Positions 1 through 64,000 of a stretch of DNA of 64,000 nucleotides are shown here, piece by piece. Below the pieces are notes generated by a model. It saw nothing but the letters and a program-made list of their open reading frames with translations, did no database searches and had not been told where the DNA came from. The translations under genes were made by a program, and so were the position numbers. This stretch comes from an uncultured Sutterella sp. (lineage in GTDB: Bacteria > Pseudomonadota > Gammaproteobacteria > Burkholderiales > Burkholderiaceae_F), in NCBI GenBank assembly GCA_900545335.1, contig UQYP01000001.1, forward strand, positions 77,775 to 141,774. The letters are read 5' to 3'. The first letter of the stretch is position 1, and each line of letters begins with the position of its first letter.

Positions 1-1
1 A

Positions 2-1621
2 TGGAACCGATCAGATCCCAATCTCACGTGTTGGGATCTTTTTCACCGCTTACGCAACCAGAAAAATATTTCCAAAACCGTTGCCAGGGACACTTTAGCC
101 CTTATCAACTCTACGCGTTACAAAGGCATTACTGTCTGCAGAAAAGTCTCGGATATCCTTATCGATAAAGTTCCATCCACTGCCTTTACACGCCTGGTCA
201 TATTGATTCAGCAGGGGCGGATTTCTGAGGGCAGACAAGTTCTCAATACCCTTATTAAGAAAAAACGTTTGCCGGCTCAAGCTGCTCGCCTGGCTTTCAA
301 CAATCCGAACCGATGGTACCGTATCAACCGCAATAAATTATCAAAGCAAAATAAGCATGTCCGCATTATTGCCGCGTATCGACTGACCTCTGTTAATTTT
401 GATTGGGCCGTGAAAACAGCCAACTCTTTACAAGGGAAATTAAATAAAGAGGAAAAAAGTGCTCTTTGGGGACGATTAGGTTACGTAGCCGCTATCGGAC
501 ATGACCCCAAGGCACTTAATTGGTATGAGAAAGGCGGCGCGACAGTCTGTACGGGCCCCTACAGTGCACTTCCCAATGACTGTCTGGAGTGGCGGGCCCG
601 AGCTGCGTTAAGAGCCCAACAATGGAAAGCGCTTAACCGATACATTGCCTCGATGCCGGCTTCCCTAGCCAAACAAGACAACTGGACTTACTGGCGGGGG
701 CGTGCGCTTGAGCAGGCGGGGCAAAAACAATCAGCTCAAACCTATTGGCAGCGACTGCGCTCTGTCCGCACTTTCTACGGCAAGCTTGCTCACGAAGCGC
801 TTGGTCAATCTTTTTACTACTCAGGCAATGAAACCGTTGAGGCAACGCCTGAAGCCATTGAAGCGATGGGAAATAACCCGGGTTTGATTCGAGCCAAAGC
901 GTTCTACGACGTAGGAATGTTCTATGAAGGCAACCTTGAGTGGCAATGGTCAATACGAACCATGAATCCCGCTCAGCTGCTGGCCGCCTCTCAATGGGGA
1001 GAAAAACACTCTTTGCTACATCGGGCTATTAATACCGCCATTAAAGTGGCTGAACACTACCCCGTTGAGCATGAGCTTTTGTATCCTCGTCCCTTTGAAG
1101 ATGAAATCGAAACCTATGCAAAAAAGGCTGATGTTGACATCGATTGGGTTTTCGGATTGATACGACAGGAGTCTCGATTCATTGCTGCAGCCCAGTCAAA
1201 TGTCGGCGCTAACGGTCTGATGCAGATCATGCCTGCTACAGCCAAGTGGATTGCTAAAGGATTGGGAATCGAAAACTTTAAATCCGAAGACATTTACGAA
1301 ATTGATACCAATATCTATTTCGGCACCGCTTATTTACGCTCTTTATTAGATCGTCTGGATAACAATATCATTCTCGCTACTGCCGGTTATAACGCCGGGC
1401 CTAATCGAGCAAGCCGCTGGCAGCGCTCACTGCCGAATGTAACCGAAGCTGCCATTTTCATAGAGACTATTCCCTTTACGGAAACTCGAAACTATGTACA
1501 AAATGTTCTGGCCAATACGGTCGAATATGCTCATGGACAGAATAAAACCATAAAATCATTCAAAGACTGGTTGGGAGTGATTGATCCTGAAGCTGACACC
1601 ACCACGGAAGAAAAAATTTAA
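2..1621 (+). CDS. slt: Soluble lytic murein transglycosylase (Slt family), 5'-partial. The reading frame is open from the window edge, so the N-terminus lies upstream of the window.
   Basis: The ORF track shows 203..1621. I checked the same frame back to position 2 and found no stop codon. The C-terminal lysozyme-like domain carries the motif [25 protein letters not shown] with an upstream superhelical region. Confidence 0.8.
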
Positions 1622-1623
1622 CT

Positions 1624-2700
1624 ATGCATATTTATCTTGTAGGCGGTTTTGTCCGCGATCTCTACCTGACAAAAGAACTCGGATACCCCGAACACAAAGG
1701 GGATCGGGATTGGGTCGTCGTGGGCAGTACGCCTGAAGAAATGATCAAAAAAGGCTTTTTTCCTGTCGGAAAAGACTTCCCGGTCTTTCTTCACCCTCAA
1801 ACTCATGAAGAGTACGCTTTGGCTCGTACTGAACGAAAAATTGCTGCGGGCTATCACGGCTTTGTCTTTCACACTTCAGAGACGATCTCTTTGGAAGAAG
1901 ATCTCAGGCGCAGAGATCTCACCATCAACGCCATGGCTTTAGATGGCGACCATTTAATTGATCCGTATGGAGGCCTTAACGACATACGAAATAAACTTTT
2001 ACGGCATGTTTCGGAGGCTTTTAAAGAGGATCCTGTACGCATTTTGCGCATTGCCCGCTTCAGTGCCAAATTACCTGACTTCCGCATCGCACCGGAAACA
2101 CTCGAATTACTCAAGGAAATGGTTGCCAATGGCGAAGCCGACAGTTTAGTACCGGAACGTGTTTTTCTTGAAATGCGTAAAACACTTTCTGAGAAAACCC
2201 CGTCCCGTTTTGTGACAGTATTGCAAAAATGCGGACTTTGGCAGCGATTTTTCAATAACTTCCGGGTTGATCAAACTGTTTTTTCGCTTCTGGATAACAA
2301 TCACCAACTTGAGGAAAACGAAAAGTTTGCACTGCTTACGCACAACGAGGATGACATCAACAAAATTAAAAAATTTATCTCGATCCTCAAACCTCCGGCT
2401 GATATCTCCGACACGGTTTTCCTGTGGAATAAACTCAAAAAGAGGTTTGACAATAAGGAGCCGGAAAATATTTTGAAAATCATTGAAGAGACCGATGCCA
2501 TCAGGCGTCCGCAACGACTCAAAAGCGTCTTAAATTTAGCTCATGCGATTTACGGAACAGATACGAAACTTTGGCTCGCGGCTCTTGAACACATAAAGAA
2601 AATGGATTCGGCTAAAATCGCCGCCTCCTGTTCAGATAAATCCATGATCGGTCATGCACTGCATTGTGCACGACTTCGAATCATTGAGGGACTGATTTGA
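1624..2700 (+). CDS. cca: tRNA nucleotidyltransferase (CCA-adding enzyme / polyA polymerase family head domain). At 358 aa it has no C-terminal HD phosphohydrolase domain.
   Basis: The N-terminus is [15 protein letters not shown]...GDRDWVV, which contains the nucleotidyltransferase GG/DxD motifs. It lies 2 nt after the slt stop codon. Confidence 0.85.
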
Positions 2701-2701
2701 T

Positions 2702-3088
2702 ATGTCTTGGTACAACCATCCGTTATTGAAAGATTCGCGTCATATCCTTATCAAAGATGTTGAAAGAAATATGATGATCGGGGCTTATGAGCACGAAAAG
2801 GTTGCTGCTCAACCGGTCGTGATCAATGTGGAACTTTTCGTCAACACTCAAAAAGAAGGCGATGATCTCAGTAATGCCTATAACTATGATGAAGTCATTG
2901 AAACCATTGACTCCATCTTAAGTGAAGGACACATATGTCTACAGGAAACACTCGTAGACTTAATCGCTGAGCGATTGCTTCGTAATCCATTGCTCATAGC
3001 GGTTGTTGTCAGAAGCGAGAAGACTCAGGCTTATCCGGGTGTGAAGAGCGCCGGGGTTGAAATTTTTAAGGTGCGTCATGACCGATAA
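2702..3088 (+). CDS. folB: Dihydroneopterin aldolase
   Basis: The 128-aa product reads [31 protein letters not shown], a typical FolB fold signature. Its start is 2 nt after the cca stop. Confidence 0.75.
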
Positions 3089-3974
3089 GATTATTCCCAT
3101 TGTTGAAGACAAAAATATTGCAATCGAAGACGATACGGTAGAGATAACCGTCGACGGGAAAAAGCCTAAAAAGTCTGTGGCTGAAAAAAAGAATGAAAAG
3201 CGAATCATGCGGCTTGCCGGAAAGGCGATTGCGGAATTCGGCATGATTGAAGGCGGCGATAAAGTCATGGTTTGTATGTCCGGCGGCAAAGACAGTTACG
3301 TGTTGCTCGACGTATTAATGAAGCTGCAAAAAAGAGCCCCTGTTCCATTTGAACTGATTGCTCTTAACGTTGATCAGCATTTACCCAACTTCCCTAAGGA
3401 TGTTATTCCGAACTACCTGGAAAAAATAGGCGTGCCCTATCACATAGAAGACCAAGACACCTGGTCGATTGTCAAAAGAGTGATTCCCGAGGGGCGCAAC
3501 GTCTGCTCGGTCTGTTCACGATTGCGCCGAGGCATCATTTATCGGGTAGCAAAAGAACTCGGTGTTACCAAAATTGCGCTGGGTCACCACATGGACGATA
3601 TCGTCAGTACTTTGCTACTGAATATGTTCTACGGCGGAAGACTCAAAGGAATGCCTCCTATTCTCAGAAGCGATGACGGTCAAAACGTCATCATCCGACC
3701 GCTTGCCTACGTTCGCGAATATGAAATTGAACGCTGGGTTAAGTATCGCGATTACCCTATTATTTCCAAGGAAATATGCCGCAAAATTGAAAATAAGAAG
3801 CGAGCGGAAATCAAAGCCCTGATGCGCGAATGGGATCAGAAATACGATAGCCGAATCTATAACATCCTCATGAGTATGACACGGGTTGCGCCGTCACACC
3901 TGATGGATAAGTCTATCTATGACTTTAAAACCTTAATTCCGGATGCTTTGAAAAACGCAGATATAGAAAGCTAG
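3078..3974 (+). CDS. ttcA: tRNA 2-thiocytidine(32) synthetase TtcA (PP-loop ATPase)
   Basis: The PP-loop motif [17 protein letters not shown] is present, as is the Cys pair [11 protein letters not shown] placed the start at the internal Met (MTDKII) rather than the ORF-track start at 3057, to avoid overlapping the folB 3' end. Confidence 0.85.
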
Positions 3975-4879
3975 CCGTTCGCTTTTTGCGATAAAAGCCA
4001 CTGATAGACATCTTCTCGGCTGCAACCGATAATTTTTGCAGCCGTAGCTGCGGCTTTAGAACTTGGCATGGCCTGGGCAAGAGCCCGAACCCATTTTTTA
4101 TCTTTCTCTGTTAACTCAAGCGTCTCTGAACTTGGTGCTGCGTCCACCAAAATGACATATTCCCCTCTGGGTTCGTAGTCTTTTATCCATTCGGAGAGCT
4201 CCTGAGCCGTCATCGCAGTAAAGGTTTCAAATTTTTTAGTGATTTCTCTGGCAATCACAACGCGTCTTTGCGGCTGGGCTAATTCGGCTAAATCTTTAAG
4301 CACCTCTTTTATACGGTGCGGGGCCTCATACAAAACAAAACTGTCTTTTTGACCGAGAAGAACACTCAGTTGTTCATGTCTTGCTTTTGCCTGCGACGGT
4401 AAAAATCCCACAAAATGAAAACCTGTGGGTTCCAATCCGGCTGCCGACAAAGCTGTAATGACGGCGCTCGGCCCGGGAATCGGGATAACTCTGAAACCGT
4501 GACGAATCACTTCACGAACGAGCCGTGCTCCAGGATCAGAAACAGCTGGGGTGCCTGCATCGGTAACCATCGCAACCTTTTCGCCCTTTTGCAGACGTTC
4601 AATTATCATATGGGACTGAGCAATTTCATTGTGTTCCCGAACACTTACGGTTGGGACATTAATGGAGAAGCGCTCCAAAAGTTTTTTGGTCTCTCGCGTA
4701 TCTTCGGCAGCGATGATATCTGCGCCGGCAAGTACCCACAACGCTCTGAGCGTAATGTCGGCGGCATTTCCGATCGGCAGGCCCACAATATACAACGCGG
4801 CATCCGGAAGAGTTTGCGATTGAAGACCGGCCATTTGCATTAGCAATTGTTCCGACCATTGATTTAATTTGGATTGCAT
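3971..4879 (-). CDS. rsmI: 16S rRNA (cytidine1402-2'-O)-methyltransferase RsmI
   Basis: It belongs to the tetrapyrrole-methylase superfamily. The sequence [40 protein letters not shown] and the downstream motifs DAGTP and REITKKFE align with E. coli RsmI. Confidence 0.85.
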
Positions 4880-4880
4880 C

Positions 4881-6170
4881 GTGAGTACTCGTTTACTTGT
4901 TCGTGTTTTTTGTTTGGCTATTGTAGCGAGCTTTAGCTCGTTGAGCTCAGCTCAATCTGCGATTTCATTTGCTGTCTCCGATACAGGTTTTGCACCGACG
5001 GAAACTCAAACGCATAATCGGGGAAAAATTGCCGTCCTGATGCCTACAGCAGACAGTCCGCTCAATGTTTTTGCCAATTCTATCGTTCAGGGTATTCAAG
5101 CCGAAAATTCGCAGCAGCTTTCCCCCTATGAAATCATTTTGCTGCCAAGAAAAAACGGACAAAATGCACTCTCTCACTTACAGGATGCAGCCTTAATGGG
5201 CGCAGTTGTTGCCATTGGCCCCATCAGCCGCGATGATGTTAACGAAGTCTCTTTACTGCCTTTCCTGCCGTTACCCGTTGTGGCTTTAAATTACCCGCAA
5301 AATGGAGTCACATCACCGGAATTGATGATGAATTACGCCTTGTCCCAAGAAGAAGAGGCTAAACAAATTACGGCTATCGCTGTTAAAGCATTACCCATTA
5401 ACGAAGACGGTACCGTTTCTCAAGTCGCCATTTTTGAAGCTGACGCTCCGCTTGAGCACCGCATCGCAGATACGTTCGCTCAGGAATTACAAAAACTTGC
5501 CATCCCTTATACACGGCAGACACTCACCGAAGAGCTCATGCAGCAGCCTAAGTTTTATACCCTGGATGACACGCTCCTGCCCAAGCCTGAATTGGAACCG
5601 CTGCCTGATGCAACAGAAGATCCTTATGCTCATCAACGTGTAAAGCTTCGCAACCAAAGACTTTTATCAGAGTACCGCGCCAAACTTGAGTTTGAAGCCG
5701 CGCCCTATCAGGCAGCTTTTTTGGTCATGGATGCCAGAACCGCAGCACTCGTTAAGCCGCGCTTACCTCGTACAGCCCGTGTTTGGGGAACCAGCATGAT
5801 TAATCCGGGAGACACTCAGCAAAGTGCGGTGGCCTCTTTAACATATGACCTGCAAAATGCTGGCTTTGTTGATTCGCCTCTGATCGTGCACTTCAACAAT
5901 GCCGACTTTAAGGCCAGTTTCGGTGTTCCCGCTCCGAATTCATTGCTTGAACGGCGGCTTTTTGCATTTGGTGTCGACTCATACCGCCTGGCCTGCGCCT
6001 GGATAAAATGGCAGCCAGTCATTACAGTAGACGGAACAACCGGTAAACTGAGTTTTCAGCAATACCTCAGCGCCAATGTAGAGCGCATAGCTCAACCGAG
6101 CATTGTTTCCAACGGAAAAGTGGAAAACGTGACAGCAGAAGAGCTCGCCCAACCTTTGCAACGTCCTTAA
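4881..6170 (+). CDS. Periplasmic LpoA-like protein (penicillin-binding protein activator, YraM family C-terminal-domain type). It has a signal peptide but no lipobox.
   Basis: It is divergent from rsmI, which matches the conserved rsmI/lpoA(yraM) synteny. The signal peptide reads STRLLVRVFCLAIVASFSSLSSAQSA. The start codon is ambiguous (TTG at 4869 or GTG at 4881). The family assignment rests mainly on synteny, so treat it as tentative. Confidence 0.5.
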   Translation: MSTRLLVRVFCLAIVASFSSLSSAQSAISFAVSDTGFAPTETQTHNRGKIAVLMPTADSPLNVFANSIVQGIQAENSQQLSPYEIILLPRKNGQNALSHLQDAALMGAVVAIGPISRDDVNEVSLLPFLPLPVVALNYPQNGVTSPELMMNYALSQEEEAKQITAIAVKALPINEDGTVSQVAIFEADAPLEHRIADTFAQELQKLAIPYTRQTLTEELMQQPKFYTLDDTLLPKPELEPLPDATEDPYAHQRVKLRNQRLLSEYRAKLEFEAAPYQAAFLVMDARTAALVKPRLPRTARVWGTSMINPGDTQQSAVASLTYDLQNAGFVDSPLIVHFNNADFKASFGVPAPNSLLERRLFAFGVDSYRLACAWIKWQPVITVDGTTGKLSFQQYLSANVERIAQPSIVSNGKVENVTAEELAQPLQRP

Positions 6171-6176
6171 TTCTTT

Positions 6177-7892
6177 ATGACTACTTTAGTGACACTCCAG
6201 GCCGCCGAATTAGCATTCGGCGACCAGCCTCTTTTGGATCATGCTGATTTAACCGTTGCAGACGGTGAAAGAATCGGCATCATCGGTCGTAACGGCACCG
6301 GTAAAAGCTCGCTTTTGCGTGTCATTGCAGGCGCTGACAAACTCGATGACGGCACCAAAACCGTCATGGACGGTCTGGGTATTGCCTACGTCGAGCAGGA
6401 GCCCTTTCTGCCCGAAGCGCAGACGTTGCGAGAGTCCCTCATTTTGCGGGGGAAATTAGATGAAGAAAGTGATGAACAGATTAAGTGGCGGCAGATTGCA
6501 AAACTTGACGAATATCTTCATCGCTTTGAACTCAATGCTGACAGACCGCTCCATGGCGCTTCCGGCGGGGAGAAAAAAAGGGCGGCTTTGGCACTCGCTT
6601 TTGCTCAAAATAAAGACCTTTTGCTTTTGGATGAGCCAACCAACCACCTGGATATCGACGCGATTTTAATTCTCGAAGAATTAATCAAAAATGAATATCG
6701 AGGCTCAAAATCCCTGATGGTGATTACTCATGACAGAGCCTTTTTAGATTCCGTGAGCACTCGCATCATTGAGTTGGATCGGGGCATCCTCAGAAGCTAT
6801 CCGGGTAATTTTGATGCCTATGAAAACCGTAAAGAGCAGGAGCTGGCTGCAGAGGATATCGCCCGCAGGAAATTTGATAAATTTTGGGCTCAGGAAGAAG
6901 TCTGGATACGTAAGGGAATTGAGGCACGAAGAACCAGAAATGAAGGCCGTGTGAGACGCCTGGAGCGTTTACGTGAAGAACGTGCAGCCAGACGCGATCG
7001 CTTGGGGCAAATTAATCTCAATATCGATGCCGGAATGAAAAGCGGCAAGATTGTTGCAGAACTTGAAAAAGTGAGCCTGGCCTTTGACGACAAAGTGATC
7101 GTCAAGGACCTTGACTTCAAATTGCTCCGAGGCGACCGCTTAGGTCTTGTTGGACACAACGGTGTAGGAAAGAGCACATTGATTTCCCTTATTTTGGGAA
7201 AACGTCAGCCGGATAGCGGAAGCGTTAAATTAGGAACCAATCTCCAAATCGCTTACTTTGATCAATTGCGTGCACAATTGGATCCCAATAAAACCGTTGC
7301 AGAAACCATTTCTCCGGGCAGTGAGTGGATTGAAGTTGGTGGGAGTAAAAAACACATAATGGCCTATCTTGGGGACTTTCTATTTCCGCCAAGACGCGCC
7401 AATGTTCCGGTATCCAATTTATCCGGAGGCGAACGAAATCGTTTGCTTTTAGCCAGATTGTTTGCTCTTCCTGCTAACCTGCTGGTGCTTGACGAACCGA
7501 CCAATGATTTGGATATCGACTCGCTTGAACTTTTAGAGCAGACTCTGCAGACTTATCCCGGCACCTTAATCCTCGTCAGTCATGACCGACGTTTCTTAGA
7601 CAACGTCGTCACAGAGGTTTTAGCGCCTGAAGGAAACGGGCTTTGGCGAGAATATGTCGGAGGCTATTCAGATTGGCAGCACTACAGACCCAAGACAGAG
7701 CCTATAGTTAAAAAAGAGCCTTCTGTCGATAAAATTGCACAAAAAAGGCCTAAAACTGTCAAACTCAAGTTAACTTACAAAGAAAATAAAGAATTGGAGG
7801 CCTTACCGGAACATCTGATGCAACTTGAAGCTCAGCGTGATGAATTGATTTCTGCAATGAACGCTCTCAAGTCACGGTGCTCAGGATATTAA
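6177..7892 (+). CDS. uup: ABC-F family ATPase Uup-like (two ABC domains). The annotated frame ends prematurely; the C-terminal coiled-coil domain continues in the +1 frame to 7998.
   Basis: There are two Walker A motifs (GRNGTGKSS and GHNGVGKST), two signature motifs (ASGGEKKRAAL and LSGGERNRLLL), and an inter-domain linker. The out-of-frame segment 7861..7998 encodes ...QGYQRWEELENKKAL, which matches the Uup C-terminus (...FERWEYLEAL). Confidence 0.8.
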   Translation: MTTLVTLQAAELAFGDQPLLDHADLTVADGERIGIIGRNGTGKSSLLRVIAGADKLDDGTKTVMDGLGIAYVEQEPFLPEAQTLRESLILRGKLDEESDEQIKWRQIAKLDEYLHRFELNADRPLHGASGGEKKRAALALAFAQNKDLLLLDEPTNHLDIDAILILEELIKNEYRGSKSLMVITHDRAFLDSVSTRIIELDRGILRSYPGNFDAYENRKEQELAAEDIARRKFDKFWAQEEVWIRKGIEARRTRNEGRVRRLERLREERAARRDRLGQINLNIDAGMKSGKIVAELEKVSLAFDDKVIVKDLDFKLLRGDRLGLVGHNGVGKSTLISLILGKRQPDSGSVKLGTNLQIAYFDQLRAQLDPNKTVAETISPGSEWIEVGGSKKHIMAYLGDFLFPPRRANVPVSNLSGGERNRLLLARLFALPANLLVLDEPTNDLDIDSLELLEQTLQTYPGTLILVSHDRRFLDNVVTEVLAPEGNGLWREYVGGYSDWQHYRPKTEPIVKKEPSVDKIAQKRPKTVKLKLTYKENKELEALPEHLMQLEAQRDELISAMNALKSRCSGY

Positions 7893-8015
7893 ACAACAGA
7901 CAGAAGCACTTCAAAACTTGGAAACTGAAATCAGTCAGGGGTATCAACGCTGGGAAGAGCTGGAAAATAAAAAAGCGCTCTGTGAGAATAACAAATAAGA
8001 ACCTTTATCATTTAC

Positions 8016-8056
8016 AAAAACTATCGAAAACAAATTTTCGATAGTTTTTCTCTATT
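8016..8056 (+). terminator. Rho-independent terminator downstream of uup. It has a perfect 15-bp inverted repeat, AAAAACTATCGAAAA / TTTTCGATAGTTTTT, followed by a T-rich tract.
   Basis: Seen directly in the sequence at 8016..8049, with a 4-nt loop (caaa). It sits 18 nt after the +1-frame stop at 7998. Confidence 0.7.
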
Positions 8057-8113
8057 AAATAATTAGGATTTATTGAAAAATTTCAGATAGATCCTTATTA
8101 TTCGCCTTCTATT

Positions 8114-8132
8114 GATAATGATTATCATTTGT
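8114..8132 (+). promoter_or_regulatory. Fur box (ferric uptake regulator operator) in the promoter of the heme-uptake operon
   Basis: GATAATGATTATCATTTGT matches the 19-bp Fur consensus GATAATGATAATCATTATC at 15 of 19 positions. A second AT-rich hexamer array (GTAATAATGATTTTCGATT) lies immediately downstream. The box is about 45 nt upstream of the ATG at 8175. Confidence 0.7.
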
Positions 8133-8174
8133 AATAATGATTTTCGATTTATTTCTATTGATAAAGGGCGGCAG

Positions 8175-9578
8175 ATGCAGCAAAAGAGCCTTCACAAATC
8201 ATTTGAGTCATCCCAGCGTTCCATGATGGGAAATCACGCTTCTGCTTTGGAAGATATGGTTCATTTCGAAGCAGAAATTACTGATAACCCGTTAAAAAAC
8301 GCTTTCAAAGGCAAAGCTGCCGTCCACACTCATATTCCCGGACTAAGCTACATGGGTGATGAAGCCATTTCTGTAATTAAGAATCAATACGAAAATAAAA
8401 GACAGGGGACAAGTTTGGCCTACATCAACGTCCCTTTTTGCGAAACCCGCTGCCTATACTGCCTTTTTTATCAAAATCCGCTTCAAGCAGAGTCCAGTGA
8501 GCATTACACCAACCTGCTGATTAAAGAATTACAGCTTTGGAGTGATATGCCCGCTCAAAAAAACGAGCCCATCCATGCCGTTTATTTTGGGGGCGGCACT
8601 CCAACTGCTTTAAATCCTCAGGATCTCTATCGCTTAATCACCGCAGTCAAAACCTATTTGCCGCTTGCCAATGACTGCGAAATGACGCTTGAAGGCAGAA
8701 TTCATCATTTCCCGGAAGAGAAAATGGAAGCCGCCTTCAAAGCCGGCATCAATCGCGTCTCACTCGGCGTTCAAACTTTTAACACTCAGGTTCGACAAAC
8801 AATGAGACGGGTCGATGACCGAGACACAATGATTCGCGCCATCGAAACACTCGCATCATTTAACCAGGCAAGCATTGTTTGTGACTTGATTTACGGCTTT
8901 CCCTATCAGGACATGTCTGTCTGGGAAGACGATGTTAAAACCGCAATCACGTTGCCGCTCGATGGCATTGACTGCTATCAGTTAAACGTTTTTGAAAAGT
9001 CCCCGCTCGGTAAATTTATCGCAAACGGCAAGCTTCCTGCCGGAGCTGATAAAGAAGAACGCGCAGAAATGTTTGCTCGATCTGTTGAACTCTTGACAAA
9101 TGCCCAATGGCGCCGTCTTTCGAATAACCACTGGTGCCAAACGTTCCGCGAACGCAATATCTATAACCGCTTCGGCAAAAGTGCAGCCGATTGTCTTGCC
9201 TTTGGAAGCGGAGCCGGCGGAAAGTTAAACGGCTACAGCTTCATGATCGAAAGAAAGTACGACGAGTGGGCTAAAAAAATTGAAAACGACATTAAACCCA
9301 TTGCTTTTGCAAGTGCTCCGAACGATCACTGGCACGCCCTGCGTACGGTCTCCTCCGAAATGGAACTCGGACGCATCAACATGCGCCGTTTAAGCGACAT
9401 TTATTCCCTGCCTCTTGAAGCGCTCAGTCAGGATGTTTTCAAACAATGGACTAAAGCCGGTCTGATTAATCCGGTCAGTGACTGGATGGTGCAGACCGTT
9501 GCCGGTCAATTCTGGCATACCACGATGGCGCAATTACTGGTCAATGTTTTAACTAAGCGGCTCGCACAAGCCAAGTAA
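8175..9578 (+). CDS. hutW: HemN-family (class C) radical SAM enzyme, ChuW/HutW-like putative anaerobic heme-degrading methyltransferase
   Basis: It has the CxxxCxxC motif (CETRCLYC) in YINVPFCETRCLYCLF, the HemN GGGTP motif (VYFGGGTPTAL), and a HemN_C-like C-terminus. It lacks the PRYTSYPTA motif of true HemN. It sits first in a Fur-box operon with a TonB-dependent receptor and a HutX-like gene. An AAGGG Shine-Dalgarno sequence lies 6 nt upstream. The ORF-track start at 8112 overlaps the Fur box, so I rejected it. Confidence 0.6.
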   Translation: MQQKSLHKSFESSQRSMMGNHASALEDMVHFEAEITDNPLKNAFKGKAAVHTHIPGLSYMGDEAISVIKNQYENKRQGTSLAYINVPFCETRCLYCLFYQNPLQAESSEHYTNLLIKELQLWSDMPAQKNEPIHAVYFGGGTPTALNPQDLYRLITAVKTYLPLANDCEMTLEGRIHHFPEEKMEAAFKAGINRVSLGVQTFNTQVRQTMRRVDDRDTMIRAIETLASFNQASIVCDLIYGFPYQDMSVWEDDVKTAITLPLDGIDCYQLNVFEKSPLGKFIANGKLPAGADKEERAEMFARSVELLTNAQWRRLSNNHWCQTFRERNIYNRFGKSAADCLAFGSGAGGKLNGYSFMIERKYDEWAKKIENDIKPIAFASAPNDHWHALRTVSSEMELGRINMRRLSDIYSLPLEALSQDVFKQWTKAGLINPVSDWMVQTVAGQFWHTTMAQLLVNVLTKRLAQAK

Positions 9579-9620
9579 AGATTTTTCAACCAAAAGAGAA
9601 AAGCTAATAACTGTTTCTCT

Positions 9621-11696
9621 ATGACTAACATGACAAAAAGTCTCTCTTTTAAGAAAAGCTATCTTGCTTTAGCTGTGGCACTTTCTCTTCCGTTAATCAG
9701 CGCTCAGGCTGCCGAAAGTTACAAAGCTCAGGACGTGGTTGTGACCGCATCGCGCGTTGAACAGCAGCTTGCCGATGTCAATATGAGCGTATCCGTTATT
9801 ACGAGAGAGGATATTGAACACAGTGCCGGCGCACAAACTATTGCTGATTTATTGGAAAGTAATGTTCCCGGCATTCGCGTCAACAATGACGGCGGACAAG
9901 GTATCGATCGCATCAAAATTCGAGGAGAAGATGCTTTCAGAACAGTGGTCATGGTGGACGGGCAAAGAATTTCAGAACAAAAATCTATGTCCGGCGTGCC
10001 GCTTCTCATTGATCCCTCTCAAGTGGAAAGAATTGAAGTCATTCGCGGTCCTGCCTCCGTTCTTTACGGATCCGATGCAATTGGCGGAGCTATCAACATC
10101 ATCACCAAGAAAGGTGGGGACAAACCTTTTGAAGCTTCAGTTTCTACGGGTTTTAACTCTTCTTCTGACGGTAAAGATGCTTCCTTCTCAATTTCCGGCT
10201 CCAGTAACGGCTGGAACTACAGATTGGGAGCCGGCATTCAGGATCATGACAATTTAGATACGCCTGTCGGAGAAATGCCGCATACCGAATTCAGTTCAAA
10301 ATCAGCTGATTTTTTCCTCTCTTACGACATCGATCCCAATAAAACCATCGGCATTTCTGCCAGCCATTATGACTTAGACTTTTCCTCAGGAAGCATCACC
10401 TACGCCAATCCTGATGACTTTTGGGTTGAAGTTCCCGAATGGAAAAGAACTCGGGGATCGATTTTCGGAGAATTTAAAAACCTAACGGATAATCTCGTCA
10501 GATTACGTATTGATGTCGGGCATGAACAAAATAAAAAACTGATGACCAATCACGTTGCAGATGTCTTTTATCCCAATCCTTCTATGCCTATCGGCATTCC
10601 CTATTATGTGGAAAACAACGCCGATAACAAACTCAACACAACCAGTGCATCTGTACAAGCCGATTGGCAAATTGCAGACAGTCACTACTTGATTACCGGA
10701 TACGAGTTCAGCTTAGACGATCTTGATGCGAACAGCTCAACTTACATGAGCTTAATGAAGCAAATTATGTCCAGCAAAGACTTTGACGGCAAAATGACGC
10801 GTCATTCTGTTTTTGCAACCATGGAAAGCACCGTTTTAGATTCATTGTCATTGAACTACGGGCTTCGCTATACATGGTTTGACAGTGAAATGGACATCAA
10901 AGTCAAAAAGGGGACCAGTCCTGACAGCTCAGACGATGGAAGCGACGGAAAGGTCGTTTTCAATTTGGGAGCCACTTGGAAACCTATTGAAGATTTAGCT
11001 CTGCGCGCAAATTGGTCACAGGGCTATCGCTATCCTCTCCTGCAAGAACTTTATGTCGACACTGCCATGGGAATGAGTGGGGGATCGACTTTGGCCAATC
11101 CCGACCTCAAACCCGAAACTTCCAATAATTTTGAAATCGGTTCTCGCTATACAAACGGTACTTTGACGATTGATGCCGCACTCTTTTACAGTGATGCCGA
11201 CGACTACATCACGACGATTCCCATTACCGATGAAATCTCCCAATATACCAATGTCGGGAAAGCAAAGACCATTGGTTTTGAACTGGATACCGGAATCAAA
11301 ATCGGCAACTTCGAACCGTATACAACACTGACACTTTTAAGACGTGAATACCAGGAAAATGGTATTAAAACTACCAAATCCGGCACTCCTAAGGTAACCG
11401 CTCGCTATGGTGTTCGCTATGACGGACAGTATGAAGGAGCAGAGCTGCGGGCAGACATTTATGCGATCAGTCAAAGCGCAACAGAAAGCCATGATATGGT
11501 TGCTGAAAAGCCCACAATTACAAGCTACGGCGGTGCAACAACCTTTAATATTGCCGGCGGCGTTTCTTTCGGTCCGCAAAATGCGTATAGCTTAGATGCT
11601 GGCTTTTATAACATTACCGACAAGAAATACCAGAATAACGGTTCGATCTATGAACCCGGCAGACACTTCGCCGTGAAGTTGAATGCTAAGTTTTAA
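9621..11696 (+). CDS. TonB-dependent outer-membrane receptor, putative heme/hemoprotein receptor
   Basis: It has a signal peptide, the TonB box DVVVTAS, a plug domain and a 22-strand barrel, and the characteristic C-terminal aromatic residue (…KLNAKF). YRYP…NPDL motifs sit in the position of the FRAP/NPNL heme-receptor motifs. The Fur-regulated context supports an iron-related substrate. Confidence 0.8.
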   Translation: MTNMTKSLSFKKSYLALAVALSLPLISAQAAESYKAQDVVVTASRVEQQLADVNMSVSVITREDIEHSAGAQTIADLLESNVPGIRVNNDGGQGIDRIKIRGEDAFRTVVMVDGQRISEQKSMSGVPLLIDPSQVERIEVIRGPASVLYGSDAIGGAINIITKKGGDKPFEASVSTGFNSSSDGKDASFSISGSSNGWNYRLGAGIQDHDNLDTPVGEMPHTEFSSKSADFFLSYDIDPNKTIGISASHYDLDFSSGSITYANPDDFWVEVPEWKRTRGSIFGEFKNLTDNLVRLRIDVGHEQNKKLMTNHVADVFYPNPSMPIGIPYYVENNADNKLNTTSASVQADWQIADSHYLITGYEFSLDDLDANSSTYMSLMKQIMSSKDFDGKMTRHSVFATMESTVLDSLSLNYGLRYTWFDSEMDIKVKKGTSPDSSDDGSDGKVVFNLGATWKPIEDLALRANWSQGYRYPLLQELYVDTAMGMSGGSTLANPDLKPETSNNFEIGSRYTNGTLTIDAALFYSDADDYITTIPITDEISQYTNVGKAKTIGFELDTGIKIGNFEPYTTLTLLRREYQENGIKTTKSGTPKVTARYGVRYDGQYEGAELRADIYAISQSATESHDMVAEKPTITSYGGATTFNIAGGVSFGPQNAYSLDAGFYNITDKKYQNNGSIYEPGRHFAVKLNAKF

Positions 11697-11708
11697 AGCC
11701 TCTGACGA

Positions 11709-12260
11709 GTGATGAAAATGACCGTTAAAACGGCCTATTGGAAATCGCAAGAACTCGTCATGATCGGTGTTTTTGCTGCTGCCATTAAGCTGTCCTCTCT
11801 CCTGATAGCTTTAGCTGGCGGCGGCATGAACCCGGTCACGCTTATACTTAAAAATCTTGTATTCACTACGTTGTTGATTGTGCTTTTGGCAAAAGTCAGA
11901 AAAAGCGGAACGCTTTTGCTCTTTACAGCTGTATCAATGATCGTGAGCGTGCTTTTGATGGGTGGAAGCATCACGTTGCTGCCCGCCGCACTGGTCGGCG
12001 CTTTGGCAGCAGAATTCGCTATTTGGCTCACAGGGGGCTTTAAAAATTCTTGGTCAACATACGTGGGCGTTGCCGTCTACGACCTCGGTACTAAACTCTT
12101 TTCTGTCGCCGTCTCCTATCTCATGATGCGGGAAACGCCGGCACTGGTTGTCTCTGTACTGCCCATTATTTTTATCGGTTACACAGGGTGCCTCCTTGGC
12201 CTTTTCACAGGCTTTCGGGCATTAAAAGAACTGCGGCACGCCGGCATCGTCAGGAGCTAA
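11709..12260 (+). CDS. Small polytopic membrane protein, putative ECF-transporter substrate-capture (S) component
   Basis: The 183-aa product is very hydrophobic, with about 5-6 predicted TM helices. It lies immediately upstream of the EcfT and EcfA-A' genes. I could not assign a specific S-component family by eye. Confidence 0.5.
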   Translation: MMKMTVKTAYWKSQELVMIGVFAAAIKLSSLLIALAGGGMNPVTLILKNLVFTTLLIVLLAKVRKSGTLLLFTAVSMIVSVLLMGGSITLLPAALVGALAAEFAIWLTGGFKNSWSTYVGVAVYDLGTKLFSVAVSYLMMRETPALVVSVLPIIFIGYTGCLLGLFTGFRALKELRHAGIVRS

Positions 12261-12262
12261 TC

Positions 12263-13036
12263 ATGAATCATTCAATCCTGACGCAAATCGAAGCGCGTAC
12301 TAAGTTACTGCTCACTCTTTTGGGTGCTATCTCAACAATCGCCTACTCCAGTCTGGCGGCTCAACTGATACTTTTTGCGTTGAGTTTTTTAATGGCCTTG
12401 CTGATTAAGCGCCCGACTTTAGTTTTTGTTTTGTATCTGCTCATGGCTTTGATGATGGGATTGGCGATCGGCTGCACAGCTGTCATCACATTTTTTATCC
12501 CTGCTCTCGGAGAGATGACGGTGCAAAACCTGCTCATACCCTTTTTACGCGGTCTGACCATGATGAACCTGGTCATGGGGCTGGCGCTTTCCACCAAAAT
12601 CGAAAACATTATGGCAGCACTTTCTCAACTGCATCTGCCGTTCGTCATTACGTTACCCTCTACGGTCATGATCCGTTTTATCCCCACCTTTGCCCATGAT
12701 ATTGCTCAGGTTTGGGAGACGCTCAAAATCAGAGGTTGGCAGTTGAATTTCACAATGCTTTGTACCCATCCGTTTTTGTGTGCAAGGCTCATTTTCACGC
12801 CCATATTGTTCCGAGCGCTCAAAAGCAGTGAAGCCCTCGGGGTGGCAGCGGAATTAAAAGGACTGGACAAAGGGTTGGGTAACCGCGCAAGCCGTGCCTT
12901 TTCTTCGGAAGAAAAGCTCTCCAACCGTGATTGGCTTACTTTGGCTACGGGAGTCTTTACTGTACTTCTCGCCCTGGCAGCTGAAATTTATCTGGGCGAT
13001 TGGGGCATTGACCCGAACACAGTCCGTTTGCCTTGA
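12263..13036 (+). CDS. ECF transporter transmembrane (T) component, EcfT/CbiQ family
   Basis: The membrane protein is 258 aa. The C-terminal region (…RALKSSEALGVAAELKGLD) resembles the EcfT coupling-helix AxxxARG-type motifs. Its start is 2 nt after the S-component stop, with a CAGGAG Shine-Dalgarno sequence. Confidence 0.6.
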   Translation: MNHSILTQIEARTKLLLTLLGAISTIAYSSLAAQLILFALSFLMALLIKRPTLVFVLYLLMALMMGLAIGCTAVITFFIPALGEMTVQNLLIPFLRGLTMMNLVMGLALSTKIENIMAALSQLHLPFVITLPSTVMIRFIPTFAHDIAQVWETLKIRGWQLNFTMLCTHPFLCARLIFTPILFRALKSSEALGVAAELKGLDKGLGNRASRAFSSEEKLSNRDWLTLATGVFTVLLALAAEIYLGDWGIDPNTVRLP

Positions 13037-13052
13037 TAGTGGGGAAGAAATC

Positions 13053-14546
13053 ATGATTGTTTTTGAAAATGTTTCCTACCGCTACCCGTTTCAAAACGAC
13101 TGGGCTGTCCGGAATTTAAATCTGACGGTTTCTCCGGGCGAAGTTGTACTGGTTACCGGTGTATCAAGCTGCGGAAAAACGACACTGATGCGATTAGCCA
13201 ACGGCCTTTGCCCACACTACTATGCGGGCGAAATGAAAGGACACGTCCGAGTTTTCGGTAAAGATACTGAGCAATCCTCTGTATCGGATATTTCCGATAA
13301 AGTCGGCACCCTCTTTCAAGACCCGGAAGATCAATTCTTCGCGCTCAATGTACGAGATGAAATGGGGTTTGCACTCAAAGTGGCCGGAACCGATCCCGCT
13401 ACCGTTAGAAAACGCATCAATAACGTGGCCGGTCGATTGCATATTAAAGACCTTTTGACTCATTCGATTTCTGCACTCTCAGAGGGGCAAAAACAGCGTG
13501 TAGCGCTCGGTGAAATTCTTGTCTCTGAACCGCAAGCTCTCATCCTGGACGAGCCGTCGGCTAACTTGGATCCGGAAGCTACCGACCGGCTCGCCCGGGA
13601 AATCAAGAGACTCAAACAATCGGGGTTTGCGATCCTCGTGGTCGACCATCGGCTGCATTGGCTCGAGAGCGTTGCCGACGAAGTGATCGTGATGCAACAG
13701 GGCCAAATAGTTAAAAGAGGTCGATTTGAGATTCTTGAAAATCAAACGTTGCGTGATGAGTACGGCCTTCGTAAAGCCCATGTACCCGATGTTCGGGAAA
13801 GGCTACCGCAAACCGATCCGGAAAATCCCATTTTGATGACGGCCGATCTGACCTTTGATTATGAACGAGCCAATCGTCATTCCAAATTGGCAAAGTTAAA
13901 ACAGCTTTTTAAAGGGGTATCGACCGAGCATAAAGAGCTTTTACTCAAAAATATTCATTTCAAAATCGGTCCCGGCATCACGGCGCTGATCGGCGAAAAC
14001 GGCAGCGGGAAAACCACCTTGGCCCGACTCATCACCGGACTGAATATCGGCAGCGGCGAACTCTATCTAAAGGGAGAAAAAACCTCTGCCGCAACGCTTC
14101 TTAAACACACAGGACTGGTACTTCAAAATGCTGATCATCAACTGCAGATGAGAAGTGTCAGGGAAGAAATTTCCGCCTGCCTTTTTGCTGCACGACGTAC
14201 TCAGCAAACGGACGAAATCGTTAATGAATTACTGGAGACGTTTTCTCTCAAAGAGCTCGCAGACCGCCATCCTCAATCTCTTTCCGGCGGTCAAAAACAG
14301 CGCCTGGTCATTGCGTGTGCTTTGGCTAAGAACCCCGACATTCTCATTTTGGATGAACCCACCAGCGGTTTAGACGGCGCCAATATGAAGCGCGTTGCCG
14401 ATGCACTTCGAGAGCAGGCTAACAAAGGAAAAGCCGTCTTACTGATTACCCACGACCTGGAACTTCTTGCCTTATGCGCCGATCAGGCTCTCCGAATGAA
14501 TTCACTAAAAAAAGAATTTTTAAATACGGAGAATAACAATGGATAA
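13053..14546 (+). CDS. Fused duplicated ABC ATPase (EcfA-EcfA'-like) of an ECF/CbiO-type transporter
   Basis: It has two complete ABC domains. Walker A motifs are GVSSCGKTT and GENGSGKTT, signature motifs are LSEGQKQRV and LSGGQKQRL, and each domain has a Walker B LILDEP. There is no transmembrane region. A GGGGAAG Shine-Dalgarno sequence precedes the ATG at 13053. Confidence 0.8.
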   Translation: MIVFENVSYRYPFQNDWAVRNLNLTVSPGEVVLVTGVSSCGKTTLMRLANGLCPHYYAGEMKGHVRVFGKDTEQSSVSDISDKVGTLFQDPEDQFFALNVRDEMGFALKVAGTDPATVRKRINNVAGRLHIKDLLTHSISALSEGQKQRVALGEILVSEPQALILDEPSANLDPEATDRLAREIKRLKQSGFAILVVDHRLHWLESVADEVIVMQQGQIVKRGRFEILENQTLRDEYGLRKAHVPDVRERLPQTDPENPILMTADLTFDYERANRHSKLAKLKQLFKGVSTEHKELLLKNIHFKIGPGITALIGENGSGKTTLARLITGLNIGSGELYLKGEKTSAATLLKHTGLVLQNADHQLQMRSVREEISACLFAARRTQQTDEIVNELLETFSLKELADRHPQSLSGGQKQRLVIACALAKNPDILILDEPTSGLDGANMKRVADALREQANKGKAVLLITHDLELLALCADQALRMNSLKKEFLNTENNNG

Positions 14547-14979
14547 AAAAGAAAAAATTCAAGAATTAATGAACGCCAAAAAGCCCGTTACCTTGGGATT
14601 AATTGCCAGGGAACTCGGCTGCACGGATCTTGAAGCAGCCCAAGCCCTGCCCGCTGACGTTTGTTCATTCATCAAGGATATCGCCTCGTTTGATGAACTG
14701 TGGGCTCAAATGAGCCAATGGGAAAAGGTGACCCTTTTCATCATCCATGAAGGTCATGTTTTTGAAATTCAATCCAAACTCAGTGCCGGTAAACGTGCAA
14801 TGGGTTACTACAACATTTTGTCCAAAGACGCCGTAATCGGCGGTCATCGGATGCTTTGGAAACCGCAGCCTTCATTTCGATGCCGTTTATGGGACGGGAA
14901 TCTCATTACGTGGCCTTCTTCGGAAAAAATCAAAAACTGCACTTTTGCGTTTACGTCGGTCGAGAAAATCATCAATTGA
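14539..14979 (+). CDS. hutX: HutX/ChuX-family cytoplasmic heme-utilisation/heme-carrier protein (putative)
   Basis: In the 146-aa product, the conserved blocks FDELW…EKVTLFIIHEGHVFEI…GKRAMGYYNIL…IGGHRM parallel the ChuX/HutX pattern (…TLVHT.DVILEF…HGYFNL.GK…SGHI). It overlaps the ecfA stop by 8 nt. Confidence 0.55.
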   Translation: MDKKEKIQELMNAKKPVTLGLIARELGCTDLEAAQALPADVCSFIKDIASFDELWAQMSQWEKVTLFIIHEGHVFEIQSKLSAGKRAMGYYNILSKDAVIGGHRMLWKPQPSFRCRLWDGNLITWPSSEKIKNCTFAFTSVEKIIN

Positions 14980-15047
14980 TTGAATCGGTTAAAGAAGGTT
15001 TTCAAAAAGCCAAAGCTCAATTTTGTCAATAAAAAAGAGGGTTCCAG

Positions 15048-15557
15048 ATGTCTGCTTTAATCATTATCAGCTCTATTACGGGAAACACTTGGAAAGTCGG
15101 TGAGGCGCTGAATCGGGTCTATCCGACAACTTCTCTTAAACGCACCACAGATGTACTCAAATGCACAGAGCTTCTTGACCAACACAATAAAGTGATCATC
15201 GGATTTTGGTGTGACAAAGGAGGCCTGCCGCCCGATCTGGTCCAATTGGTACCTTATATTCGCAATAAATCTCTGGGGATTTTTGCCACCATGGGCGGCA
15301 ATCCTCAAAGCGATCGAGCTCAAGAGTGGTTCAGACGCCAGTGTGACGCAGTTGTCGGCACAGAGCGCAGCAACTGTCTTGAAGCCACATTCCTGTGTCA
15401 GGGCAAAATCAATCCGGTTTTAATTGAACAAATGAAAAAAATGCCGGGCTACAAGGAAACACCCGAATCCGTTGCCCGTCGAGGGGAAGCCACAAAACAC
15501 CCCAATGAAGATGATTACAAGGCCGCTTGCAACGCCTTCCGTGCCTTTTTAGCTTAA
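15048..15557 (+). CDS. Short-chain flavodoxin
   Basis: The N-terminal FMN phosphate-binding loop ISSITGNTWKV is present. The product is 169 aa. Confidence 0.7.
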   Translation: MSALIIISSITGNTWKVGEALNRVYPTTSLKRTTDVLKCTELLDQHNKVIIGFWCDKGGLPPDLVQLVPYIRNKSLGIFATMGGNPQSDRAQEWFRRQCDAVVGTERSNCLEATFLCQGKINPVLIEQMKKMPGYKETPESVARRGEATKHPNEDDYKAACNAFRAFLA

Positions 15558-15568
15558 GAGTTTGAACC

Positions 15569-16216
15569 ATGGAAAATTTACAGTCTCTGTACACATTAGT
15601 CGGACCGGCCGGTGTAGCACTGATTTTTGTTGCTCTATACGCTTTATACGTTTCGGTTTGGCTTATCACCTATCTAAACCGGGTATGGAAAAATTTTCGT
15701 CGTGACTTTTTGGATCTGGAAAGCGGAAAAGAGCGCTGTTTAAAAGATATCAATCCGGATACGGCCAATCCGCTTATTCGCATTATTTACGATATTGTTG
15801 CCACGCACGCCTCTCACTCCGATGACATTCGCGCCGAGGTTGCTTACCTTTTCCACAGAAACTTCAAGCGAGTCAGCAACGGTCTGGTTTGGCTCAAGCT
15901 GATCAGTGTCATCTCTCCTTTGCTTGGTCTGCTCGGAACCGTTTTCGGCATGGTAGAAGTCTTTAAAACGCTCTCTTTTACCGAAGTACCTTCCACAGAA
16001 TTATTGGCTGCAGGAATTTGGCAGGCCCTGATTACCACCGTAATGGGTCTTTGCATTGCTATTCCTGTCTTGATGGTTTACTACGGATTGATGCTCAAAT
16101 TCCGCGGTTTTCATATTGAAGCAGTGGAACACAGCTACCGTGCTCTGGAGATTATGAATCGCATTCGAGCTAAAAATAACCCTCACGCAATCAATGATGA
16201 AGAGGAGAAAGAATAA
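15569..16216 (+). CDS. exbB: ExbB/TolQ/MotA-family proton channel, ExbB
   Basis: It has a three-TM topology and conserved C-terminal TM helices (LISVISPLLGLLGTVFGMVEVF…GIWQALITTVMGLCIAIP). It is followed by exbD and tonB. Confidence 0.85.
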   Translation: MENLQSLYTLVGPAGVALIFVALYALYVSVWLITYLNRVWKNFRRDFLDLESGKERCLKDINPDTANPLIRIIYDIVATHASHSDDIRAEVAYLFHRNFKRVSNGLVWLKLISVISPLLGLLGTVFGMVEVFKTLSFTEVPSTELLAAGIWQALITTVMGLCIAIPVLMVYYGLMLKFRGFHIEAVEHSYRALEIMNRIRAKNNPHAINDEEEKE

Positions 16217-16620
16217 TGAGTATTTTCGTCCCTCCCGGTTTATCTCCCATAGATGATGATCCGCAAATCGATTTGACGCCTCTCATCGATTGTCTGTTCA
16301 TGCTGATTATTTTCTTTGTAGTCACGATGAGTTTTTCCAAACCGGTGTTGGAAATTATTCTGCCCGAAAGTGAAACAGCCGAAGTCAAGCGTGCGGACCG
16401 ACAAATCAGTGTAAACGTTCGTGCTGACGGTACCTATTGGATGAATAACCGAACGGTATCCCTGGCAGAGATCGAAGGTGCTCTCATCGCCTCACCAAAT
16501 TCTGTTTTGAATATTCACATGGATGGGAAGGCTTCCTTTGACTCTTTTGTCCCGCTCGTGGATTTAGCCAAAGAAAAAAATGAAGGGCGATTTGTGATCA
16601 GCACACAGGCTAAAAGATGA
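16216..16620 (+). CDS. exbD: ExbD/TolR biopolymer transport protein
   Basis: It carries IDLTPLIDCLFMLIIFFVV, the ExbD N-terminal TM signature. Its start overlaps the exbB stop. Confidence 0.85.
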   Translation: MSIFVPPGLSPIDDDPQIDLTPLIDCLFMLIIFFVVTMSFSKPVLEIILPESETAEVKRADRQISVNVRADGTYWMNNRTVSLAEIEGALIASPNSVLNIHMDGKASFDSFVPLVDLAKEKNEGRFVISTQAKR

Positions 16621-17336
16621 AATCTGTCAAACACATCGCCTATGACGCTCACAAACAAAGCTCAGAAGAGCGACAGGCAAATTTCAGCGCCAAACTTTTA
16701 ACAGGTGTCGTAACGATCACTCTGTTTACTGTGGCCTTTTTGCAATTTTCAGATCCTTTGGCCATGCCTCAAAAGGCGAGCATTGAGCAAAATCCCGTTA
16801 AACCGATCGACAATGTGGCTACTCCTCTTAAAAAGGAACCCCGTTGGGTCATTATGACTATTTCTCCCGGAGCCTGGAAAATCCATTTGGAACAACCGCA
16901 GCCTGTGATTGAAAAAGTCAGAGAAGAAAAACCGATTGAGGTAAAACCCAAAGAAAAACCTAAGCCTGAAAAGAAAAAAACGCAACCTCGGAAAAGCGTT
17001 ACAAAGAGCGTAGGCAGTGCCAAACAAGCGGCTGCCACAACCGGAAGCGGACAAAATACCAACGATATGTCCAATGCTCTGGCGCAAATTGTTCAGGTAA
17101 TCGAAGAACACAAACGTTATCCCAAGCGAGCAAGAGACATCGGCATGGAAGGCTCAACAGTGCTCATCGTCTCCATTGACAGTAACGGCCAGGTGATCGA
17201 TTATCGATTGCGTGACGGAGGAAATGCTCTTTTCAGACGAGCGACCCTATCGGCTGCCCAACACCTTACAGGACTTAAAACACAAATACGCCGAGCGGCC
17301 ACTTTAGAAATTCCCGTTCGCTATGAAATTGACTGA
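16617..17336 (+). CDS. tonB: TonB energy transducer
   Basis: It has an N-terminal anchor, a Pro/Lys/Glu-rich spacer (EEKPIEVKPKEKPKPEKKK) and a C-terminal TonB domain (YPKRARDIGMEGSTVLIVSIDSNGQV). Confidence 0.85.
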   Translation: MKSVKHIAYDAHKQSSEERQANFSAKLLTGVVTITLFTVAFLQFSDPLAMPQKASIEQNPVKPIDNVATPLKKEPRWVIMTISPGAWKIHLEQPQPVIEKVREEKPIEVKPKEKPKPEKKKTQPRKSVTKSVGSAKQAAATTGSGQNTNDMSNALAQIVQVIEEHKRYPKRARDIGMEGSTVLIVSIDSNGQVIDYRLRDGGNALFRRATLSAAQHLTGLKTQIRRAATLEIPVRYEID

Positions 17337-18241
17337 TGGCTATGGATTCTTTCATTCTTGATATCAGAGACCTACACAAAACTTATTCAAACGGATTTCA
17401 AGCCCTTAAAGGCATTTCTCTTCAAATCCGGAAAGGGGCTTTTTTCGGACTTTTAGGGCCGAACGGTGCAGGCAAATCAACCCTAATCAACTCTCTGGTT
17501 GGACTCGTTAAACCCACTCAGGGACAGATTCGTATTGCAGGATTTGATCTCAGCACGCATAAAACTGACGCGCTGATGAATATCGGTGTAGTGGCCCAGG
17601 AAATCCTATGCGACCCCTTTTTAACCGTATATGAAATGCTCTCTTTTCAAAGCGGTTATTACGGGCTCAAACACAATAAGGCTTGGATTGAGGAAATTAT
17701 TGAAAACCTCGGTTTGTCTGACAAAATTCAGACGCCTTGCAGGCTTTTGTCAGGCGGTATGAAAAGAAGGGTTATGGTTGCACAGGCTCTTGTTCACAAA
17801 CCTCCTCTTATCGTACTCGATGAGCCCACGGCAGGTGTAGATGTCCAACTGAGAAATCAGCTCTGGCACTTTATAGAAACATTACATAAAAAAGGACACA
17901 CCATTGTTCTGACCACTCACTATTTGGAAGAAGCCCAGAACCTGTGCTCTGAGATAGCCATCATCAATCAGGGAAAAATCGTCACCAAGGGGAAAACCGA
18001 TGCCTTGCTGTCATCGATGCAACAAAACACTTTGCGGTTTCGTTTAACGAAAGGAGCATTCCCTGCAAGTCTTGCTCCAAGACTGCTTAACCACGAAGCT
18101 CAGTCCTACGTATTGGGTTATACAGACGGCGGTGATTTAACCGATTTGCTGACAGCCTTACGCACAAACCATTGTGAAATTGAGAATGTGCAAACCTCTC
18201 GAGCCTCGTTGGAAGATTTATTTATCAAAGTTACCCAATAA
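17336..18241 (+). CDS. ABC transporter ATP-binding protein (ABC-2 / YadG-like exporter ATPase)
   Basis: Walker A is GPNGAGKST, the signature motif is LSGGMKRRV and Walker B is IVLDEPT. Its ATG overlaps the tonB TGA (ATGA), which suggests translational coupling. Confidence 0.85.
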   Translation: MAMDSFILDIRDLHKTYSNGFQALKGISLQIRKGAFFGLLGPNGAGKSTLINSLVGLVKPTQGQIRIAGFDLSTHKTDALMNIGVVAQEILCDPFLTVYEMLSFQSGYYGLKHNKAWIEEIIENLGLSDKIQTPCRLLSGGMKRRVMVAQALVHKPPLIVLDEPTAGVDVQLRNQLWHFIETLHKKGHTIVLTTHYLEEAQNLCSEIAIINQGKIVTKGKTDALLSSMQQNTLRFRLTKGAFPASLAPRLLNHEAQSYVLGYTDGGDLTDLLTALRTNHCEIENVQTSRASLEDLFIKVTQ

Positions 18242-18249
18242 AATCGAAA

Positions 18250-19035
18250 ATGACCGTTTCCTCACAACCGTTTTCTGCTCGGAATGCTTTTTTCACCTTG
18301 CTGAAAAAAGAAATCATTCGATTTCAAAAAGTTGCCTTTCACAGCATTGCTACACCGGTTTTATCTTCTTTGCTGTATCTGATCGTTTTCGGAGCTGCAC
18401 TACAGGATAAGATTCTGACGGGCTCTCAAACATCGTACTTGGAGTTTCTCGTGCCCGGCCTGGTGATGATGGCTATTTTGCAGAACGCTTTTGCCAATAC
18501 TTCTTCATCATTTGTTCAGTCAAAAATTTCCGGCACGTTGTCGTTTTTACTGGTGACACCGCTTAATAACATCATGATTGCATCGGCCTATGTTTTATCC
18601 GCTGTCTTTCGCGGACTGGTGGTCGGTCTTTGTGTATGGGTGGGCAGTGCCATTTGGATCACTCCCAATATCGGTTCGGCTTTTTGGATTTTTATCTTTG
18701 CACTATTAGGTGCCTTTATCATGGCTTGTCTCGGCCTGATTACAGCCATTTGGGCAGACCGATACGAGCAAATGGGTGTTATTCAAACCTTCGTCATCAT
18801 GCCCCTGACTTTTTTGTCCGGCGTGTTTTATTCCTGTGAGGCTTTACCACAGCCCTGGCGTGATTTAACCGTATTTAATCCGCTGTACTACTTGATTGAC
18901 GGCTTCAGAGGCGGATTTTTAAATCATTTTGAAACAGACCCTTTATTGGCTGTTCTTTTTGGCTTGATGGCCTGCCTCGTTACTTTTTTCATCAGCGTCT
19001 GGCTTTTACGAAAGGGCTATAAAATCAAATCATAA
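18250..19035 (+). CDS. ABC-2 family transporter permease (YadH-like)
   Basis: It is a 6-TM permease of 261 aa, 8 nt after the ATPase gene. Confidence 0.75.
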   Translation: MTVSSQPFSARNAFFTLLKKEIIRFQKVAFHSIATPVLSSLLYLIVFGAALQDKILTGSQTSYLEFLVPGLVMMAILQNAFANTSSSFVQSKISGTLSFLLVTPLNNIMIASAYVLSAVFRGLVVGLCVWVGSAIWITPNIGSAFWIFIFALLGAFIMACLGLITAIWADRYEQMGVIQTFVIMPLTFLSGVFYSCEALPQPWRDLTVFNPLYYLIDGFRGGFLNHFETDPLLAVLFGLMACLVTFFISVWLLRKGYKIKS

Positions 19036-19155
19036 GAGAATAACCACTCTACTGAATAACTTGAGCAGTTGTTTCTCAAAACTTATTTCTTGAAAGGTTC
19101 AATCGGCTTAAAATAAGCGGATTGATGACAACATTTCATGTCCTTGAGGTAAATC

Positions 19156-20997
19156 GTGGCTATTGATTCCGCTGAAATTCGATTCCAGGCACTGAGCCAA
19201 TTAAAGACTCTTGACCAATTTGTTCCGGCTCGTGCAAAAATCGCACCGCACACAGAAGCTCTCAGACAATTTGACCGACGTTCCAACACATGGGAACGCG
19301 TTTCTTACAGAGATTTGGATGAACGGATCCAGCAATGGCGACGGGCTTTTTGCAAGATGGGTCTCAAGCACGGTGATCGAGTAGCGATCTTGCTGCCGAA
19401 CGGAGTCGACGCCGTCTGTTGCGATCAGGCCGTTTTGGCTAACGGCTACGTACCGGTGCCGCTGCACGCCATTGATACGCCGGGGTCCAGTGCCTTTATT
19501 ATTGCGGACAGTCAGGCTTGCGTCCTGGTCACTAACCGACAAAACCGCTGGGATTCCATTTCTCTCAGTCATACGGTTATGCCGGATCTCAGGAACGTGA
19601 TTTTCACGGAAGAATCCTCCCCTGAGGAACGTCGTGACGGAGTAAAACTGTGGGATTTGGAATCGTGGTTAGCCACAGGGCACGGCGTTACAGAATTGCC
19701 CGCTCCTCCCACAGAAGATGACCTGGCTGCCATTGTTTACACCTCCGGAACAACCGGTAAACCCAAAGGTGTCATGCTCACCCATAAAAATGTGGTAAGC
19801 AATGTCATCAACACCTTAAAAACCGTTTATCCCAAACCCGGTGATGTGTTTTTGTCTTTCTTACCCGTGTCTCATACTTTCGAGCGCATGGCCGGTTACT
19901 ATCTGGCATTAGGGATGGGATGCACTATTGTTTACACGCGTTCCATCCAACAATTGGCTGAAGACTTCAGAATCGTACGCCCTAACGTCATCATTTCAGT
20001 TCCTCGTATTTACGAGAGAATTTTTGCCAAAGTTCAAGCCAAATTGGCCCGCGAGTCTAAGTTTGTCCGATTCTTGTTCAACTGGGCCGTCGAAGTCGGT
20101 TGGAGACGATTTAGTCAAAAGTACGGTCTTCCCTGTCAACGAGGCGGAGCAACCGTTTTTGATCCGATTGTTTGGCCGATCCTTGAACGCCTGGTATCTA
20201 AAACTCTGCTCAATCAATTCGGCGGTCAATTAAGAATTGCCATCAGCGGAGGAGCCGCGATGAATCCTAAGGTTGCCAAAGCCTTCTGCGGTTTAGGCTT
20301 ACCGATCATTCAGGGCTATGGGATGACTGAAACGAGCCCCATTATCGCCGGCAACTCTTTGGCCTATAACCATCCGAGCACCGTTGGCAAACCCTTACCC
20401 GAGACGAATGTCCGACTGGGCGAAGGCAATGAAATTCAAGTGAAGTCTGCCTCCGTTATGAAGGGGTATTGGAACAGACCCCAAGCCACACGGGAAGCTT
20501 TTACTGAAGACGGGTGGTTGAAAACGGGCGATGTGGGTGAATTTGATCACGAGGGTTTTCTCAAAATTGTCGGCCGTATCAAAGAAATTATCGTTACCAG
20601 TACGGGTGAAAAGGTCCCGCCGGCTGACTTGGAATTGGCCATTGAAATCGATCCGCTTTTTGATCAGGCTTTAGTAATCGGCGAAAATCGTCCCTTCATT
20701 TCAACGATTGTCGTACTCAATAAAGAAGAGTGGAAAAATTTAGCCGCGACCTTGGATCTGGATCCGAACGATCCTGAAAGTTTAATGGCCAATGTCACGC
20801 GCAATGCGGTCTTAAAGCGAATTAAAGCCGCCGCAAAGGGCTTCCCGCAATACGCCTTGCCCAGAAACGTTTACCTCACCTTAGAGCCTTGGACGATTGA
20901 CAACGGTCTGATTACGCCGACGTTAAAACTCAAGCGTAAAGCATTAAATGAGAAATTTGCTCCGCAAATTCAAACACTTTATGCAGGTCATCGCTAA
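19156..20997 (+). CDS. AMP-forming acyl-CoA synthetase (long-chain-fatty-acid--CoA ligase family)
   Basis: The AMP-binding motif YTSGTTGKPKGVMLTHKN and a downstream TGD motif (WLKTGDVGEF) are present. The start codon is GTG, with a GAGG Shine-Dalgarno sequence. Confidence 0.8.
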   Translation: MAIDSAEIRFQALSQLKTLDQFVPARAKIAPHTEALRQFDRRSNTWERVSYRDLDERIQQWRRAFCKMGLKHGDRVAILLPNGVDAVCCDQAVLANGYVPVPLHAIDTPGSSAFIIADSQACVLVTNRQNRWDSISLSHTVMPDLRNVIFTEESSPEERRDGVKLWDLESWLATGHGVTELPAPPTEDDLAAIVYTSGTTGKPKGVMLTHKNVVSNVINTLKTVYPKPGDVFLSFLPVSHTFERMAGYYLALGMGCTIVYTRSIQQLAEDFRIVRPNVIISVPRIYERIFAKVQAKLARESKFVRFLFNWAVEVGWRRFSQKYGLPCQRGGATVFDPIVWPILERLVSKTLLNQFGGQLRIAISGGAAMNPKVAKAFCGLGLPIIQGYGMTETSPIIAGNSLAYNHPSTVGKPLPETNVRLGEGNEIQVKSASVMKGYWNRPQATREAFTEDGWLKTGDVGEFDHEGFLKIVGRIKEIIVTSTGEKVPPADLELAIEIDPLFDQALVIGENRPFISTIVVLNKEEWKNLAATLDLDPNDPESLMANVTRNAVLKRIKAAAKGFPQYALPRNVYLTLEPWTIDNGLITPTLKLKRKALNEKFAPQIQTLYAGHR

Positions 20998-21036
20998 AAT
21001 AGCAACTTTTGCTGCGAACAGATTGAATTGAAGATT

Positions 21037-22332
21037 ATGGCTGAACATACCAAATTATTACCGGATTGGATGATCGGACTGACCGATCGCATCATGAAGT
21101 ACTACATTGATCGAGAACTCAATGTTGAACCCATTATTCTCGACAGGCATCCGGAGCCTCAGCCCGGTCATCAATACATGATGTACGCACACATCCCGTT
21201 CTGCCATACTCTGTGCTCGTATTGCACATTCCACCGCTTTATCTTCAAGGAATATAAAGCGCGTGAGTACTTTGTGAATTTGCGCAAAGAAATGCAGATG
21301 GCTCGGGACATGGGCTATGACTTTACCTCTATGTATATCGGCGGAGGTACTACCACTATTTTGGAAGACGAGCTGATTCAAACCATTGAACTGGCACGAA
21401 AGCTCTTCCCGTCCATGAAAGAGGTCTCCTGTGAAACCGATCCCGCTCATTTAGCGACAGAAAGTTTCCGAAACCTCAAAGGCTTGGTCGATCGTATGTC
21501 TGTCGGCGTTCAAAGCTTTGATGACAATATCCTCAAAATGATCGATCGGTATGAAAAATTCGGCAGCGGCGAGCAAATTTTCGAACGCATTCAAGCCGCT
21601 CAGGAACTCTTCCCGATCATGAATGTCGACATGATTTTCGGCTTCAGAGGACAAACAGAAGAGATTTTGCAGCGGGATGTAGATTTATTGATGAAATTAA
21701 ATCCCCGTCAGATCACAACCTATCCTTTGATGGTCACCACGCAAACTAAAGCAAGTGTTCGAAATACGATTGCCGCCCCCACAGCCGATCTGGCGGCTCA
21801 GTACCGCATCATTTTGGATACGTTGGGGAAGAACTACAATCAACTCACCTCCTGGACTTTCGGCCGCTCTCACGATGAAGGCTTTGATGAGTATGTCGTC
21901 GATCACGACGAATACCTGGGGCTCGGATCCGGAGCCTTCAGTTTCCTTGGTGATTCGCTGTACGTCAATACGTTTAGTCTGCGACGCTATAACGAGCGCA
22001 TCAGTCAGGGCAAGATGGGCGTAGAGAGAAGAAAGCGTTTCGATAAGCACGCCATTTTGCAATACAGGCTTCTGTTGGGTTTATTTGCCGCTCGCTTATC
22101 GAGAAAGTACTTCCGTGAAGTTCACGGAGTTGATTTAGATCGTGCCCTGTTTAAAGAAATGCTGGGGTTAAAGCTCGCCGGTGCCATTAAAGATAGCCCT
22201 GCGGATCCGGATAATCTCATCGTAACCGATGCGGGTAAGTTCTTAGGCTTAGTCATGATGAAAGCTTTTTATTCCGGCATGGATAACGTTCGGGCTGAAT
22301 TGCGCAAGCCTCTGTCTTCCATTGATATGTAG
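21037..22332 (+). CDS. HemN-family radical SAM protein (coproporphyrinogen-III-oxidase-like paralog; not HydG)
   Basis: It has HIPFCHTLCSYCTF (CxxxCxxC), YIGGGTTTIL (GGGT motif) and a HemN_C-like tail. I took the ATG at 21037 in preference to the upstream TTG at 21028. Confidence 0.75.
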   Translation: MAEHTKLLPDWMIGLTDRIMKYYIDRELNVEPIILDRHPEPQPGHQYMMYAHIPFCHTLCSYCTFHRFIFKEYKAREYFVNLRKEMQMARDMGYDFTSMYIGGGTTTILEDELIQTIELARKLFPSMKEVSCETDPAHLATESFRNLKGLVDRMSVGVQSFDDNILKMIDRYEKFGSGEQIFERIQAAQELFPIMNVDMIFGFRGQTEEILQRDVDLLMKLNPRQITTYPLMVTTQTKASVRNTIAAPTADLAAQYRIILDTLGKNYNQLTSWTFGRSHDEGFDEYVVDHDEYLGLGSGAFSFLGDSLYVNTFSLRRYNERISQGKMGVERRKRFDKHAILQYRLLLGLFAARLSRKYFREVHGVDLDRALFKEMLGLKLAGAIKDSPADPDNLIVTDAGKFLGLVMMKAFYSGMDNVRAELRKPLSSIDM

Positions 22333-22338
22333 GATTTC

Positions 22339-22380
22339 GCTACCTCTAAAGAGGTAGCAATTCTTAAGCTGTTTTTTCCT
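22339..22380 (+). terminator. Stem-loop (perfect 9-bp palindrome GCTACCTCT-AA-AGAGGTAGC) followed by a T-run; a candidate terminator after the HemN-like gene
   Basis: The hairpin lies 7 nt after the stop at 22332. The T6 tract sits about 14 nt downstream of the stem, so this would be an atypical intrinsic terminator. Confidence 0.4.
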
Positions 22381-22459
22381 TATTTTTTGTAAAAATTCTT
22401 TATAGTTCCAGCGTTGTCAGAAGGTTTTCCAGGACCAAGGAATGCCTTTGACGACAGGA

Positions 22460-22473
22460 ATTGTACGTACAAT
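22460..22473 (+). promoter_or_regulatory. Perfect 14-bp palindrome ATTGTACGTACAAT about 85 nt upstream of hydA; candidate dimeric regulator site
   Basis: Seen directly in the sequence. It does not match the FNR (TTGAT-N4-ATCAA) or CRP consensus spacing, so the cognate factor is unknown. Confidence 0.3.
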
Positions 22474-22556
22474 CCCTGAGTTTCAAGAGGACCTGTGCAC
22501 AAGGCACTTGTGACTTAGAGATTCTATTTTCAGTAAATCTTGGGAGAGATTTAAAC

Positions 22557-23912
22557 ATGTCCAAAACGATTATGGTCAATACGTTTACTCCGCCGCCCAA
22601 TGCGCACGGTGAAAACGGACCTGAATACGTTGGCAACCTCCGTCGCGGTGAATTGCGTGGCGTGATCAAGATCAACAAGGATAACTGCGTTGGTTGCGAT
22701 ACCTGCCGTAAAGTTTGCCCGGTGCATGCCATCTCCGGTGGTCTGGGTGTTGTCCACTCCATCCGTGAAGACGCTTGCTTGTCTTGCGGCCAATGCTTGA
22801 TCGCTTGCCCCTTCAATGCGATCGAACAAATGAGCTTTGTTGATGAAGTCATGAAGATGCTTGACGATCCCAACAAACTCGTTGTCGCTCACCCGTCTCC
22901 TGCCGTTCGTGTTTCCGTCGGTGAAGAATTTGGTGCCAAAGCCGGTGAACTCGTCACCGAACAGTTCGTCAACGCTTTGGAAAAAGCCGGTTTTGTGACC
23001 TATGACGTGAACCAAACCGCTGACCAGACGATTATGGAAGAAGGCTTTGAATTCGTTAACAAGATCCGCTACTGGGTCTTGGGCGAACGCGGACCTGAAT
23101 TGGAAGAAGCCGCAAAGCACCCCTTCCCGCACTTCACAAGCTGCTGCCCGGCTTGGGTTAAGAATGTTGAAACGTTCCACCCGGGCTTAATTCCGCACTT
23201 GTCTACCGCTAAGAGCCCGATTCAGATGGGTGGCCCGATCGCCAAGACCTGGGCTGCGGAATACGTTTGGAAGAAAGATCCTCGCGACATCTACGTTGTC
23301 GCCGTCACGCCCTGCACGGCTAAGATTTTCGAGGCTGCCCGCCCGGAAATGAATTCTGCCTGGCACCACTTGGTTGAAACGGGCAAGATTCCTGCCGATA
23401 CACCGTCTTTCCAAGACGTTGATGCAGTGATTACCGCTCGTGAAATCGCTGAAATCTTCCGCCGCAAGGGTATTAATCCGCTCGAATTGCCGAAGACTCG
23501 AGAACGCAGCACGATGGAAGTCTATACGGGTGCCGGTACGATTTTCGGTGCCTCCGGCGGTGTGATGGAAGCTGCCTTGCGTACGGCTTATTTCGTTTTA
23601 GCCGGCGAAGAGCTTAAGAACCCGGACATCAAGATCGTTCGCGGCCGCACCGACGCTGTCGTGGAAGCTACGATCCCTGTGCCCATTAAGAAGTTGGGCG
23701 GCAAGGTTTTTGAAGTTCGTGTCTGCGTTGTCAATGGTGCTTTGCAGGGCCTCGAAGGTGTTCTGCGCCGCATCAAGGAAGACAAGAACCGCTATCACTT
23801 CATCGAAGTGATGAACTGCCCGGGCGGTTGTGTCAACGGCGGCGGTCAGCCGGTTCGTACCGACAGCGCCACGTGGTTGAATCCCACGTTGCCGGTTCCC
23901 GTGCAAATTTAA
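22557..23912 (+). CDS. hydA: [FeFe]-hydrogenase large (catalytic) subunit
   Basis: All three H-cluster motifs are present: L1 FTSCCPAW, L2 TPCTAKIFE and L3 EVMNCPGGCVNGGGQP. There are two N-terminal 4Fe-4S ferredoxin motifs (CVGCDTCRKVCP and CLSCGQCLIACP). A GGGAGAG Shine-Dalgarno sequence precedes the ATG at 22557. The ORF-track TTG start at 22461 is an upstream extension that I rejected. Confidence 0.9.
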   Translation: MSKTIMVNTFTPPPNAHGENGPEYVGNLRRGELRGVIKINKDNCVGCDTCRKVCPVHAISGGLGVVHSIREDACLSCGQCLIACPFNAIEQMSFVDEVMKMLDDPNKLVVAHPSPAVRVSVGEEFGAKAGELVTEQFVNALEKAGFVTYDVNQTADQTIMEEGFEFVNKIRYWVLGERGPELEEAAKHPFPHFTSCCPAWVKNVETFHPGLIPHLSTAKSPIQMGGPIAKTWAAEYVWKKDPRDIYVVAVTPCTAKIFEAARPEMNSAWHHLVETGKIPADTPSFQDVDAVITAREIAEIFRRKGINPLELPKTRERSTMEVYTGAGTIFGASGGVMEAALRTAYFVLAGEELKNPDIKIVRGRTDAVVEATIPVPIKKLGGKVFEVRVCVVNGALQGLEGVLRRIKEDKNRYHFIEVMNCPGGCVNGGGQPVRTDSATWLNPTLPVPVQI

Positions 23913-23929
23913 TTGGATGGAGACAATAA

Positions 23930-24274
23930 ATGCGCAAGTATGAATATACCGAACGACAAACCGTTGCAATGCTCGGTCGCCGCGGCTTTTTGAAAGTTGT
24001 CGGTGTAACGGCTTTGGCAATCGGTGTCACGGGTTACGCCGTTGTTGACCTCATCCAACGTCGTTCCGATGTAATTAAGGCCCGTCAAGCCGGTTTGTAT
24101 CGTGATGACAAGATTTGCCAGGAAAACGGTTTGGCTTGTTCTCACCAAAACAAGTCTGTGTTGCGTTTCTATGCTGATATGCACACTCAACCGGCCACCG
24201 GCGAATTGGCTCACCACCTTTTGCATACCCACTACTATCCGCGTACGCAATTAGCGGCTTTGGGAGGTAAATAA
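23930..24274 (+). CDS. hydB: [FeFe]-hydrogenase small subunit with twin-arginine (Tat) signal peptide
   Basis: In the 114-aa product, the Tat motif is GRRGFLKVVGVTALAIG. Its position immediately after hydA and its size match the small subunit of periplasmic dimeric [FeFe]-hydrogenases. Confidence 0.75.
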   Translation: MRKYEYTERQTVAMLGRRGFLKVVGVTALAIGVTGYAVVDLIQRRSDVIKARQAGLYRDDKICQENGLACSHQNKSVLRFYADMHTQPATGELAHHLLHTHYYPRTQLAALGGK

Positions 24275-24939
24275 TGGCTGAACGGATTTTACGATTCCAC
24301 CCCGCCGACAAAATCTTTCACGCTGTCAATGCGGTAACGTGGTTTGCTTTGCTGTTTACGGGTGCAGCTGTTTACTTCTGCAACCTCTCTGATGAAACAG
24401 CCAATAATTTGATGATCTGGCACATCTGGATTGCCGTGGTCTATACCTTTAACCTGATCGGTTACTTGGTGTTCGCTCCGCATCGCTTTGCGGCTACCTT
24501 GAATGCCTTGTTAACCTGGGATATGGATACGATTAAGTGGTTCCGCAATTTCGGCGGTTATCCGCGTCGCTTCTTCAAGATCCCCTTCGGTCCGGTTGAA
24601 GTGCCGCCGCAAGGCCGCTATAACGGCGGTCAGAAGATGAGCTATCTCATTTTCTTCTTCATGATGTACGGTCTTGCCGTCACCGGCTGGTTGCTCTTTT
24701 ACTTCGCTCCGGCGATCCCGAAAGGCGCTTTCTGGTGGATGTACATTTTCCATGTTTGGGGTTCCATCATCTGCTCGTTGATGGTCGTCTGTGCTCACAT
24801 CCCCTTGGCTTTGCTCTCTTGGGAACACTTCAAGGGTATTTGGGGTCCGGGCGAAGGCACGATCTCTTACGAGGCTGCCGAACACCATTCTCCGAAATGG
24901 CTTGAAAAGGATGTTATTCGTACGAACCTTGAAAAGTAA
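24274..24939 (+). CDS. Membrane b-type cytochrome (Ni/Fe-hydrogenase / formate-dehydrogenase cytochrome b family; HyaC/FdnI-like)
   Basis: It is a 4-TM protein with conserved His residues in the TM helices (HAVNAVTWFALLF…WHIWIAVVY…HVWGSIIC…). Its start overlaps the hydB stop. Confidence 0.65.
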   Translation: MAERILRFHPADKIFHAVNAVTWFALLFTGAAVYFCNLSDETANNLMIWHIWIAVVYTFNLIGYLVFAPHRFAATLNALLTWDMDTIKWFRNFGGYPRRFFKIPFGPVEVPPQGRYNGGQKMSYLIFFFMMYGLAVTGWLLFYFAPAIPKGAFWWMYIFHVWGSIICSLMVVCAHIPLALLSWEHFKGIWGPGEGTISYEAAEHHSPKWLEKDVIRTNLEK

Positions 24940-24976
24940 TTTGTACGAAAGTATCGCTTTGATACACATCTGATAT

Positions 24977-25014
24977 AAAGGGATCCGTTATTATTACGCG
25001 GATCCCTTTTTTAT
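24977..25014 (+). terminator. Rho-independent terminator after the hydAB-cytochrome b operon
   Basis: It has an 11-bp stem (AAAGGGATCCG … CGGATCCCTTT) with an 11-nt loop, followed by TTTTTT. Confidence 0.75.
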
Positions 25015-25034
25015 TGGATAGGAAAATTCATACT

Positions 25035-26279
25035 ATGGCAACCAGTCGAATGGAAACTCCTAAAGGACTGCGACTGCACTTTGGACTTTTCGGCAAACGC
25101 AATGCCGGGAAGTCTTCCCTCATTAATGCGCTTGCCAATCAAAATATTTCTATTGTGAGCAGCGTGGCAGGGACTACCACCGACCCGGTAGAAAAAGCTT
25201 TTGAGCTTTCTCCGATCGGTCCAGTCGTTTTTATGGATACGGCCGGCATCGACGACATCGGAGACCTCGGTCAGGCGCGAGTGCAAAAAAGTCTCTCCGT
25301 GCTCGAATGGATGGATGTTGCCATTGTGGTTTGTGAGGCAGGGACATGGGGAGAACACGAGGAAGGAATCCTCAAAGTCACTAAGTCAAACGGTACCCCT
25401 ACAATCATCGTCTTCAATAAATGTGATTTACGTGATCCCACTGCGGAAGAACTAAATTCCCTGACTTCTCGAGGCTACAAAGTCATTCAGGCAAGTGCTG
25501 CGAACCGTAAAGGGATCGCAGAATTGCGTGACGCAATCATCGAAACCGTTTTACAAAATACTGAACCTGATCGTCCGCTCATCGGAGACTTGGCGCAGGT
25601 TGGCGACACCGTTGTTTTAGTGACCCCCATTGACACAGGCGCTCCTAAAGGCCGACTGATTTTGCCACAAGTGCAAGCTATCCGCGAACTATTGGATGCA
25701 GGAGCAAAATGCGTTGTCATTAAAGAAGACCGAATCACAGAAACACTCAATGAATTAAAAGCCCCGCCTCGTCTTGTTATTACCGATAGTCAGGTTGTGC
25801 TCAGAGTTGTCAAAGAAGTACCGGAACCTATACCGGTCACGACATTTTCCATTCAAATGGCTTATTCAAAGAGTGACCTTTTGGAAATGGCGATCGGTGC
25901 GGCGGCATTAACCAAACTAAAACCCGGCGATAAAGTTTTAATTGCCGAAACTTGCTCTCATCATCCCTTAAAAGATGACATCGGTCGGGTAAAAATCCCT
26001 AATTGGCTCAGAAAAACCGTGGGAGAACTTCAAATTGAGATTGCTGTTGGCAAAGATTTCCCGACAGACCTATCTCCCTACAAAGTCATCATCCAGTGCG
26101 GAGGCTGTATTGTGACCCGACGGCATATGCTTGCCCGCCTGCGTCAGGCAAAAGCTCAAGGTGTTCCCATGACTAACTATGGGGTAACGATTTCTTATCT
26201 GCAGGGCGTATTGCCCAGAGTATTGGCCTGCCATCCGGATGCTAAGGCAGCCTTTGATCAAGCTTTAAAAACTCTGTGA
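25035..26279 (+). CDS. hydF: [FeFe]-hydrogenase maturation GTPase HydF
   Basis: It has an N-terminal GTPase domain (G1 GKRNAGKSS, G3 DTAG, G4 NKCD) plus C-terminal dimerisation and FeS domains, and it is adjacent to hydE. I set the start after the upstream terminator, not at 25014. Confidence 0.85.
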   Translation: MATSRMETPKGLRLHFGLFGKRNAGKSSLINALANQNISIVSSVAGTTTDPVEKAFELSPIGPVVFMDTAGIDDIGDLGQARVQKSLSVLEWMDVAIVVCEAGTWGEHEEGILKVTKSNGTPTIIVFNKCDLRDPTAEELNSLTSRGYKVIQASAANRKGIAELRDAIIETVLQNTEPDRPLIGDLAQVGDTVVLVTPIDTGAPKGRLILPQVQAIRELLDAGAKCVVIKEDRITETLNELKAPPRLVITDSQVVLRVVKEVPEPIPVTTFSIQMAYSKSDLLEMAIGAAALTKLKPGDKVLIAETCSHHPLKDDIGRVKIPNWLRKTVGELQIEIAVGKDFPTDLSPYKVIIQCGGCIVTRRHMLARLRQAKAQGVPMTNYGVTISYLQGVLPRVLACHPDAKAAFDQALKTL

Positions 26280-26286
26280 AAAATTT

Positions 26287-27402
26287 ATGACCAGTATCTC
26301 GGATATCGTTAAACAAACTGAATTCAGTGACGAAGATATTGTCCGACTCCTTGGGATCACCGATCCCCAGGAAGCGGAGATTTTGCGTCAGGCTGCATAC
26401 AACAAAGCAACTCAAACCGTTGGAAACAATGTTTATTACAGAGGCTTAATCGAGTTTTCCAATATCTGTACCCTAGACTGCCGTTACTGCGGCATTCGCA
26501 AATCCAACCATCAAGTGCCCCGCTACGAGCTCGATAAAGACACGATTGTGTCAGCTGCTGTGTGGGCTGCTCAGAATCACTATGGCTCCATTTGTCTGCA
26601 ATCGGGCGAAAGGCGTGATCCGAAGTTTGTTGCATTTGTCACAGATGTTCTGAAGACGATTCATGCTGAAACGGTCAGTCCTGAACTGCCCAATGGGCTG
26701 GGCATCACTTTGTCCTTGGGTGAGCAAACTTATGAGGTATACAAGCAATGGGCAGAAGCAAGCGGCAATCCGATCGGACTGCGCTACCTCCTAAGGTTTG
26801 AGACTTCAAACCCAACACTATTTGATCACCTGCACTGCTCTCCCGGCCGAGAAAAAGGTTTGGAGCGCCGTTATCAAGCTTTGTCTGACTTAAGACGGGC
26901 CGGTTATCAAGTGGGTTCCGGCGTCATGATCGGTATCCCCGGGCAAACTCTTGAGGATTTATGCCGTGATATCCGAACATTCCAGCAATTGGACTTGGAC
27001 ATGATCGGCATGGGCCCCTATATCACAAGCGAAGGTGCAGATATGTTAGGCGAAGGCATGATGGAGGAAAAAGCTCTTATGCGGCTTTCGCTCAACATGA
27101 TTGCCACGACTCGCTTAGTGCTGCCCGACATCAATATCGCAGCTGCCACCGCTTTACATGCGTTGGAAGAAAACGGTCGTGAAAAGGGCATCCTCCATGG
27201 CTGCAACGTCATTATGCCCAACATCACGCCGAGGGTTGTACGGAAAAATTACCAGCTCTACGCCAATAAACCGTTCATAGAGCAGGAACCCAGTGACTCT
27301 AATTTCTACCTGCAAAACAGTATTCAGAAAACCGGGCGCAGTGTCGCATTGAATGTACTGGGCAGCTCCAAACACTGGAAAATAAGGACTGGGAACAAAT
27401 AA
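26287..27402 (+). CDS. hydE: [FeFe]-hydrogenase maturase HydE (radical SAM, BioB-like)
   Basis: The motif SNICTLDCRYCGIRKSN is the HydE-type SNxCxxxCxYCGxR motif. Its size (371 aa) and adjacency to hydF support the call. Confidence 0.85.
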   Translation: MTSISDIVKQTEFSDEDIVRLLGITDPQEAEILRQAAYNKATQTVGNNVYYRGLIEFSNICTLDCRYCGIRKSNHQVPRYELDKDTIVSAAVWAAQNHYGSICLQSGERRDPKFVAFVTDVLKTIHAETVSPELPNGLGITLSLGEQTYEVYKQWAEASGNPIGLRYLLRFETSNPTLFDHLHCSPGREKGLERRYQALSDLRRAGYQVGSGVMIGIPGQTLEDLCRDIRTFQQLDLDMIGMGPYITSEGADMLGEGMMEEKALMRLSLNMIATTRLVLPDINIAAATALHALEENGREKGILHGCNVIMPNITPRVVRKNYQLYANKPFIEQEPSDSNFYLQNSIQKTGRSVALNVLGSSKHWKIRTGNK

Positions 27403-27403
27403 C

Positions 27404-27430
27404 GATATCGGCTGCAATGCAGCCGATATC
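27404..27430. terminator. Perfect 12-bp inverted repeat (GATATCGGCTGC-AAT-GCAGCCGATATC) between convergent hydE and prfC; a bidirectional terminator-like hairpin
   Basis: Seen directly. There is no strong U-tract on the + strand and only a moderate T-rich tract on the - strand. Confidence 0.45.
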
Positions 27431-27433
27431 CCA

Positions 27434-29038
27434 TTATTCAAATGTCTGGTTCTTCTCTCTTGTGGTATGGAATTGAACCTGAGGCCAATGCTTTTGAGTT
27501 GTCTGCAGGTTGTAGATAGAAGTAGCCAAGTAGACCAAATTTCCATCTGCATCTCTGGCAAGTCTGGAGGCCTGTTCATCCATAAACTGCTTTTGCGTCA
27601 ATTCATCAGGAAAGGACAACCAACGAGCTGTTGAAACATCGGTGTTTTCATAAAGCGCATCAACTTTGTATTCGGTTGCCAATCTCTGCGCCACAATTTC
27701 AAACTGCAAAAATCCGACAGCTCCCAAAAACAGGTGCCCCAGATCGTTTTCAAACACTTGAATCGCACCCTCTTCACCCAACTCCTTGAGACCTTTATGA
27801 AGCTGTTTGGCTTTAAACGGATCTTTAGGACGGGCGGAGCGAAAGAGCTCGGGAGCAAAGTAAGGAATCCCGGTAAATCCCAGCTTTTCACCTTCCGTTA
27901 AAGTATCACCGATATGCAATTGTCCGTGGTTATAGATACCGATGATGTCCCCGGCTACCGCATCGGTCATCGTGACGCGATCATTGGCCATAAACGTCAA
28001 GGCATTGGGAATTTTCATCTCTCGATCTTCACGCAAGTGCTTGACCTTCATTCCCGGTGTGTAACGACCCGAACAAACACGGAAAAAGGCGATACGATCT
28101 CGATGCTTCGGATCCATATTGGCCTGAATTTTGAAAACAAAACCGGTAAAGGGCTTTTCTGTAGGCTCAACCATTCGAGCTCCGCCGTCTCTAGGTTGAG
28201 GCTCAGGCGCCCACTGGACCAATGCTTCCAATACATCCTTAACGCCGAAATTATTGACACCGGAACCGAAGAAAACCGGGCTTTGTTCACCAGCTAAGAA
28301 TTTTTTGATGTCAAACGGATTACTGACTCCTTTGATCAGTTCAATACTCTCGCGGACATATCCCATTTCCATCGGAAACAATTCGTCTAATCGCGGATTA
28401 TCCAATCCCTCAATCAGCTCTTCATTGCCCGATAAGCGATCTTCTCCAGGAGCAAAGCGCACCAAGTGGTCCTTTGTCAGAGAAAAAACTCCTCTAAAGG
28501 TCTTACCCATGCCGATCGGCCAGGTAATTGGAACACATTCCAATTTCAGGATTTCTTCTATTTCGCTCAACAAATCAATTGGATCACGAACTTCGCGGTC
28601 CATTTTGTTGATGAAAGTAATAATCGGTGTGTTACGCAGGCGGCAAACCTCTAAAAGTTTGATGGTTTGCGCTTCAACACCCTTGGCAGCATCGATTACC
28701 ATCACAGCCGCATCAACCGCTGTTAGTACACGATAAGTATCTTCGGAAAAGTCTTCGTGCCCCGGGGTATCAAGCAGATTAATCACGTGATCGGCGTATT
28801 CAAACTGCATGACCGAACTTGTCACAGAGATCCCGCGCTGTTGTTCCACTTCCATCCAGTCACTGGTTGCGTGTCGCGCTGCTTTTCTTCCTTTCACGGC
28901 TCCGGCCATTTGAATGGCTCCGCCAAAAAGCAGCAATTTTTCAGTCAATGTAGTTTTACCCGCATCAGGGTGGGCAATAATGGCAAAGGTTCTTCTTTTT
29001 TTAACATCCCTAGCCAATTGAGTATCTAAAAGAGCCAT
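27434..29038 (-). CDS. prfC: Peptide chain release factor 3
   Basis: The GTPase motifs are [23 protein letters not shown] and NKMD, and the product is 534 aa. Confidence 0.9.
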
Positions 29039-29171
29039 TTTTTAAATTTCTTCCGACAATTCAAGGCCTAAAGTCAACAATTAAGGGGGTTATTGTACCG
29101 AATTTCATTAAAATCCCCTGCTAAAAATTCTTAAGCGTTACAATGCTCGAAATAATATTTGGAGTCTATAA

Positions 29172-30476
29172 ATGAGTTATTTCCCAAAATGGAAATTAAA
29201 ACGGGACGGAATCATCGCTCCGGATGAACGTTTACCGATCGGCCAAACATTAGCTTTGGGTGTTCAACACGTTGTGGCCATGTTTGGATCGACAATCTTA
29301 GCGCCGCTATTGATGGGATTTGATCCCAATGTGGCGATCTTAATGAGTGGTATCGGCACTCTGATTTTCTTTTTCATTGTCGGCGGTCACGTCCCGAGCT
29401 ATTTAGGCTCCAGTTTTGCCTTTATCGGTGTTGTCATTGCCGCGACGGGCTACACAGCCGGCTCGGGTCTTAACGGCAATATCGGCGTTGCTCTCGGAGG
29501 CATTATTGCCTGCGGTCTTATCTATGCAATCGTTGGTCTGATTGTAATGGGCACCGGTGTCAAGTGGATCGAAAAACTCATGCCTCCGGTTGTAACGGGG
29601 GCCGTGGTGGCAGTCATCGGGCTGAATTTGGCGCCAACGGCCTGTAAAAGCGTCGGCGACGGTACGTTCAATGCCTGTATCGCCATTATTACGATGGTCT
29701 GTGTGGGTGCGGTTGCCGTTTACACTCGCGGCTTAATCCAAAAGTTACTGATTCTTGTCGGTATTGCTTTAAGCTACGTGATTTATTTTGTTTTGGCCAA
29801 TGTTTTAAACATGGGTCCTGCAATTGATTTTTCAGTCATTGCCAATGCTGCCTGGTTTGGTCTGCCGCATTTTTCAAGTCCGACTTTCGACTTTAATGCT
29901 ATTTTGCTGATCACCCCTGTTGTCATTATTCTGATTGGGGAAAATTTAGGTCACGTGAAAGCTGTTACAGCCATGACGGGACGCAACCTGGATCCTTATA
30001 TGGGACGTGCTTTCCTGGGTGACGGTCTAGCCACCATGTTTGCTGCAAGCTTCGGCGGAACCGGTGTAACGACCTACGGTGAAAATATCGGTGTTATGGC
30101 AGCAACGCGTGTTTATTCCACTCTGATATTTGTTGTTGCAGCCTGTTTTGCCATTGTTCTGGGCTTTTCTCCCAAATTCGGAGCCATTATTCAAACGATT
30201 CCTCAACCGTTACTTGGCGGGGTTTCGATTGTCGTATTCGGTTTAATTGCTGTTGCCGGGGCGAGAATTTGGGTCGTCAATCAGGTCGATTTCGGTAACA
30301 ACCGCAATCTCATCGTCGCAGCAGTGACATTAATTCTCGGTGCCGGAGATTTCACGATTAACATCGCCGGCTTTACACTCGGCGGTATTGGCACGGCTAC
30401 TTTCGGTGCTATTCTGCTCAACGCCTTGATGAATCAGGGCAGCTCACGAGAAGGAGAGCCGTTAATCGAGCGTTAA
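29172..30476 (+). CDS. NCS2-family nucleobase:cation symporter (uracil/xanthine permease-like)
   Basis: It is a roughly 14-TM protein. The NCS2 signature region reads QHVVAMFGSTILAPLLMGF. Confidence 0.8.
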   Translation: MSYFPKWKLKRDGIIAPDERLPIGQTLALGVQHVVAMFGSTILAPLLMGFDPNVAILMSGIGTLIFFFIVGGHVPSYLGSSFAFIGVVIAATGYTAGSGLNGNIGVALGGIIACGLIYAIVGLIVMGTGVKWIEKLMPPVVTGAVVAVIGLNLAPTACKSVGDGTFNACIAIITMVCVGAVAVYTRGLIQKLLILVGIALSYVIYFVLANVLNMGPAIDFSVIANAAWFGLPHFSSPTFDFNAILLITPVVIILIGENLGHVKAVTAMTGRNLDPYMGRAFLGDGLATMFAASFGGTGVTTYGENIGVMAATRVYSTLIFVVAACFAIVLGFSPKFGAIIQTIPQPLLGGVSIVVFGLIAVAGARIWVVNQVDFGNNRNLIVAAVTLILGAGDFTINIAGFTLGGIGTATFGAILLNALMNQGSSREGEPLIER

Positions 30477-30483
30477 CTTCCGA

Positions 30484-30527
30484 AAAAATATCCCGACTGG
30501 TTTTTCTGCCAGCCGGGATTTTTTTAT
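30484..30527. terminator. Bidirectional rho-independent terminator between the NCS2 permease gene (+) and the M20 peptidase gene (-)
   Basis: The stem is ATCCCGACTGG / CCAGCCGGGAT (10 of 11 bp). It is flanked by an A-run upstream and T7 downstream. Confidence 0.75.
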
Positions 30528-30569
30528 GCCTAAAGCACGAACCCTAACGGGTCACAATACTTTTTCCTA

Positions 30570-31853
30570 TTAGGCACGCTTTTCAAGCACAGGTTCAGTG
30601 ACACCGTCAACACCCACCAACACCAAGCTCGTGAGCATGGCTAATTGAGGACCTTGGTAAGCGTCAACCGGTTCATACCATTCTTTGACATTATGGTTGA
30701 AGCCTTCCTTACCGCCGCCACCGAGAGTCGTTGCAGGCACACCCTTGTTAACGGCCACGTTGTGGTCAGTAGAGGCAAAAGCGTAAGAATAAAGCGGAAT
30801 GCCCAAAGCAGCCATTGCACCGCGAGCGGCTTGCAAAACGCTGACTTCATCTTTTTGACCGCCGCCGGGACGATGACCGATCGGTTCAAGCGTAAGCTTC
30901 ACGCCATCTTCATCCTTATAGCCCCAACGTGCATTTTCATCTTTTGCGGCTTGTTCAAAGATCGGCAAAATACGAGCTTCCAGTTCGTCTAATTCCTTAG
31001 CACCGGCGCTTCTCATATCCAATTCCATTTCCACATGTGCAGCAATGGAGTTAACCGTCGTACCGCCCTTAATCGTGCCGCACGTAAAGGTTGTCTTCGG
31101 ATCGCTGACCGTTTGCAAATCAGCAATCTTGGCAATAGCACGACCGATAGCATGAATAGCGCTCGGTGTACCGAAAGCATTCCAGGAGTGTCCGCCGGGG
31201 CCGTCAAAGTGCACACGATAGCGTTTGGATCCCGTAGCGCCGCACAAAACACGGTTCACATTCACACCGTCAACGGAAATGAAACCGTCGATATGAATGC
31301 CGCTCTTATTGAAGAGATACTTCGAACCACGGAGGTCACCGTTACCTTCTTCGCCAACGCTACCCACAAAGAGAATATCGCCAACCGTTTCAATCTTGAA
31401 TTCTTGCAATGTACGCAGTACCTGCAAGATGGCAGCCAAACCGCGAGCATCGTCACTGATACCGGGAGCTAAATAACGGTCTCCTTCACGGCGAACCTTC
31501 ACATTGGTTCCGGCCGGGAACACTGTATCCAAGTGAGCAGCCAAAACGAGTGTCGGACCATTACCCTTACCGCAGCGGCGGGCAAGCACGTTACCTTCTT
31601 CATCAATAGAAGCTTTCAGGCCCAGTTCTTCCAAACGACGAACGAAGTCCTTAGCACGAACTTCTTCATGGAAGGGAGGCGCTTCTACTTCGGTAATAGC
31701 GATTTGATCAGCAAGCGTTTTTTCATCATCACGCTTGACCGCTTCAATCGCAGCCTTGATCGTTTCACAAGCGGCCAATTTGTCAACGGCAGCTTGAACA
31801 TGCGCCAAAAGCGGCGGCATTTCTAAAGGCTTTGCATCCTTAGGGTTGTCCAT
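30570..31853 (-). CDS. M20B-family metallopeptidase, PepT-like tripeptidase
   Basis: The metal-binding motif is HLDTVFP, the Asp motif is GISDDARGLAAI, and a dimerisation domain is present. I set the start at the ATG preceded by an AAGGAG Shine-Dalgarno sequence (MDNPKDAK…). The ORF-track start at 31919 is an upstream extension. Confidence 0.8.
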   Translation of the reverse strand: MDNPKDAKPLEMPPLLAHVQAAVDKLAACETIKAAIEAVKRDDEKTLADQIAITEVEAPPFHEEVRAKDFVRRLEELGLKASIDEEGNVLARRCGKGNGPTLVLAAHLDTVFPAGTNVKVRREGDRYLAPGISDDARGLAAILQVLRTLQEFKIETVGDILFVGSVGEEGNGDLRGSKYLFNKSGIHIDGFISVDGVNVNRVLCGATGSKRYRVHFDGPGGHSWNAFGTPSAIHAIGRAIAKIADLQTVSDPKTTFTCGTIKGGTTVNSIAAHVEMELDMRSAGAKELDELEARILPIFEQAAKDENARWGYKDEDGVKLTLEPIGHRPGGGQKDEVSVLQAARGAMAALGIPLYSYAFASTDHNVAVNKGVPATTLGGGGKEGFNHNVKEWYEPVDAYQGPQLAMLTSLVLVGVDGVTEPVLEKRA

Positions 31854-31957
31854 ATTCAACTCCTTAATTTTGTTTAAACACAGAAAACTTCCGTTTTCAT
31901 ATCCTGTCGATTTTAGCATTTACGCTAGGTTAAACGACTTATTTTCTTAAGCTTCGA

Positions 31958-34240
31958 TCAATGTTTCAGCTTTGCAAAAGCGCTTGCCATAGCACTTAAT
32001 GGTCTGTCATGGTTTTGCCTGGGCAGATTGTGACGACTCGGTTTATTGCTCGAATTGCCTTTTTTCATCGATAAAGAAATACGATTTCTGGCAACATCCA
32101 CTTCCAGCACACGAACCTTGACAATTTGACCCACTTTGACCACTTCCCGAGGATCCTTTACAAAGTGATCGGCCAACTCCGACACATGCACCAAACCATC
32201 CTGATGCACACCGATATCAACAAAAGCCCCAAACGCCGCCACATTGGAAACGACCCCCTCAAGCTCCATGTTCGGTTTCAGATCGGATATGGTTTCCACA
32301 CCCTCTTTGAAAACAGCCGTTTTAAATTCCGGTCTTGGATCTCGACCCGGTTTTTCCAACTCGCTCAAAATGTCCTTTACCGTCGGAATACCAAACCGAT
32401 CATCCGTAAAGTCTGAAGCTTTCAGCTGACGCAGCACACTTTGATTACCGATTAGGGTCAAAATATCAGAGCCCGTTTTCTCAAGAATTTTTTCAACGAC
32501 CGGATAGGCTTCCGGGTGAACAGCCGAGGCATCCAACGGATTATCTCCTCCGGTTATGCGCAAAAATCCAGCAGCCTGCTCAAATGTTTTTTCTCCTAAT
32601 CGCGGTACATCCATCAATTGACGACGATTTTTAAATGCCCCGTGAGTATCTCGGAAATTAACGATTGACTGGGCCACGGATTTTGACAAACCAGAGACGC
32701 GGGCCAATAGCGGCACACTGGCAGTATTTAAATCCACTCCGACAGCATTAACACAATCCTCTACCACTGCATCTAGTTTTTGAGCCAAATGCACCTGATT
32801 GACATCATGCTGATATTGACCCACTCCGATGGCTTTAGGGTCAATTTTGACTAATTCGGCCAATGGATCCTGCAGACGCCTTGCAATGGATACTGCACCT
32901 CGATAACTAACATCCATATTCGGGAATTCTTTGGCTGCCAGTTCGCTTGCCGAATACACACTCGCACCGGCCTCGCTTACCACAATCTTTGTTAAACCTA
33001 ATTGCGGATACCGGGCAATCAATTCAGCTGCCAGCCGATCTGTTTCACGACTTGCCGTTCCGTTTCCTATGCTGATTAACTTAGTGCCATGACGTTTAGC
33101 CAAAGCAGCCAAAATTTCAATAGACTGATCCCATTGCTTCTTCGGTTCATGAGGATAAATCACCCCAGTTTCCAAAACACTGCCGGTAGAAGAAATCACC
33201 GCCACTTTCACCCCGGTTCTCAGTCCGGGATCCAATCCAATCACCCCTTTCTGACCTGCAGGTGCAGCTAAAAGCAAATCCTTCAAATTAATGCCAAATA
33301 CCCGAATAGCTTCCTCTTCTGCCCGCTCACGGATAGTTTCAAAGAGTTCCGTCTCCAGGTTTAAGCAAACTTTGACTCTCCAAGTCCATCGGCAAACATC
33401 CATCAACCATTTGTCTGCCGCTCGGCCTAAATCCTTTACCCCGAAGTGCTCAGCAACCATTTTCTGACAAGGATGAGGAACCTGAGCTTCTTCCTGCTCA
33501 CTGAGTGCAACTTTGACTGACAACACACCTTCCTGACGACCTCTGAAAAGGGCAAGGGCGCGATGAGAGGGAATAGAGCTCAACGGTTCATCAAAATCAA
33601 AATAATCCTTATATTTGACCCCTTCCTGATCCTTACCTTCCACAACTTCAGAGACAATAAAGCCGTGCTTACTTAAAAAAGATCGCAGTGCCGAAAGCAA
33701 CTCGGCGTCTTCGCTGAAACGCTCGGCCAAAATATCTCTTGCTCCGTTCAAAGCATCCTTGACTGCAGAAATACCCTTTTGCGGATTAAGAAAGTTCTCT
33801 GCTTCCTGCTCGGGAACCAAAGTCGGATTTTCGAGTAATTTATCGGCCAAAGGCTCTAACCCGGCTTCTTTGGCAATTTGAGCACGAGTGCGTCTCTTGG
33901 GCTTATACGGTAAGTACAAATCTTCAATCCGCTGCTTAGTTTCAGCCTGCATTAAAGCCGACTTCAGTTCCTCGGTTAATTTTCCCTGAGACTCGATCGA
34001 CTCGATTACCGTCGCGCGTCGGGCTTCCATATCCCGCAGGTAAACGAGCCGCTCCTGCAGCAAACGCAACTGTGAATCATCCAGTCCGCCGGTCACCTCT
34101 TTGCGATAACGGGCGATGAAAGGCACTGTCGCTCCGTTATCGAGCAAATCTACGGCAGCTTGTACTTGAGAGTGAGTTGCTTTGATATCCTGCGATAAAG
34201 TCAAAGCGATTCTCGTATTGGCTTCTTGAGTCAATGTCAT
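31958..34240 (-). CDS. tex: Transcription accessory protein Tex (YqgF/RNaseH-like, HhH and S1 domains)
   Basis: The 760-aa product has the N-terminal motif [21 protein letters not shown], which is the Tex signature, and a C-terminal S1 domain. Confidence 0.9.
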
Positions 34241-34274
34241 TATTCAGTCTTTCAAAAAAAGGAAAATTAATAAG

Positions 34275-34763
34275 CTAAGACAGTTCCGGTGATAAATGTC
34301 CGGCTTGTTGCCTGATCCGCTCCACCATGTCTCTGTCTTTTTGTTCATAAGCTTTTCGTCTCAAAGACAAAAAGATATCTTCTTGGGGGGCTGAGTCTGT
34401 GTCTTCTTCATAAATAAAATGCAAACTGATTGCATTTTTTATTTCCGATGTTCTGATTTCAATTGTCAACCGACTTCCGGGATAGTCTTCCGTGTGTTCA
34501 ATATCCGTTACCATCGTATGGTTATCGATAAAACTTACTCGGTCTTTTACATCCATAGAACCGAAGTGCAGCACGCGATAAAGTACGTGAAGACCGTTTT
34601 CAAATGATTCTTTAACCTCCGAGCTTTCTAATGGTTCAAAATACTCGTGAGGATGCTTGGCATAGTGCTCTAGATGCCTCAATAAATTTGAGACTGTCAG
34701 TGATTTGAAAAGAGGATCGTCCTGATTGGTCACCTCGATCGTATGTTCATGAACCTTAATCAT
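34275..34763 (-). CDS. Hypothetical protein (162 aa, acidic, no recognisable motif)
   Basis: The ORF overlaps the 3' end of the upstream permease gene by 8 nt, which suggests translational coupling. It occupies the slot where an amino-acid ABC ATPase gene would be expected. Confidence 0.4.
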   Translation of the reverse strand: MIKVHEHTIEVTNQDDPLFKSLTVSNLLRHLEHYAKHPHEYFEPLESSEVKESFENGLHVLYRVLHFGSMDVKDRVSFIDNHTMVTDIEHTEDYPGSRLTIEIRTSEIKNAISLHFIYEEDTDSAPQEDIFLSLRRKAYEQKDRDMVERIRQQAGHLSPELS

Positions 34764-35835
34764 GTGAACTACCCTTCTTAATTCGTTGTTCCAGCCAAAT
34801 ACTGTATCTGGACATCAAAAGGCTAGAGAAGAAGTAAATTGCAGCGACAAATATATATCCTTCTACAAAAAACTGACGCCACTGGGGATCTCCCAGAGCA
34901 AGACGCAGAGCACCCGTTAAATCATACATCGATACAACCGTCACCAAAGAGGTATCCATAAATGTTGACAGGAGGCTGTTTACCAGAGCGGGAATGACAG
35001 CAACCAGGGCTTGCGGCAAGATGATATAGATATAAACCTGCCAGGGTTTAAAGCCTAAGGAAGCTGCAGCGTTAAACTGACCGCTGCTGATCGTCTGCAA
35101 TCCGCCTCTGACAGTTTCAGCCATGTAAGCGGCCTGAAAAAGCACAATACCCAAAGCAATACGCCAAAAACCGTCGATAACCAAACCTGAGGGCAAAAGC
35201 AAAGGGAAAATGTATGTGGCAACAAATAAAACCGTGATTAGCGGCACACCCCGAACCAATTCAATATAACTGGCCGAAAGCACCCTCAGAACCGGTAGGG
35301 ATGAACGCCTGCCGATAGCTAAAAGAATTCCAATCGGTGCAGACAAAGTCATACCGATTAACGTCAGAATAACCGTAAGAGGCAAGCCGCCCCAGGCGTC
35401 AGAATCCACTGAGGTTAAACCAAAAATACCGCCTGCCATCAAAAGGAAAAATGCAGCAAAAGCAAAGATCCAACCGACAACAATTGCTCGAAAACCCTTT
35501 TTGGTCCAAAAAAGCGGCACTGCAGTGATGATCAGCATCAAAACAATCAGGAAGGTTGCCAGGCCCGCCCGCCACTGTTCCTCATACGGGTAACGTCCAA
35601 AGAGAATCAAACGCCATTTTTCAGCTACAAACCCCCAACAGGCTCCGTCAGAAGAACGGCAAAGTGCAAGGTCGGGCTCAGTGACGGCGTTGAACACTCC
35701 CCAGCCCAAAAATTTAACGGCAAACCAAAATAAACCGCCGGCAATTAAGAGCGTAAGCAGTGACCGCACGGGCGAACCGAAATAGTCTTTTCTGAGGCTT
35801 TCACTAAGGGAGGCATTCATGGCTAACATTTTCAT
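34756..35835 (-). CDS. aapM: Polar/general L-amino-acid ABC transporter permease (AapM-like)
   Basis: The C-terminal His/Glu-type permease domain carries an EAA-like loop (ALGDPQWRQFF… region). The product is 359 aa. Confidence 0.7.
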   Translation of the reverse strand: MKMLAMNASLSESLRKDYFGSPVRSLLTLLIAGGLFWFAVKFLGWGVFNAVTEPDLALCRSSDGACWGFVAEKWRLILFGRYPYEEQWRAGLATFLIVLMLIITAVPLFWTKKGFRAIVVGWIFAFAAFFLLMAGGIFGLTSVDSDAWGGLPLTVILTLIGMTLSAPIGILLAIGRRSSLPVLRVLSASYIELVRGVPLITVLFVATYIFPLLLPSGLVIDGFWRIALGIVLFQAAYMAETVRGGLQTISSGQFNAAASLGFKPWQVYIYIILPQALVAVIPALVNSLLSTFMDTSLVTVVSMYDLTGALRLALGDPQWRQFFVEGYIFVAAIYFFSSLLMSRYSIWLEQRIKKGSSHD

Positions 35836-35840
35836 TTCCC

Positions 35841-37025
35841 CTAGCGCGGCGCTGAAACCACTTTTGTGTTAAGTCGATTCATAATCAGTGCAATGATCAG
35901 ATTAAGCAACAAATACACCATCATGATGATGACGATCGCTTCAAGAGCCTGTCCCATGATAACAATCGATGTATTTCCTACACTGACAATGTCCGGATAG
36001 CCGATAATGACAGCCAACGAGGAATTCTTTGTCAAATTCATATACTGACTGGCCATCGGCGGAACGATCAATCGCAACGATTGGGGCAAAATGACATAAC
36101 TGATTGTCTGCAGCCGTGTCATCCCCAAAGCTTCAGAGGCTCTCCATTGATTGGCAGGAACTGCCAAAATCCCGGCTCTGACAATTTCTGCAATAGCCGC
36201 TGATGTAAATGTTGTCAGCCCAATCCACAAAGCCATGAACTCCGGGGTAGCACTGGCACCGCCTGTGACTAAAAATCCTTCTCTATGAGGCTGACTCCAG
36301 CCAAACAATACGCCGGCAAAAAACCATACCAATACGGCAACAATTGCAGCCGTAAGCACTGCATCACAAGTGGCCACCAAGCCGGTTAATTTCTTAACTA
36401 AAGAGCGTTTTACCAAAAGGAAAACACAGACTGCAGAAAGCAGCGCTGCCAAATTTGTCTGCCACAAAAAGGCCGGTACACTGAATTGGAACCCTGCCTT
36501 TGAGAGCATGGCCCAAGTTCCGAAATGAATAGGATCAAATGAGTCCGGAAGAAACTCCGTAATAATCAGATAGATCGCAAAAAGCTGAATAAGAAGCGGA
36601 ATATTGCGGTAAAACTCCACATGCGCCATTCCCAAAAAACGCACCAAAGGATGCTTTGACAGACGCATTAACCCAACGATTACACCCAGAACAGTTGCCG
36701 TGACGATCGCAAAAAGTGAAACTCGAATGGTGTTGAAAAAACCGGCCAAAAACATTCGAGCGAAGCTGTCGTTGGATGAGACGGCAATTAACGATTCACC
36801 GATCTCAAAACTGGCCCGATCGCTTAAAAAAGCAAATCCGGAACGAATATCTCTGGCTTGTAAATTACTGAATATATTTTGTGCAAAAAGATAAATCACT
36901 CCCAACACCAAAGCGAAGACAACCAATTGCCAAAACCACTCTTTGCGGCGGCGATAGGCTTCACGTCTGCGCCAGGCAGAATCGCCTGTCAGGCTTGAGG
37001 GGTGACTATTCTTTTGAGTTTGCAT
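35841..37025 (-). CDS. aapQ: Polar/general L-amino-acid ABC transporter permease (AapQ-like)
   Basis: It is a 394-aa polytopic permease with EAA loop residues (…SEALGMTRLQTISYVILPQSLR…). Confidence 0.7.
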   Translation of the reverse strand: MQTQKNSHPSSLTGDSAWRRREAYRRRKEWFWQLVVFALVLGVIYLFAQNIFSNLQARDIRSGFAFLSDRASFEIGESLIAVSSNDSFARMFLAGFFNTIRVSLFAIVTATVLGVIVGLMRLSKHPLVRFLGMAHVEFYRNIPLLIQLFAIYLIITEFLPDSFDPIHFGTWAMLSKAGFQFSVPAFLWQTNLAALLSAVCVFLLVKRSLVKKLTGLVATCDAVLTAAIVAVLVWFFAGVLFGWSQPHREGFLVTGGASATPEFMALWIGLTTFTSAAIAEIVRAGILAVPANQWRASEALGMTRLQTISYVILPQSLRLIVPPMASQYMNLTKNSSLAVIIGYPDIVSVGNTSIVIMGQALEAIVIIMMVYLLLNLIIALIMNRLNTKVVSAPR

Positions 37026-37077
37026 CTTTAACTAAAATGGCGGTTGAAACAACCGCCACTTCATCAATCTCCGTTTA

Positions 37078-38103
37078 TCAGCGGATCGGTGGCGCATACA
37101 GCAGGCCGCCTTGAGTCCAAAGATTGTTATTACCCCTGGGCAAACCCAGTTTTGATTTCGGTCCCAGATTGGCTTCAAAGCTTTCACCGTAGTTACCGAC
37201 CTGTTTGATGATACGGTAACTCCAGTCCTTATCCAAACCTAGCATTTTACCCATATCTTCCGAAGCACCGACCAATCGCTGCACATCAGGACGCATGTCG
37301 CCTGTCTTCTTCTCATCAACATTGGCCTTTGTCAAACCAAGCTCTTCGGCATTAATCATGACAAAAATAGACCAACGGACAATGGAGTACCATTCGTCAT
37401 CACCGCGGCGCACGGCAGGAGCCAAAGGTTCTTTAGAAATGACTTCCGGAAGGATATCATAATCAGCCGGATTGGCTGCATTGGCGCGCCCCCCGGCCAA
37501 GTCGCTCATGTCCGTTGTATAAGCCTGGCAGCGACCGGAGAAAAAGGCTGCCTGAGTGGCCTCAGTGGTATCAAAAACCACAGTCTTAAACTTCATATTG
37601 TTTGAGGTGAAGAAGTCTGCCAAACTTTTTTCACTCGACGTGCCTGACTGTACACAAATTGTTGCCCCATTGAGCTGTTTTGCGCTCGTGACATTGAGGC
37701 GCTTAGGCACCATAAATCCCTGACCGTCGTAATACGTTACAGCCGTAAACAGAGCACCTGTCGTTGTATCCCGATTCATCGTCCAGGAAGTATTTCGGGC
37801 CAGCACATCAATTTCACCTGCCTGCAAGGCTGTAAAGCGCTGAGGAGAGCTCAAAGGAACAAATTTCACTTTAGAGGCGTCGCCAAGCGTTGCCGCAGCC
37901 ACCGCCCGGCAGACATCCACATCCAAACCCGTCCAATTGCCTTTGCTGTCCACCGACGCAAAACCGGGTGCCGCCGTATTGACGCCGCAAATCAGCTGAC
38001 CTCTGGCTTTAACCGTTTCAAGAGTGCTCGTTGCCGCATAAGAGTACGAACTCAGTGTCAATCCCAAACATGCAACGGATAAGGCAATTAATGTCTTATT
38101 CAT
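37078..38103 (-). CDS. aapJ: General L-amino-acid ABC transporter periplasmic substrate-binding protein (AapJ/BztA-like)
   Basis: It has a signal peptide and a type-II periplasmic binding protein fold. The product is 341 aa. Confidence 0.75.
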   Translation of the reverse strand: MNKTLIALSVACLGLTLSSYSYAATSTLETVKARGQLICGVNTAAPGFASVDSKGNWTGLDVDVCRAVAAATLGDASKVKFVPLSSPQRFTALQAGEIDVLARNTSWTMNRDTTTGALFTAVTYYDGQGFMVPKRLNVTSAKQLNGATICVQSGTSSEKSLADFFTSNNMKFKTVVFDTTEATQAAFFSGRCQAYTTDMSDLAGGRANAANPADYDILPEVISKEPLAPAVRRGDDEWYSIVRWSIFVMINAEELGLTKANVDEKKTGDMRPDVQRLVGASEDMGKMLGLDKDWSYRIIKQVGNYGESFEANLGPKSKLGLPRGNNNLWTQGGLLYAPPIR

Positions 38104-38320
38104 ACTTTCCTCATTTATCTTGTAGCCAAAACTTTCGTATTCTTAAAAATTTTGACAGAAAACCACCCGGAGGAAATAAACAACTTATCTCCCAACTTTG
38201 TCTATATTGTTACCTAAATAGAAAAAAACAACAATATATAAGAGTGACTAATTTTTGCCATTTTAGAAAAAAGTCTTTATTTTTGCTATACTTAGCAGAT
38301 GTTTAATTCTTCCGTTTTTT

Positions 38321-39661
38321 ATGTCATTTACCACATTACTTCTTTGTTTAATCGCTCTGATTTTCACCAGCAGCTTTTTTTCCATCTCTGAAATCTCACT
38401 GGCTGCCGCTAAAAAAATTCGTTTACGTACTTTAGCTGATGAAGGCCATAAAAAAGCTTCCCGTGTTTTAGCTTTACAAGAACATCCGGGGCATTTTTTT
38501 ACGGTCATTCAAATTTGTGTTAATGCTTTATCTTTAGCCGGTGGTATTTTAGGTGAACGACTCTTTACGCCTAGCTTTACTTCGTTAGCTTCTATTTTCA
38601 TTCACGAACCTGCTTTAGCTCATAATGTCGGTTTCTGGGGCGGTTTTATCACTTCTACGACTTTATTTATTCTGTTTGCCGACCTCATCCCCAAACGTTT
38701 GGCGTTGGTCGCCCCGGAAACGATTGCAATGGCCATTATCGGACCCATGAGCTTTTTAATTAGAGTTCTCAGGCCTTTTGTTTGGTTTTTCAATGGGTTG
38801 GCCAACATCATCATCCGACGTTTCGGCCTTCCCGAACGCACTAAAGATAAAATCACTTCAGAAGATATTATTGCCACGGTAGATGCCGGAACTGCAGCGG
38901 GGGTCATTGCCGACGAAGAAAAAAATGCGATCGAAAATATTTTCGAACTGGAAAGCCGTACGGTTCCCAGTTCCATGACACCGCGAGAAAATATCGTTTA
39001 CTTTTTACTGACTGACTCTGAAGAGGAAATTTGTCGAAAAGTTGTCAGTTCTCCGCACAATCAATATATCGTGTGCAACGAAACTCTCGACAATGTGGTC
39101 GGTGTCATTGACTCCAAGGCTCTGCTCGGTCGCATTATGAGTGATCATCCTCTTTCGCTCAAAGACGACGGTTTGGTTCACCCCGTCCAACTGGTGCCCG
39201 ATTCACTGACTCTGTCTGAGATTCTCGATACTTTCAAGCGTACCAACAGCGATATTGCCGTCATCATTAATGAATATGCTTTAGTCGTCGGCATCATTAC
39301 GTTAAATGACGTCATGAGTACCGTTATGGGTGATCTGGTCACTACGGAAGAAGAATCTCAAATTGTCGAAAGAGAGGACGGTTCCTGGTTAGTCGACGGC
39401 TCCACACCGGTTGACGATTTGGAACGCTTACTCGGTGTAGACAACTTGCCTGAAGACTCCACTTACGAGACTGTCGCCGGCTTCATGATGTATATGCTGA
39501 GAAAAATTCCCAAGCGTACCGATAAAGTGGTTTACGGCGGTTATCGCTTTGAGGTCATTGATACGGATAAAAATAAGGTCGATCAGGTGCTCATCTCCGT
39601 TATCAAGCCTGAACAACCTAAAACTGCGCCTTCAGAGCCCGACTCAGGATCTGTCAAATAG
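38321..39661 (+). CDS. CNNM/HlyC-CorC family transporter (DUF21 TM domain, CBS pair and CorC_HlyC domain; YtfL-like)
   Basis: The 446-aa product has an N-terminal 4-TM DUF21 region, CBS domains and a C-terminal transporter-associated domain. Confidence 0.8.
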   Translation: MSFTTLLLCLIALIFTSSFFSISEISLAAAKKIRLRTLADEGHKKASRVLALQEHPGHFFTVIQICVNALSLAGGILGERLFTPSFTSLASIFIHEPALAHNVGFWGGFITSTTLFILFADLIPKRLALVAPETIAMAIIGPMSFLIRVLRPFVWFFNGLANIIIRRFGLPERTKDKITSEDIIATVDAGTAAGVIADEEKNAIENIFELESRTVPSSMTPRENIVYFLLTDSEEEICRKVVSSPHNQYIVCNETLDNVVGVIDSKALLGRIMSDHPLSLKDDGLVHPVQLVPDSLTLSEILDTFKRTNSDIAVIINEYALVVGIITLNDVMSTVMGDLVTTEEESQIVEREDGSWLVDGSTPVDDLERLLGVDNLPEDSTYETVAGFMMYMLRKIPKRTDKVVYGGYRFEVIDTDKNKVDQVLISVIKPEQPKTAPSEPDSGSVK

Positions 39662-39684
39662 ATTATTTCTGAGGGACATTAAAT

Positions 39685-39730
39685 CAATGGGATTGCTGCA
39701 AATCTGCATCAATCCCATCGATCCGTTTTA
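39685..39730. terminator. Stem-loop (9-bp stem ATGGGATTG / CAATCCCAT) between convergent CNNM-family and topB genes, followed by a T-rich tract
   Basis: Seen directly. The + strand downstream reads CGATCCGTTTTAATC. Confidence 0.5.
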
Positions 39731-39743
39731 ATCAGGACAGTCT

Positions 39744-42212
39744 CTACTTTTTCTTTCGAGCACGCGATGAAGCGGCTTTTTTCTGAGAAAATTCAAAACC
39801 GACAGAGCCGTCCTTACCTAAAACCAAAAAGGCAGAAAACTTTCGCTTTGTCCGATTGGAAACAAAGTCATGAAGCTCGCTGCTCTTGCCTTCCGTGAGA
39901 ATTTTGACAGCTTCTTCTTCAGAAATCGGTTGTTGAAGAATAGTCTTTCCAATCCTAAAGTCACATTCTTTCTTCAAGGTTTTCTCACAAACATAGCCCT
40001 TCGGACTGTCATAAACCTGAGAGCCGCATTTAGGGCACTTTCCAACCGCTTTCAGCGTCGATACATCAATGGGCTCATCGCTGTCCTTTTGCTCATTTCC
40101 GAAATCGAATTCCAATTTAAAATCGTCTGTCAAACGTAATTTTGAGGAAAACGGCCGTCCCAATTTACTGATAAAACCGTCCAAAGGTCCGATTTCTTTT
40201 TCTTCGAGCAGTTTTTCGACCTCTGCAACCTCAAAGGTTCGGCCGCCCGGATGCTTGGGCAAGCTGAAGTCACATTGCGTGCAAGCAAAGCGCCTGTAAT
40301 TTTCGACAATCTCCCCTCCGCATTTGGGACATGGATTCTTCAGGTGTGCCGGATTTTCAATCGGAACGGTATTGCCTTCATATCGTTTGGCAGAGTCTAC
40401 GATACTGACCGTCATATCCCGAATTTCTTTCATAAAAACTTCTCGGGACAACTTTCCCTGCTCCATTTGAGCAAGCTTATATTCCCATTCACCGGTCAAC
40501 TCAGGCTCGGACAATTCTGAGACTCCCAAGCCCTTGAGCAAAGCGAAAAGCTGTCGTGCCTTATAAGTCGGTACTAAATCTCTAGCGTCACGTCTGAGAT
40601 AGTTTTGCAACAACAACCCTTCAATGATGGCTGCCCTTGTTGCAGGAGTGCCTAAGCCTTTGCCGGCCATTGCCTCACGCAGCTCATCTTCTTCCACGAG
40701 TTTTCCTGCACCTTCCATTGCAGATAACAGCGTGGCTTCTGTGTAGCGAGGCGGAGCCTTAGTGGCTTTTTGCTCAACGGTAGATTTCTCAATGATGACC
40801 TTTTCGTTTTCTGCAACAGCAGGCAAGGTTTCAGCATCCTGAGCATCCCGTCCGTAAACTGAAAGCCAGCCGGCCTTAACCAACACCTTACCCTCAGTCT
40901 TTAATTTTTCGCCCTCTGCCTCCGTAATACGGGTGGTCACATCGTATTCAGCTGCAGGGAAAAACACCGATAAAAAGCGTTTTACGACCAAGTCGTAGAT
41001 CTTTTCTTCTGCTTCAGTCAGTTTTTTCGGAGCCTGCAACGTAGGAATGATGGCAAAGTGGTCTGAAATCTTGGAATTGTCAAATATTCTCTTGGTTGGC
41101 TTAACCCAATGATGAGAAAGAATTTCTTTTACGCTCCCACTGTACCGAGAGGAGTCTGACAACATATTCAAAGTTTCATGAACCGTCGGTATATAGTCTT
41201 CCGGAAGAGCTCTTGCATCGGTTCTGGGGTAGGTCAAAGCTTTATGCTTTTCATAAAGGGCCTGCGCCAGTGCCAATGTCGTCTTAGCGGAAAAACCAAA
41301 ACGGTTGTTCGCTTCTCTTTGCAAACTCGTCAGATCAAAAAGCAAAGGAGAAAGCTGTGTTGTGCGTTTTGCACTGTCGTGAACCTGTGCCTGTTGATTC
41401 AGCAATTTCGCACATATGGCTTGAGCGCGATCCTCTTCCCAAATACGTTCTGCCTTATCCTGGGGACGAGATTCATTCTTTTTGAAAGCGGGATCAAACC
41501 AAACTGCCTCATACGAGCCTGAGGCAGTTTGAACTGTTGCGTGTACTTCCCAGTATTTTTGGCTGACAAAAGCATTAATTTTTTCTTCTCGTTCAACCAC
41601 AATAGCCAGTGTGGGAGTTTGAACGCGTCCGACCGTCGTAAGGAAAAAGCCGCCGTCCTTACTGTTAAAAGCGGTCATAGCACGTGTTCCATTGATACCG
41701 ACCAACCAGTCAGCCTCGGAACGGGAGCGGGCGGCATCCGACAAATGCTGCATTTCTTCGTCGCTTCTGAGATGATCAAAAGCTTCCCGAATTGCAGCCG
41801 GAGTCATTGACTGCAGCCACAAACGCTTGATCGTTTTTTTGCATTTGCTTGCTTGGATAATGTATCGGAAGATCAATTCGCCTTCTCGCCCGGCATCACA
41901 AGCATTGATAACGATATCTATGTCGGTTCTTTTGAGAAGCTTTTTCAAAAGTTTCAAACGATCTTCTGTTTTTTTAATGGGTTTGAGCTCAAAGACCGGC
42001 GGCAAAACAGGTAAATTCGCAAATGTCCATTTCCCTCTTTTGACGTCGTACTTTTCCGGCACAGCCAATTCCAACAAGTGCCCCACAGCAGAGCTCACCA
42101 CATAGTTTTCGCCTTCGAAGTAGTCTTTTTCTCGGGTCATTCCGCCAAGTGCTTTTGCAATATCCGAAGCAACTGAAGGCTTTTCCGCAATAACTAAAAT
42201 TTTCTTATTCAT
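39744..42212 (-). CDS. topB: DNA topoisomerase III with C-terminal zinc-ribbon extension
   Basis: The N-terminal Toprim domain (ILVIAEKPSVASDIAKAL) is of the Topo III type rather than the Topo I type. The product is 822 aa with C-terminal CPKCGG zinc ribbons. Confidence 0.8.
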   Translation of the reverse strand: MNKKILVIAEKPSVASDIAKALGGMTREKDYFEGENYVVSSAVGHLLELAVPEKYDVKRGKWTFANLPVLPPVFELKPIKKTEDRLKLLKKLLKRTDIDIVINACDAGREGELIFRYIIQASKCKKTIKRLWLQSMTPAAIREAFDHLRSDEEMQHLSDAARSRSEADWLVGINGTRAMTAFNSKDGGFFLTTVGRVQTPTLAIVVEREEKINAFVSQKYWEVHATVQTASGSYEAVWFDPAFKKNESRPQDKAERIWEEDRAQAICAKLLNQQAQVHDSAKRTTQLSPLLFDLTSLQREANNRFGFSAKTTLALAQALYEKHKALTYPRTDARALPEDYIPTVHETLNMLSDSSRYSGSVKEILSHHWVKPTKRIFDNSKISDHFAIIPTLQAPKKLTEAEEKIYDLVVKRFLSVFFPAAEYDVTTRITEAEGEKLKTEGKVLVKAGWLSVYGRDAQDAETLPAVAENEKVIIEKSTVEQKATKAPPRYTEATLLSAMEGAGKLVEEDELREAMAGKGLGTPATRAAIIEGLLLQNYLRRDARDLVPTYKARQLFALLKGLGVSELSEPELTGEWEYKLAQMEQGKLSREVFMKEIRDMTVSIVDSAKRYEGNTVPIENPAHLKNPCPKCGGEIVENYRRFACTQCDFSLPKHPGGRTFEVAEVEKLLEEKEIGPLDGFISKLGRPFSSKLRLTDDFKLEFDFGNEQKDSDEPIDVSTLKAVGKCPKCGSQVYDSPKGYVCEKTLKKECDFRIGKTILQQPISEEEAVKILTEGKSSELHDFVSNRTKRKFSAFLVLGKDGSVGFEFSQKKAASSRARKKK

Positions 42213-42314
42213 TTGACTTTCTAAACCTATTTTCGGGGACCTTCCTCGAATTATCTTTTTTTAGAGTAGCAGAAAACTCTACAAACTTTTTACAAAAATA
42301 ATTTTTCAAACATA

Positions 42315-43190
42315 TTAATTTTTTATTTCAGACAGGATTTCATCAACGGATTCGACCAGTTTAGCGCCTTCCCGGATCGGCTTATGACAGCCCTTGGATA
42401 ATGGAGAGTGAATAGACCCGGGAACTGCCATAATATCTCTTCCTACATCAGCGGCCTGTCTCACCAAAGACAAAACTCTGGATCTGGCACTGGCCTCTAT
42501 AACAACAAAATGCTGTGCACAGGCCAGCAGTAACTGCTGTCTCATTAACCACCCCTCTTCATTATTGGCAATAGGAGACAAAAACAAACCCCTATTAGAA
42601 AAAAATCGAAGCTTTTGAATGCAGTTACCCTCAAATAAAATATCTTTAGAAATAGCTGTAACAGAAAGCGGATTTGCTTTTAGAGCTGCTCTTAAAGCGA
42701 TTGCCTCTATGCCAAGATAGTCCCCCTCAATAAGATTGATATCTTTATGCGCAAGCGATGCCGCCCAGGCTCTGGCAATATCCTCACCTTCTGCACTCGG
42801 GTGTGAAGAGCCTATCAAAGTCACACTTTTCCGATTCAATAATCCCACTTCACCCACTGCAAAGACGATCAAAGGAGAGGGGCTGACAGATAGAAACTGA
42901 AAAGGATAGTCTTGATCAGTCGGAAGCAGTAATCTGGAGTTAGGAACAACTGACAGAAGATGGACCAAGTGATTGATTTTTTCTTCGTCTTCCTTCGAAG
43001 GACCTTTTTTTATTTCAAGGGCTAACGCTTGTGGAACAACGGTCATTAAGGAGGAGACCGTTTGAGAAAAAATATCTTCAGGCAAACCGAATGCTTTCAA
43101 CAAGCGGTAAAGCTCATCAAAGTGTATCCCCGGCAAAAGAGCCAAACGTAACCAATTTCGCTGATTTTCTAAGGACATAGATAGGCCCAA
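42315..43190 (-). CDS. dprA: DNA-processing protein DprA (Smf)
   Basis: It has a Rossmann-like DprA domain and is divergent from def-fmt, which is the conserved synteny. Confidence 0.75.
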   Translation of the reverse strand: MGLSMSLENQRNWLRLALLPGIHFDELYRLLKAFGLPEDIFSQTVSSLMTVVPQALALEIKKGPSKEDEEKINHLVHLLSVVPNSRLLLPTDQDYPFQFLSVSPSPLIVFAVGEVGLLNRKSVTLIGSSHPSAEGEDIARAWAASLAHKDINLIEGDYLGIEAIALRAALKANPLSVTAISKDILFEGNCIQKLRFFSNRGLFLSPIANNEEGWLMRQQLLLACAQHFVVIEASARSRVLSLVRQAADVGRDIMAVPGSIHSPLSKGCHKPIREGAKLVESVDEILSEIKN

Positions 43191-43258
43191 AACAAAATAA
43201 AAGTATCAATTGCGCTAAAATCCCACGTTCTAAGAATATTCTCTTCTGGAGATCGCCT

Positions 43259-43780
43259 GTGGCTATTTTACCCATCGTACAATTTCCCAATCCTGTTTTA
43301 GCTATGAACTGTCAACCGGTTCAGGAAATTAATGATCAAATCCGCCGTTTGGCGGCCGACATGGGAGAGACCATGTACAAAGCGCCGGGAGTTGGGCTGG
43401 CGGCGCCTCAAGTGGGTGAACCCATCAGAATGGTCGTGCTTGATGTAAGCGAAGAGAAAAATTCTTTAATGACTCTTATCAATCCTGTCATCACACAAAG
43501 AAGCCAAGAACTGGAAACCGGCGAAGAAGGCTGCCTGTCATTGCCCGGAATTTGGGAAAAAGTGAGCCGCAGTTCTGAAATTACGGTCGAATACACTGAC
43601 CTTGAAGGGCAAGAGCAGGAACTGCACGCTGACGGCTTATTGGCGATTTGCATCCAACATGAACTGGATCACTTAGACGGTACGGTTTTCATTGACCATC
43701 TCAGTCGCCTCAAGTACGATCGGGCCTGTGCCAAACTGAAAAAACGCCGTCAACAGGAAAAGAAAGAAAACGCCCATTAA
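43259..43780 (+). CDS. def: Peptide deformylase
   Basis: The three motifs are GVGLAAPQVG, EGCLS and QHELDHL. Confidence 0.9.
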   Translation: MAILPIVQFPNPVLAMNCQPVQEINDQIRRLAADMGETMYKAPGVGLAAPQVGEPIRMVVLDVSEEKNSLMTLINPVITQRSQELETGEEGCLSLPGIWEKVSRSSEITVEYTDLEGQEQELHADGLLAICIQHELDHLDGTVFIDHLSRLKYDRACAKLKKRRQQEKKENAH

Positions 43781-44676
43781 TCCTTGTAACGATGACAATG
43801 CTGACTGATTGCCGGAATAATCTGGTCAACCACCTGATCCGGTAGGTCGTGGCCCATTCCATTAACAGCCATCATTCTGGAATTGGGGATCAGTCTCGCC
43901 ACTTCCTCTCCCGCAGCCAACGGTAAAAGCGGATCTTGGCGGCCATGAATAACCAAAGTGGGCGTCATGATTCGTTTTAAGTATTTCGAGCGGTCGCCAG
44001 ATGACAAAATCGCTAACAGTTGCCGATAAGTCCATGTGCGATCAAAACCGGACTCAAGCAATGCACTGGCAACGATTTCAACTTGCTCATCAGAGTAACA
44101 ATGATGCGGCGATCCGATGGCTTTAAATATTTTGCGAAGGTATTTTTGCATCGACATCAGATCATTGGGGCGAGCTGGCTGACTTAAGAGCGCCTTGATT
44201 GCGCGAAACTTTCCCAAACCCGTTCTGGGGTTGCCCGAAGCTCCCATGATTGATACCAGCGAAGCGACTCTTTGCGGATAAAGGTAAGCCAAAACCTGAG
44301 CGATCATCGCTCCCATGGATATACCCATGATGTGTGCACGCTTTATCTGCAGTTGATCCAAAACACCGACTGCATCTGCCGCCATATCTTCAAGAGAGTA
44401 GCATCCGGTGACAGGTCTTCTCAGCAATGTTCTGATAATCGCCCTAAACACAGTAAAGGAACTGACCGGCTGCTGAATTTTCGTTGACTGTCCGCTGTCT
44501 CTGTTATCAAAAACAATAACGCGCAAGCCCTGTCTGACCAACTGTTCGATTAAGTGAGACGGCCAAGCCTGAGAAGGCATTCCTAATCCCATAATCATTA
44601 AAACCACCGGTGCAGAATCGTCGCCGTAAACACTGTAGGCGATACGAATATTGTCAATTGTTTTAAATGTCTGCAT
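43777..44676 (-). CDS. Alpha/beta-hydrolase fold protein
   Basis: The 299-aa product has the nucleophile elbow GISMG and the HGxxD motif MGHDLPD. It is antisense between def and fmt and overlaps the def stop by 4 nt. Confidence 0.75.
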   Translation of the reverse strand: MQTFKTIDNIRIAYSVYGDDSAPVVLMIMGLGMPSQAWPSHLIEQLVRQGLRVIVFDNRDSGQSTKIQQPVSSFTVFRAIIRTLLRRPVTGCYSLEDMAADAVGVLDQLQIKRAHIMGISMGAMIAQVLAYLYPQRVASLVSIMGASGNPRTGLGKFRAIKALLSQPARPNDLMSMQKYLRKIFKAIGSPHHCYSDEQVEIVASALLESGFDRTWTYRQLLAILSSGDRSKYLKRIMTPTLVIHGRQDPLLPLAAGEEVARLIPNSRMMAVNGMGHDLPDQVVDQIIPAISQHCHRYKD

Positions 44677-44784
44677 AAATGTCCTCTCATGATTGGAAAG
44701 TGTATCGCTTTACCAACAACTTTTAAACGGACCGATAAAAAAGCCACCAAATCAAACTCAGCCGAAGGCGAAAACACTAAAATT

Positions 44785-45753
44785 ATGAGCATGAAGATTA
44801 TATTTGCCGGAACACCCCCTTTTGCCGCTACCGCGCTTAGTGCCTTGCTGGCGGCCGGACATGATGTCTGTTTAGTCCTTTCACAACCAGATCGTCCCAG
44901 CGGACGAGGGATGAAGTTAACCCCCTCTGCAGTCAAAGCCCTGGCGATGGAGAAAGGAATTGAAGTACAAACTCCTAATACCCTTTCTTATAAAAAAGAT
45001 GCCAACGAAGCCCAAAGCATGCACGATCTGCTTCAATCCGTTGAAGCTGATGTAATGGTTGTTGCAGCATATGGAATGCTTCTGCCTGAATCGGTCTTAA
45101 ATATCCCCAAAGGAATCGGACCCGATCAAAGTGTCAAATGCATCAATATTCATGCCAGTCTTTTACCGAGATGGCGGGGAGCCGCTCCTATCACGAGAGC
45201 AATCGAAGCAGGAGACCCCTGTTTTGGTGTAACACTCATGAAAATGGAGGCCGGTCTTGATACCGGACCTATGCTCGCTCAGGAAAGCTTTGCCCTCAAC
45301 GGTGAAGAAACGACTGCAACTCTGACTGAGGCTGTGTCCAAACTCGGCGCAGAAATGTTGGTTCGTTTACTGGCCAACCCTCAGGCTATCTCGATAACGG
45401 AGCAGCCTGAAGAGGGAGTGACTTACGCACACAAAGTCACCAAGCCCGAGGGGCATATTGACTTCGGTTTACCCTGTCGGGTAGTGGAAAGGAAAATCCG
45501 AGCTTTCACACCGTTTCCTTCTTCTTTTGCCGAGCACAACGGAACCGTTATTAAAATCTGGCAGGCACAGTCCCTTCCGGAAGTAAAAGGAATTCCGGGT
45601 GAAGTACTTGCAGTGAGCAAAAATGGAATTGATATCGCCTGTGCTGAAGGCGCGATACGCGCTACGGTCCTGCAAAGACCGGGGAAACCCAAAATGGCGG
45701 TCCAGAATTTTCTTCAGGGCTACCCGGTGACTCGCGGAGAGTTTTTCAAATGA
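44785..45753 (+). CDS. fmt: Methionyl-tRNA formyltransferase
   Basis: The N-terminus is MKIIFAGTPPFAA and the SLLP motif is NIHASLLPRWRGAAPI. I chose the start at the MSMKII Met rather than the ORF-track start at 44689. Confidence 0.85.
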   Translation: MSMKIIFAGTPPFAATALSALLAAGHDVCLVLSQPDRPSGRGMKLTPSAVKALAMEKGIEVQTPNTLSYKKDANEAQSMHDLLQSVEADVMVVAAYGMLLPESVLNIPKGIGPDQSVKCINIHASLLPRWRGAAPITRAIEAGDPCFGVTLMKMEAGLDTGPMLAQESFALNGEETTATLTEAVSKLGAEMLVRLLANPQAISITEQPEEGVTYAHKVTKPEGHIDFGLPCRVVERKIRAFTPFPSSFAEHNGTVIKIWQAQSLPEVKGIPGEVLAVSKNGIDIACAEGAIRATVLQRPGKPKMAVQNFLQGYPVTRGEFFK

Positions 45754-47063
45754 GTGCGCTGCTTAGTCAAGCTATCGTCGTTAGCTCCGGCGGATGGCAA
45801 CTGATGATTAAAGAGTCCGCCTCTTTGGAAAGAGCTCTCGGTTTTTGCCTCAAACAGCAAGATCCTGAATTAAAAAGCGTTGTACAGAGCTTGCTCTACA
45901 CAACCGTGCGCCATCGTGCTCAAGTTGAGCTTCTTTTGAGAAAACTTGTTCAAAAGGAGCCTCAAGAAAATATTAAGGCAGTGTTGAGTATTGCCTTGGC
46001 CTTGTTACTTGAAAACAAAGAAAAGAATTTTGTAGTCGTTGATCAGGCTGTTGACGCTGTTAAAGCTTTAACACACACTAAATGGGCTGGCGGCTTTGTT
46101 AATGCCGTTTTGAGAAATTTTTTACGAAACAAAACTCAACTGACCGAGTGCTTCAAAACCAATTTATCTGCACGCTATAACGCCCCCGGCTGGTGGATTT
46201 CCAAAATTCGTCAAGCCTATCCCCAAAATTGGCAAAGCATATTGCGCGTTCAAAACAGCCGTCCCCCTTTGACATTACGAATCAACGTCTCGAAGATTTC
46301 CGTCAAAGAGTTTCTTGAAAATTTGACCCGTGCCGGTTTGCATGGTCAATCAGTGGGTCCCTTAGCCGTTATCATTGATCCACCCTGTTCTGTAGAAAAG
46401 ATTCCGGGATTTTTGTCGGGTCACTGTTCGGTTCAAGATGCCGGCAGTCAATTGGTCAGTCAATTTCTCACCCTAAAAGACAATGACAGGGTGTTGGATG
46501 CCTGTGCAGCACCGGGAGGAAAAACAGCGCTGCTGTTGGAAAGTCAAACGCTCAACGTTACAGCGATGGAACTAGACCCTGCCCGAGCCTCTAAAATTCA
46601 CGAAACGCTTTCTCGCCTTGGACTAGAGGCTAAAATAGTTGTTGGGGATGCTGGTGATAGAAATTTACTGAATGGGCTGGGGACGTTTGACGCTATTTTA
46701 CTTGATGCTCCGTGCACGGCATCCGGTATCGTTCGGCGCCATCCGGATATTGTTTGGAGCAGAAGACCGGAGGATGTGAAAGTCTTAGCTTCAAGGCAGG
46801 CGAGACTGCTCGAAGCACTTTGGGAAAAATTACCTGACGGCAAAGACTTGCTCTATATTGTTTGTTCTATTTTCCCTGAGGAAGGTCCGGAACAAATAAA
46901 AAGTTTTTTAAAAAAACACCCCGAAGCTCATCTGAAGGGTACACCTTTAGCCCCGGACGGCATGCTTCGTCTTTTACCGACGGAAAACGAAAGCAATAGT
47001 GCTTTGCCACTTAACCACGACGGATTTTTTTATGCTCTTTTGAATAAGAGGAGCAAAGGCTGA
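45750..47063 (+). CDS. rsmB: 16S rRNA (cytosine967-C5)-methyltransferase RsmB
   Basis: It has an N-terminal NusB-like domain and a C-terminal SAM-dependent methyltransferase domain (DACAAPGGKT, PCTASG). Confidence 0.85.
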   Translation: MSALLSQAIVVSSGGWQLMIKESASLERALGFCLKQQDPELKSVVQSLLYTTVRHRAQVELLLRKLVQKEPQENIKAVLSIALALLLENKEKNFVVVDQAVDAVKALTHTKWAGGFVNAVLRNFLRNKTQLTECFKTNLSARYNAPGWWISKIRQAYPQNWQSILRVQNSRPPLTLRINVSKISVKEFLENLTRAGLHGQSVGPLAVIIDPPCSVEKIPGFLSGHCSVQDAGSQLVSQFLTLKDNDRVLDACAAPGGKTALLLESQTLNVTAMELDPARASKIHETLSRLGLEAKIVVGDAGDRNLLNGLGTFDAILLDAPCTASGIVRRHPDIVWSRRPEDVKVLASRQARLLEALWEKLPDGKDLLYIVCSIFPEEGPEQIKSFLKKHPEAHLKGTPLAPDGMLRLLPTENESNSALPLNHDGFFYALLNKRSKG

Positions 47064-47662
47064 TGCAAATTAGACAACACTCTGTCACGCTGATATTTAG
47101 CCTTTTACTGGGGCTGGGGAGTGTTGTGCCCGCTTGGGCAAATGATATTACTGTTATGTTTTCAACACTTTCCTCGCGCCAAAGCACTCCTCAGGGGCTC
47201 TATCTCGATGTCAGTGTTGAATTTGATCTTCCGAGAAGTGTTCAGGACGCCCTCAATCGGGGTATTCCTCTTTACTTTGTAACGGAATTTTCGATTGAAC
47301 GGCAACGTTGGTACTGGGTTAACAAGCCGATTGTTGAAGCATCTCTTATCACCAGACTATCGTATAGCCCTCTTACTCGTCAGTACAGACTTTCCAGAGG
47401 AGGCCTATCTCAGTCCTTCGATTCGCTTTCAGAGACTTTGGCCATTCTTAAATCACTGCATGGCTGGCGTGTTTCTGAAGACCCGGTTATAGAGAATCCT
47501 GAAGACTGTGTGGCTGAGGTGATGGTTCGACTGGATACAGAACAGTTGCCTTTGCCGATGCAGGTCACAATTGGTGAAAACGACTGGGACCTGACTTCTG
47601 ACTGGCACTCTGTGGACTTTGACCGCAGCGTCACTGATCCGGAAAAGGAACATAAGCAATGA
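47063..47662 (+). CDS. DUF4390-family periplasmic protein
   Basis: It has a signal peptide and the motif RLSYSPLTRQYRL. It sits between rsmB and the sensor kinase, as in betaproteobacterial loci. Confidence 0.55.
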   Translation: MQIRQHSVTLIFSLLLGLGSVVPAWANDITVMFSTLSSRQSTPQGLYLDVSVEFDLPRSVQDALNRGIPLYFVTEFSIERQRWYWVNKPIVEASLITRLSYSPLTRQYRLSRGGLSQSFDSLSETLAILKSLHGWRVSEDPVIENPEDCVAEVMVRLDTEQLPLPMQVTIGENDWDLTSDWHSVDFDRSVTDPEKEHKQ

Positions 47663-49809
47663 GATACCGGCTGAGATACGGCGCAAGTATCGGTCTGGCT
47701 ATTATTGTCGTACTTCTTTTTTTGCTGACCTCCGCCGGAACGACATCACAAAAACTGGAGCCCTACTTTCCTCTGCTGCTGATCATCAACGCTTTGGTCG
47801 TCTTGGGGCTCTTAATTGCAGTTATTTCTCTGATTTCAAGACTTATTAAAAGATACCGACAAAAGCAGTTCGGTTCACGCATGTTGGCAACATTAGTCTG
47901 CACGATTTCTTTTGTAGCCCTATTGCCTTCTTTGCTGATTTACACCATTTCCACTCATTTGATATCCCAGGCCTTTGACTCAGGCGTTGACTCAAGAGTG
48001 GAAAAAGCCCTGGATTCAGGGGTCGCCTTAGCTCAAAACTCCTTATTGAGAATACAAAACGATCAATTGGTCACTACGCGAACCATTGCAGATAGACTCA
48101 GCACCATTTCATTTACGGAAATGAGTGATGAGCTGATGCGCATGAGTGATCTAACCAATTCAGCCGTTCTTTTCCTCATTGACGGCAACGGTCAGATTAT
48201 TACCCAAACCTCTGCATTGTCTACTGTGGATTTGGTTATCTCTACCCGTGAACTTCAAACAGTAAAACAACAAGGTTATTTTTCAGATCTGGAGGAAGAG
48301 GCTGTATCAGGCCAAAGTCAACCTAATTTAAGAATTCGGACAATTGTTCCGATCAATAACCATTCATCTTCAGACGAACTGTTTTTGCAGGTCAGTTTGG
48401 AAATCCCGCAATCCGTTGCACAAAACATCAACGCCGTCACCAGCGGCTTATTGGACTATCAGCAAATTATCTTTACCCGCAGCGGTCTGCAAACCATCTA
48501 TCACTGGTCACTTGTTTTAAGCCTGTTATTAGCGGTGTTATGTGCTGTATTGGCCGCATTTTCTTTTGCAAGCAGAACAACAGCGCCTATCAGACAATTG
48601 GCAGAAGGTACGCGCCGGGTAACAGGGGGGCATTTTCAACCGATTAAAGAATTCACCGGCGCCGATGAAATTAATGAGCTCACCCGTGCGTTCAACGTTA
48701 TGGTTCGCCGAGTCAACGATGCTATGGATACATTGGAGAGCAGAAGAGAAAAGCTTGAACAATCCAATATCTTTCGTGAACGCATTCTGGAAAACCTTTC
48801 CACCGGCATTATCGTTTTAGACCAAATGAAACGTCTGCGCTCAGCCAACATGGGAGCGGTCAAAATTCTGGGTAACAGCGTATTGCAAATCGGTGTGTTA
48901 TTAAAAGAAGCCAATCCCGCTTTAGCAGACTTGGTTCTGCCCATGCTGACTGAGAACTCGCGATCAGTAAAGCAAGAAAATGCTACTTTGTCTGTGGACG
49001 AAATGAAAGAGCCGCTGACACTAATGCTGAGAACTTCCTCTGTTCCTCTCAATGACGGTCCGGGTTATCTTGTTGTCATTGATGATATGACGCAGGCCGT
49101 CGCAGCTCAACGGGTCATTGCCTGGGGGGAAGTGGCCAGAAGAATGGCTCATGAAATTAAAAACCCCCTGACTCCCATTCAGCTGGCAGCCGAGCGGATG
49201 CAAATCAAACTCTCCAAACACCTTCCGGATGAGGATGTTTTGCTGCTCAATCGCTATACCAATACAATCGTTGAACAGGTCTCTGCCATCAAGCAGATGG
49301 TTAATGACTTCAGAGATTACGCTAAATTACCCAAACCGACACTGCGTCCGCTTGACTTAAACTCATTACTCGATGATGTAGCGCTGCTCTACAAACAGGC
49401 CGGAGGATCCGTTTCGCTGTCCCTGGAAAAGAATTTACCCATGATCTCGGCTGACAGGCGACAATTGCTTCAAATCTTGCACAATCTGCTCTCCAATGCC
49501 AAAGAAGCCAACAAAGGAGACCGAGAATGCAAAATTAAACTGTCAACTCATCTCGAGCGCAGCGGAAAAGATAAAAACGTGATATTAACGGTTGAAGACA
49601 ATGGTCCCGGATTTGAAGATCAGATACTGAATCACGCCTTCGAACCGTATATAACCACCAAGGAAACCGGAACCGGGTTAGGTTTACCCATGGTGAAAAA
49701 AATTGTAGAGGAGCACGGAGGATGGATAACATTAGCCAACCGTAATTCTGAAAATGACCCTAAATCAAATGGTGCTATAGTTACGATTGGTTTTGTCAAT
49801 CTGGCCTGA
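47659..49809 (+). CDS. ntrY: Sensor histidine kinase, NtrY-like (TM, HAMP, PAS, HisKA and HATPase domains)
   Basis: The H-box is HEIKNPLTPIQLAAERM and the G-box is GTGLGLPMVKKIVEEHGG. Confidence 0.8.
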   Translation: MRYRLRYGASIGLAIIVVLLFLLTSAGTTSQKLEPYFPLLLIINALVVLGLLIAVISLISRLIKRYRQKQFGSRMLATLVCTISFVALLPSLLIYTISTHLISQAFDSGVDSRVEKALDSGVALAQNSLLRIQNDQLVTTRTIADRLSTISFTEMSDELMRMSDLTNSAVLFLIDGNGQIITQTSALSTVDLVISTRELQTVKQQGYFSDLEEEAVSGQSQPNLRIRTIVPINNHSSSDELFLQVSLEIPQSVAQNINAVTSGLLDYQQIIFTRSGLQTIYHWSLVLSLLLAVLCAVLAAFSFASRTTAPIRQLAEGTRRVTGGHFQPIKEFTGADEINELTRAFNVMVRRVNDAMDTLESRREKLEQSNIFRERILENLSTGIIVLDQMKRLRSANMGAVKILGNSVLQIGVLLKEANPALADLVLPMLTENSRSVKQENATLSVDEMKEPLTLMLRTSSVPLNDGPGYLVVIDDMTQAVAAQRVIAWGEVARRMAHEIKNPLTPIQLAAERMQIKLSKHLPDEDVLLLNRYTNTIVEQVSAIKQMVNDFRDYAKLPKPTLRPLDLNSLLDDVALLYKQAGGSVSLSLEKNLPMISADRRQLLQILHNLLSNAKEANKGDRECKIKLSTHLERSGKDKNVILTVEDNGPGFEDQILNHAFEPYITTKETGTGLGLPMVKKIVEEHGGWITLANRNSENDPKSNGAIVTIGFVNLA

Positions 49810-49836
49810 CCATTTTATCTCAGACTTGTTTTATAA

Positions 49837-50481
49837 ATGGCAAACGTTCTTGTTGTAGATGATGAAGTCGGAATCCGAGAGCTCTTCAGTGAGATTCTCT
49901 CCGACGAAGGTTATACCGTTACCGTGGCAGCCAATAGTGCGGAAGCCCGCCGTGCTTTGCGCTCTTGCTCTCCCGATGTGATCCTGCTTGATATTTGGAT
50001 GCCGGATACAGACGGGATGTCACTGTTGAAGGAGTGGGCCTCTCAGGGACCGCTTCCCTGCCCGGTTATCATGATGTCGGGTCATGCAAATATTGACATG
50101 GCGGTAGAGGCTACCAAGTTTGGAGCATACTCTTTTTTGGAAAAGCCGACCTCAATTAAAACGCTGACAGAAGCATTAAGAGCTGCACTGGCAGCCAAAC
50201 AGACAATGGAACGTACTGCTGCAGCCGCACAAAAAAGCTCAGGCTCGCAGGCAGAGAAAAACAAAAAAGAGGACTCCTCTCACCGTCTGAGTGAAAAAAT
50301 TGACTTTTCTTTACCTTTGCGGGAAGCGAGAGATCAATTTGAGCGTGCTTATTTTTCACATCTGCTTGAACAGGAAAATTACAGCATGACACGCGTGGCT
50401 GCCAAAGCCCAGCTCGAGAGAACGCACTTATATAGAAAATTGCGTCAATTGGGCATAGAGTGGTCCAAAGAAGAGTCTTGA
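49837..50481 (+). CDS. ntrX: Response regulator with REC domain and C-terminal Fis-type HTH; an NtrX-like protein lacking the sigma54-interaction AAA+ domain
   Basis: The REC domain carries the phospho-acceptor DD…D motif (LVVDDE…LLDIWMPDTDG). The C-terminal HTH_8 reads MTRVAAKAQLERTHLYRKLRQLGI. At 214 aa there is no room for a central AAA+ module. Confidence 0.7.
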   Translation: MANVLVVDDEVGIRELFSEILSDEGYTVTVAANSAEARRALRSCSPDVILLDIWMPDTDGMSLLKEWASQGPLPCPVIMMSGHANIDMAVEATKFGAYSFLEKPTSIKTLTEALRAALAAKQTMERTAAAAQKSSGSQAEKNKKEDSSHRLSEKIDFSLPLREARDQFERAYFSHLLEQENYSMTRVAAKAQLERTHLYRKLRQLGIEWSKEES

Positions 50482-50505
50482 ACTCGTTTTCCTACGAGCT
50501 AGTTT

Positions 50506-51903
50506 ATGAAGATTTTAATTTTGGGAGCCGGTAGGGTCGGTCGATCCGTAGCTGAAAGTTTGGTAAGTGATGCCAACGATATTACTATCGTTGATGAATC
50601 GGCTGACCGAATCGGACAGATGCAAGAACGCTTTGACCTAAGAGGTCTGGTCGGTGACGCCAGCTCTCCCTCGGTTCTGAGCAGCGCCGGTGCCATGGAC
50701 ACTGACTTGCTGATTGCCGTTACGGCCAATGACGAAACAAACCTTGTCGCCTGCACGCTGGCAGCTCAAATCTTCAATATTCCAATGCGCATTGCACGCG
50801 TCCGAGACAGTGAACTCAGACATTACCCCCGAATTCTGGGTGAGGAGGGCTTTCGGGCAACCAGCGTTATTTGGCCGGAACAGGCTCTGGCTACCCAAAT
50901 TTCCAAACTGATCACATTCCCCGCCGCTCAGCAGGTTTTAAATTTCGCTGATGATAAGCTGACGTTATTTACGGTGAACCCTACCGAAGAAGCTCCCCTA
51001 ACCGGCAAAACTTTGGAGGAAGCTTTCAGGCTGATGCCGGACGTCAAAATGCGTTTCATTTCCATTTACAGACGAAACCGACGTTTGGAATGCAGAAATG
51101 ACACAGTAATCGCAGCCGATGATGAAATCACTGTCTTAGTATCGAGTGATTGCGCTGAAAAAGTCATCGAAGCTCTGCACCCCTTTGAGAAAGCCGAAAC
51201 TATTGTTTTAATTAACGGCGGAAACCTGTCCAGACTCTTAACCGACAATCTGGAGCCGGCTCGTTCAAAACGGCGAATTAAGATTTTTGAAGGTAAAGAG
51301 GAAGTCGCTGTTGCGTTATCCAAGCACCTCAGCAGCAATAAAGTTTCTGTGTCTTTAGTCAAGCACGATGACACCCATGCTCTTATGCAAGAAGGCATTG
51401 ATCAGGCTGACGTAGTGGTTGCTCTGTCAAACAATGACGAAATGAACATTATGACTGCTCTTTTGGCTAAAAAGCTTGGAGCCAAACGAAGTATTGTTCT
51501 ATTGGAAAATCAGGTTTATTCAGATCTTGTTCGCGGTACTGAAGTTGACGTAACTGTTTCCCCTACTCAAGCTTCGCTCGGTGAATTGCTCAGGCATATT
51601 CGTTACGGTGACGTTGTCAATGCGCAGGAACTTTACCAGGATAAGGCCGAGGCATTGGAGATCATTGCTCACGGAACAAAGAAAAGTTCAAAAGTCGTCG
51701 GTAAAACTCTGCGGGAGATTGCATTCCCCAGGGGTGTTTCTGTCGGAGCCATCGTTAGAGGCGAGGCAGAAGAGGCCACTGTACTCATGGCAGAACCTGA
51801 TTTAACCGTTATGGATGACGATCATTTAATATTGTTCGTACCGAACAAAAAGGTCATCCAGCGAATTGAACGTTTGTTTGAAGTGGATGTCGGTTTCTTT
51901 TAA
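50506..51903 (+). CDS. trkA: Trk potassium uptake system NAD-binding protein TrkA
   Basis: There are two tandem RCK/NAD-binding domains. The N-terminus is MKILILGAGRVGRSVAESL. Confidence 0.9.
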   Translation: MKILILGAGRVGRSVAESLVSDANDITIVDESADRIGQMQERFDLRGLVGDASSPSVLSSAGAMDTDLLIAVTANDETNLVACTLAAQIFNIPMRIARVRDSELRHYPRILGEEGFRATSVIWPEQALATQISKLITFPAAQQVLNFADDKLTLFTVNPTEEAPLTGKTLEEAFRLMPDVKMRFISIYRRNRRLECRNDTVIAADDEITVLVSSDCAEKVIEALHPFEKAETIVLINGGNLSRLLTDNLEPARSKRRIKIFEGKEEVAVALSKHLSSNKVSVSLVKHDDTHALMQEGIDQADVVVALSNNDEMNIMTALLAKKLGAKRSIVLLENQVYSDLVRGTEVDVTVSPTQASLGELLRHIRYGDVVNAQELYQDKAEALEIIAHGTKKSSKVVGKTLREIAFPRGVSVGAIVRGEAEEATVLMAEPDLTVMDDDHLILFVPNKKVIQRIERLFEVDVGFF

Positions 51904-51914
51904 GAGAAAGTATC

Positions 51915-53387
51915 ATGCTTCGGACACTCCAACGATTACTATTTCCGGTGCTCAACGCACTTGGGCCATTGCTGATGATTTTGGCGATAGCCCAATTGCT
52001 TCCGCTCGGAATTGCTTATCGCGATGGAGAGAATGTACTGCAGGAGTTTTGCACTTCTGCTCTGATCAGTTTTGCAATCGGACTGTTTTTCTTTTTCGCA
52101 ACGAAACGCTTCAAAAGAGAACTTGAACCGAGAGACGGCTTTTTGTTAGTCACCCTTTCCTGGTTATCGGCCGCATTGGTAGGCTCTATTCCGCTCTATC
52201 TATTATTGCCCTCGGTCTCCTACGAACGGATCTTTTTTGAAACCGTTTCGTGTCTGACGACGACCGGAGCAACAGCGCTTACCAACATATCAGATCTGCC
52301 GCTGTCTCTTAATTATTGGCGCTGTCTTTTATCCTGGTTGGGCGGTATGGGGATCATCGTTTTAGCAGTTGCCATCCTGCCTTTGTTGGGAGTCGGCGGA
52401 GCTCAATTATTTAAAGCCGAAAATTCTAATCTTTTTAAAGATGACCGTTTAACACCCCGCATTGCCGATACGGCTAAGGCGCTGTACGTCATCTACATTC
52501 TTGCCTCCATCGCCTGCGTAGCTGCCTATCACTGGGCCGGCATGAATTGGGATGATGCCATTTTGTTCATGTTTACGACAATGAGTCTGAGCGGCATCAC
52601 CCCATACGACCAAAGTATCGGCTATTTCAATTCTCCTGCTATCGAAATGGTGGCCGTTGTTTTTATTATTTTTTCGGGCTTTAACTTTTCACTGCACTTT
52701 ACCGCCTGGAGACAACGATCCATATCTGCTTATTTCACAGATGTTGAAGCCAGATCTTGGCTTTTGGTTTTGTTAATCGGTGTATCCATCGTTTTTTCAA
52801 TTCTGACGGTCAACCATGTCTACCCCACTTGGGATATTACGCTCAGACATGCACTCTTTAATGTGGCATCTTTGTTTTCTACAACAGGCTACACAACTGT
52901 CAATTATGAATTGTGGCCAAGTTCTCTGGGATTCCTGCTTTTAATGGGCAGTGTATTTGCCTCCTGTTCCGGTTCTACCGGAGGCGGGGTCAAAATGCTC
53001 CGATTGCTTATTTTTATTAAACAGGCTCTGATGTGCCTGCATACACTGCTCAGACCCAGAGACTACCTGCCCTTAAGACTCGGTAAACATACCATTTCCG
53101 AAAGTTTAGCTGCTAATGTATCTGCATTTTTTGCGCTTCACATTTCCGTTGTGATTATTTGCACAATGCTCATTATGTTTTCGGGAGTCGGCCTCACCGA
53201 ATCACTTTCTACCGCTATTGCCTGTATTGCCAACACAGGCCCAGGCTTAGGCAGCGTCGGACCTGCCGGAAATTACGCCGCCTGTAATCCTATTCATCTA
53301 TGGGTCGGCTCTTTTTGCATGTTTGTCGGCCGTCTTGAATTATTTACCGTTTTCGTAATATTCACGCGCTCTTTCTGGAGAAGCTAG
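51915..53387 (+). CDS. trkH: Trk system potassium uptake membrane protein TrkH
   Basis: It is a 490-aa polytopic protein with repeated P-loop-like GYT/GTT motifs (TTGATAL, TTGYTTV). Confidence 0.85.
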   Translation: MLRTLQRLLFPVLNALGPLLMILAIAQLLPLGIAYRDGENVLQEFCTSALISFAIGLFFFFATKRFKRELEPRDGFLLVTLSWLSAALVGSIPLYLLLPSVSYERIFFETVSCLTTTGATALTNISDLPLSLNYWRCLLSWLGGMGIIVLAVAILPLLGVGGAQLFKAENSNLFKDDRLTPRIADTAKALYVIYILASIACVAAYHWAGMNWDDAILFMFTTMSLSGITPYDQSIGYFNSPAIEMVAVVFIIFSGFNFSLHFTAWRQRSISAYFTDVEARSWLLVLLIGVSIVFSILTVNHVYPTWDITLRHALFNVASLFSTTGYTTVNYELWPSSLGFLLLMGSVFASCSGSTGGGVKMLRLLIFIKQALMCLHTLLRPRDYLPLRLGKHTISESLAANVSAFFALHISVVIICTMLIMFSGVGLTESLSTAIACIANTGPGLGSVGPAGNYAACNPIHLWVGSFCMFVGRLELFTVFVIFTRSFWRS

Positions 53388-53710
53388 CTCAATGGCTCCC
53401 AGCGGACATTGACTTTCTTATCCGCAGCCTTTCGCAAAAGTTTCAAGAGGGAATAAAAGCGAGTTTTCACTGAGACGCTGGCAAGCATTGCGGGCTTTTC
53501 TTTTGCCTCATCTTCGTCTTCCGGGACTTCCTTTGCCGCTTCCTGATCAATGGCTTTTTCTAACGCAGAAATTGCAGCCGGAATATCTTCAGCCAAAATA
53601 GCCCCTTTATCGTGAAATGGAATACCTGCGAGCTCAAATATCGGCTCAACATGCCGACGCATCATAATAATCTCACCACCGGCCTTAGAACGAAAAACGA
53701 CAACTGACAA
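53384..53710 (-). CDS. Small conserved protein, DUF1840-like
   Basis: The 108-aa product has the N-terminal pattern VVFRSKAGGEIIMMRRHVEPIFELAG and an acidic middle region. It is convergent with trkH and overlaps it by 4 nt. Confidence 0.4.
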   Translation of the reverse strand: MSVVVFRSKAGGEIIMMRRHVEPIFELAGIPFHDKGAILAEDIPAAISALEKAIDQEAAKEVPEDEDEAKEKPAMLASVSVKTRFYSLLKLLRKAADKKVNVRWEPLS

Positions 53711-53827
53711 TTGAAACTTCTCCTTATTTTGTTTGAACGATTAAACACTTTCTTTTTAAATTAATGACGCTTTTCAAAAGATTACCATAACGCTTAGAAT
53801 ACGGAGGGATTAACCCTCAACCTTTGA

Positions 53828-53890
53828 GACTCAAAAAGTTTCTGAATCTTTGACTCAAACTTACAACCGGACTCAACTGCCATGACTCAA
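53828..53890 (+). repeat. Four direct copies of the heptamer GACTCAA in 63 bp spanning the start codon of the UPF0149 gene
   Basis: Copies lie at 53828, 53852, 53870 and 53884, spaced 24, 18 and 14 nt apart. The last copy includes the ATG. Confidence 0.4.
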
Positions 53891-54547
53891 TCCTTTTCCG
53901 CTCCGTTAAAAGATGATGAATTCATTGAATTAGATGAGTTATTGGCTCAGTTTGACGAGGACAGCATGGCAATGGATGCTTCCCAAGCGGACGGATTCCT
54001 GACAGCTTTGTGTTTACTGCCCAAGGAGGTATCTCCAAAGGATTGGATGCCTATTGTCTTTAGTGCGCCGCAAGCCAAACCCTCCAAGCTACCTGAAACT
54101 CAGCAAACGAGACTTGAAGAGCTCTTGTATCGACGCTATCGGGAAATTAACCGTCGCTTATCTCAGCTGAAACCTTTAGATCCCATTGTTTTTGAACCGG
54201 AGGACGAACAGGGAAAGCCTCTGGAGGGTGAGGCAGAAATTGTCGCTCTTCAGCCTTTTGCCTCGGGTTTTTTAACGGCTGCTCAATGCTGGTCCGGTCT
54301 TTTAGATTCTGAGGATCCGACCGTGACTTCCGCTTTAGTCGGAATATGGCGACATCTGCCTGACGGTGAAATCGGTGACTTTGAGCAAATGCGCGATGAG
54401 CTTTTATCGGACTCGCCTCTCGAAAATCTGGACGATGCAATCGAAGATATTGCTTTATGTGTTAAGCAAATTGCTTCGGTGACACGTGGCTTTAAAGAAA
54501 AAAACAAAACTGAACCTAAATCTCGCAAACGCTATGGTAGGCGTTAA
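53882..54547 (+). CDS. UPF0149/YecA-family protein
   Basis: The 221-aa product is acidic. The N-terminal pattern ELDELLAQFDEDSMAMDASQADGFLTALCLLP is typical of UPF0149. Confidence 0.5.
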   Translation: MTQSFSAPLKDDEFIELDELLAQFDEDSMAMDASQADGFLTALCLLPKEVSPKDWMPIVFSAPQAKPSKLPETQQTRLEELLYRRYREINRRLSQLKPLDPIVFEPEDEQGKPLEGEAEIVALQPFASGFLTAAQCWSGLLDSEDPTVTSALVGIWRHLPDGEIGDFEQMRDELLSDSPLENLDDAIEDIALCVKQIASVTRGFKEKNKTEPKSRKRYGRR

Positions 54548-55935
54548 TGCTCAATGGCTGAGTGACTTAAAAAAGACGCCCACACCACAAGAATTAAAAC
54601 AGGAATACCGATTAAAGCTGTCCCTATGAAAAAGGCGCTGTATCCGACACTTTCTACAACAAAACCAGAAAAGCCTGCCAAAAATTTCGGCAATAAAAGC
54701 ATTATTGAGCTAAACAGTGCGTATTGCGTAGCGGTGTAAGCTGTGTTCGTCAACCCCGACAGATATGCCAGGAAAGCAACTGAGGCAATACCGGCTGCCA
54801 AATTATCGGCACTGACAGTAAGAACTAAATAAGGAACATGGTGGCCTTGCAGAGCCAACCAAGAAAAAAGCAGATTCGTCAGTGCAGAAAGCAAACCGCC
54901 TAAAAAAAGCGTTTTCATGACACCGATGCGAGTACTGACGACACCCCCTATAAACGCCCCCATCAAGGTCATAACCACACCGAATACTTTTGATACAGCT
55001 GCGACTTCCTCTTTTGTAAAACCTAAATCTTGATAGAAAGGATTAGCCATTACACCCATGACCACATCTGAAATGCGATAGGTGGCGATCAATAACAAAA
55101 TAACCGCTGCCTGCCAGCGATAGCGGGTAAAAAAGTCAAGAAACGGCAAACAGGCAGCCTCATAAAACCAAACGCTTAAGCGAACACGGCGCTCGCTCCA
55201 AAATGGATGCTTTTGCTGACAGCTCTGCAGTCGTTGTTGAGTTAAATCCGATATTTTCCGTTCTATCTGTCGCTGAGGCTCAGGAGAAACCATAACGGCT
55301 ATGATGCCGATTAACATACTGAAAGCCATGACACTGTAAGCCGCCTGCCAAGCAAAATGATCGTAAAGAAGTTCAGCATCGGAAAAATACGCCGCCAAGG
55401 CTAAAGCACCCGCCCCAGCCCAAATCATTGCCAAGCGGTAGCCGGTTTGGTACGTTGCAGCCAGAGCTGCCTGCTCAGAGGGTTCTGCACTTTCAATTCG
55501 ATAAGCATCCAATGCAATATCCTGAGTTGCCGAAGCAAAAGCCGTCAACGTTGTTAGGGCTATCATGGTCGACAGATGATCTTTCGGATCTGTAAATCCC
55601 ATCAACAGAAGGCTGCAGGCAATGACACATTGGGAAAACAAAAGCCAGGAACGTCTCCTACCCAATTTGGCCGTTAAAAGAGGTAACTGAAGACGATCAA
55701 CTAATGGTGCCCAGGCCCACTTAAATCCGTAAGCCAAACCAACCCAAGTCACCATTCCGATAGTGCTTAACTCAACGCCGGCCTCACGAAGCCAAAATGA
55801 TAAAGTCCCCAACACCAATAAAAGAGGCAGCCCCGAAGAAAAACCGAGAAAAAACATCCTCACTGCTTCCGGCTTGGTGTAAATCCTCCAAGCAGAAAGC
55901 CAGGATTGTTTATAGCGCGCAGATTTCTCGGGCAT
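54544..55935 (-). CDS. ampG: Muropeptide MFS permease AmpG
   Basis: It is a roughly 14-TM MFS protein with the AmpG family N-terminus (…RMFFLGFSSGLPLLLVLGTLSFWLREAGV…). I placed the start at MPEKSA, directly after the stop of the upstream gene. Confidence 0.75.
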   Translation of the reverse strand: MPEKSARYKQSWLSAWRIYTKPEAVRMFFLGFSSGLPLLLVLGTLSFWLREAGVELSTIGMVTWVGLAYGFKWAWAPLVDRLQLPLLTAKLGRRRSWLLFSQCVIACSLLLMGFTDPKDHLSTMIALTTLTAFASATQDIALDAYRIESAEPSEQAALAATYQTGYRLAMIWAGAGALALAAYFSDAELLYDHFAWQAAYSVMAFSMLIGIIAVMVSPEPQRQIERKISDLTQQRLQSCQQKHPFWSERRVRLSVWFYEAACLPFLDFFTRYRWQAAVILLLIATYRISDVVMGVMANPFYQDLGFTKEEVAAVSKVFGVVMTLMGAFIGGVVSTRIGVMKTLFLGGLLSALTNLLFSWLALQGHHVPYLVLTVSADNLAAGIASVAFLAYLSGLTNTAYTATQYALFSSIMLLLPKFLAGFSGFVVESVGYSAFFIGTALIGIPVLILVVWASFLSHSAIEH

Positions 55936-55937
55936 GA

Positions 55938-56627
55938 CTAAATCAGATCCTCTCTTGATATAAATTTCCATTGCATGGGCAATAAATCATCCGGAAGGAA
56001 ATAGTTCCCGAATGCTTCCCGATGCAGAAATTCAACTCGGTTCCCAACGGCAGCGACCATCCTTTTAACTTGGTGGTACTTCCCTTGAGTGATCTTCATT
56101 AAAAAAACACGGTCATTAACCAAAGTGACTTCTTGGGCTGCTACTTTCTCTTTTTCCCCGTCGAGCAATACACCGTCTTGCAACTGTCTCAGCATGGAAT
56201 CGGTCACAGCGTGTTTTGCCGTTACTCTATAGAGCTTGGCTACATGTTTTTTAGGATGCGTCAAACGATGCAGCAGCGCACCATCATCGGTCAGAATCAG
56301 CAGACCCGTAGTATCCTCATCCAAACGTCCGACCGGCTGAACGCCTCTGTTTCGTAACGGCGCCGGTAGTAAGGAAAGTACCGAGGGATGATGCAGAGGT
56401 TTTCGGGAACACTCATAACCTGCAGGCTTATGAAGCGCAATAATGGCTTTGGGCACATAAGGCCAATTCACCCCATCAACGGAAAAATTCAGTCCGTTTA
56501 TCTCTACGTCTGCCCAAGGGTCATCCAACAACATTCCATTACACAACACACGGCCCTGAGCAATCATTCCGCAACACTCGTGGCGGGTTCCGAACCCTTG
56601 TGTAAAGAGAACTTCCTGCAGCTGCAT
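55938..56627 (-). CDS. rsuA: 16S rRNA pseudouridine(516) synthase RsuA-like
   Basis: It has an S4 domain and an Rsu-family catalytic motif (VGRLDEDTTGLLILTDDG), and the conserved GKYHQVKRM. Confidence 0.7.
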   Translation of the reverse strand: MQLQEVLFTQGFGTRHECCGMIAQGRVLCNGMLLDDPWADVEINGLNFSVDGVNWPYVPKAIIALHKPAGYECSRKPLHHPSVLSLLPAPLRNRGVQPVGRLDEDTTGLLILTDDGALLHRLTHPKKHVAKLYRVTAKHAVTDSMLRQLQDGVLLDGEKEKVAAQEVTLVNDRVFLMKITQGKYHQVKRMVAAVGNRVEFLHREAFGNYFLPDDLLPMQWKFISREDLI

Positions 56628-56630
56628 CCA

Positions 56631-57398
56631 TTAAACCTCATAATCCACTGTCAAAGGGGCGTGATCAGAAAATTTTTCTTCACTGTAGACAGAAGTTGAG
56701 CGGGCTTTCTGAGCCAAACCGGGTGTCGCAATTTGGTAATCAATTCGCCAACCCACATTTTTTGCCCGAGCCTGACCTCTTTGACTCCACCAAGTATATT
56801 GCTCTTTATTGGGTTCGAGCTTTCGAAAAACATCCACCCATCCATCCGAAAACAGATCAGTAAGCCATTGTCTTTCTTCGGGCAAGAAACCGGAATGCGT
56901 TAAATTACCCTTCCAATTCTTAAGATCGATTTCCTTATGGGCAATATTGACATCGCCACAAAAGACAATCTCTTTACCCATGGCGGAAAGCTCTTTTAAA
57001 TGTTCTCTAAAGACCTCTAAGAAGCGATATTTCGCCTGCTGTCTATCCTCTGAACTGGTACCCGAAGGAAAGTAAACGGATATAACAACATAATTTTCAA
57101 ATTCCGCTCTCACATAACGGCCCTCTGCATCGAACTCTTCATTACCGAAACCGATTTGAACCGATTGGGGCTTCTCTTTACTGTATAAGGCAACGCCTGA
57201 ATAGCCTTTTTTCTGAGCAGTATTCATGTAAACATGAAACTGCTCGTCATGTAAAGTTTTTTCGTCAAAATCCGAGGGTTGTCCTTTGAGTTCCTGAACA
57301 CAAAGAATATCGGCCTGTTGTTGATCAAACCACTGCCAAAAGTTCTTTTTTGATGCCGAACGCAGCCCGTTGGCGTTAAAAGTAATAATGCGCAACAT
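56631..57398 (-). CDS. xthA: Exodeoxyribonuclease III
   Basis: Motifs MLRIITFNANGLRS, DILCVQELK and a C-terminal SDHAP align to E. coli XthA. Confidence 0.9.
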   Translation of the reverse strand: MLRIITFNANGLRSASKKNFWQWFDQQQADILCVQELKGQPSDFDEKTLHDEQFHVYMNTAQKKGYSGVALYSKEKPQSVQIGFGNEEFDAEGRYVRAEFENYVVISVYFPSGTSSEDRQQAKYRFLEVFREHLKELSAMGKEIVFCGDVNIAHKEIDLKNWKGNLTHSGFLPEERQWLTDLFSDGWVDVFRKLEPNKEQYTWWSQRGQARAKNVGWRIDYQIATPGLAQKARSTSVYSEEKFSDHAPLTVDYEV

Positions 57399-57468
57399 CT
57401 GTTTTCCCGTTAAAATTTATTATTTGGGTAATTATCCTGAATCGTCAAGAATTTTGTCGGATCTAATT

Positions 57469-58143
57469 ATGTCGTTACAACATGAATTTATCGAATTTGC
57501 TCTGAATACCCAAGTTTTGCGTTTCGGAGAATTTAAAACCAAAGCAGGGCGTCTGTCCCCCTATTTTTTCAATCTCGGTCTTTTCAACACCGGCAAGACA
57601 TTGGGGAAATTGGCAGAGTTCTATGCTCAAACCCTTTTGACTGCACGTCAAGAAGGTAAGATTGAATTTGATATGATTTTCGGCCCGGCTTATAAAGGTA
57701 TTCCTTTGGCTGCAGCCGTCGCCGTTAAATTGGCCGAAATGGGCTGTGATATTCCCTATGCATTTAACCGTAAAGAAGCTAAAGATCACGGTGAAGGCGG
57801 CATGATTATCGGCTCGCCTTTAAAAGGAAAAGTGATTGTTATTGATGACGTGATTTCTGCAGGCACTTCTGTTCGTGAATCGGTGAAGTTAATTCAAGCC
57901 GCTGGCGCTCAGGCAAGTGGAGTTGTCATCGCTTTGGATCGAATGGAAAAAGGTGGAAACGCAGAACAAATGACTGAGGTCTCGGCTGTGCAGGACGTGA
58001 TCAACACATTCCATATGCCTGTTATTTCCATCATTAATTTAAAGGACCTTTTGGCCTTCATGGATGAAGACACACCGATGGCTCAGCAAGCCCGCGCTTA
58101 CAGAGAAGCTGTCCAGGCATACCGCGACCGTTACGGCGCTTAG
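57469..58143 (+). CDS. pyrE: Orotate phosphoribosyltransferase
   Basis: It has FGEFKTKAGRLSPYFFN and the PRPP-binding motif VIVIDDVISAGTS. I set the start at the MSLQHEF Met; the ORF-track start at 57370 would overlap xthA. Confidence 0.85.
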   Translation: MSLQHEFIEFALNTQVLRFGEFKTKAGRLSPYFFNLGLFNTGKTLGKLAEFYAQTLLTARQEGKIEFDMIFGPAYKGIPLAAAVAVKLAEMGCDIPYAFNRKEAKDHGEGGMIIGSPLKGKVIVIDDVISAGTSVRESVKLIQAAGAQASGVVIALDRMEKGGNAEQMTEVSAVQDVINTFHMPVISIINLKDLLAFMDEDTPMAQQARAYREAVQAYRDRYGA

Positions 58144-58172
58144 TTACCATCCTTTCTCACAGCTGTACATTG

Positions 58173-58214
58173 AAAAATCCCTTGGGGTTACAGACCTCAA
58201 GGGATTTTCTTTTG
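58173..58214. terminator. Bidirectional rho-independent terminator between convergent pyrE and gatB
   Basis: It has a 10-bp stem (AAAATCCCTTG / CAAGGGATTTT) and a 13-nt loop. There is an A-run on the 5' side and a T-run on the 3' side. Confidence 0.75.
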
Positions 58215-58215
58215 A

Positions 58216-59661
58216 TTAGGACAATTTCTGTCTGAGCAGCTGATTAACCTGAGCGGGATTAGCTTTACCCTTGCTCGCTTTCATCACCTGACCAACCAAG
58301 CCGTTCAAAGCTTTTTCCTTACCGGCTCGGAATTCGGCTACATTCTTGGGATTGTTAGCGATGACTTCGTCAACAATCTTTTCGATTGCTCCCGTATCGG
58401 AAATTTGTTTCAACCCCAATTGTTCAATAAGAGTATCAACATCCTCTTCACTGCCTTGCATAATGGCTGAGAAAATCTTCTTTGCACCTTTATTGTTAAT
58501 GGTGTTATCCAAAATGCGAGAGATTAAGACTGAGAGCTTCTCAGGCGTCACGGGCAATGTTTCAATGGTCATTTCTGCCTGATTGAGCGCGGCAGAGACC
58601 TCACCCATCACCCAGTTGGCCGCAATTTTCTTATCGCTCACCTTATCAGCAACAGCCAAATAGTAATCAGCCATTGCTTTAGACGAGGTCAGAACCGAAG
58701 CATCGTAGTCAGATAAGCCAAAATCTTTTGACAGCCGAGCGCGCATCTGCTCAGGCAATTCCGGCATCTCCGAGCGAACGCGCTCGAGCCATTCTTCCGA
58801 AATATCCAAAGGCAGCAAATCAGGATCCGGGAAATAGCGATAATCCATTGAGTCTTCCTTGGATCGCATTTCACGGGTCTCTCCCGTATCCGGGTTATAA
58901 AGACGCGTGGCCTGAATAACCTTACCGCCGTCTTCAATCAATTCAATCTGGCGACGCACTTCGTACTCAATAGCCTCCTGCAGGAAGCGGAATGAATTGA
59001 GATTCTTAATTTCACAGCGCGTACCGAATTCTTTTTGACCGACTGGACGCACACTGACATTGGCATCGCAGCGGAAATTGCCGTTTTGCATATCCCCGTG
59101 GCTGATGCCCAACCAAACGACCAAGGCATGCAATGTACGGGCATAGGCGACTGCTTCTTCAGCAGAGCGAAGCTCGGGCTCTGTCACAATTTCCAATAAA
59201 GGAGTGCCAGCACGGTTTAAGTCAATACCACTTTGACCGACCTCTAAGCCATGTACACTTTTGCCTGCATCTTCTTCCAAGTGTGCACGGGTCAGATTGA
59301 GCGTCTTGATATACGGTTCACCTTTTTTAGGCGTGACCATAAAAGAGACCTGACCGCCAATAACAATCGGCCACTCAAATTGACTGATTTGATAACCCTT
59401 GGGCAAATCAGGATAAAAATAATTCTTTCGGTCAAAAATAGAACGAGGGGCTACTTTTGCGCCAATCGCCAAACCGAATTTCATCGCCTTTTCCACTGCG
59501 GCTTTGTTTAAAACCGGCAACGTTCCCGGCAAAGCCAAATCCACAGCACAGGCATGAGTGTTCGGCTCAGCACCAAAGTCAGTTGATGCTGCTGAAAATA
59601 TCTTGGTCTTTGTTGACAACTGGACGTGAGTTTCAAGACCGATTACGACTTCCCATTGCAT
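58216..59661 (-). CDS. gatB: Asp-tRNA(Asn)/Glu-tRNA(Gln) amidotransferase subunit B
   Basis: The N-terminus is [23 protein letters not shown] and the C-terminus carries a GatB/YqeY domain. Confidence 0.9.
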
Positions 59662-59679
59662 AATTTTTCAAATCCTATA

Positions 59680-61140
59680 TCAGTATCCGGCCGGAACACG
59701 TTTGTGCCAATCCGTTTCACATTGATAGCGATGAGCAATCCCCAAGAGTTTAGCTTCATTAAAACGAGCGCTAACCAACTGGAACCCCAGGGGCAAGCCG
59801 CTTGAATGAATTCCACAGGGCAGCCCCATGCCGGGCAAACCTGCCAAGGAGACCGGTACAGTATAAAGGTCGCTCAGATAAGCCTGAACCGGATCGCTCT
59901 TTTCCCCGAAACGATAGGCCGGTCCTGTTGTTGCCGGGCTAATGATGGCATCAACTTCCTTGCATACACTGTTAAATTCATTGGCAATCAAACGGCGTAC
60001 TCGTTGAGCCTTGATGTAATAGGCATCGTAATAGCCGTGAGAAAGAACATACGTACCGATCATGATCCGTCGCTGAGGCTCTGCACCCAAAGCTTCAGAA
60101 CGACTGCGTTTAATCATGTCCTGAATATCCGTGTAATGCTTGGCACGGTAACCATAGCGAACGCCATCGTAACGGCTTAAATTGGATGAAGCTTCTGCGC
60201 AGGCCACAACGTAATAGACGGGAACACCCAGATTGACTGTCGGCAGCTCAATATCAACAATCTTGGCACCCATTCGTTCATACGTGTGGAGTACTTCCTC
60301 AATGCTGGCTGCCAACTCTTCATCGAGCCCCTTGGCAAACCAACTGCGCGGAACACCGATTTTCACCCCCTGCATGCTCATATCAAGACAGCGGGTGAAA
60401 TCTTCTTTGGGTAAATCCACACAAGTAGAATCCTTGGGATCAAAGTCGATCATTTCATTCATGACCCAAGCACAATCCTGAGCTGAATGCGCCAACAACC
60501 CCGGCGTATCAAGGCTGGAGGCAAAAGCTATCACCCCCCAGCGACTGGGGCGGCCATAGGTCGGTTTTAATCCCGTAACCCCCGTAAAGACAGCGGGTTC
60601 ACGAATAGAACCACCCGTATCAGTACCGGTTGCAATCGGAGCCAAATTAGCTGCCACACAACAGGATGAACCGCCGGAAGAGCCTCCCGGAACACATTCT
60701 TTATTCCAGGGGTTCAAAACTTTGCCGTAAGCTGAGTTTTCGTTTCCGCTGCCCATCGCAAACTCATCGCAATTGAGTTTACCCAAACAAACCATGCCGG
60801 CATTCTGAAGGTTTTCAACCACTGTGGCATTAAAGGGACTCATATAGCCCTCAAGCATTTTACTGGCTGCAGTGGTTGCCCATTGCTTGGTGACAAACAG
60901 ATCCTTGTGGGCAATCGGAATCCCCGTTAAACGGGTCGCAGTACCGGCAGCGATGCGCGCATCTGCTTCACGAGCCTGTTTTAAAGTTTCTTCTGCTCGA
61001 ACATCCAGATAAGCATTGAGATCTTTATTTTGCTCAATACGGTCCAAATAGACTTGAGCCAGTTCTACTGCACTGATTTCTCTGTTGGCGAGTTTGTCAC
61101 TGAGCTCAACAACAGAAGCACGAAAAAGTTCATTTGCCAT
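59680..61140 (-). CDS. gatA: Glutamyl-tRNA(Gln)/Asp-tRNA(Asn) amidotransferase subunit A
   Basis: The amidase signature is GGSSGGS…, and the product is 486 aa. Confidence 0.9.
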   Translation of the reverse strand: MANELFRASVVELSDKLANREISAVELAQVYLDRIEQNKDLNAYLDVRAEETLKQAREADARIAAGTATRLTGIPIAHKDLFVTKQWATTAASKMLEGYMSPFNATVVENLQNAGMVCLGKLNCDEFAMGSGNENSAYGKVLNPWNKECVPGGSSGGSSCCVAANLAPIATGTDTGGSIREPAVFTGVTGLKPTYGRPSRWGVIAFASSLDTPGLLAHSAQDCAWVMNEMIDFDPKDSTCVDLPKEDFTRCLDMSMQGVKIGVPRSWFAKGLDEELAASIEEVLHTYERMGAKIVDIELPTVNLGVPVYYVVACAEASSNLSRYDGVRYGYRAKHYTDIQDMIKRSRSEALGAEPQRRIMIGTYVLSHGYYDAYYIKAQRVRRLIANEFNSVCKEVDAIISPATTGPAYRFGEKSDPVQAYLSDLYTVPVSLAGLPGMGLPCGIHSSGLPLGFQLVSARFNEAKLLGIAHRYQCETDWHKRVPAGY

Positions 61141-61439
61141 TATTCAATCACCTGCGGAACTAAGAAATGGCCCTCAGCTTGCTCAGGGGCATTCTTCATA
61201 TTATTTTCTCGATCATTAACTTCGCGAACGAGGTCTTCACGAAGACGCTGAGAGCCATCATGAGGATGAGGCATGGGTTCAACACCCTCTGTATCCACAG
61301 CCTGAATGCGCTCAATCATTTGGAAAATATTGTTTAATTCGCCTTGCATACGAACTGCTTGCTCATCATTGAGTTCCAAGTGACTGAGGTTGGCAATTCG
61401 ACGAATATCTTCAAGAGCCAAAGTCATAGACAATTCCAA
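61140..61439 (-). CDS. gatC: Amidotransferase subunit C
   Basis: The 99-aa product reads LTLEDIRRIANLSHLELNDEQ. Its stop overlaps the gatA start. Confidence 0.8.
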   Translation of the reverse strand: MELSMTLALEDIRRIANLSHLELNDEQAVRMQGELNNIFQMIERIQAVDTEGVEPMPHPHDGSQRLREDLVREVNDRENNMKNAPEQAEGHFLVPQVIE

Positions 61440-61672
61440 TATAAACGGGTCATCGCCCGTCTTCCAAGAAAAAACTCGCTCAGCCGATAACTGAAACGAC
61501 TAGGGTTAACTTGAGAATTTTAATGATTTTCCACTACTTTTAGAATGTTTTTCCTCGACAGCTCTTTTTATTCTGCTCAATGCGTTAGAGTTAAAGGTAT
61601 CCTAATGTTTCGAGCTTTGCTTTTCACAAGTTCTTAGGCAATAATCAGTCCACTATCTGTACTTTAGACACT

Positions 61673-62794
61673 ATGCGTACCCGCTACTTATTCCACAGCC
61701 TGGTAGTCATTGCTGCTGCCGTAGCGCTTTCGGCTTGTTCCGGCAGGGGCGGCTACTATCAAGATGACGGCCCGCCATCGGGCTTTTTTGCCAACTCGGA
61801 CTACAGCAATCTGCCCGATGCCACTCCGAAATATGAAAAACCCCACAGCGGAGCCAATAAACCTTACGTAGTCGGCGGAAAGAGATATGTTCCTATTACG
61901 GGCGATCAGCCGATGACTCAAAGAGGCACAGCCTCGTGGTACGGAAAAAAGTTTCACGGCCGAAAAACCTCTACCGGTGAAACGTACAACATGTACTCAA
62001 TGACTGCAGCCCATAAAACAATGGAGCTGCCGAGCTACGCCAAAGTGACTAACCTGAAAAACGGCAAAAGTGTCATTGTCAGGGTAAATGACCGGGGTCC
62101 TTTTGTTGATGACCGCATCATTGATCTTTCGTATGCTGCTGCCAGTAAGTTGGGATACGTAAAAAACGGGACGGCACCGGTTAAAGTAGAACGTATCCGG
62201 ATGGCTGATATCAGAAGTGGGAAAATTCCTGCTTCTTCGGGCGGTTTAATTAAATTAATCGACGACAGCAAGATAAATGAAAACAGTGCCGATATTGTAG
62301 CAATAGCCAGTGTTATCGGGGCAGCCGCCGATGTGGCCCGAGCCGTCGGCGATAAGAAAAAGAAAAGTTCTCAGAGCACGGTGCAATCTCAAGCCGCTGA
62401 GCCGAATACCATTGTGATCGAATCGTCTCCGACAACTTCTTTCACACTTGAAAATCCCCCGGAAGATCTGCAAGGTGCGGTTAATTTAACGGAAGCTGCC
62501 AAGTTGGATATGGTGAGCACTGAAGTTAACCTGACTGACGCGGCAGCTGCAGCTCAAACACCTGCTGCCACTCGCTGGTGCGTACAAGTGGGAGCTTTCA
62601 GCTCACAAGAAAATGCAACAAATTACGCCAATACTCTGCGGACGCAAATAAACCTTCCGGTCAGTGTTCGAGCCGACGGCAATCTGTTCAGAGTCACTGT
62701 CGGAGAGTTTAACTCTCAAGATGAAGCGGCCAATCAGGCTCTTACACTTGGTGAGAATTTAGGTAAAAAATTAGTTCCTCTCCAAATTCCTTAG
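61673..62794 (+). CDS. rlpA: Septal-ring lytic transglycosylase RlpA (rare lipoprotein A) with C-terminal SPOR domain
   Basis: It has the lipoprotein signal …ALSAC, a DPBB domain (GTASWYG…GETYNMY…VRVNDRGPF) and a SPOR domain (WCVQVGAFSSQENA…). Confidence 0.8.
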   Translation: MRTRYLFHSLVVIAAAVALSACSGRGGYYQDDGPPSGFFANSDYSNLPDATPKYEKPHSGANKPYVVGGKRYVPITGDQPMTQRGTASWYGKKFHGRKTSTGETYNMYSMTAAHKTMELPSYAKVTNLKNGKSVIVRVNDRGPFVDDRIIDLSYAAASKLGYVKNGTAPVKVERIRMADIRSGKIPASSGGLIKLIDDSKINENSADIVAIASVIGAAADVARAVGDKKKKSSQSTVQSQAAEPNTIVIESSPTTSFTLENPPEDLQGAVNLTEAAKLDMVSTEVNLTDAAAAAQTPAATRWCVQVGAFSSQENATNYANTLRTQINLPVSVRADGNLFRVTVGEFNSQDEAANQALTLGENLGKKLVPLQIP

Positions 62795-62805
62795 GAGAAA
62801 CAGAG

Positions 62806-64000
62806 ATGTCATTACAAAAAGTTATTAATGAGTTCTGGACCAATCAAGCTCAACCCGCTCTAATGCGATACATAGAAATTCCTGCCAAATCCACGGCTTA
62901 TGACAGGCTCTGGGAGTCTCATGGCTTTTTAAAACAGTGCTGCGAATTGGGGAAAAACTGGATTAATGAGGTTTTGCCCAGTGCTAATGTCGAGATCATT
63001 GAAGAAAAGGGAAGAACTCCCTGCTTACTGGTTGACATTCCTGCAACTGAAAAAGGTAGCGAACATAGCGTTGTCTTTTACGGACATCTGGATAAACAAC
63101 CGGAAGCCGGAGGCTGGCGTGAGGGTTTAGGCCCCTGGAAACCTGTCGTTGAAAATGGAAAACTGTACGGACGCGGAGCAGCTGACGACGGTTACAGTCT
63201 TTTTTCAATGATCACTTCCATCTCTGCCCTTGAAAAGTTAAATCTTAGTCATCCGCGCATCATCGGTATTTTTGAAACTCAAGAAGAATCCGGCTCTAAT
63301 GACCTGCCTTATTTTCTTAGGAAATTAAAAGACCGCTTTGGAAAGCCTCGTTTTTTCATTATCCTTGATAATCATTGCGGTGATTACGAACATGTTTGGT
63401 TAAGTACCTCTGTTCGAGGAGTCATTTCCGGTACTCTCAGAGTACAGAGCATGCACTACGGAGTACATTCAGGAACATATTCCGGTATGGTTCCCGACCC
63501 CTTTGCCATTGCTCAGGCTCTCGTTGCCAGACTTCACGATCCGGTCACCGGATTCGTTAAAGTCTCCTCCTGCTATGCCGCTATTCCGACACGCAGAATT
63601 CAACAGCTTAAAAAAGCTGCCGACGTCCTCGGTGATTTGGTCTGGAATCATGCTCCTCTTTTATCCGGGGTCAAAACAAAGTGCACTTCCGATCATGAAA
63701 TTCTGATTCAAGAGACATGGAAACCGGCCCTCACTGTGATCGGTGTTGACGGAATGCCCCGCATAGAAGAGGCCGGCAATGTTATTCAGCACGCCGTCGC
63801 CTTCAGAGTCTCCATGCGGATTCCACCTGAGATTGATTTTGAGGCTGCTCAAAAGGATATTGCCCATGCACTGACAAGCAACATCCCCTACGGCTGCCAA
63901 GTCACCTGGCAATATCCGGAAAATCATCCGGGTTGGTCGGCCAAGGATAATGCTGTAGAAATTGAAGACTTATTTAATGAGTCTGCCAAAACAATTTTTG
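62806..64000 (+). CDS. M20-family dipeptidase/peptidase (ArgE/DapE/CPG2 family), 3'-partial at the window end
   Basis: It is absent from the ORF track because no stop codon falls within the window. The frame is open from the ATG at 62806, preceded by a GGAGAAA Shine-Dalgarno sequence. The metal-binding motifs are VVFYGHLDKQP and GRGAADDG. Confidence 0.75.
   Translation, partial: MSLQKVINEFWTNQAQPALMRYIEIPAKSTAYDRLWESHGFLKQCCELGKNWINEVLPSANVEIIEEKGRTPCLLVDIPATEKGSEHSVVFYGHLDKQPEAGGWREGLGPWKPVVENGKLYGRGAADDGYSLFSMITSISALEKLNLSHPRIIGIFETQEESGSNDLPYFLRKLKDRFGKPRFFIILDNHCGDYEHVWLSTSVRGVISGTLRVQSMHYGVHSGTYSGMVPDPFAIAQALVARLHDPVTGFVKVSSCYAAIPTRRIQQLKKAADVLGDLVWNHAPLLSGVKTKCTSDHEILIQETWKPALTVIGVDGMPRIEEAGNVIQHAVAFRVSMRIPPEIDFEAAQKDIAHALTSNIPYGCQVTWQYPENHPGWSAKDNAVEIEDLFNESAKTIF

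Follow-up and report, generated by a model that had tools for sequence, protein, structure and literature searches.

An ECF-type transporter, predicted to import heme, in a conserved gene cassette with oxygen-independent heme degradation genes from an uncultured Sutterellaceae bacterium

Introduction

Anaerobic heme degradation in a Gram-negative anaerobe is known from Fusobacterium nucleatum, whose hmuTRUVWF operon encodes the anaerobilin synthase HmuW and the flavodoxin HmuF (PMC10404700). Members of the HmuF/FldH family bring heme to HmuW and reduce anaerobilin by hydride transfer, while the radical-SAM cluster is reduced by a separate canonical flavodoxin (PMC10404700). Heme enters the cell via the binding-protein ABC importer HmuTUV. 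Related loci are chuAS-chuTWXYUhmuV of E. coli O157:H7 and hutWXZ of V. cholerae with tonB1-exbB1-exbD1-hutBCD. There, heme is imported by ChuTUV or HutBCD, consisting of a periplasmic binding protein and a type II ABC importer, and ChuY or HutZ is present in addition.

An ECF-type heme importer has been described as LhaSTA in Staphylococcus lugdunensis (PMC7299338), in a paper that also cites such systems from group A Streptococcus and Lactobacillus sakei. The S components of the heme importers known so far reportedly resemble one another little (PMC7299338), so no sequence signature for such proteins is available. All described ECF heme importers belong to monoderm Firmicutes (Gram-positives).

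Organization of the Locus

ORF analysis of the window (the whole 64-kb stretch of DNA that was analysed) places twelve co-oriented genes on the + strand between 8175 and 19035 (Table 1), as stated in the preliminary description, and the domain calls for all ORFs were reproduced with Pfam and NCBIfam HMMs. The host is a strictly anaerobic human-gut betaproteobacterium, an uncultured member of the Sutterellaceae (Candidatus Aphodousia / CAG-521 group). The HMM families and the Fur box support the earlier reading of the locus as one for heme capture, import and anaerobic degradation, and we consider it likely that the cassette is repressed by Fur and serves to acquire heme and to break it down without oxygen. 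What makes it unusual is that an ECF-type transporter occupies the position usually held in Gram-negative bacteria by a binding-protein ABC importer. The preliminary description knew of no such combination for Gram-negative heme acquisition, and a literature search likewise found no description of this architecture in diderm bacteria.

Table 1. Positions of genes and regulatory elements of the cassette in the window.
Feature	Position	Strand	Evidence
promoter-like TTGAAA-17-TATTAT	8073..8101	+	consensus scan, 10/12 matches; consensus match only
Fur box GATAATGATTATCATTTGT	8114..8132	.	16/19 consensus positions match
hutW/chuW, class C radical SAM methyltransferase (anaerobilin synthase)	8175..9578	+	TIGR04107, PF04055
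TonB-dependent outer-membrane receptor	9621..11696	+	plug and beta-barrel Pfam domains
ecfS, ECF S component, 180 aa	11718..12260	+	PF09605 (Trep_Strep), 37.8 bits, cutoff 28.7
ecfT, ECF T component, 257 aa	12263..13036	+	PF02361 (CbiQ), 46.4 bits, cutoff 25
ecfA-A', fused ATPase, 497 aa	13053..14546	+	two ABC_tran domains
hutX, frameshifted	14539..15032	+	7-nt deletion at ~14848; encoded frame ends at 14979
HmuF/FldH-type flavodoxin	15048..15557	+	PF12641 (Flavodoxin_3), 98.5 bits
exbB	15569..16216	+	PF01618, 80.9 bits
exbD	16216..16620	+	PF02472, 85.3 bits
tonB	16617..17336	+	PF03544 (TonB_C), 39.1 bits; Pro/Lys/Glu-rich linker
ABC-2 system ATPase, DrrA-like	17336..18241	+	ABC_tran and DrrA1-3_C domains
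ABC-2 permease, YadH-like	18250..19035	+	PF01061, 110.4 bits

From 5' to 3', the genes are separated by 42, 21, 2, 16, -8, 15, 11, -1, -4, -1 and 8 nt; the four negative values mean that the overlapping start and stop codons noticed earlier are real. The 68-nt gap that had been given as the largest (14979 to 15048, before the flavodoxin gene) is an artefact, because hutX is frameshifted, and the true gap there is 15 nt. A search for a terminator between 19035 and the following gene in this orientation (at 19156) gave none.

The Fur box, placed just downstream of the promoter-like site, is the only one in the window with at most three mismatches (0.04 expected by chance), which confirms the single box described upstream of the cluster. 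Of 73 related loci, 39 have a site resembling a Fur box (at least 14/19) upstream of hutW; among random 280-nt windows, 1.6% contain one. Regulation of the cassette by iron is predicted.

The assignment of the radical SAM ORF to ChuW/HutW is upheld by the equivalog HMM TIGR04107, with 495.9 bits at a cutoff of 400. Its translation contains the CxxxCxxC motif CETRCLYC. The second-best model is HemW, and a HemW/HemZ identity was rejected at 165 bits, below the HemW cutoff of 205. In the receptor translation, a signal peptide ends in AQA, and DVVVTAS resembles a TonB box. Among NCBIfam subfamilies, the receptor fits TonB-hemin (TIGR01785) best but stays short of the cutoff (243.6 against 316.85 bits), and its FRAP/NPNL-like region also occurs in non-heme receptors. 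The receptor probably takes heme.

With F. nucleatum, a Gram-negative anaerobe as well, the locus has in common the TonB-dependent receptor (probably for heme in the cassette), the ChuW/HutW-family enzyme and the HmuF/FldH-type flavodoxin; in the cassette, an ECF S/T/A-A' module takes the place of HmuTUV, and HutX is added. The E. coli and V. cholerae loci are Fur-regulated, as is predicted for the cassette, and like it they encode a ChuW/HutW equivalog together with ChuX/HutX as carrier, a TonB-dependent receptor and their own ExbBD-TonB set. Unlike them, the cassette forms a single co-oriented block with an ECF importer and a flavodoxin of the HmuF type, and no homologs of ChuT/HutB, ChuY or HutZ are found in it.

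Inner-Membrane Import

The S, T and A-A' components are all recognised by Pfam and NCBIfam models, so that the proposed ECF module in place of HmuTUV/ChuTUV holds. EcfT has the same length as the 257-aa ortholog of a near relative (L001), and the fused ATPase scores 311 bits against TIGR04520 (ECF_ATPase_1), just below the cutoff of 315. The cassette encodes neither a periplasmic binding protein nor another inner-membrane importer. Like LhaSTA, the module is a dedicated (group I) ECF system without a soluble binding protein, and its S, T and A genes lie within a heme-acquisition locus, here one with predicted iron control. In contrast to LhaSTA, its ATPase is a fused A-A', it is found together with genes for anaerobic heme degradation, and it stands behind a TonB-dependent receptor in a diderm.

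The AF2 model of EcfS has six helices. Only one PDB entry matches its fold specifically, 5edl, which is an ECF S component (E 0.016, TM 0.56, 19% identity); the match is weak, and 5edl belongs to a B. subtilis YkoEDC-type group I ECF system of unrelated gene context. 5edl is YkoE, which binds thiamine or its precursors, and YkoEDC has the same architecture as the cassette's module, with an S and a T component and a fused double ATPase. The EcfS subfamily is narrow, with 116 matches among 1.84 billion representative proteins. Its family, PF09605, carries the NCBI label "MptD family putative ECF S component". Since this family has no assigned substrate, EcfS does not fall clearly into a vitamin or metal S-component family, a placement that the preliminary description had named as speaking against its proposal. 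EcfS is predicted to be the heme-binding subunit, with heme as the ECF substrate suggested by gene context only.

Flavodoxin and HutX

The flavodoxin had been called the obvious electron donor of the radical SAM enzyme, which is too simple a reading: both sequence and fold place it in the HmuF/FldH type. It matches FldH (PDB 8g64, a heme-bound structure) over the full length, with an E of 4e-8 and only 24% identity. Its AF2 model (pLDDT 90.9) has the same entry as top fold match at a TM of 0.84, helical cap included, all other listed matches reaching at most 0.64. The FMN loop SxTGNT is conserved. The heme ligand His134 of FldH corresponds to Tyr135 here, to Gly in other Sutterella and to His in Desulfovibrionaceae. 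The protein is predicted to be an anaerobilin reductase and is possibly a heme carrier. Anaerobilin reduction by its family means that a reductase function is probably present in the cassette; the earlier statement that no reductase is encoded thus stands for ChuY/HutZ homologs and is probably wrong for the function.

The HutX ORF belongs to the family proposed for it, and the gene is not intact. Alignment of the DNA to relatives and to a 98.5%-identical conspecific contig reveals the 7-nt deletion, and three-frame translations place the native C-terminus in a different frame, which runs to 15032. Against TIGR04108 (cutoff 110), HutX scores 65.5 bits as encoded and 110.9 with the frame restored, while intact orthologs score 122-144. 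The gene is intact in the conspecific and in all other relatives; the truncated allele is found in public human-gut assemblies. The heme pathway of this strain may therefore be impaired. Relative to the same conspecific contig, the neighbouring uup gene also has a deletion (11 nt), a second frameshift.

Under iron limitation, the promoter at ~8073-8101 would be derepressed. The receptor, energised by the locus-encoded ExbB-ExbD-TonB, would move heme into the periplasm, where the membrane-embedded S component could capture it directly, without a periplasmic binding protein. Its passage through the inner membrane would then be powered by the fused A-A' ATPase with the dedicated T subunit. Once in the cytoplasm, heme may be held for HutW by HutX, which is inactivated in this strain, and/or by the HmuF-type flavodoxin; HutW would methylate it and open the ring, giving Fe2+ and anaerobilin. 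This reactive product would be reduced by the HmuF-type flavodoxin.

Conservation and Alternative Explanations

Gene neighbourhoods were surveyed in 80 species-level genomes, found via the S component. Of 60 evaluable loci from species of Sutterellaceae and Desulfovibrionaceae, 58 show the order hutW-TBDR-ecfS-ecfT-ecfAA'-hutX-fld. This order is usually followed by exbBD-tonB (exbBD in 48/55 loci). Independent look-ups found the same order in L001, ABC-2 pair included, and in Desulfovibrio intestinalis (L004), with the ten-gene core only. The core common to both families is formed by ten genes, hutW through tonB, and its presence in Desulfovibrionaceae too is probably due to horizontal transfer.

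It is conceivable that the ECF module carries another substrate (a different metallo-tetrapyrrole or corrinoid, or a cofactor that the pathway requires, for instance a flavin for its flavodoxin or a methionine/SAM precursor that HutW would use), with heme crossing the inner membrane through a transporter encoded elsewhere. Most of the substrates known for ECF transporters are vitamins or metals (PMC7299338), PF09605 is uncharacterised, the three known heme S components barely resemble one another, and L073 and L075 carry S-T-AA' without heme genes. We nevertheless regard this as unlikely, as the module lies between receptor and hutX in all order-conserving loci of two bacterial families, the cassette offers heme no other importer, and its regulation appears to be of the Fur type, with neither a riboswitch of any kind (FMN, cobalamin and SAM included) nor any other Rfam match in 6000-23000. 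A decaying, non-functional remnant, from which the window would say nothing on function, is quite improbable. The deletions in hutX and uup can be read as lost selection, and the truncated allele in public assemblies agrees with this; yet none of the remaining eleven genes is disrupted or shortened relative to its orthologs, only four indels were counted over 18 kb against the conspecific contig, and the deletions could be assembly artefacts from a single source. Moreover, F. nucleatum does without HutX and relies on HmuF for heme trafficking (PMC10404700), so an HmuF-type protein could compensate for the loss here.

The ABC-2 exporter is the part of the twelve-gene block whose membership is in doubt. 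Its overlap with tonB is real, the ATPase start and the stop of tonB sharing 1 nt, whereas its inclusion in the conserved cassette does not: the pair is beside the cassette in none of the 21 evaluable Desulfovibrionaceae-like loci. Among 29 Sutterellaceae-like loci it lies downstream in 16 and upstream, in divergent orientation, in another 9. The YadGH-like exporter is a lineage-specific Sutterellaceae attachment. We give an even chance to its being a housekeeping exporter, downstream by chance and unrelated to heme, in which case there is no single 12-gene system. Besides the absence from Desulfovibrionaceae, this agrees with the generic PRK15066/YadH type as best family of the permease (NF011648/PRK15066, 203 bits, below the cutoff of 225), with a promoter-like TTGACA-17-GATTAT inside tonB (17176-17204), upstream of the ATPase gene, and with the fact that one inversion of neighbouring blocks would explain both Sutterellaceae orientations. 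Against a chance neighbour speak the overlap with tonB and the gaps of at most 5 nt in close relatives. In Sutterella wadsworthensis the ABC-2 pair directly follows the flavodoxin gene, and in S. seckii and relatives it is directly preceded, on the opposite strand, by a second HmuF-like flavodoxin paralog, so that the linkage of flavodoxin and exporter recurs in different layouts.

Organization and predicted regulation of the cassette

Twelve co-oriented genes occupy positions 8175-19035 of the window, with gene starts picked to agree with those of the orthologs. The genes are closely packed, with intergenic gaps between -8 and 42 nt and four start/stop overlaps. A predicted Fur box, GATAATGATTATCATTTGT, is located at 8114-8132 and matches 16 of the 19 consensus positions. 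It is the sole site of this quality in the 64-kb window, where 0.04 would be expected, and the -10-like hexamer of a promoter-like sequence (TTGAAA-17-TATTAT, 8073-8101) precedes it by 13 nt. In 39 of 73 loci, hutW is likewise preceded by a Fur-box-like site (at least 14/19), compared with 1.6% of random windows that contain one. No riboswitch or other Rfam family was detected between 6000 and 23000, even at an E-value of 1, and a cobalamin or FMN riboswitch was rejected as alternative regulator. The ORFs, their overlaps, the unique Fur box and the absence of a riboswitch thus confirm the preliminary description of twelve co-oriented genes behind a single Fur box. Its overall interpretation, a new Fur-controlled operon for anaerobic heme use, is supported in part.

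Genes of the cassette in the window, with the basis of each assignment
Gene	Position	Strand	Basis
hutW	8175-9578	+	ORF, ortholog-matched start
TonB-dependent receptor	9621-11696	+	ORF, Plug and barrel domains
ecfS	11718-12260	+	ORF, PF09605
ecfT	12263-13036	+	ORF, PF02361 (CbiQ)
ecfA-A' (fused)	13053-14546	+	ORF, two ABC_tran domains
hutX	14539-15032	+	Frameshifted
Flavodoxin	15048-15557	+	PF12641 (Flavodoxin_3)
exbB	15569-16216	+	Clear ExbB domain match
exbD	16216-16620	+	Clear ExbD domain match
tonB	16617-17336	+	Clear TonB_C match
ABC ATPase	17336-18241	+	Clear ABC_tran match
ABC-2 permease	18250-19035	+	PF01061 (ABC2_membrane)

Conservation and carriers

With the S component as query, a search covering one genome per species yielded 80 related loci, and all window proteins were compared with these in a tblastn matrix. 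The genes for HutW, the receptor, the S, T and AA' components and the flavodoxin occur together in 58 of the 60 evaluable loci, in the same order almost everywhere. All but four of these 58 loci also carry hutX, and exbB-exbD follow the core in 48/55. The ABC-2 pair is found downstream in 16 of 29 Sutterellaceae-like loci, upstream and divergent in nine, and in none of the 21 Desulfovibrionaceae-like loci. These counts, with the ABC-2 pair confined to Sutterellaceae-like loci, indicate that the conserved functional unit is made of ten genes, hutW through tonB. Separate gene calls with Pfam labels agree with this for a near relative (L001) and for Desulfovibrio intestinalis, where tonB is the last gene of the cassette and a divergent gene for a DtxR-family regulator comes next.

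Among the Sutterellaceae, the carriers are Sutterella wadsworthensis, S. parvirubra, S. massiliensis, S. seckii, Mesosutterella, Dakarella, Duodenibacillus and Candidatus Aphodousia; among the Desulfovibrionaceae, they are Desulfovibrio, Mailhella and Bilophila. The nearest loci to the window come from uncultured "Sutterella sp." / Candidatus Aphodousia MAGs (95% identity of the S protein). Judged from its gene context, the locus would combine an ECF importer with an HmuF-type reductase in a Gram-negative system for anaerobic heme use, one that is found widely among gut Sutterellaceae and Desulfovibrionaceae. The carriers Sutterella, Bilophila, Desulfovibrio and Mailhella are prevalent anaerobes of the human gut, some of them pathobionts, and heme from the host and the diet is a major source of iron there. 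To our knowledge, anaerobic heme degradation has been studied so far chiefly in E. coli, Vibrio and Fusobacterium.

Two loci labelled as Firmicutes (L027 and L028; Oscillospiraceae / Acutalibacteraceae) harbour the diderm cassette in full, with its TonB-dependent receptor and ExbBD-TonB. Spread to monoderms was set aside, and both are probably mis-binned Sutterellaceae contigs.

The predicted anaerobilin synthase and HutX

On TIGR04107, the equivalog model for ChuW/HutW, the hutW product reaches 495.9 bits (cutoff 400), far above its scores on the rival models HemW (165, cutoff 205), HemN (133) and HemZ (120). The radical SAM domain is clear (PF04055, 67.6 bits) and the [4Fe-4S] motif CxxxCxxC is present as CETRCLYC. 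By family, the protein is assigned to the ChuW/HutW/HmuW anaerobilin synthases, class C radical SAM methyltransferases, with heme-to-anaerobilin activity predicted; a grouping with HemW or HemZ, which would have spoken against the preliminary description, is not seen. Additional HutW-like paralogs, 31-36% identical to the window HutW, adjoin the cassette in several Sutterella genomes (L081, 4251-5489; L045, 16071-17192; L044, 19101-20375).

The hutX ORF as encoded (from 14539) is only 146 aa long. It passes the PF06228 cutoff (33.9 bits versus 25, positions 1-80 of 134), as the preliminary description had required, yet aligns with positions 1-96 only of the HutX model TIGR04108 and scores 65.5 bits versus a cutoff of 110, so that an intact protein is not encoded. 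The native C-terminus (…LETAAFISMPFMGRESH…) is read in a different frame, up to 15032. When the window is aligned with near relatives and with a contig of a conspecific (L087, 98.5% identical to the window over 18 kb), a 7-nt deletion is seen at about 14848. HutX is intact, with 165-178 aa, in the conspecific and all other relatives. With its frame restored, the window protein reaches 110.9 bits on TIGR04108, compared with 122 and 144 for the intact orthologs of L001 and D. intestinalis (L004). The partial score as encoded, the score of the restored frame and the intact orthologs together identify the gene as hutX by descent, apparently disrupted in this strain.

The truncated 146-aa product is encoded in five public contigs, which are possibly not independent samples. 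One of them, a 217-kb contig of assembly ERZ917710 from the human gut, shows 100% identity with the window across the 6,441 bases compared. A single-base sequencing error was therefore rejected, given the 7-nt size of the deletion and its recurrence in these contigs, which may not be independent. A second frameshifting deletion lies within 7 kb in this assembly, in the ABC-F gene uup (6177-7892). Compared with the 98.5%-identical conspecific contig, 11 nt are missing at 7867, and the product is shortened at its C-terminus to 571 aa (610-611 aa in relatives), the native end running on in another frame to 7998. In an uncultured Sutterella MAG (L012), two hutX copies (12954-13276 and 13774-14096) are found about 820 bp apart, which may reflect a tandem duplication or else an artefact of the assembly.

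The HmuF/FldH-type flavodoxin

The flavodoxin (PF12641) is encoded co-oriented with hutW in one cluster in 58/60 evaluable loci. Its sole significant PDB sequence match is 8g64, the heme-bound FldH of Fusobacterium nucleatum, over the full length (E = 4e-8). The AF2 model (pLDDT 90.9) contains C-terminal helices at residues 123-130, 139-148 and 154-168. Structure 8g64 is also the top Foldseek match of this model, with a TM-score of 0.84 in both normalisations versus 0.64 or less for the other matches listed, and the helical cap is therefore common to both proteins. The FMN phosphate loop S-x-T-G-N-T is present as SSITGNT (residues 8-14), aligned with SSETGNT of FldH, and S9, T11, N13 and T14 are invariant in the orthologs. 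The proximal heme ligand of FldH, His134, aligns with Tyr135 of the window protein, approximately, as an alignment gap adjoins this position. This Tyr is kept in at least 90% of the window clade; other Sutterella have Gly at the equivalent position, and the Desulfovibrionaceae orthologs have His. The best NCBIfam match is BilS, the partner flavodoxin of bilirubin reductase, yet this identity was rejected at 68 bits versus a cutoff of 155.

HmuF and FldH bind both FMN and heme, pass heme to the anaerobilin synthase HmuW and then reduce anaerobilin by hydride transfer (PMC10404700). In HmuW assays, the one-electron donor to the radical-SAM cluster is a different, canonical flavodoxin, and hmuW and hmuF are often neighbours in Gram-negative anaerobes (PMC10404700). 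The FldH-like fold, together with these published roles, suggests that the window flavodoxin is better read as an anaerobilin reductase, perhaps also a heme chaperone, than as the obvious electron donor of HutW that it had been taken for. The presence of HutX and an HmuF-type flavodoxin in one operon opens the split between heme trafficking and anaerobilin reduction to a direct test.

The TonB-dependent receptor

The Plug and barrel domains of the receptor are clearly recognised by Pfam. The two top-ranking TonB-dependent receptor subfamilies are the heme/hemoglobin models TIGR01785 (243.6 bits, cutoff 316.85) and TIGR01786 (208.1 bits, cutoff 323.75), ahead of siderophore (157.7 bits) and B12 (146.9 bits) receptors. 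The proposed heme receptor is thus favoured by rank, with the curated cutoffs not reached. PDB sequence matches cover mainly the plug domain and are non-specific.

The orthologs share the motif QGFRxP...(S/T)MG...NPDLKPE, at about residues 455-500 of the window protein. Its Met is invariant in ~70 orthologs, and the two most divergent ones (L068 and L076) carry His instead; this is a possible ligand position. The FRAP/NPNL box was rejected as a heme-receptor signature, as it can be aligned with CirA, YncD and the PQQ receptor as well; in addition, the histidine of PhuR aligns elsewhere. Among close relatives (L001, L006-L009), the receptor is only 53-89% identical, versus about 70-98% for most of its neighbours. 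Such divergence points to allelic replacement, or to diversifying selection acting on a surface-exposed receptor.

The ECF module

All components of the ECF module claimed earlier are recognised by Pfam: ecfS by PF09605 (Trep_Strep; 37.8 bits, cutoff 28.7), ecfT by PF02361 (46.4 bits, cutoff 25) and ecfA-A' by its ABC_tran domains, this last protein scoring 311 bits on the ECF_ATPase_1 equivalog, slightly below the cutoff of 315. S, T and A components are encoded together, as in dedicated group I ECF transporters. The S component is modelled by AF2 with six helices (pLDDT 75.5), and the sole specific PDB fold match of this model is an ECF S component, 5edl, although weak (E = 0.016, TM 0.56). 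A search of NCBIfam gave no match for the S component at an E-value of 0.001 or better. At the same threshold, 934 homologs were found in a set of 5.8 billion proteins, and a profile search returned 116 matches among 1.84 billion 50%-identity representatives. This low number of profile matches indicates a narrow subfamily, distantly tied to the rest of PF09605.

The main alternative is that the module carries a substrate other than heme. Its position between the receptor and hutX is invariant, the cassette contains no other importer, and the riboswitch that might have pointed to another substrate is absent. These three features argue against a non-heme substrate, and this alternative is disfavoured. 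The ECF module is probably a heme importer, its specificity being deduced from the gene context. Known heme-specific ECF S components show little mutual similarity (PMC7299338).

Two loci (L073 and L075) encode an S-T-AA' set of the same subfamily (63% identity) in the absence of hutW, receptor, hutX and flavodoxin; in L075 (5341-8255), these genes have a DDE transposase gene and a gene of the TetR family as neighbours. They are the sole exceptions to the linkage of S-T-AA' with heme genes.

ECF heme importers have been documented for LhaSTA of S. lugdunensis, with those of group A Streptococcus and L. sakei also cited, and their existence elsewhere was explicitly left open (PMC7299338). Reports of such importers come from Gram-positive bacteria only. 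Gram-negative accounts pair a TonB-dependent receptor with a periplasmic binding protein and an ABC permease/ATPase (PMC10404700; a 2025 review). The locus resembles the chu/hut/hmu systems in its workings, whereas its importer is an ECF module instead of a binding-protein-dependent one. In the part of the journal literature covered, no ECF heme importer in diderms and no such cassette is described, and the claim that this combined architecture is new for Gram-negative bacteria holds within the same coverage. An ECF transporter linked to the anaerobilin synthase of E. faecalis was ruled out, as that gene is monocistronic according to a published E. faecalis study. If the ECF module of the cassette carries heme, it would represent a second inner-membrane route that works without a binding protein, and its S component a new heme-specific family.

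Proposed pathway and the ABC-2 pair

Gene identities, order, conservation and the Fur box are taken here from observation, and substrates and enzyme activities from family membership and context. Under iron limitation, Fur derepression would switch the pathway on. The receptor, powered by ExbBD-TonB, would move heme through the outer membrane. Periplasmic heme would then be bound by the membrane-embedded S component and imported with ATP by the T component and the A-A' ATPase. In the cytoplasm, heme would be held by HutX and/or the HmuF-type flavodoxin. Ring opening by HutW would release Fe2+ and anaerobilin, the latter being reduced by the HmuF-type flavodoxin.

The ABC-2 permease matches PF01061 (110.4 bits) and the YadH-type model NF011648 (PRK15066) with 203 bits, below its cutoff of 225. 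The start of the ATPase gene overlaps the tonB stop by 1 nt, with a gap of 5 nt or less in close relatives. In S. wadsworthensis (L081, 13695-15864), the pair lies directly 3' of the flavodoxin gene of the cassette, without an intervening exbBD-tonB set. In S. seckii (L045, 1605-3825) and in L042, L044 and L053, a second HmuF-like paralog is found immediately upstream of the pair, this block of the S. seckii type being encoded on the strand opposite to hutW. The linkage of flavodoxin and ABC-2 genes therefore recurs.

A functional tie of the pair to the cassette is favoured by the tonB overlap, the S. wadsworthensis gene order and the S. seckii paralog. Against it stand the absence of the pair from the Desulfovibrionaceae cassettes, the generic YadH-type family, the fact that one inversion interconverts both orientations, and a promoter-like sequence (TTGACA-17-GATTAT, 10/12) inside the 3' part of tonB (17176-17204), ~130 nt 5' of the ATPase start, which could allow Fur-independent expression of the exporter. 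From its distribution, the ABC-2 pair appears to be a lineage-specific neighbour and not part of the conserved core. Of the preliminary description, the start/stop overlap behind the proposed coupling to tonB is confirmed, and the place of the exporter in the cassette is corrected.

The locus supplies a candidate end-product exporter. Export of reduced anaerobilin by the ABC-2 pair is an attractive but unsupported hypothesis. The exporter step is proposed because the flavodoxin-ABC-2 adjacency recurs in three different gene arrangements. The complete sequence of events, from the receptor through ECF heme import, HutW and detoxification of anaerobilin by the flavodoxin to export of the reduced tetrapyrrole by the Sutterellaceae ABC-2 pair, is considered rather unlikely to hold in full. 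If true, it would include the first ECF heme importer in diderms, with its own narrow S-component subfamily, and the first exporter dedicated to the waste product that anaerobic heme catabolism leaves behind.

Flanking genes

Directly downstream of the cassette and in the same orientation lie genes for an AMP-dependent ligase resembling FadD (19156-20997) and for a second radical SAM protein of the HemN family (21028-22332; NF006385, 651 bits), and no terminator was found 3' of 19035. This gene pair is kept in close relatives only. The adjacent region (22461-27402) encodes the large subunit of an [FeFe]-hydrogenase, a protein resembling cytochrome b561, the HydF maturase and one more radical SAM protein, a gene content consistent with a strictly anaerobic host.

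Follow-up and report, generated by a model that had tools for sequence, protein, structure and literature searches.

How does the substrate of a TonB-dependent outer-membrane receptor cross the inner membrane when the receptor gene is followed by an ECF transporter and by no gene for a periplasmic binding protein? This question is raised by an uncultured Sutterella sp., of which we analysed one stretch of 64,000 nucleotides (the window). The earlier note on this DNA had placed S, T and fused A-A' components between a TonB-dependent receptor and HutX. All three genes are indeed present on the plus strand, with starts that we refined, and together they form a complete dedicated ECF transporter at 11712–14546, consisting of an S component, a CbiQ-type T component and a fused A-A' ATPase.

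The ECF module and its operon

The module lies within an operon of 12 genes (8175–19035) that overlap or are separated by at most 42 nt. In order, these are hutW, the TonB-dependent receptor, S, T, AA', hutX, an HmuF/FldH-like flavodoxin, exbB, exbD, tonB and an ABC-2 exporter pair (Table 1). The exporter pair, which scored 203 bits against NF011648 (below the cut-off of 225), probably forms the last two genes of the operon, and in most Sutterellaceae loci such a pair is linked to it, either 3' of tonB or divergently 5' of hutW. The Fur box upstream of hutW is the sole match in the 64 kb, where 0.04 would be expected. Fur-like boxes (at most 5 mismatches) also precede hutW at 28 of the 62 related loci, whereas 14 of 500 random segments contain one. 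Riboswitches were absent from 7000–20000 even at E ≤ 1, whether of the cobalamin, TPP, FMN or any other class.

Table 1. Features of the operon and its upstream region, in window coordinates
Feature	Position	Strand	Evidence
Promoter-like site TTGAAA-17-TATTAT	8073–8101	+	Promoter match 10/12
Fur box	8114–8132	+	16/19 matches to GATAATGATAATCATTATC; 43 nt 5' of hutW ATG
hutW/chuW, radical-SAM anaerobic heme-degrading methyltransferase (anaerobilin synthase), 467 aa	8175–9578	+	TIGR04107 rSAM_HutW 495.7 bits (cut-off 400)
TonB-dependent outer-membrane receptor, putatively heme-type, 691 aa	9621–11696	+	Plug and TonB_dep_Rec_b-barrel (Pfam); adjoins S upstream
ECF S component, 182 aa	11712–12260	+	ATG 11712 (GTG at 11709); Trep_Strep PF09605 37.8 bits (gathering cut-off 28.7)
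ECF T component, 257 aa	12263–13036	+	CbiQ PF02361 46.4 bits (cut-off 25)
Fused A-A' ATPase, 497 aa	13053–14546	+	Two ABC_tran domains (188 bits); TIGR01166 cbiO 242 bits (cut-off 211.8)
hutX/chuX, cytoplasmic heme carrier	14539–15032	+	PF06228 and TIGR04108 match first ~100 residues only
HmuF/FldH-like flavodoxin (heme trafficking/anaerobilin reductase type), 169 aa	15048–15557	+	Flavodoxin_3 98.5 bits
exbB	15569–16216	+	MotA_ExbB Pfam match above cut-off
exbD	16216–16620	+	ExbD Pfam match above cut-off
tonB	16617–17336	+	TonB_C Pfam match above cut-off
DrrA-like ATPase of ABC-2 type exporter	17336–18241	+	ABC_tran and DrrA1-3_C; start overlaps tonB stop
Permease of ABC-2 type exporter	18250–19035	+	ABC2_membrane

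The S component has six transmembrane helices, and the fold predicted for it agrees with those of ECF S components of solved structure. The start of the T gene at ATG 12263 is preceded by AGGAG, the program-listed start at 12188 being an upstream GTG. Across 19 homologues, the T component keeps the motif RFIPtF..D..Q..E and the basic-Gly motifs KIRG and AAELKG, the latter being the second coupling-helix motif, in which Lys replaces the canonical Arg. Both halves of the A-A' ATPase are intact, with Walker A (GVSSCGKT and GENGSGKT), signature (LSEGQ and LSGGQ) and Walker B-Glu (LDEPS and LDEPT) motifs, and the fused protein scored 311 bits against TIGR04520 ECF_ATPase_1, just below the cut-off of 315. 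The S fold, the family and motifs of T and the two adjacent CbiO/EcfA-type ATPase domains place the module in group I, the dedicated ECF transporters.

The genes around the module encode a set for anaerobic heme degradation of the ChuW/HutW/HmuW type, made up of a HutW equivalog, a frameshifted HutX carrier and an FldH-homologous flavodoxin. The start of hutW agrees with 467-aa homologues. The only PDB match of the flavodoxin was 8G64, the heme-bound FldH of F. nucleatum (E 4e-8, residues 1–158), and the match includes the H-P-N..D linker motif. A DNA alignment, with frames compared to 165-aa homologues, revealed a 7-nt deletion near 14848 that puts hutX out of frame after residue 103; the repaired HutX matches V. 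cholerae HutX 5exv (2e-23) and ChuX 2ovi. As hutX is frameshifted, the operon may be partly decayed in this genome, or the assembly may be wrong.

The receptor has a signal peptide, a TonB box (DVVVTAS) and YRYP...NPDL boxes that are FRAP-/NPNL-like, with no His between them. Its best NCBIfam family is TonB-hemin (TIGR01785) at 243.6 bits, under the cut-off of 316.85, and TonB-hemin is again the top family for operon-linked receptors in other phyla (202–249 bits, likewise below the cut-off). Its energisers are encoded nearby as a dedicated set (exbB, exbD and tonB, 15569–17336) with overlapping start and stop codons.

The earlier note had also reported no periplasmic binding protein and no HmuU-type permease at the locus, and a Pfam scan agreed on both. 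Neither Peripla_BP_2 nor FecCD domains (HmuTUV/ChuTUV type) were found in the operon or in the scanned long ORFs of the window (all but seven), where the sole binding-protein system is an unrelated SBP_bac_3/BPD_transp_1 set at 34.7–38.1 kb.

Family of the S component and spread of the operon

To place the S component, we compared it with families and structures of known ECF S components. The earlier note had set its heme assignment against a match to a biotin, cobalt, nickel or queuosine family; at E ≤ 0.01, only Trep_Strep/MptD matched. BioY, CbiM/NikM, QueT, ECF-ribofla_trS (RibU-type) and the YkoE family PF09819 gave no match at this threshold, at which Pfam reported PF09605 alone and NCBIfam none of its models. 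The module is not accompanied by N or M/N accessory genes of the BioMNY/CbiMNQO/NikMNQO type. A sequence search against PDB chains gave no match even at E ≤ 10; matches came from fold comparison alone, the best being YkoE (5EDL) of YkoEDC at 17% identity. Compared with generic Trep_Strep members, all of which match PF09605, the S component aligned over its full length with an hhalign profile-profile probability of 99.7% at ~19% identity. One of these generic members weakly matches the YkoE family PF09819.

On sequence grounds, the S component belongs to a tight, divergent subfamily of Pfam Trep_Strep/NCBI MptD (HtsT), with 119 clusters in 1.84 billion proteins. It shares with the Trep_Strep family a KV.K.GTL cytoplasmic loop and a C-terminal ELRHAG basic motif (here ELRHAGIVR), as well as a PF09605 score above the gathering cut-off and a fused, duplicated ATPase. 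Unlike generic Trep_Strep/MptD members, the subfamily is confined to diderm anaerobes and shows linkage to hutW. The motifs GGGMNP and MRExP are specific to it and are predicted to face the periplasm. The heme system of group A Streptococcus may be the founding 'HtsTUV'/Trep_Strep member. In the literature that we found, 'MptD' and 'Trep_Strep' appear in annotation tables only, and the names of distant representatives are generic.

At least 60 further genomes of anaerobic Gram-negatives, spread over four phyla, carry the operon with its ECF module. Among 80 loci with an S homologue, T was present in 77, AA' in 75, HutW in 70, the flavodoxin in 67 and the receptor in 65. As homologues of S, T and AA' are syntenic in 75–80 of these 80 genome loci, the three are real genes and chance ORFs are ruled out. 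Where enough flanking DNA was available, S was immediately preceded by the receptor gene in 55 of 64 loci, hutW was within 3.5 kb of S in 59 of 64, and the flavodoxin was downstream in 61 of 63. S-homologue loci were found in Sutterellaceae, Desulfovibrionaceae, Mucispirillum/Deferribacteres, Desulfobacterales and SAR324; the gene order is the same in the first three and rearranged in Desulfobacterales and SAR324. In the closest loci, T is 80–92% and S 90–95% identical. No other protein of the operon is as well conserved across phyla as S, which is what a specific binding pocket would lead one to expect. The operon is conserved and horizontally spread, and its arrangement is no one-off. In two Sutterella loci (L057 and L059), S-T-AA' stands alone among unrelated genes.

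Two loci had been assigned to Gram-positive hosts, namely Acutalibacteraceae (L021) and Oscillospiraceae (L022). We rejected these hosts: the loci are probably mis-binned, because their contigs carry a TonB-dependent receptor and exbBD and resemble Duodenibacillus-type loci.

From the 80 loci, we collected all unassigned ORFs lying no more than 4 kb from the operon, grouped them into clusters and scanned representatives of the larger clusters that recur, setting aside singleton ORFs and most clusters present in three or fewer loci; this gave no Peripla_BP_2 or FecCD. The recurrent neighbours were a divergent TonB, a DtxR-type repressor, MatE, a PNPOx/HutZ-like protein, a long ExbB and two families without a match. 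In Mucispirillum, tonB is followed by a 424-aa ORF without a family match.

Substrate, partner and direction of transport

With a probability of roughly 70%, we consider the group I ECF module to be the inner-membrane step of a Fur-regulated operon for anaerobic heme acquisition, in which it replaces HmuT/HmuUV. Gene context points to heme as the substrate and to import as the direction. The case for heme has become much stronger since the earlier note, owing to the Fur box and to the nearly obligate link, in four phyla, of the S subfamily with hutW, hutX, an HmuF-like flavodoxin and a receptor of putative heme type. In the proposed mechanism, heme would cross the outer membrane through the TonB-dependent receptor, powered by the co-encoded ExbB-ExbD-TonB. 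The membrane-embedded S component would then capture periplasmic heme directly, without a soluble shuttle, in a pocket probably formed by the GGGMNP and MRExP motifs and by mid-membrane Tyr/Asp residues. ATP hydrolysis by the fused A-A' protein, transmitted through the T scaffold, would make S topple and release heme into the cytoplasm. There, HutX and the HmuF-like flavodoxin would take over the heme, HutW would open its ring without oxygen to yield Fe2+ and anaerobilin, and the flavodoxin would reduce the anaerobilin.

Several observations would also fit another small-molecule cargo that the pathway requires or that accompanies it, such as a corrinoid, another metalloporphyrin or a metal-free porphyrin, a thiamine/HMP precursor or a flavin for the flavodoxin, with heme entering otherwise. 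The best structural match, YkoE, belongs to YkoEDC, which also has a fused A-A', and the weak match of a generic Trep_Strep member to PF09819 leads to the same family. The receptor scored 147 bits on a B12-receptor model; however, receptors from four lineages score best on TonB-hemin. The S component of the window itself matches none of PF09819, BioY, CbiM, RibU-type or QueT families, the promoter has a Fur box instead of a riboswitch, and the S subfamily is almost exclusively linked to hutW, hutX and hmuF-like genes. We therefore regard a different substrate as unlikely. As HutW-type enzymes also accept metal-free porphyrins (PMC10114669), the ECF cargo could be a wider set of porphyrins.

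It is more doubtful still that the true partner of the receptor is an HmuT/HmuUV or Dpp-like system elsewhere in the genome, with the ECF module as a redundant or auxiliary high-affinity scavenger or dependent on an unlinked periplasmic heme-binding protein. Of this genome we analysed 64 kb, and of the related genomes slices of 20 kb, and bacteria commonly have several heme systems, as S. lugdunensis does with Isd and LhaSTA. The 424-aa ORF of Mucispirillum could be a heme-binding lipoprotein. However, published hmuW/hmuF operons hold their transporter genes inside the operon (PMC10404700), and that slot is occupied by S-T-AA' in 55 of 64 loci from four phyla. Among the scanned neighbours of the S-T-AA' loci, no binding-protein gene recurs, and their conserved, translationally coupled linkage is hard to square with the role of a bystander. 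An outward or detoxifying role, in which the ECF-like module would remove excess heme or anaerobilin, is very improbable: all characterised ECF transporters are, to our knowledge, importers, and the operon without its ECF module would have no inner-membrane uptake step. Heme and anaerobilin are toxic (PMC10114669, PMC10404700) and exporters are linked to the operon (the ABC-2 pair in Sutterellaceae, MatE in Desulfovibrionaceae), but these already provide separate candidates for export.

Known systems and meaning for anaerobic heme uptake

The earlier note had called the coupling of a TonB-gated step to an ECF transporter unusual. This is apt for heme and does not hold as a principle, because in some Gram-negatives BtuB and BtuM take up vitamin B12 without BtuCDF, using a receptor and an S component and no binding protein. 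BtuM acts as a lone S component with neither T nor A subunits, and a B12 riboswitch controls it, whereas here a full ATP-driven module is under Fur control. The module also differs from YkoEDC, an ECF system for HMP/thiamine precursors, in its heme context and in having neither a TPP riboswitch nor thiamine genes.

Heme import by ECF transporters is so far known only from Gram-positive bacteria. It takes place in S. lugdunensis (LhaSTA), group A Streptococcus (SiaFGH) and L. sakei, and the heme S components described to date resemble one another little in sequence (PMC7299338). As in these systems, a dedicated S, T and A module lies here within an iron-regulated heme locus, and we propose that its membrane-embedded S component likewise captures heme without a soluble binding protein (PMC7299338). 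Those systems serve monoderms with cell-wall Isd/Shr/Shp relays, whereas this one is coupled to a TonB-dependent outer-membrane receptor with its own ExbBD-TonB; in the cytoplasm, anaerobic HutW takes the place of IsdG/HupZ-type proteins. The operon has a TonB-dependent receptor (here putatively for heme), ExbBD-TonB, HmuW/ChuW/HutW, HutX/ChuX and HmuF/FldH in common with hmuTRUVWF, chuA-chuTUV-chuWXY and hutBCD-hutWXZ (PMC10404700). In the hmuTRUVWF operons of Fusobacterium and others, HmuTUV fills the transporter position (PMC10404700). Unlike these operons, the present one lacks HmuT/ChuT/HutB and HmuUV and has the ECF module instead, probably a non-orthologous displacement of the inner-membrane step. 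Our literature searches on ECF transporters with anaerobilin/ChuW/HutW, or with Desulfovibrio and TonB, found no description of such a system. In matches on anaerobilin or Desulfovibrio, 'ECF' referred to EcFldA or to ECF sigma factors.

For the broader proposal, we see even odds: a heme-specific Trep_Strep/MptD S subfamily would take heme straight from the periplasmic side of the TonB-dependent receptor step, with no soluble binding protein, and feed the HutW pathway, as a widespread heme route in anaerobic diderms of gut and sediment (Sutterella and relatives, Desulfovibrio, Bilophila, Mailhella, Mucispirillum, Desulfobacterales and SAR324). In the gut, the main source of iron is heme, and little is known of how it is taken up by strict anaerobes such as Bilophila, Desulfovibrio, Sutterella and Mucispirillum. 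If true, this route would add four diderm phyla to the few Gram-positive pathogens with heme-ECF transport, and it would mean that an ECF module can stand in fully for the HmuTUV step. It would provide a natural system for studying how, with no shuttle in the periplasm, a hydrophobic cofactor released by a TonB-dependent receptor gets to a transporter in the inner membrane. The S subfamily adjoining hutW would be a simple marker for annotating anaerobic heme scavenging in metagenomes, and the large orphan Trep_Strep/MptD/HtsT family would gain a testable substrate, the first to be assigned to it in Gram-negatives.

ECF genes within a heme operon

Three co-directional genes fill positions 11709–14546 and encode the substrate-capture (S), scaffold (T) and fused two-domain ATPase (A-A′) components of an ECF transporter. 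The earlier note had placed such a module between a TonB-dependent receptor gene and hutX, and gene calls together with Pfam and NCBIfam profiles bear out this anatomy and the coordinates of the three components. The gene spans hold, except that T and A-A′ start further downstream than the longest-ORF calls place them. A-A′ clears the cbiO subfamily cut-off (TIGR01166, 242 bits versus 211.8), falls just under the ECF_ATPase_1 equivalog cut-off (311 versus 315 bits) and retains Walker A, the signature motif and the Walker B glutamate in both halves.

The ECF genes belong to a run of twelve plus-strand genes with gaps of at most 42 nt, often negative. The Fur box at its promoter is the only one of its quality in the whole 64-kb window, against an expectation of 0.04. 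8G64, to which the flavodoxin is related, shows FldH of Fusobacterium nucleatum with bound heme; FldH has a paralogue, HmuF, that is an anaerobilin reductase and heme chaperone (PMC10404700). As the earlier note had said, the locus lacks a binding protein and an HmuU-type permease: no Peripla_BP_2 or FecCD protein occurs in the operon or among the long window ORFs scanned (all but seven). The other scanned ORFs represent housekeeping genes, an [FeFe]-hydrogenase cluster and an amino-acid ABC system.

Features of the heme operon and the adjoining hydrogenase cluster (window positions)
Feature	Position	Strand	Details
Promoter-like site	8073-8101		Upstream of hutW
Fur box	8114-8132		16/19 match; directly after the promoter-like site
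hutW/chuW	8175-9578	+	TIGR04107, 496 bits (cut-off 400)
TonB-dependent receptor	9621-11696	+	Top family TonB-hemin, 244 bits, under cut-off 317
S	11712-12260	+	ATG start, in-frame GTG at 11709; 182-aa hydrophobic protein
T	12263-13036	+	ATG start at 12263, eight bases 3′ of AGGAG; CbiQ family ECF T component, PF02361, 46.4 bits
A-A′	13053-14546	+	497 aa; two complete ABC ATPase domains
hutX	from 14539	+	PF06228, TIGR04108
Flavodoxin_3 protein	15048-15557	+	Sole solved relative 8G64, E 4e-8
exbB, exbD, tonB	15569-17336	+	Pfam matches over cut-offs
ABC-2 exporter pair	17336-19035	+	DrrA-like ATPase and permease; start overlaps tonB stop
[FeFe]-hydrogenase cluster	21028-27402		Periplasmic type
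Radical-SAM gene	21028-22332		Probably maturase HydE/HydG
Hydrogenase large subunit	22461-23912		
Hydrogenase small subunit	23930-24274		
Cytochrome b	24274-24939		
Maturase HydF	25014-26279		
Radical-SAM gene	26287-27402		Probably maturase HydE/HydG

The ABC-2 pair is translationally coupled to tonB. In most Sutterellaceae loci it accompanies the heme operon, following tonB or lying upstream of hutW in divergent orientation, and in its place Desulfovibrionaceae loci have a MatE exporter with a DtxR-type repressor nearby. The pair may export an anaerobilin-derived product or excess heme. Directly 3′ of the heme operon region lies the hydrogenase cluster, which fits an anaerobic, hydrogen-metabolising member of the Sutterellaceae.

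Two genes of the operon depart from their relatives. Compared with four close relatives, hutX has a 7-nt deletion near 14848. Its ORF is off-frame after residue 103 and yields 146 aa with a nonsense C-terminus, while the true C-terminal third runs on in another frame to 15032; homologues in three related loci (L001, L003 and L004) have 165 aa. The gene is either a pseudogene or broken by an assembly error. The receptor shares 54–66% protein identity with its closest relatives (L001–L003), versus 85–95% for the flanking genes, and DNA similarity is broken within the barrel-coding part (~10340–11550). In L004, 89% is retained. The pattern points to replacement of the allele or to diversifying selection acting on the surface loops.

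The S component and its subfamily

The sole Pfam match of S is Trep_Strep (PF09605, 37.8 bits versus a gathering score of 28.7), and no NCBIfam profile matched. The biotin, cobalt/nickel and queuosine S families, any of which would have spoken against the proposal in the earlier note, gave no match in profile searches, and neither did the riboflavin S family. Trep_Strep/MptD, named HtsT by Rodionov and classified as TCDB 3.A.1.31, is an orphan family as to substrate. An exhaustive HMMER search, in which a profile of the S subfamily was run against 1.84 billion representative proteins, returned only 119 clusters at E ≤ 0.001, with a steep fall in score from about 100 to about 55 bits. Generic Trep_Strep members align with the full length of this profile (99.7% probability) at only 19% identity. 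S thus represents a distinct and tight subfamily within the Trep_Strep/MptD family.

AlphaFold, given 54 homologues, modelled S as a six-helix protein (mean pLDDT 79.6). S shares with the wider family a cytoplasmic KV.K.GTL loop and a C-terminal ELRHAG motif, which probably contact the T component. Other motifs are specific to the subfamily: GGGMNP after helix 1 and MRExP after helix 5 in predicted periplasm-facing loops, and, as placed by the model, YD in helix 5 and GY in helix 6 at mid-membrane. We infer that these four motifs likely form a putative binding pocket, with M39, M139, R140, Y123, D124 and Y157 as candidate lining residues.

Related loci

One genome was scanned for each species, which yielded 80 loci with an S homologue (44–95% identity). 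The nearest (90–95%) are in 'uncultured Sutterella' and Candidatus Aphodousia MAGs, placing the window in a gut member of the Sutterellaceae. The window's T was matched in 77 of these loci, A-A′ in 75, HutW in 70, the flavodoxin in 67, the receptor in 65, HutX in 58, and ExbB and ExbD in 48 and 47, respectively; contig ends account for most missing genes. Where the flanking DNA suffices, the gene immediately 5′ of S encodes the receptor in 55 of 64 loci and hutW lies within 3.5 kb in 59 of 64, and downstream are found the flavodoxin gene (61/63) and hutX (53/63). The order hutW-receptor-S-T-AA′-hutX-fld-exbB-exbD(-tonB) is retained in Sutterella, Duodenibacillus, Desulfovibrio, Bilophila, Mailhella and Mucispirillum. 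Genomes with the operon include those of Desulfovibrio falkowii 13CB8C, Duodenibacillus massiliensis, Sutterella massiliensis, S. parvirubra and Mucispirillum schaedleri. Desulfobacterales and SAR324 have rearranged variants; that of Desulfobacterales has hutW directly 5′ of S, a PNPOx/HutZ-like gene, no hutX and the receptor elsewhere in the locus. Across phyla, S is the most conserved operon protein (58–63% identity to Desulfovibrio, versus about 50% for A-A′ and about 40–45% for HutW and the receptor). Of 62 loci, 28 have a Fur-like box with at most five mismatches upstream of hutW, versus 14 of 500 random segments with such a box, and many Desulfovibrionaceae loci are instead adjoined by a DtxR-type iron repressor. 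All ORFs left unassigned in the 4 kb around the operons were grouped into clusters; the scanned representatives of the larger recurrent clusters included no periplasmic binding protein or FecCD permease.

Some loci carry additional genes. In a Duodenibacillus massiliensis locus (L076:13608-14975), a gene for a 455-aa RRXRR and HNH endonuclease separates hutX from the flavodoxin gene in an otherwise conserved operon. It looks like a mobile nuclease insertion, because the locus holds two related fragments upstream. Six Mucispirillum loci (L033:10585-11859 and five others) have conserved ORFs of up to 441 aa after tonB, and Mailhella and some Sutterellaceae-type loci (L024:16087-16848 and relatives) have ORFs of up to 318 aa downstream of the operon. 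None of these ORFs matched Pfam or NCBIfam; they may encode heme-binding lipoproteins or hemophores specific to their lineages. A Sutterella MAG has a tandem duplicate of hutX (L007:12817-13933). Two uncultured Sutterella loci (L057:10001-12900 and L059:5341-8243) contain a solitary S-T-AA′ of the same subfamily (62–63% identity) among unrelated neighbours (C69 peptidases, a RelA/SpoT-domain protein and a Na/H exchanger), with no hutW, receptor or flavodoxin gene nearby; the module may be present there as a second copy, or the genes may be dispersed. Two Acutalibacteraceae/Oscillospiraceae bins (L021 and L022) carry the full operon. They likely reflect binning contamination rather than a Gram-positive host, because a TonB-dependent receptor and exbBD are present and the loci resemble those of Duodenibacillus.

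Proposed heme import and its alternatives

Published Gram-negative anaerobic heme operons, namely hmuTRUVWF (Fusobacterium and relatives), chu (E. coli O157:H7) and hut (Vibrio), also contain a receptor, a TonB system, an anaerobilin synthase, and a carrier or reductase. Their inner-membrane step is HmuT with HmuUV or equivalents (PMC10404700), whereas the window operon has S-T-AA′ in that slot. The simplest reading is non-orthologous displacement of HmuTUV. Heme import by an ECF transporter has been demonstrated for LhaSTA of S. lugdunensis, SiaFGH of group A Streptococcus and the L. sakei system (PMC7299338). Going beyond gene identity, fold, operon structure and synteny, we infer heme import by S-T-AA′ with a probability of about 0.7. 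The receptor would deliver heme to the periplasm, where the inner-membrane S component would capture it directly, and an ATP-driven toppling cycle, the known transport mode of ECF transporters, would then move it inward. S components bind their ligands with nanomolar or better affinity, and a soluble shuttle would therefore be dispensable. HutX and the HmuF-like flavodoxin would take over the imported heme, HutW would break it down to Fe2+ and anaerobilin, and the flavodoxin would then reduce the HutW product.

The fold match of S to YkoE, the S component of an HMP/thiamine-precursor transporter, and the wide substrate range of HutW are consistent with another cargo, such as a corrinoid, other porphyrins, HMP or a flavin. 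However, a Fur box marks the promoter, Rfam models, riboswitches included, gave no match at E ≤ 1 over 7000–20000, and the linkage of the ECF genes to heme genes is near-exclusive; we consider a different cargo unlikely. The data cover 64 kb of the genome, so the true partner of the receptor could be an unlinked HmuTUV or binding protein, but this would leave unexplained why ECF genes occupy the transporter slot across four phyla, and we regard it as rather improbable. A role in export or detoxification is very improbable, being at odds with established ECF transporter behaviour in an operon that already has other exporter candidates.

A full-text literature search, of incomplete coverage, found no paper that connects ChuW/HutW/HmuW, a TonB-dependent heme receptor or heme uptake in these taxa with an ECF transporter. 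BtuB and BtuM, for vitamin B12, provide a precedent in which a receptor and an inner-membrane protein of the S-component type operate with no binding protein between them. ECF heme transport is already known in monoderms. The present finding is of value because it spans many gut anaerobes of current interest, proposes what the orphan MptD/HtsT family may carry and is open to direct testing.
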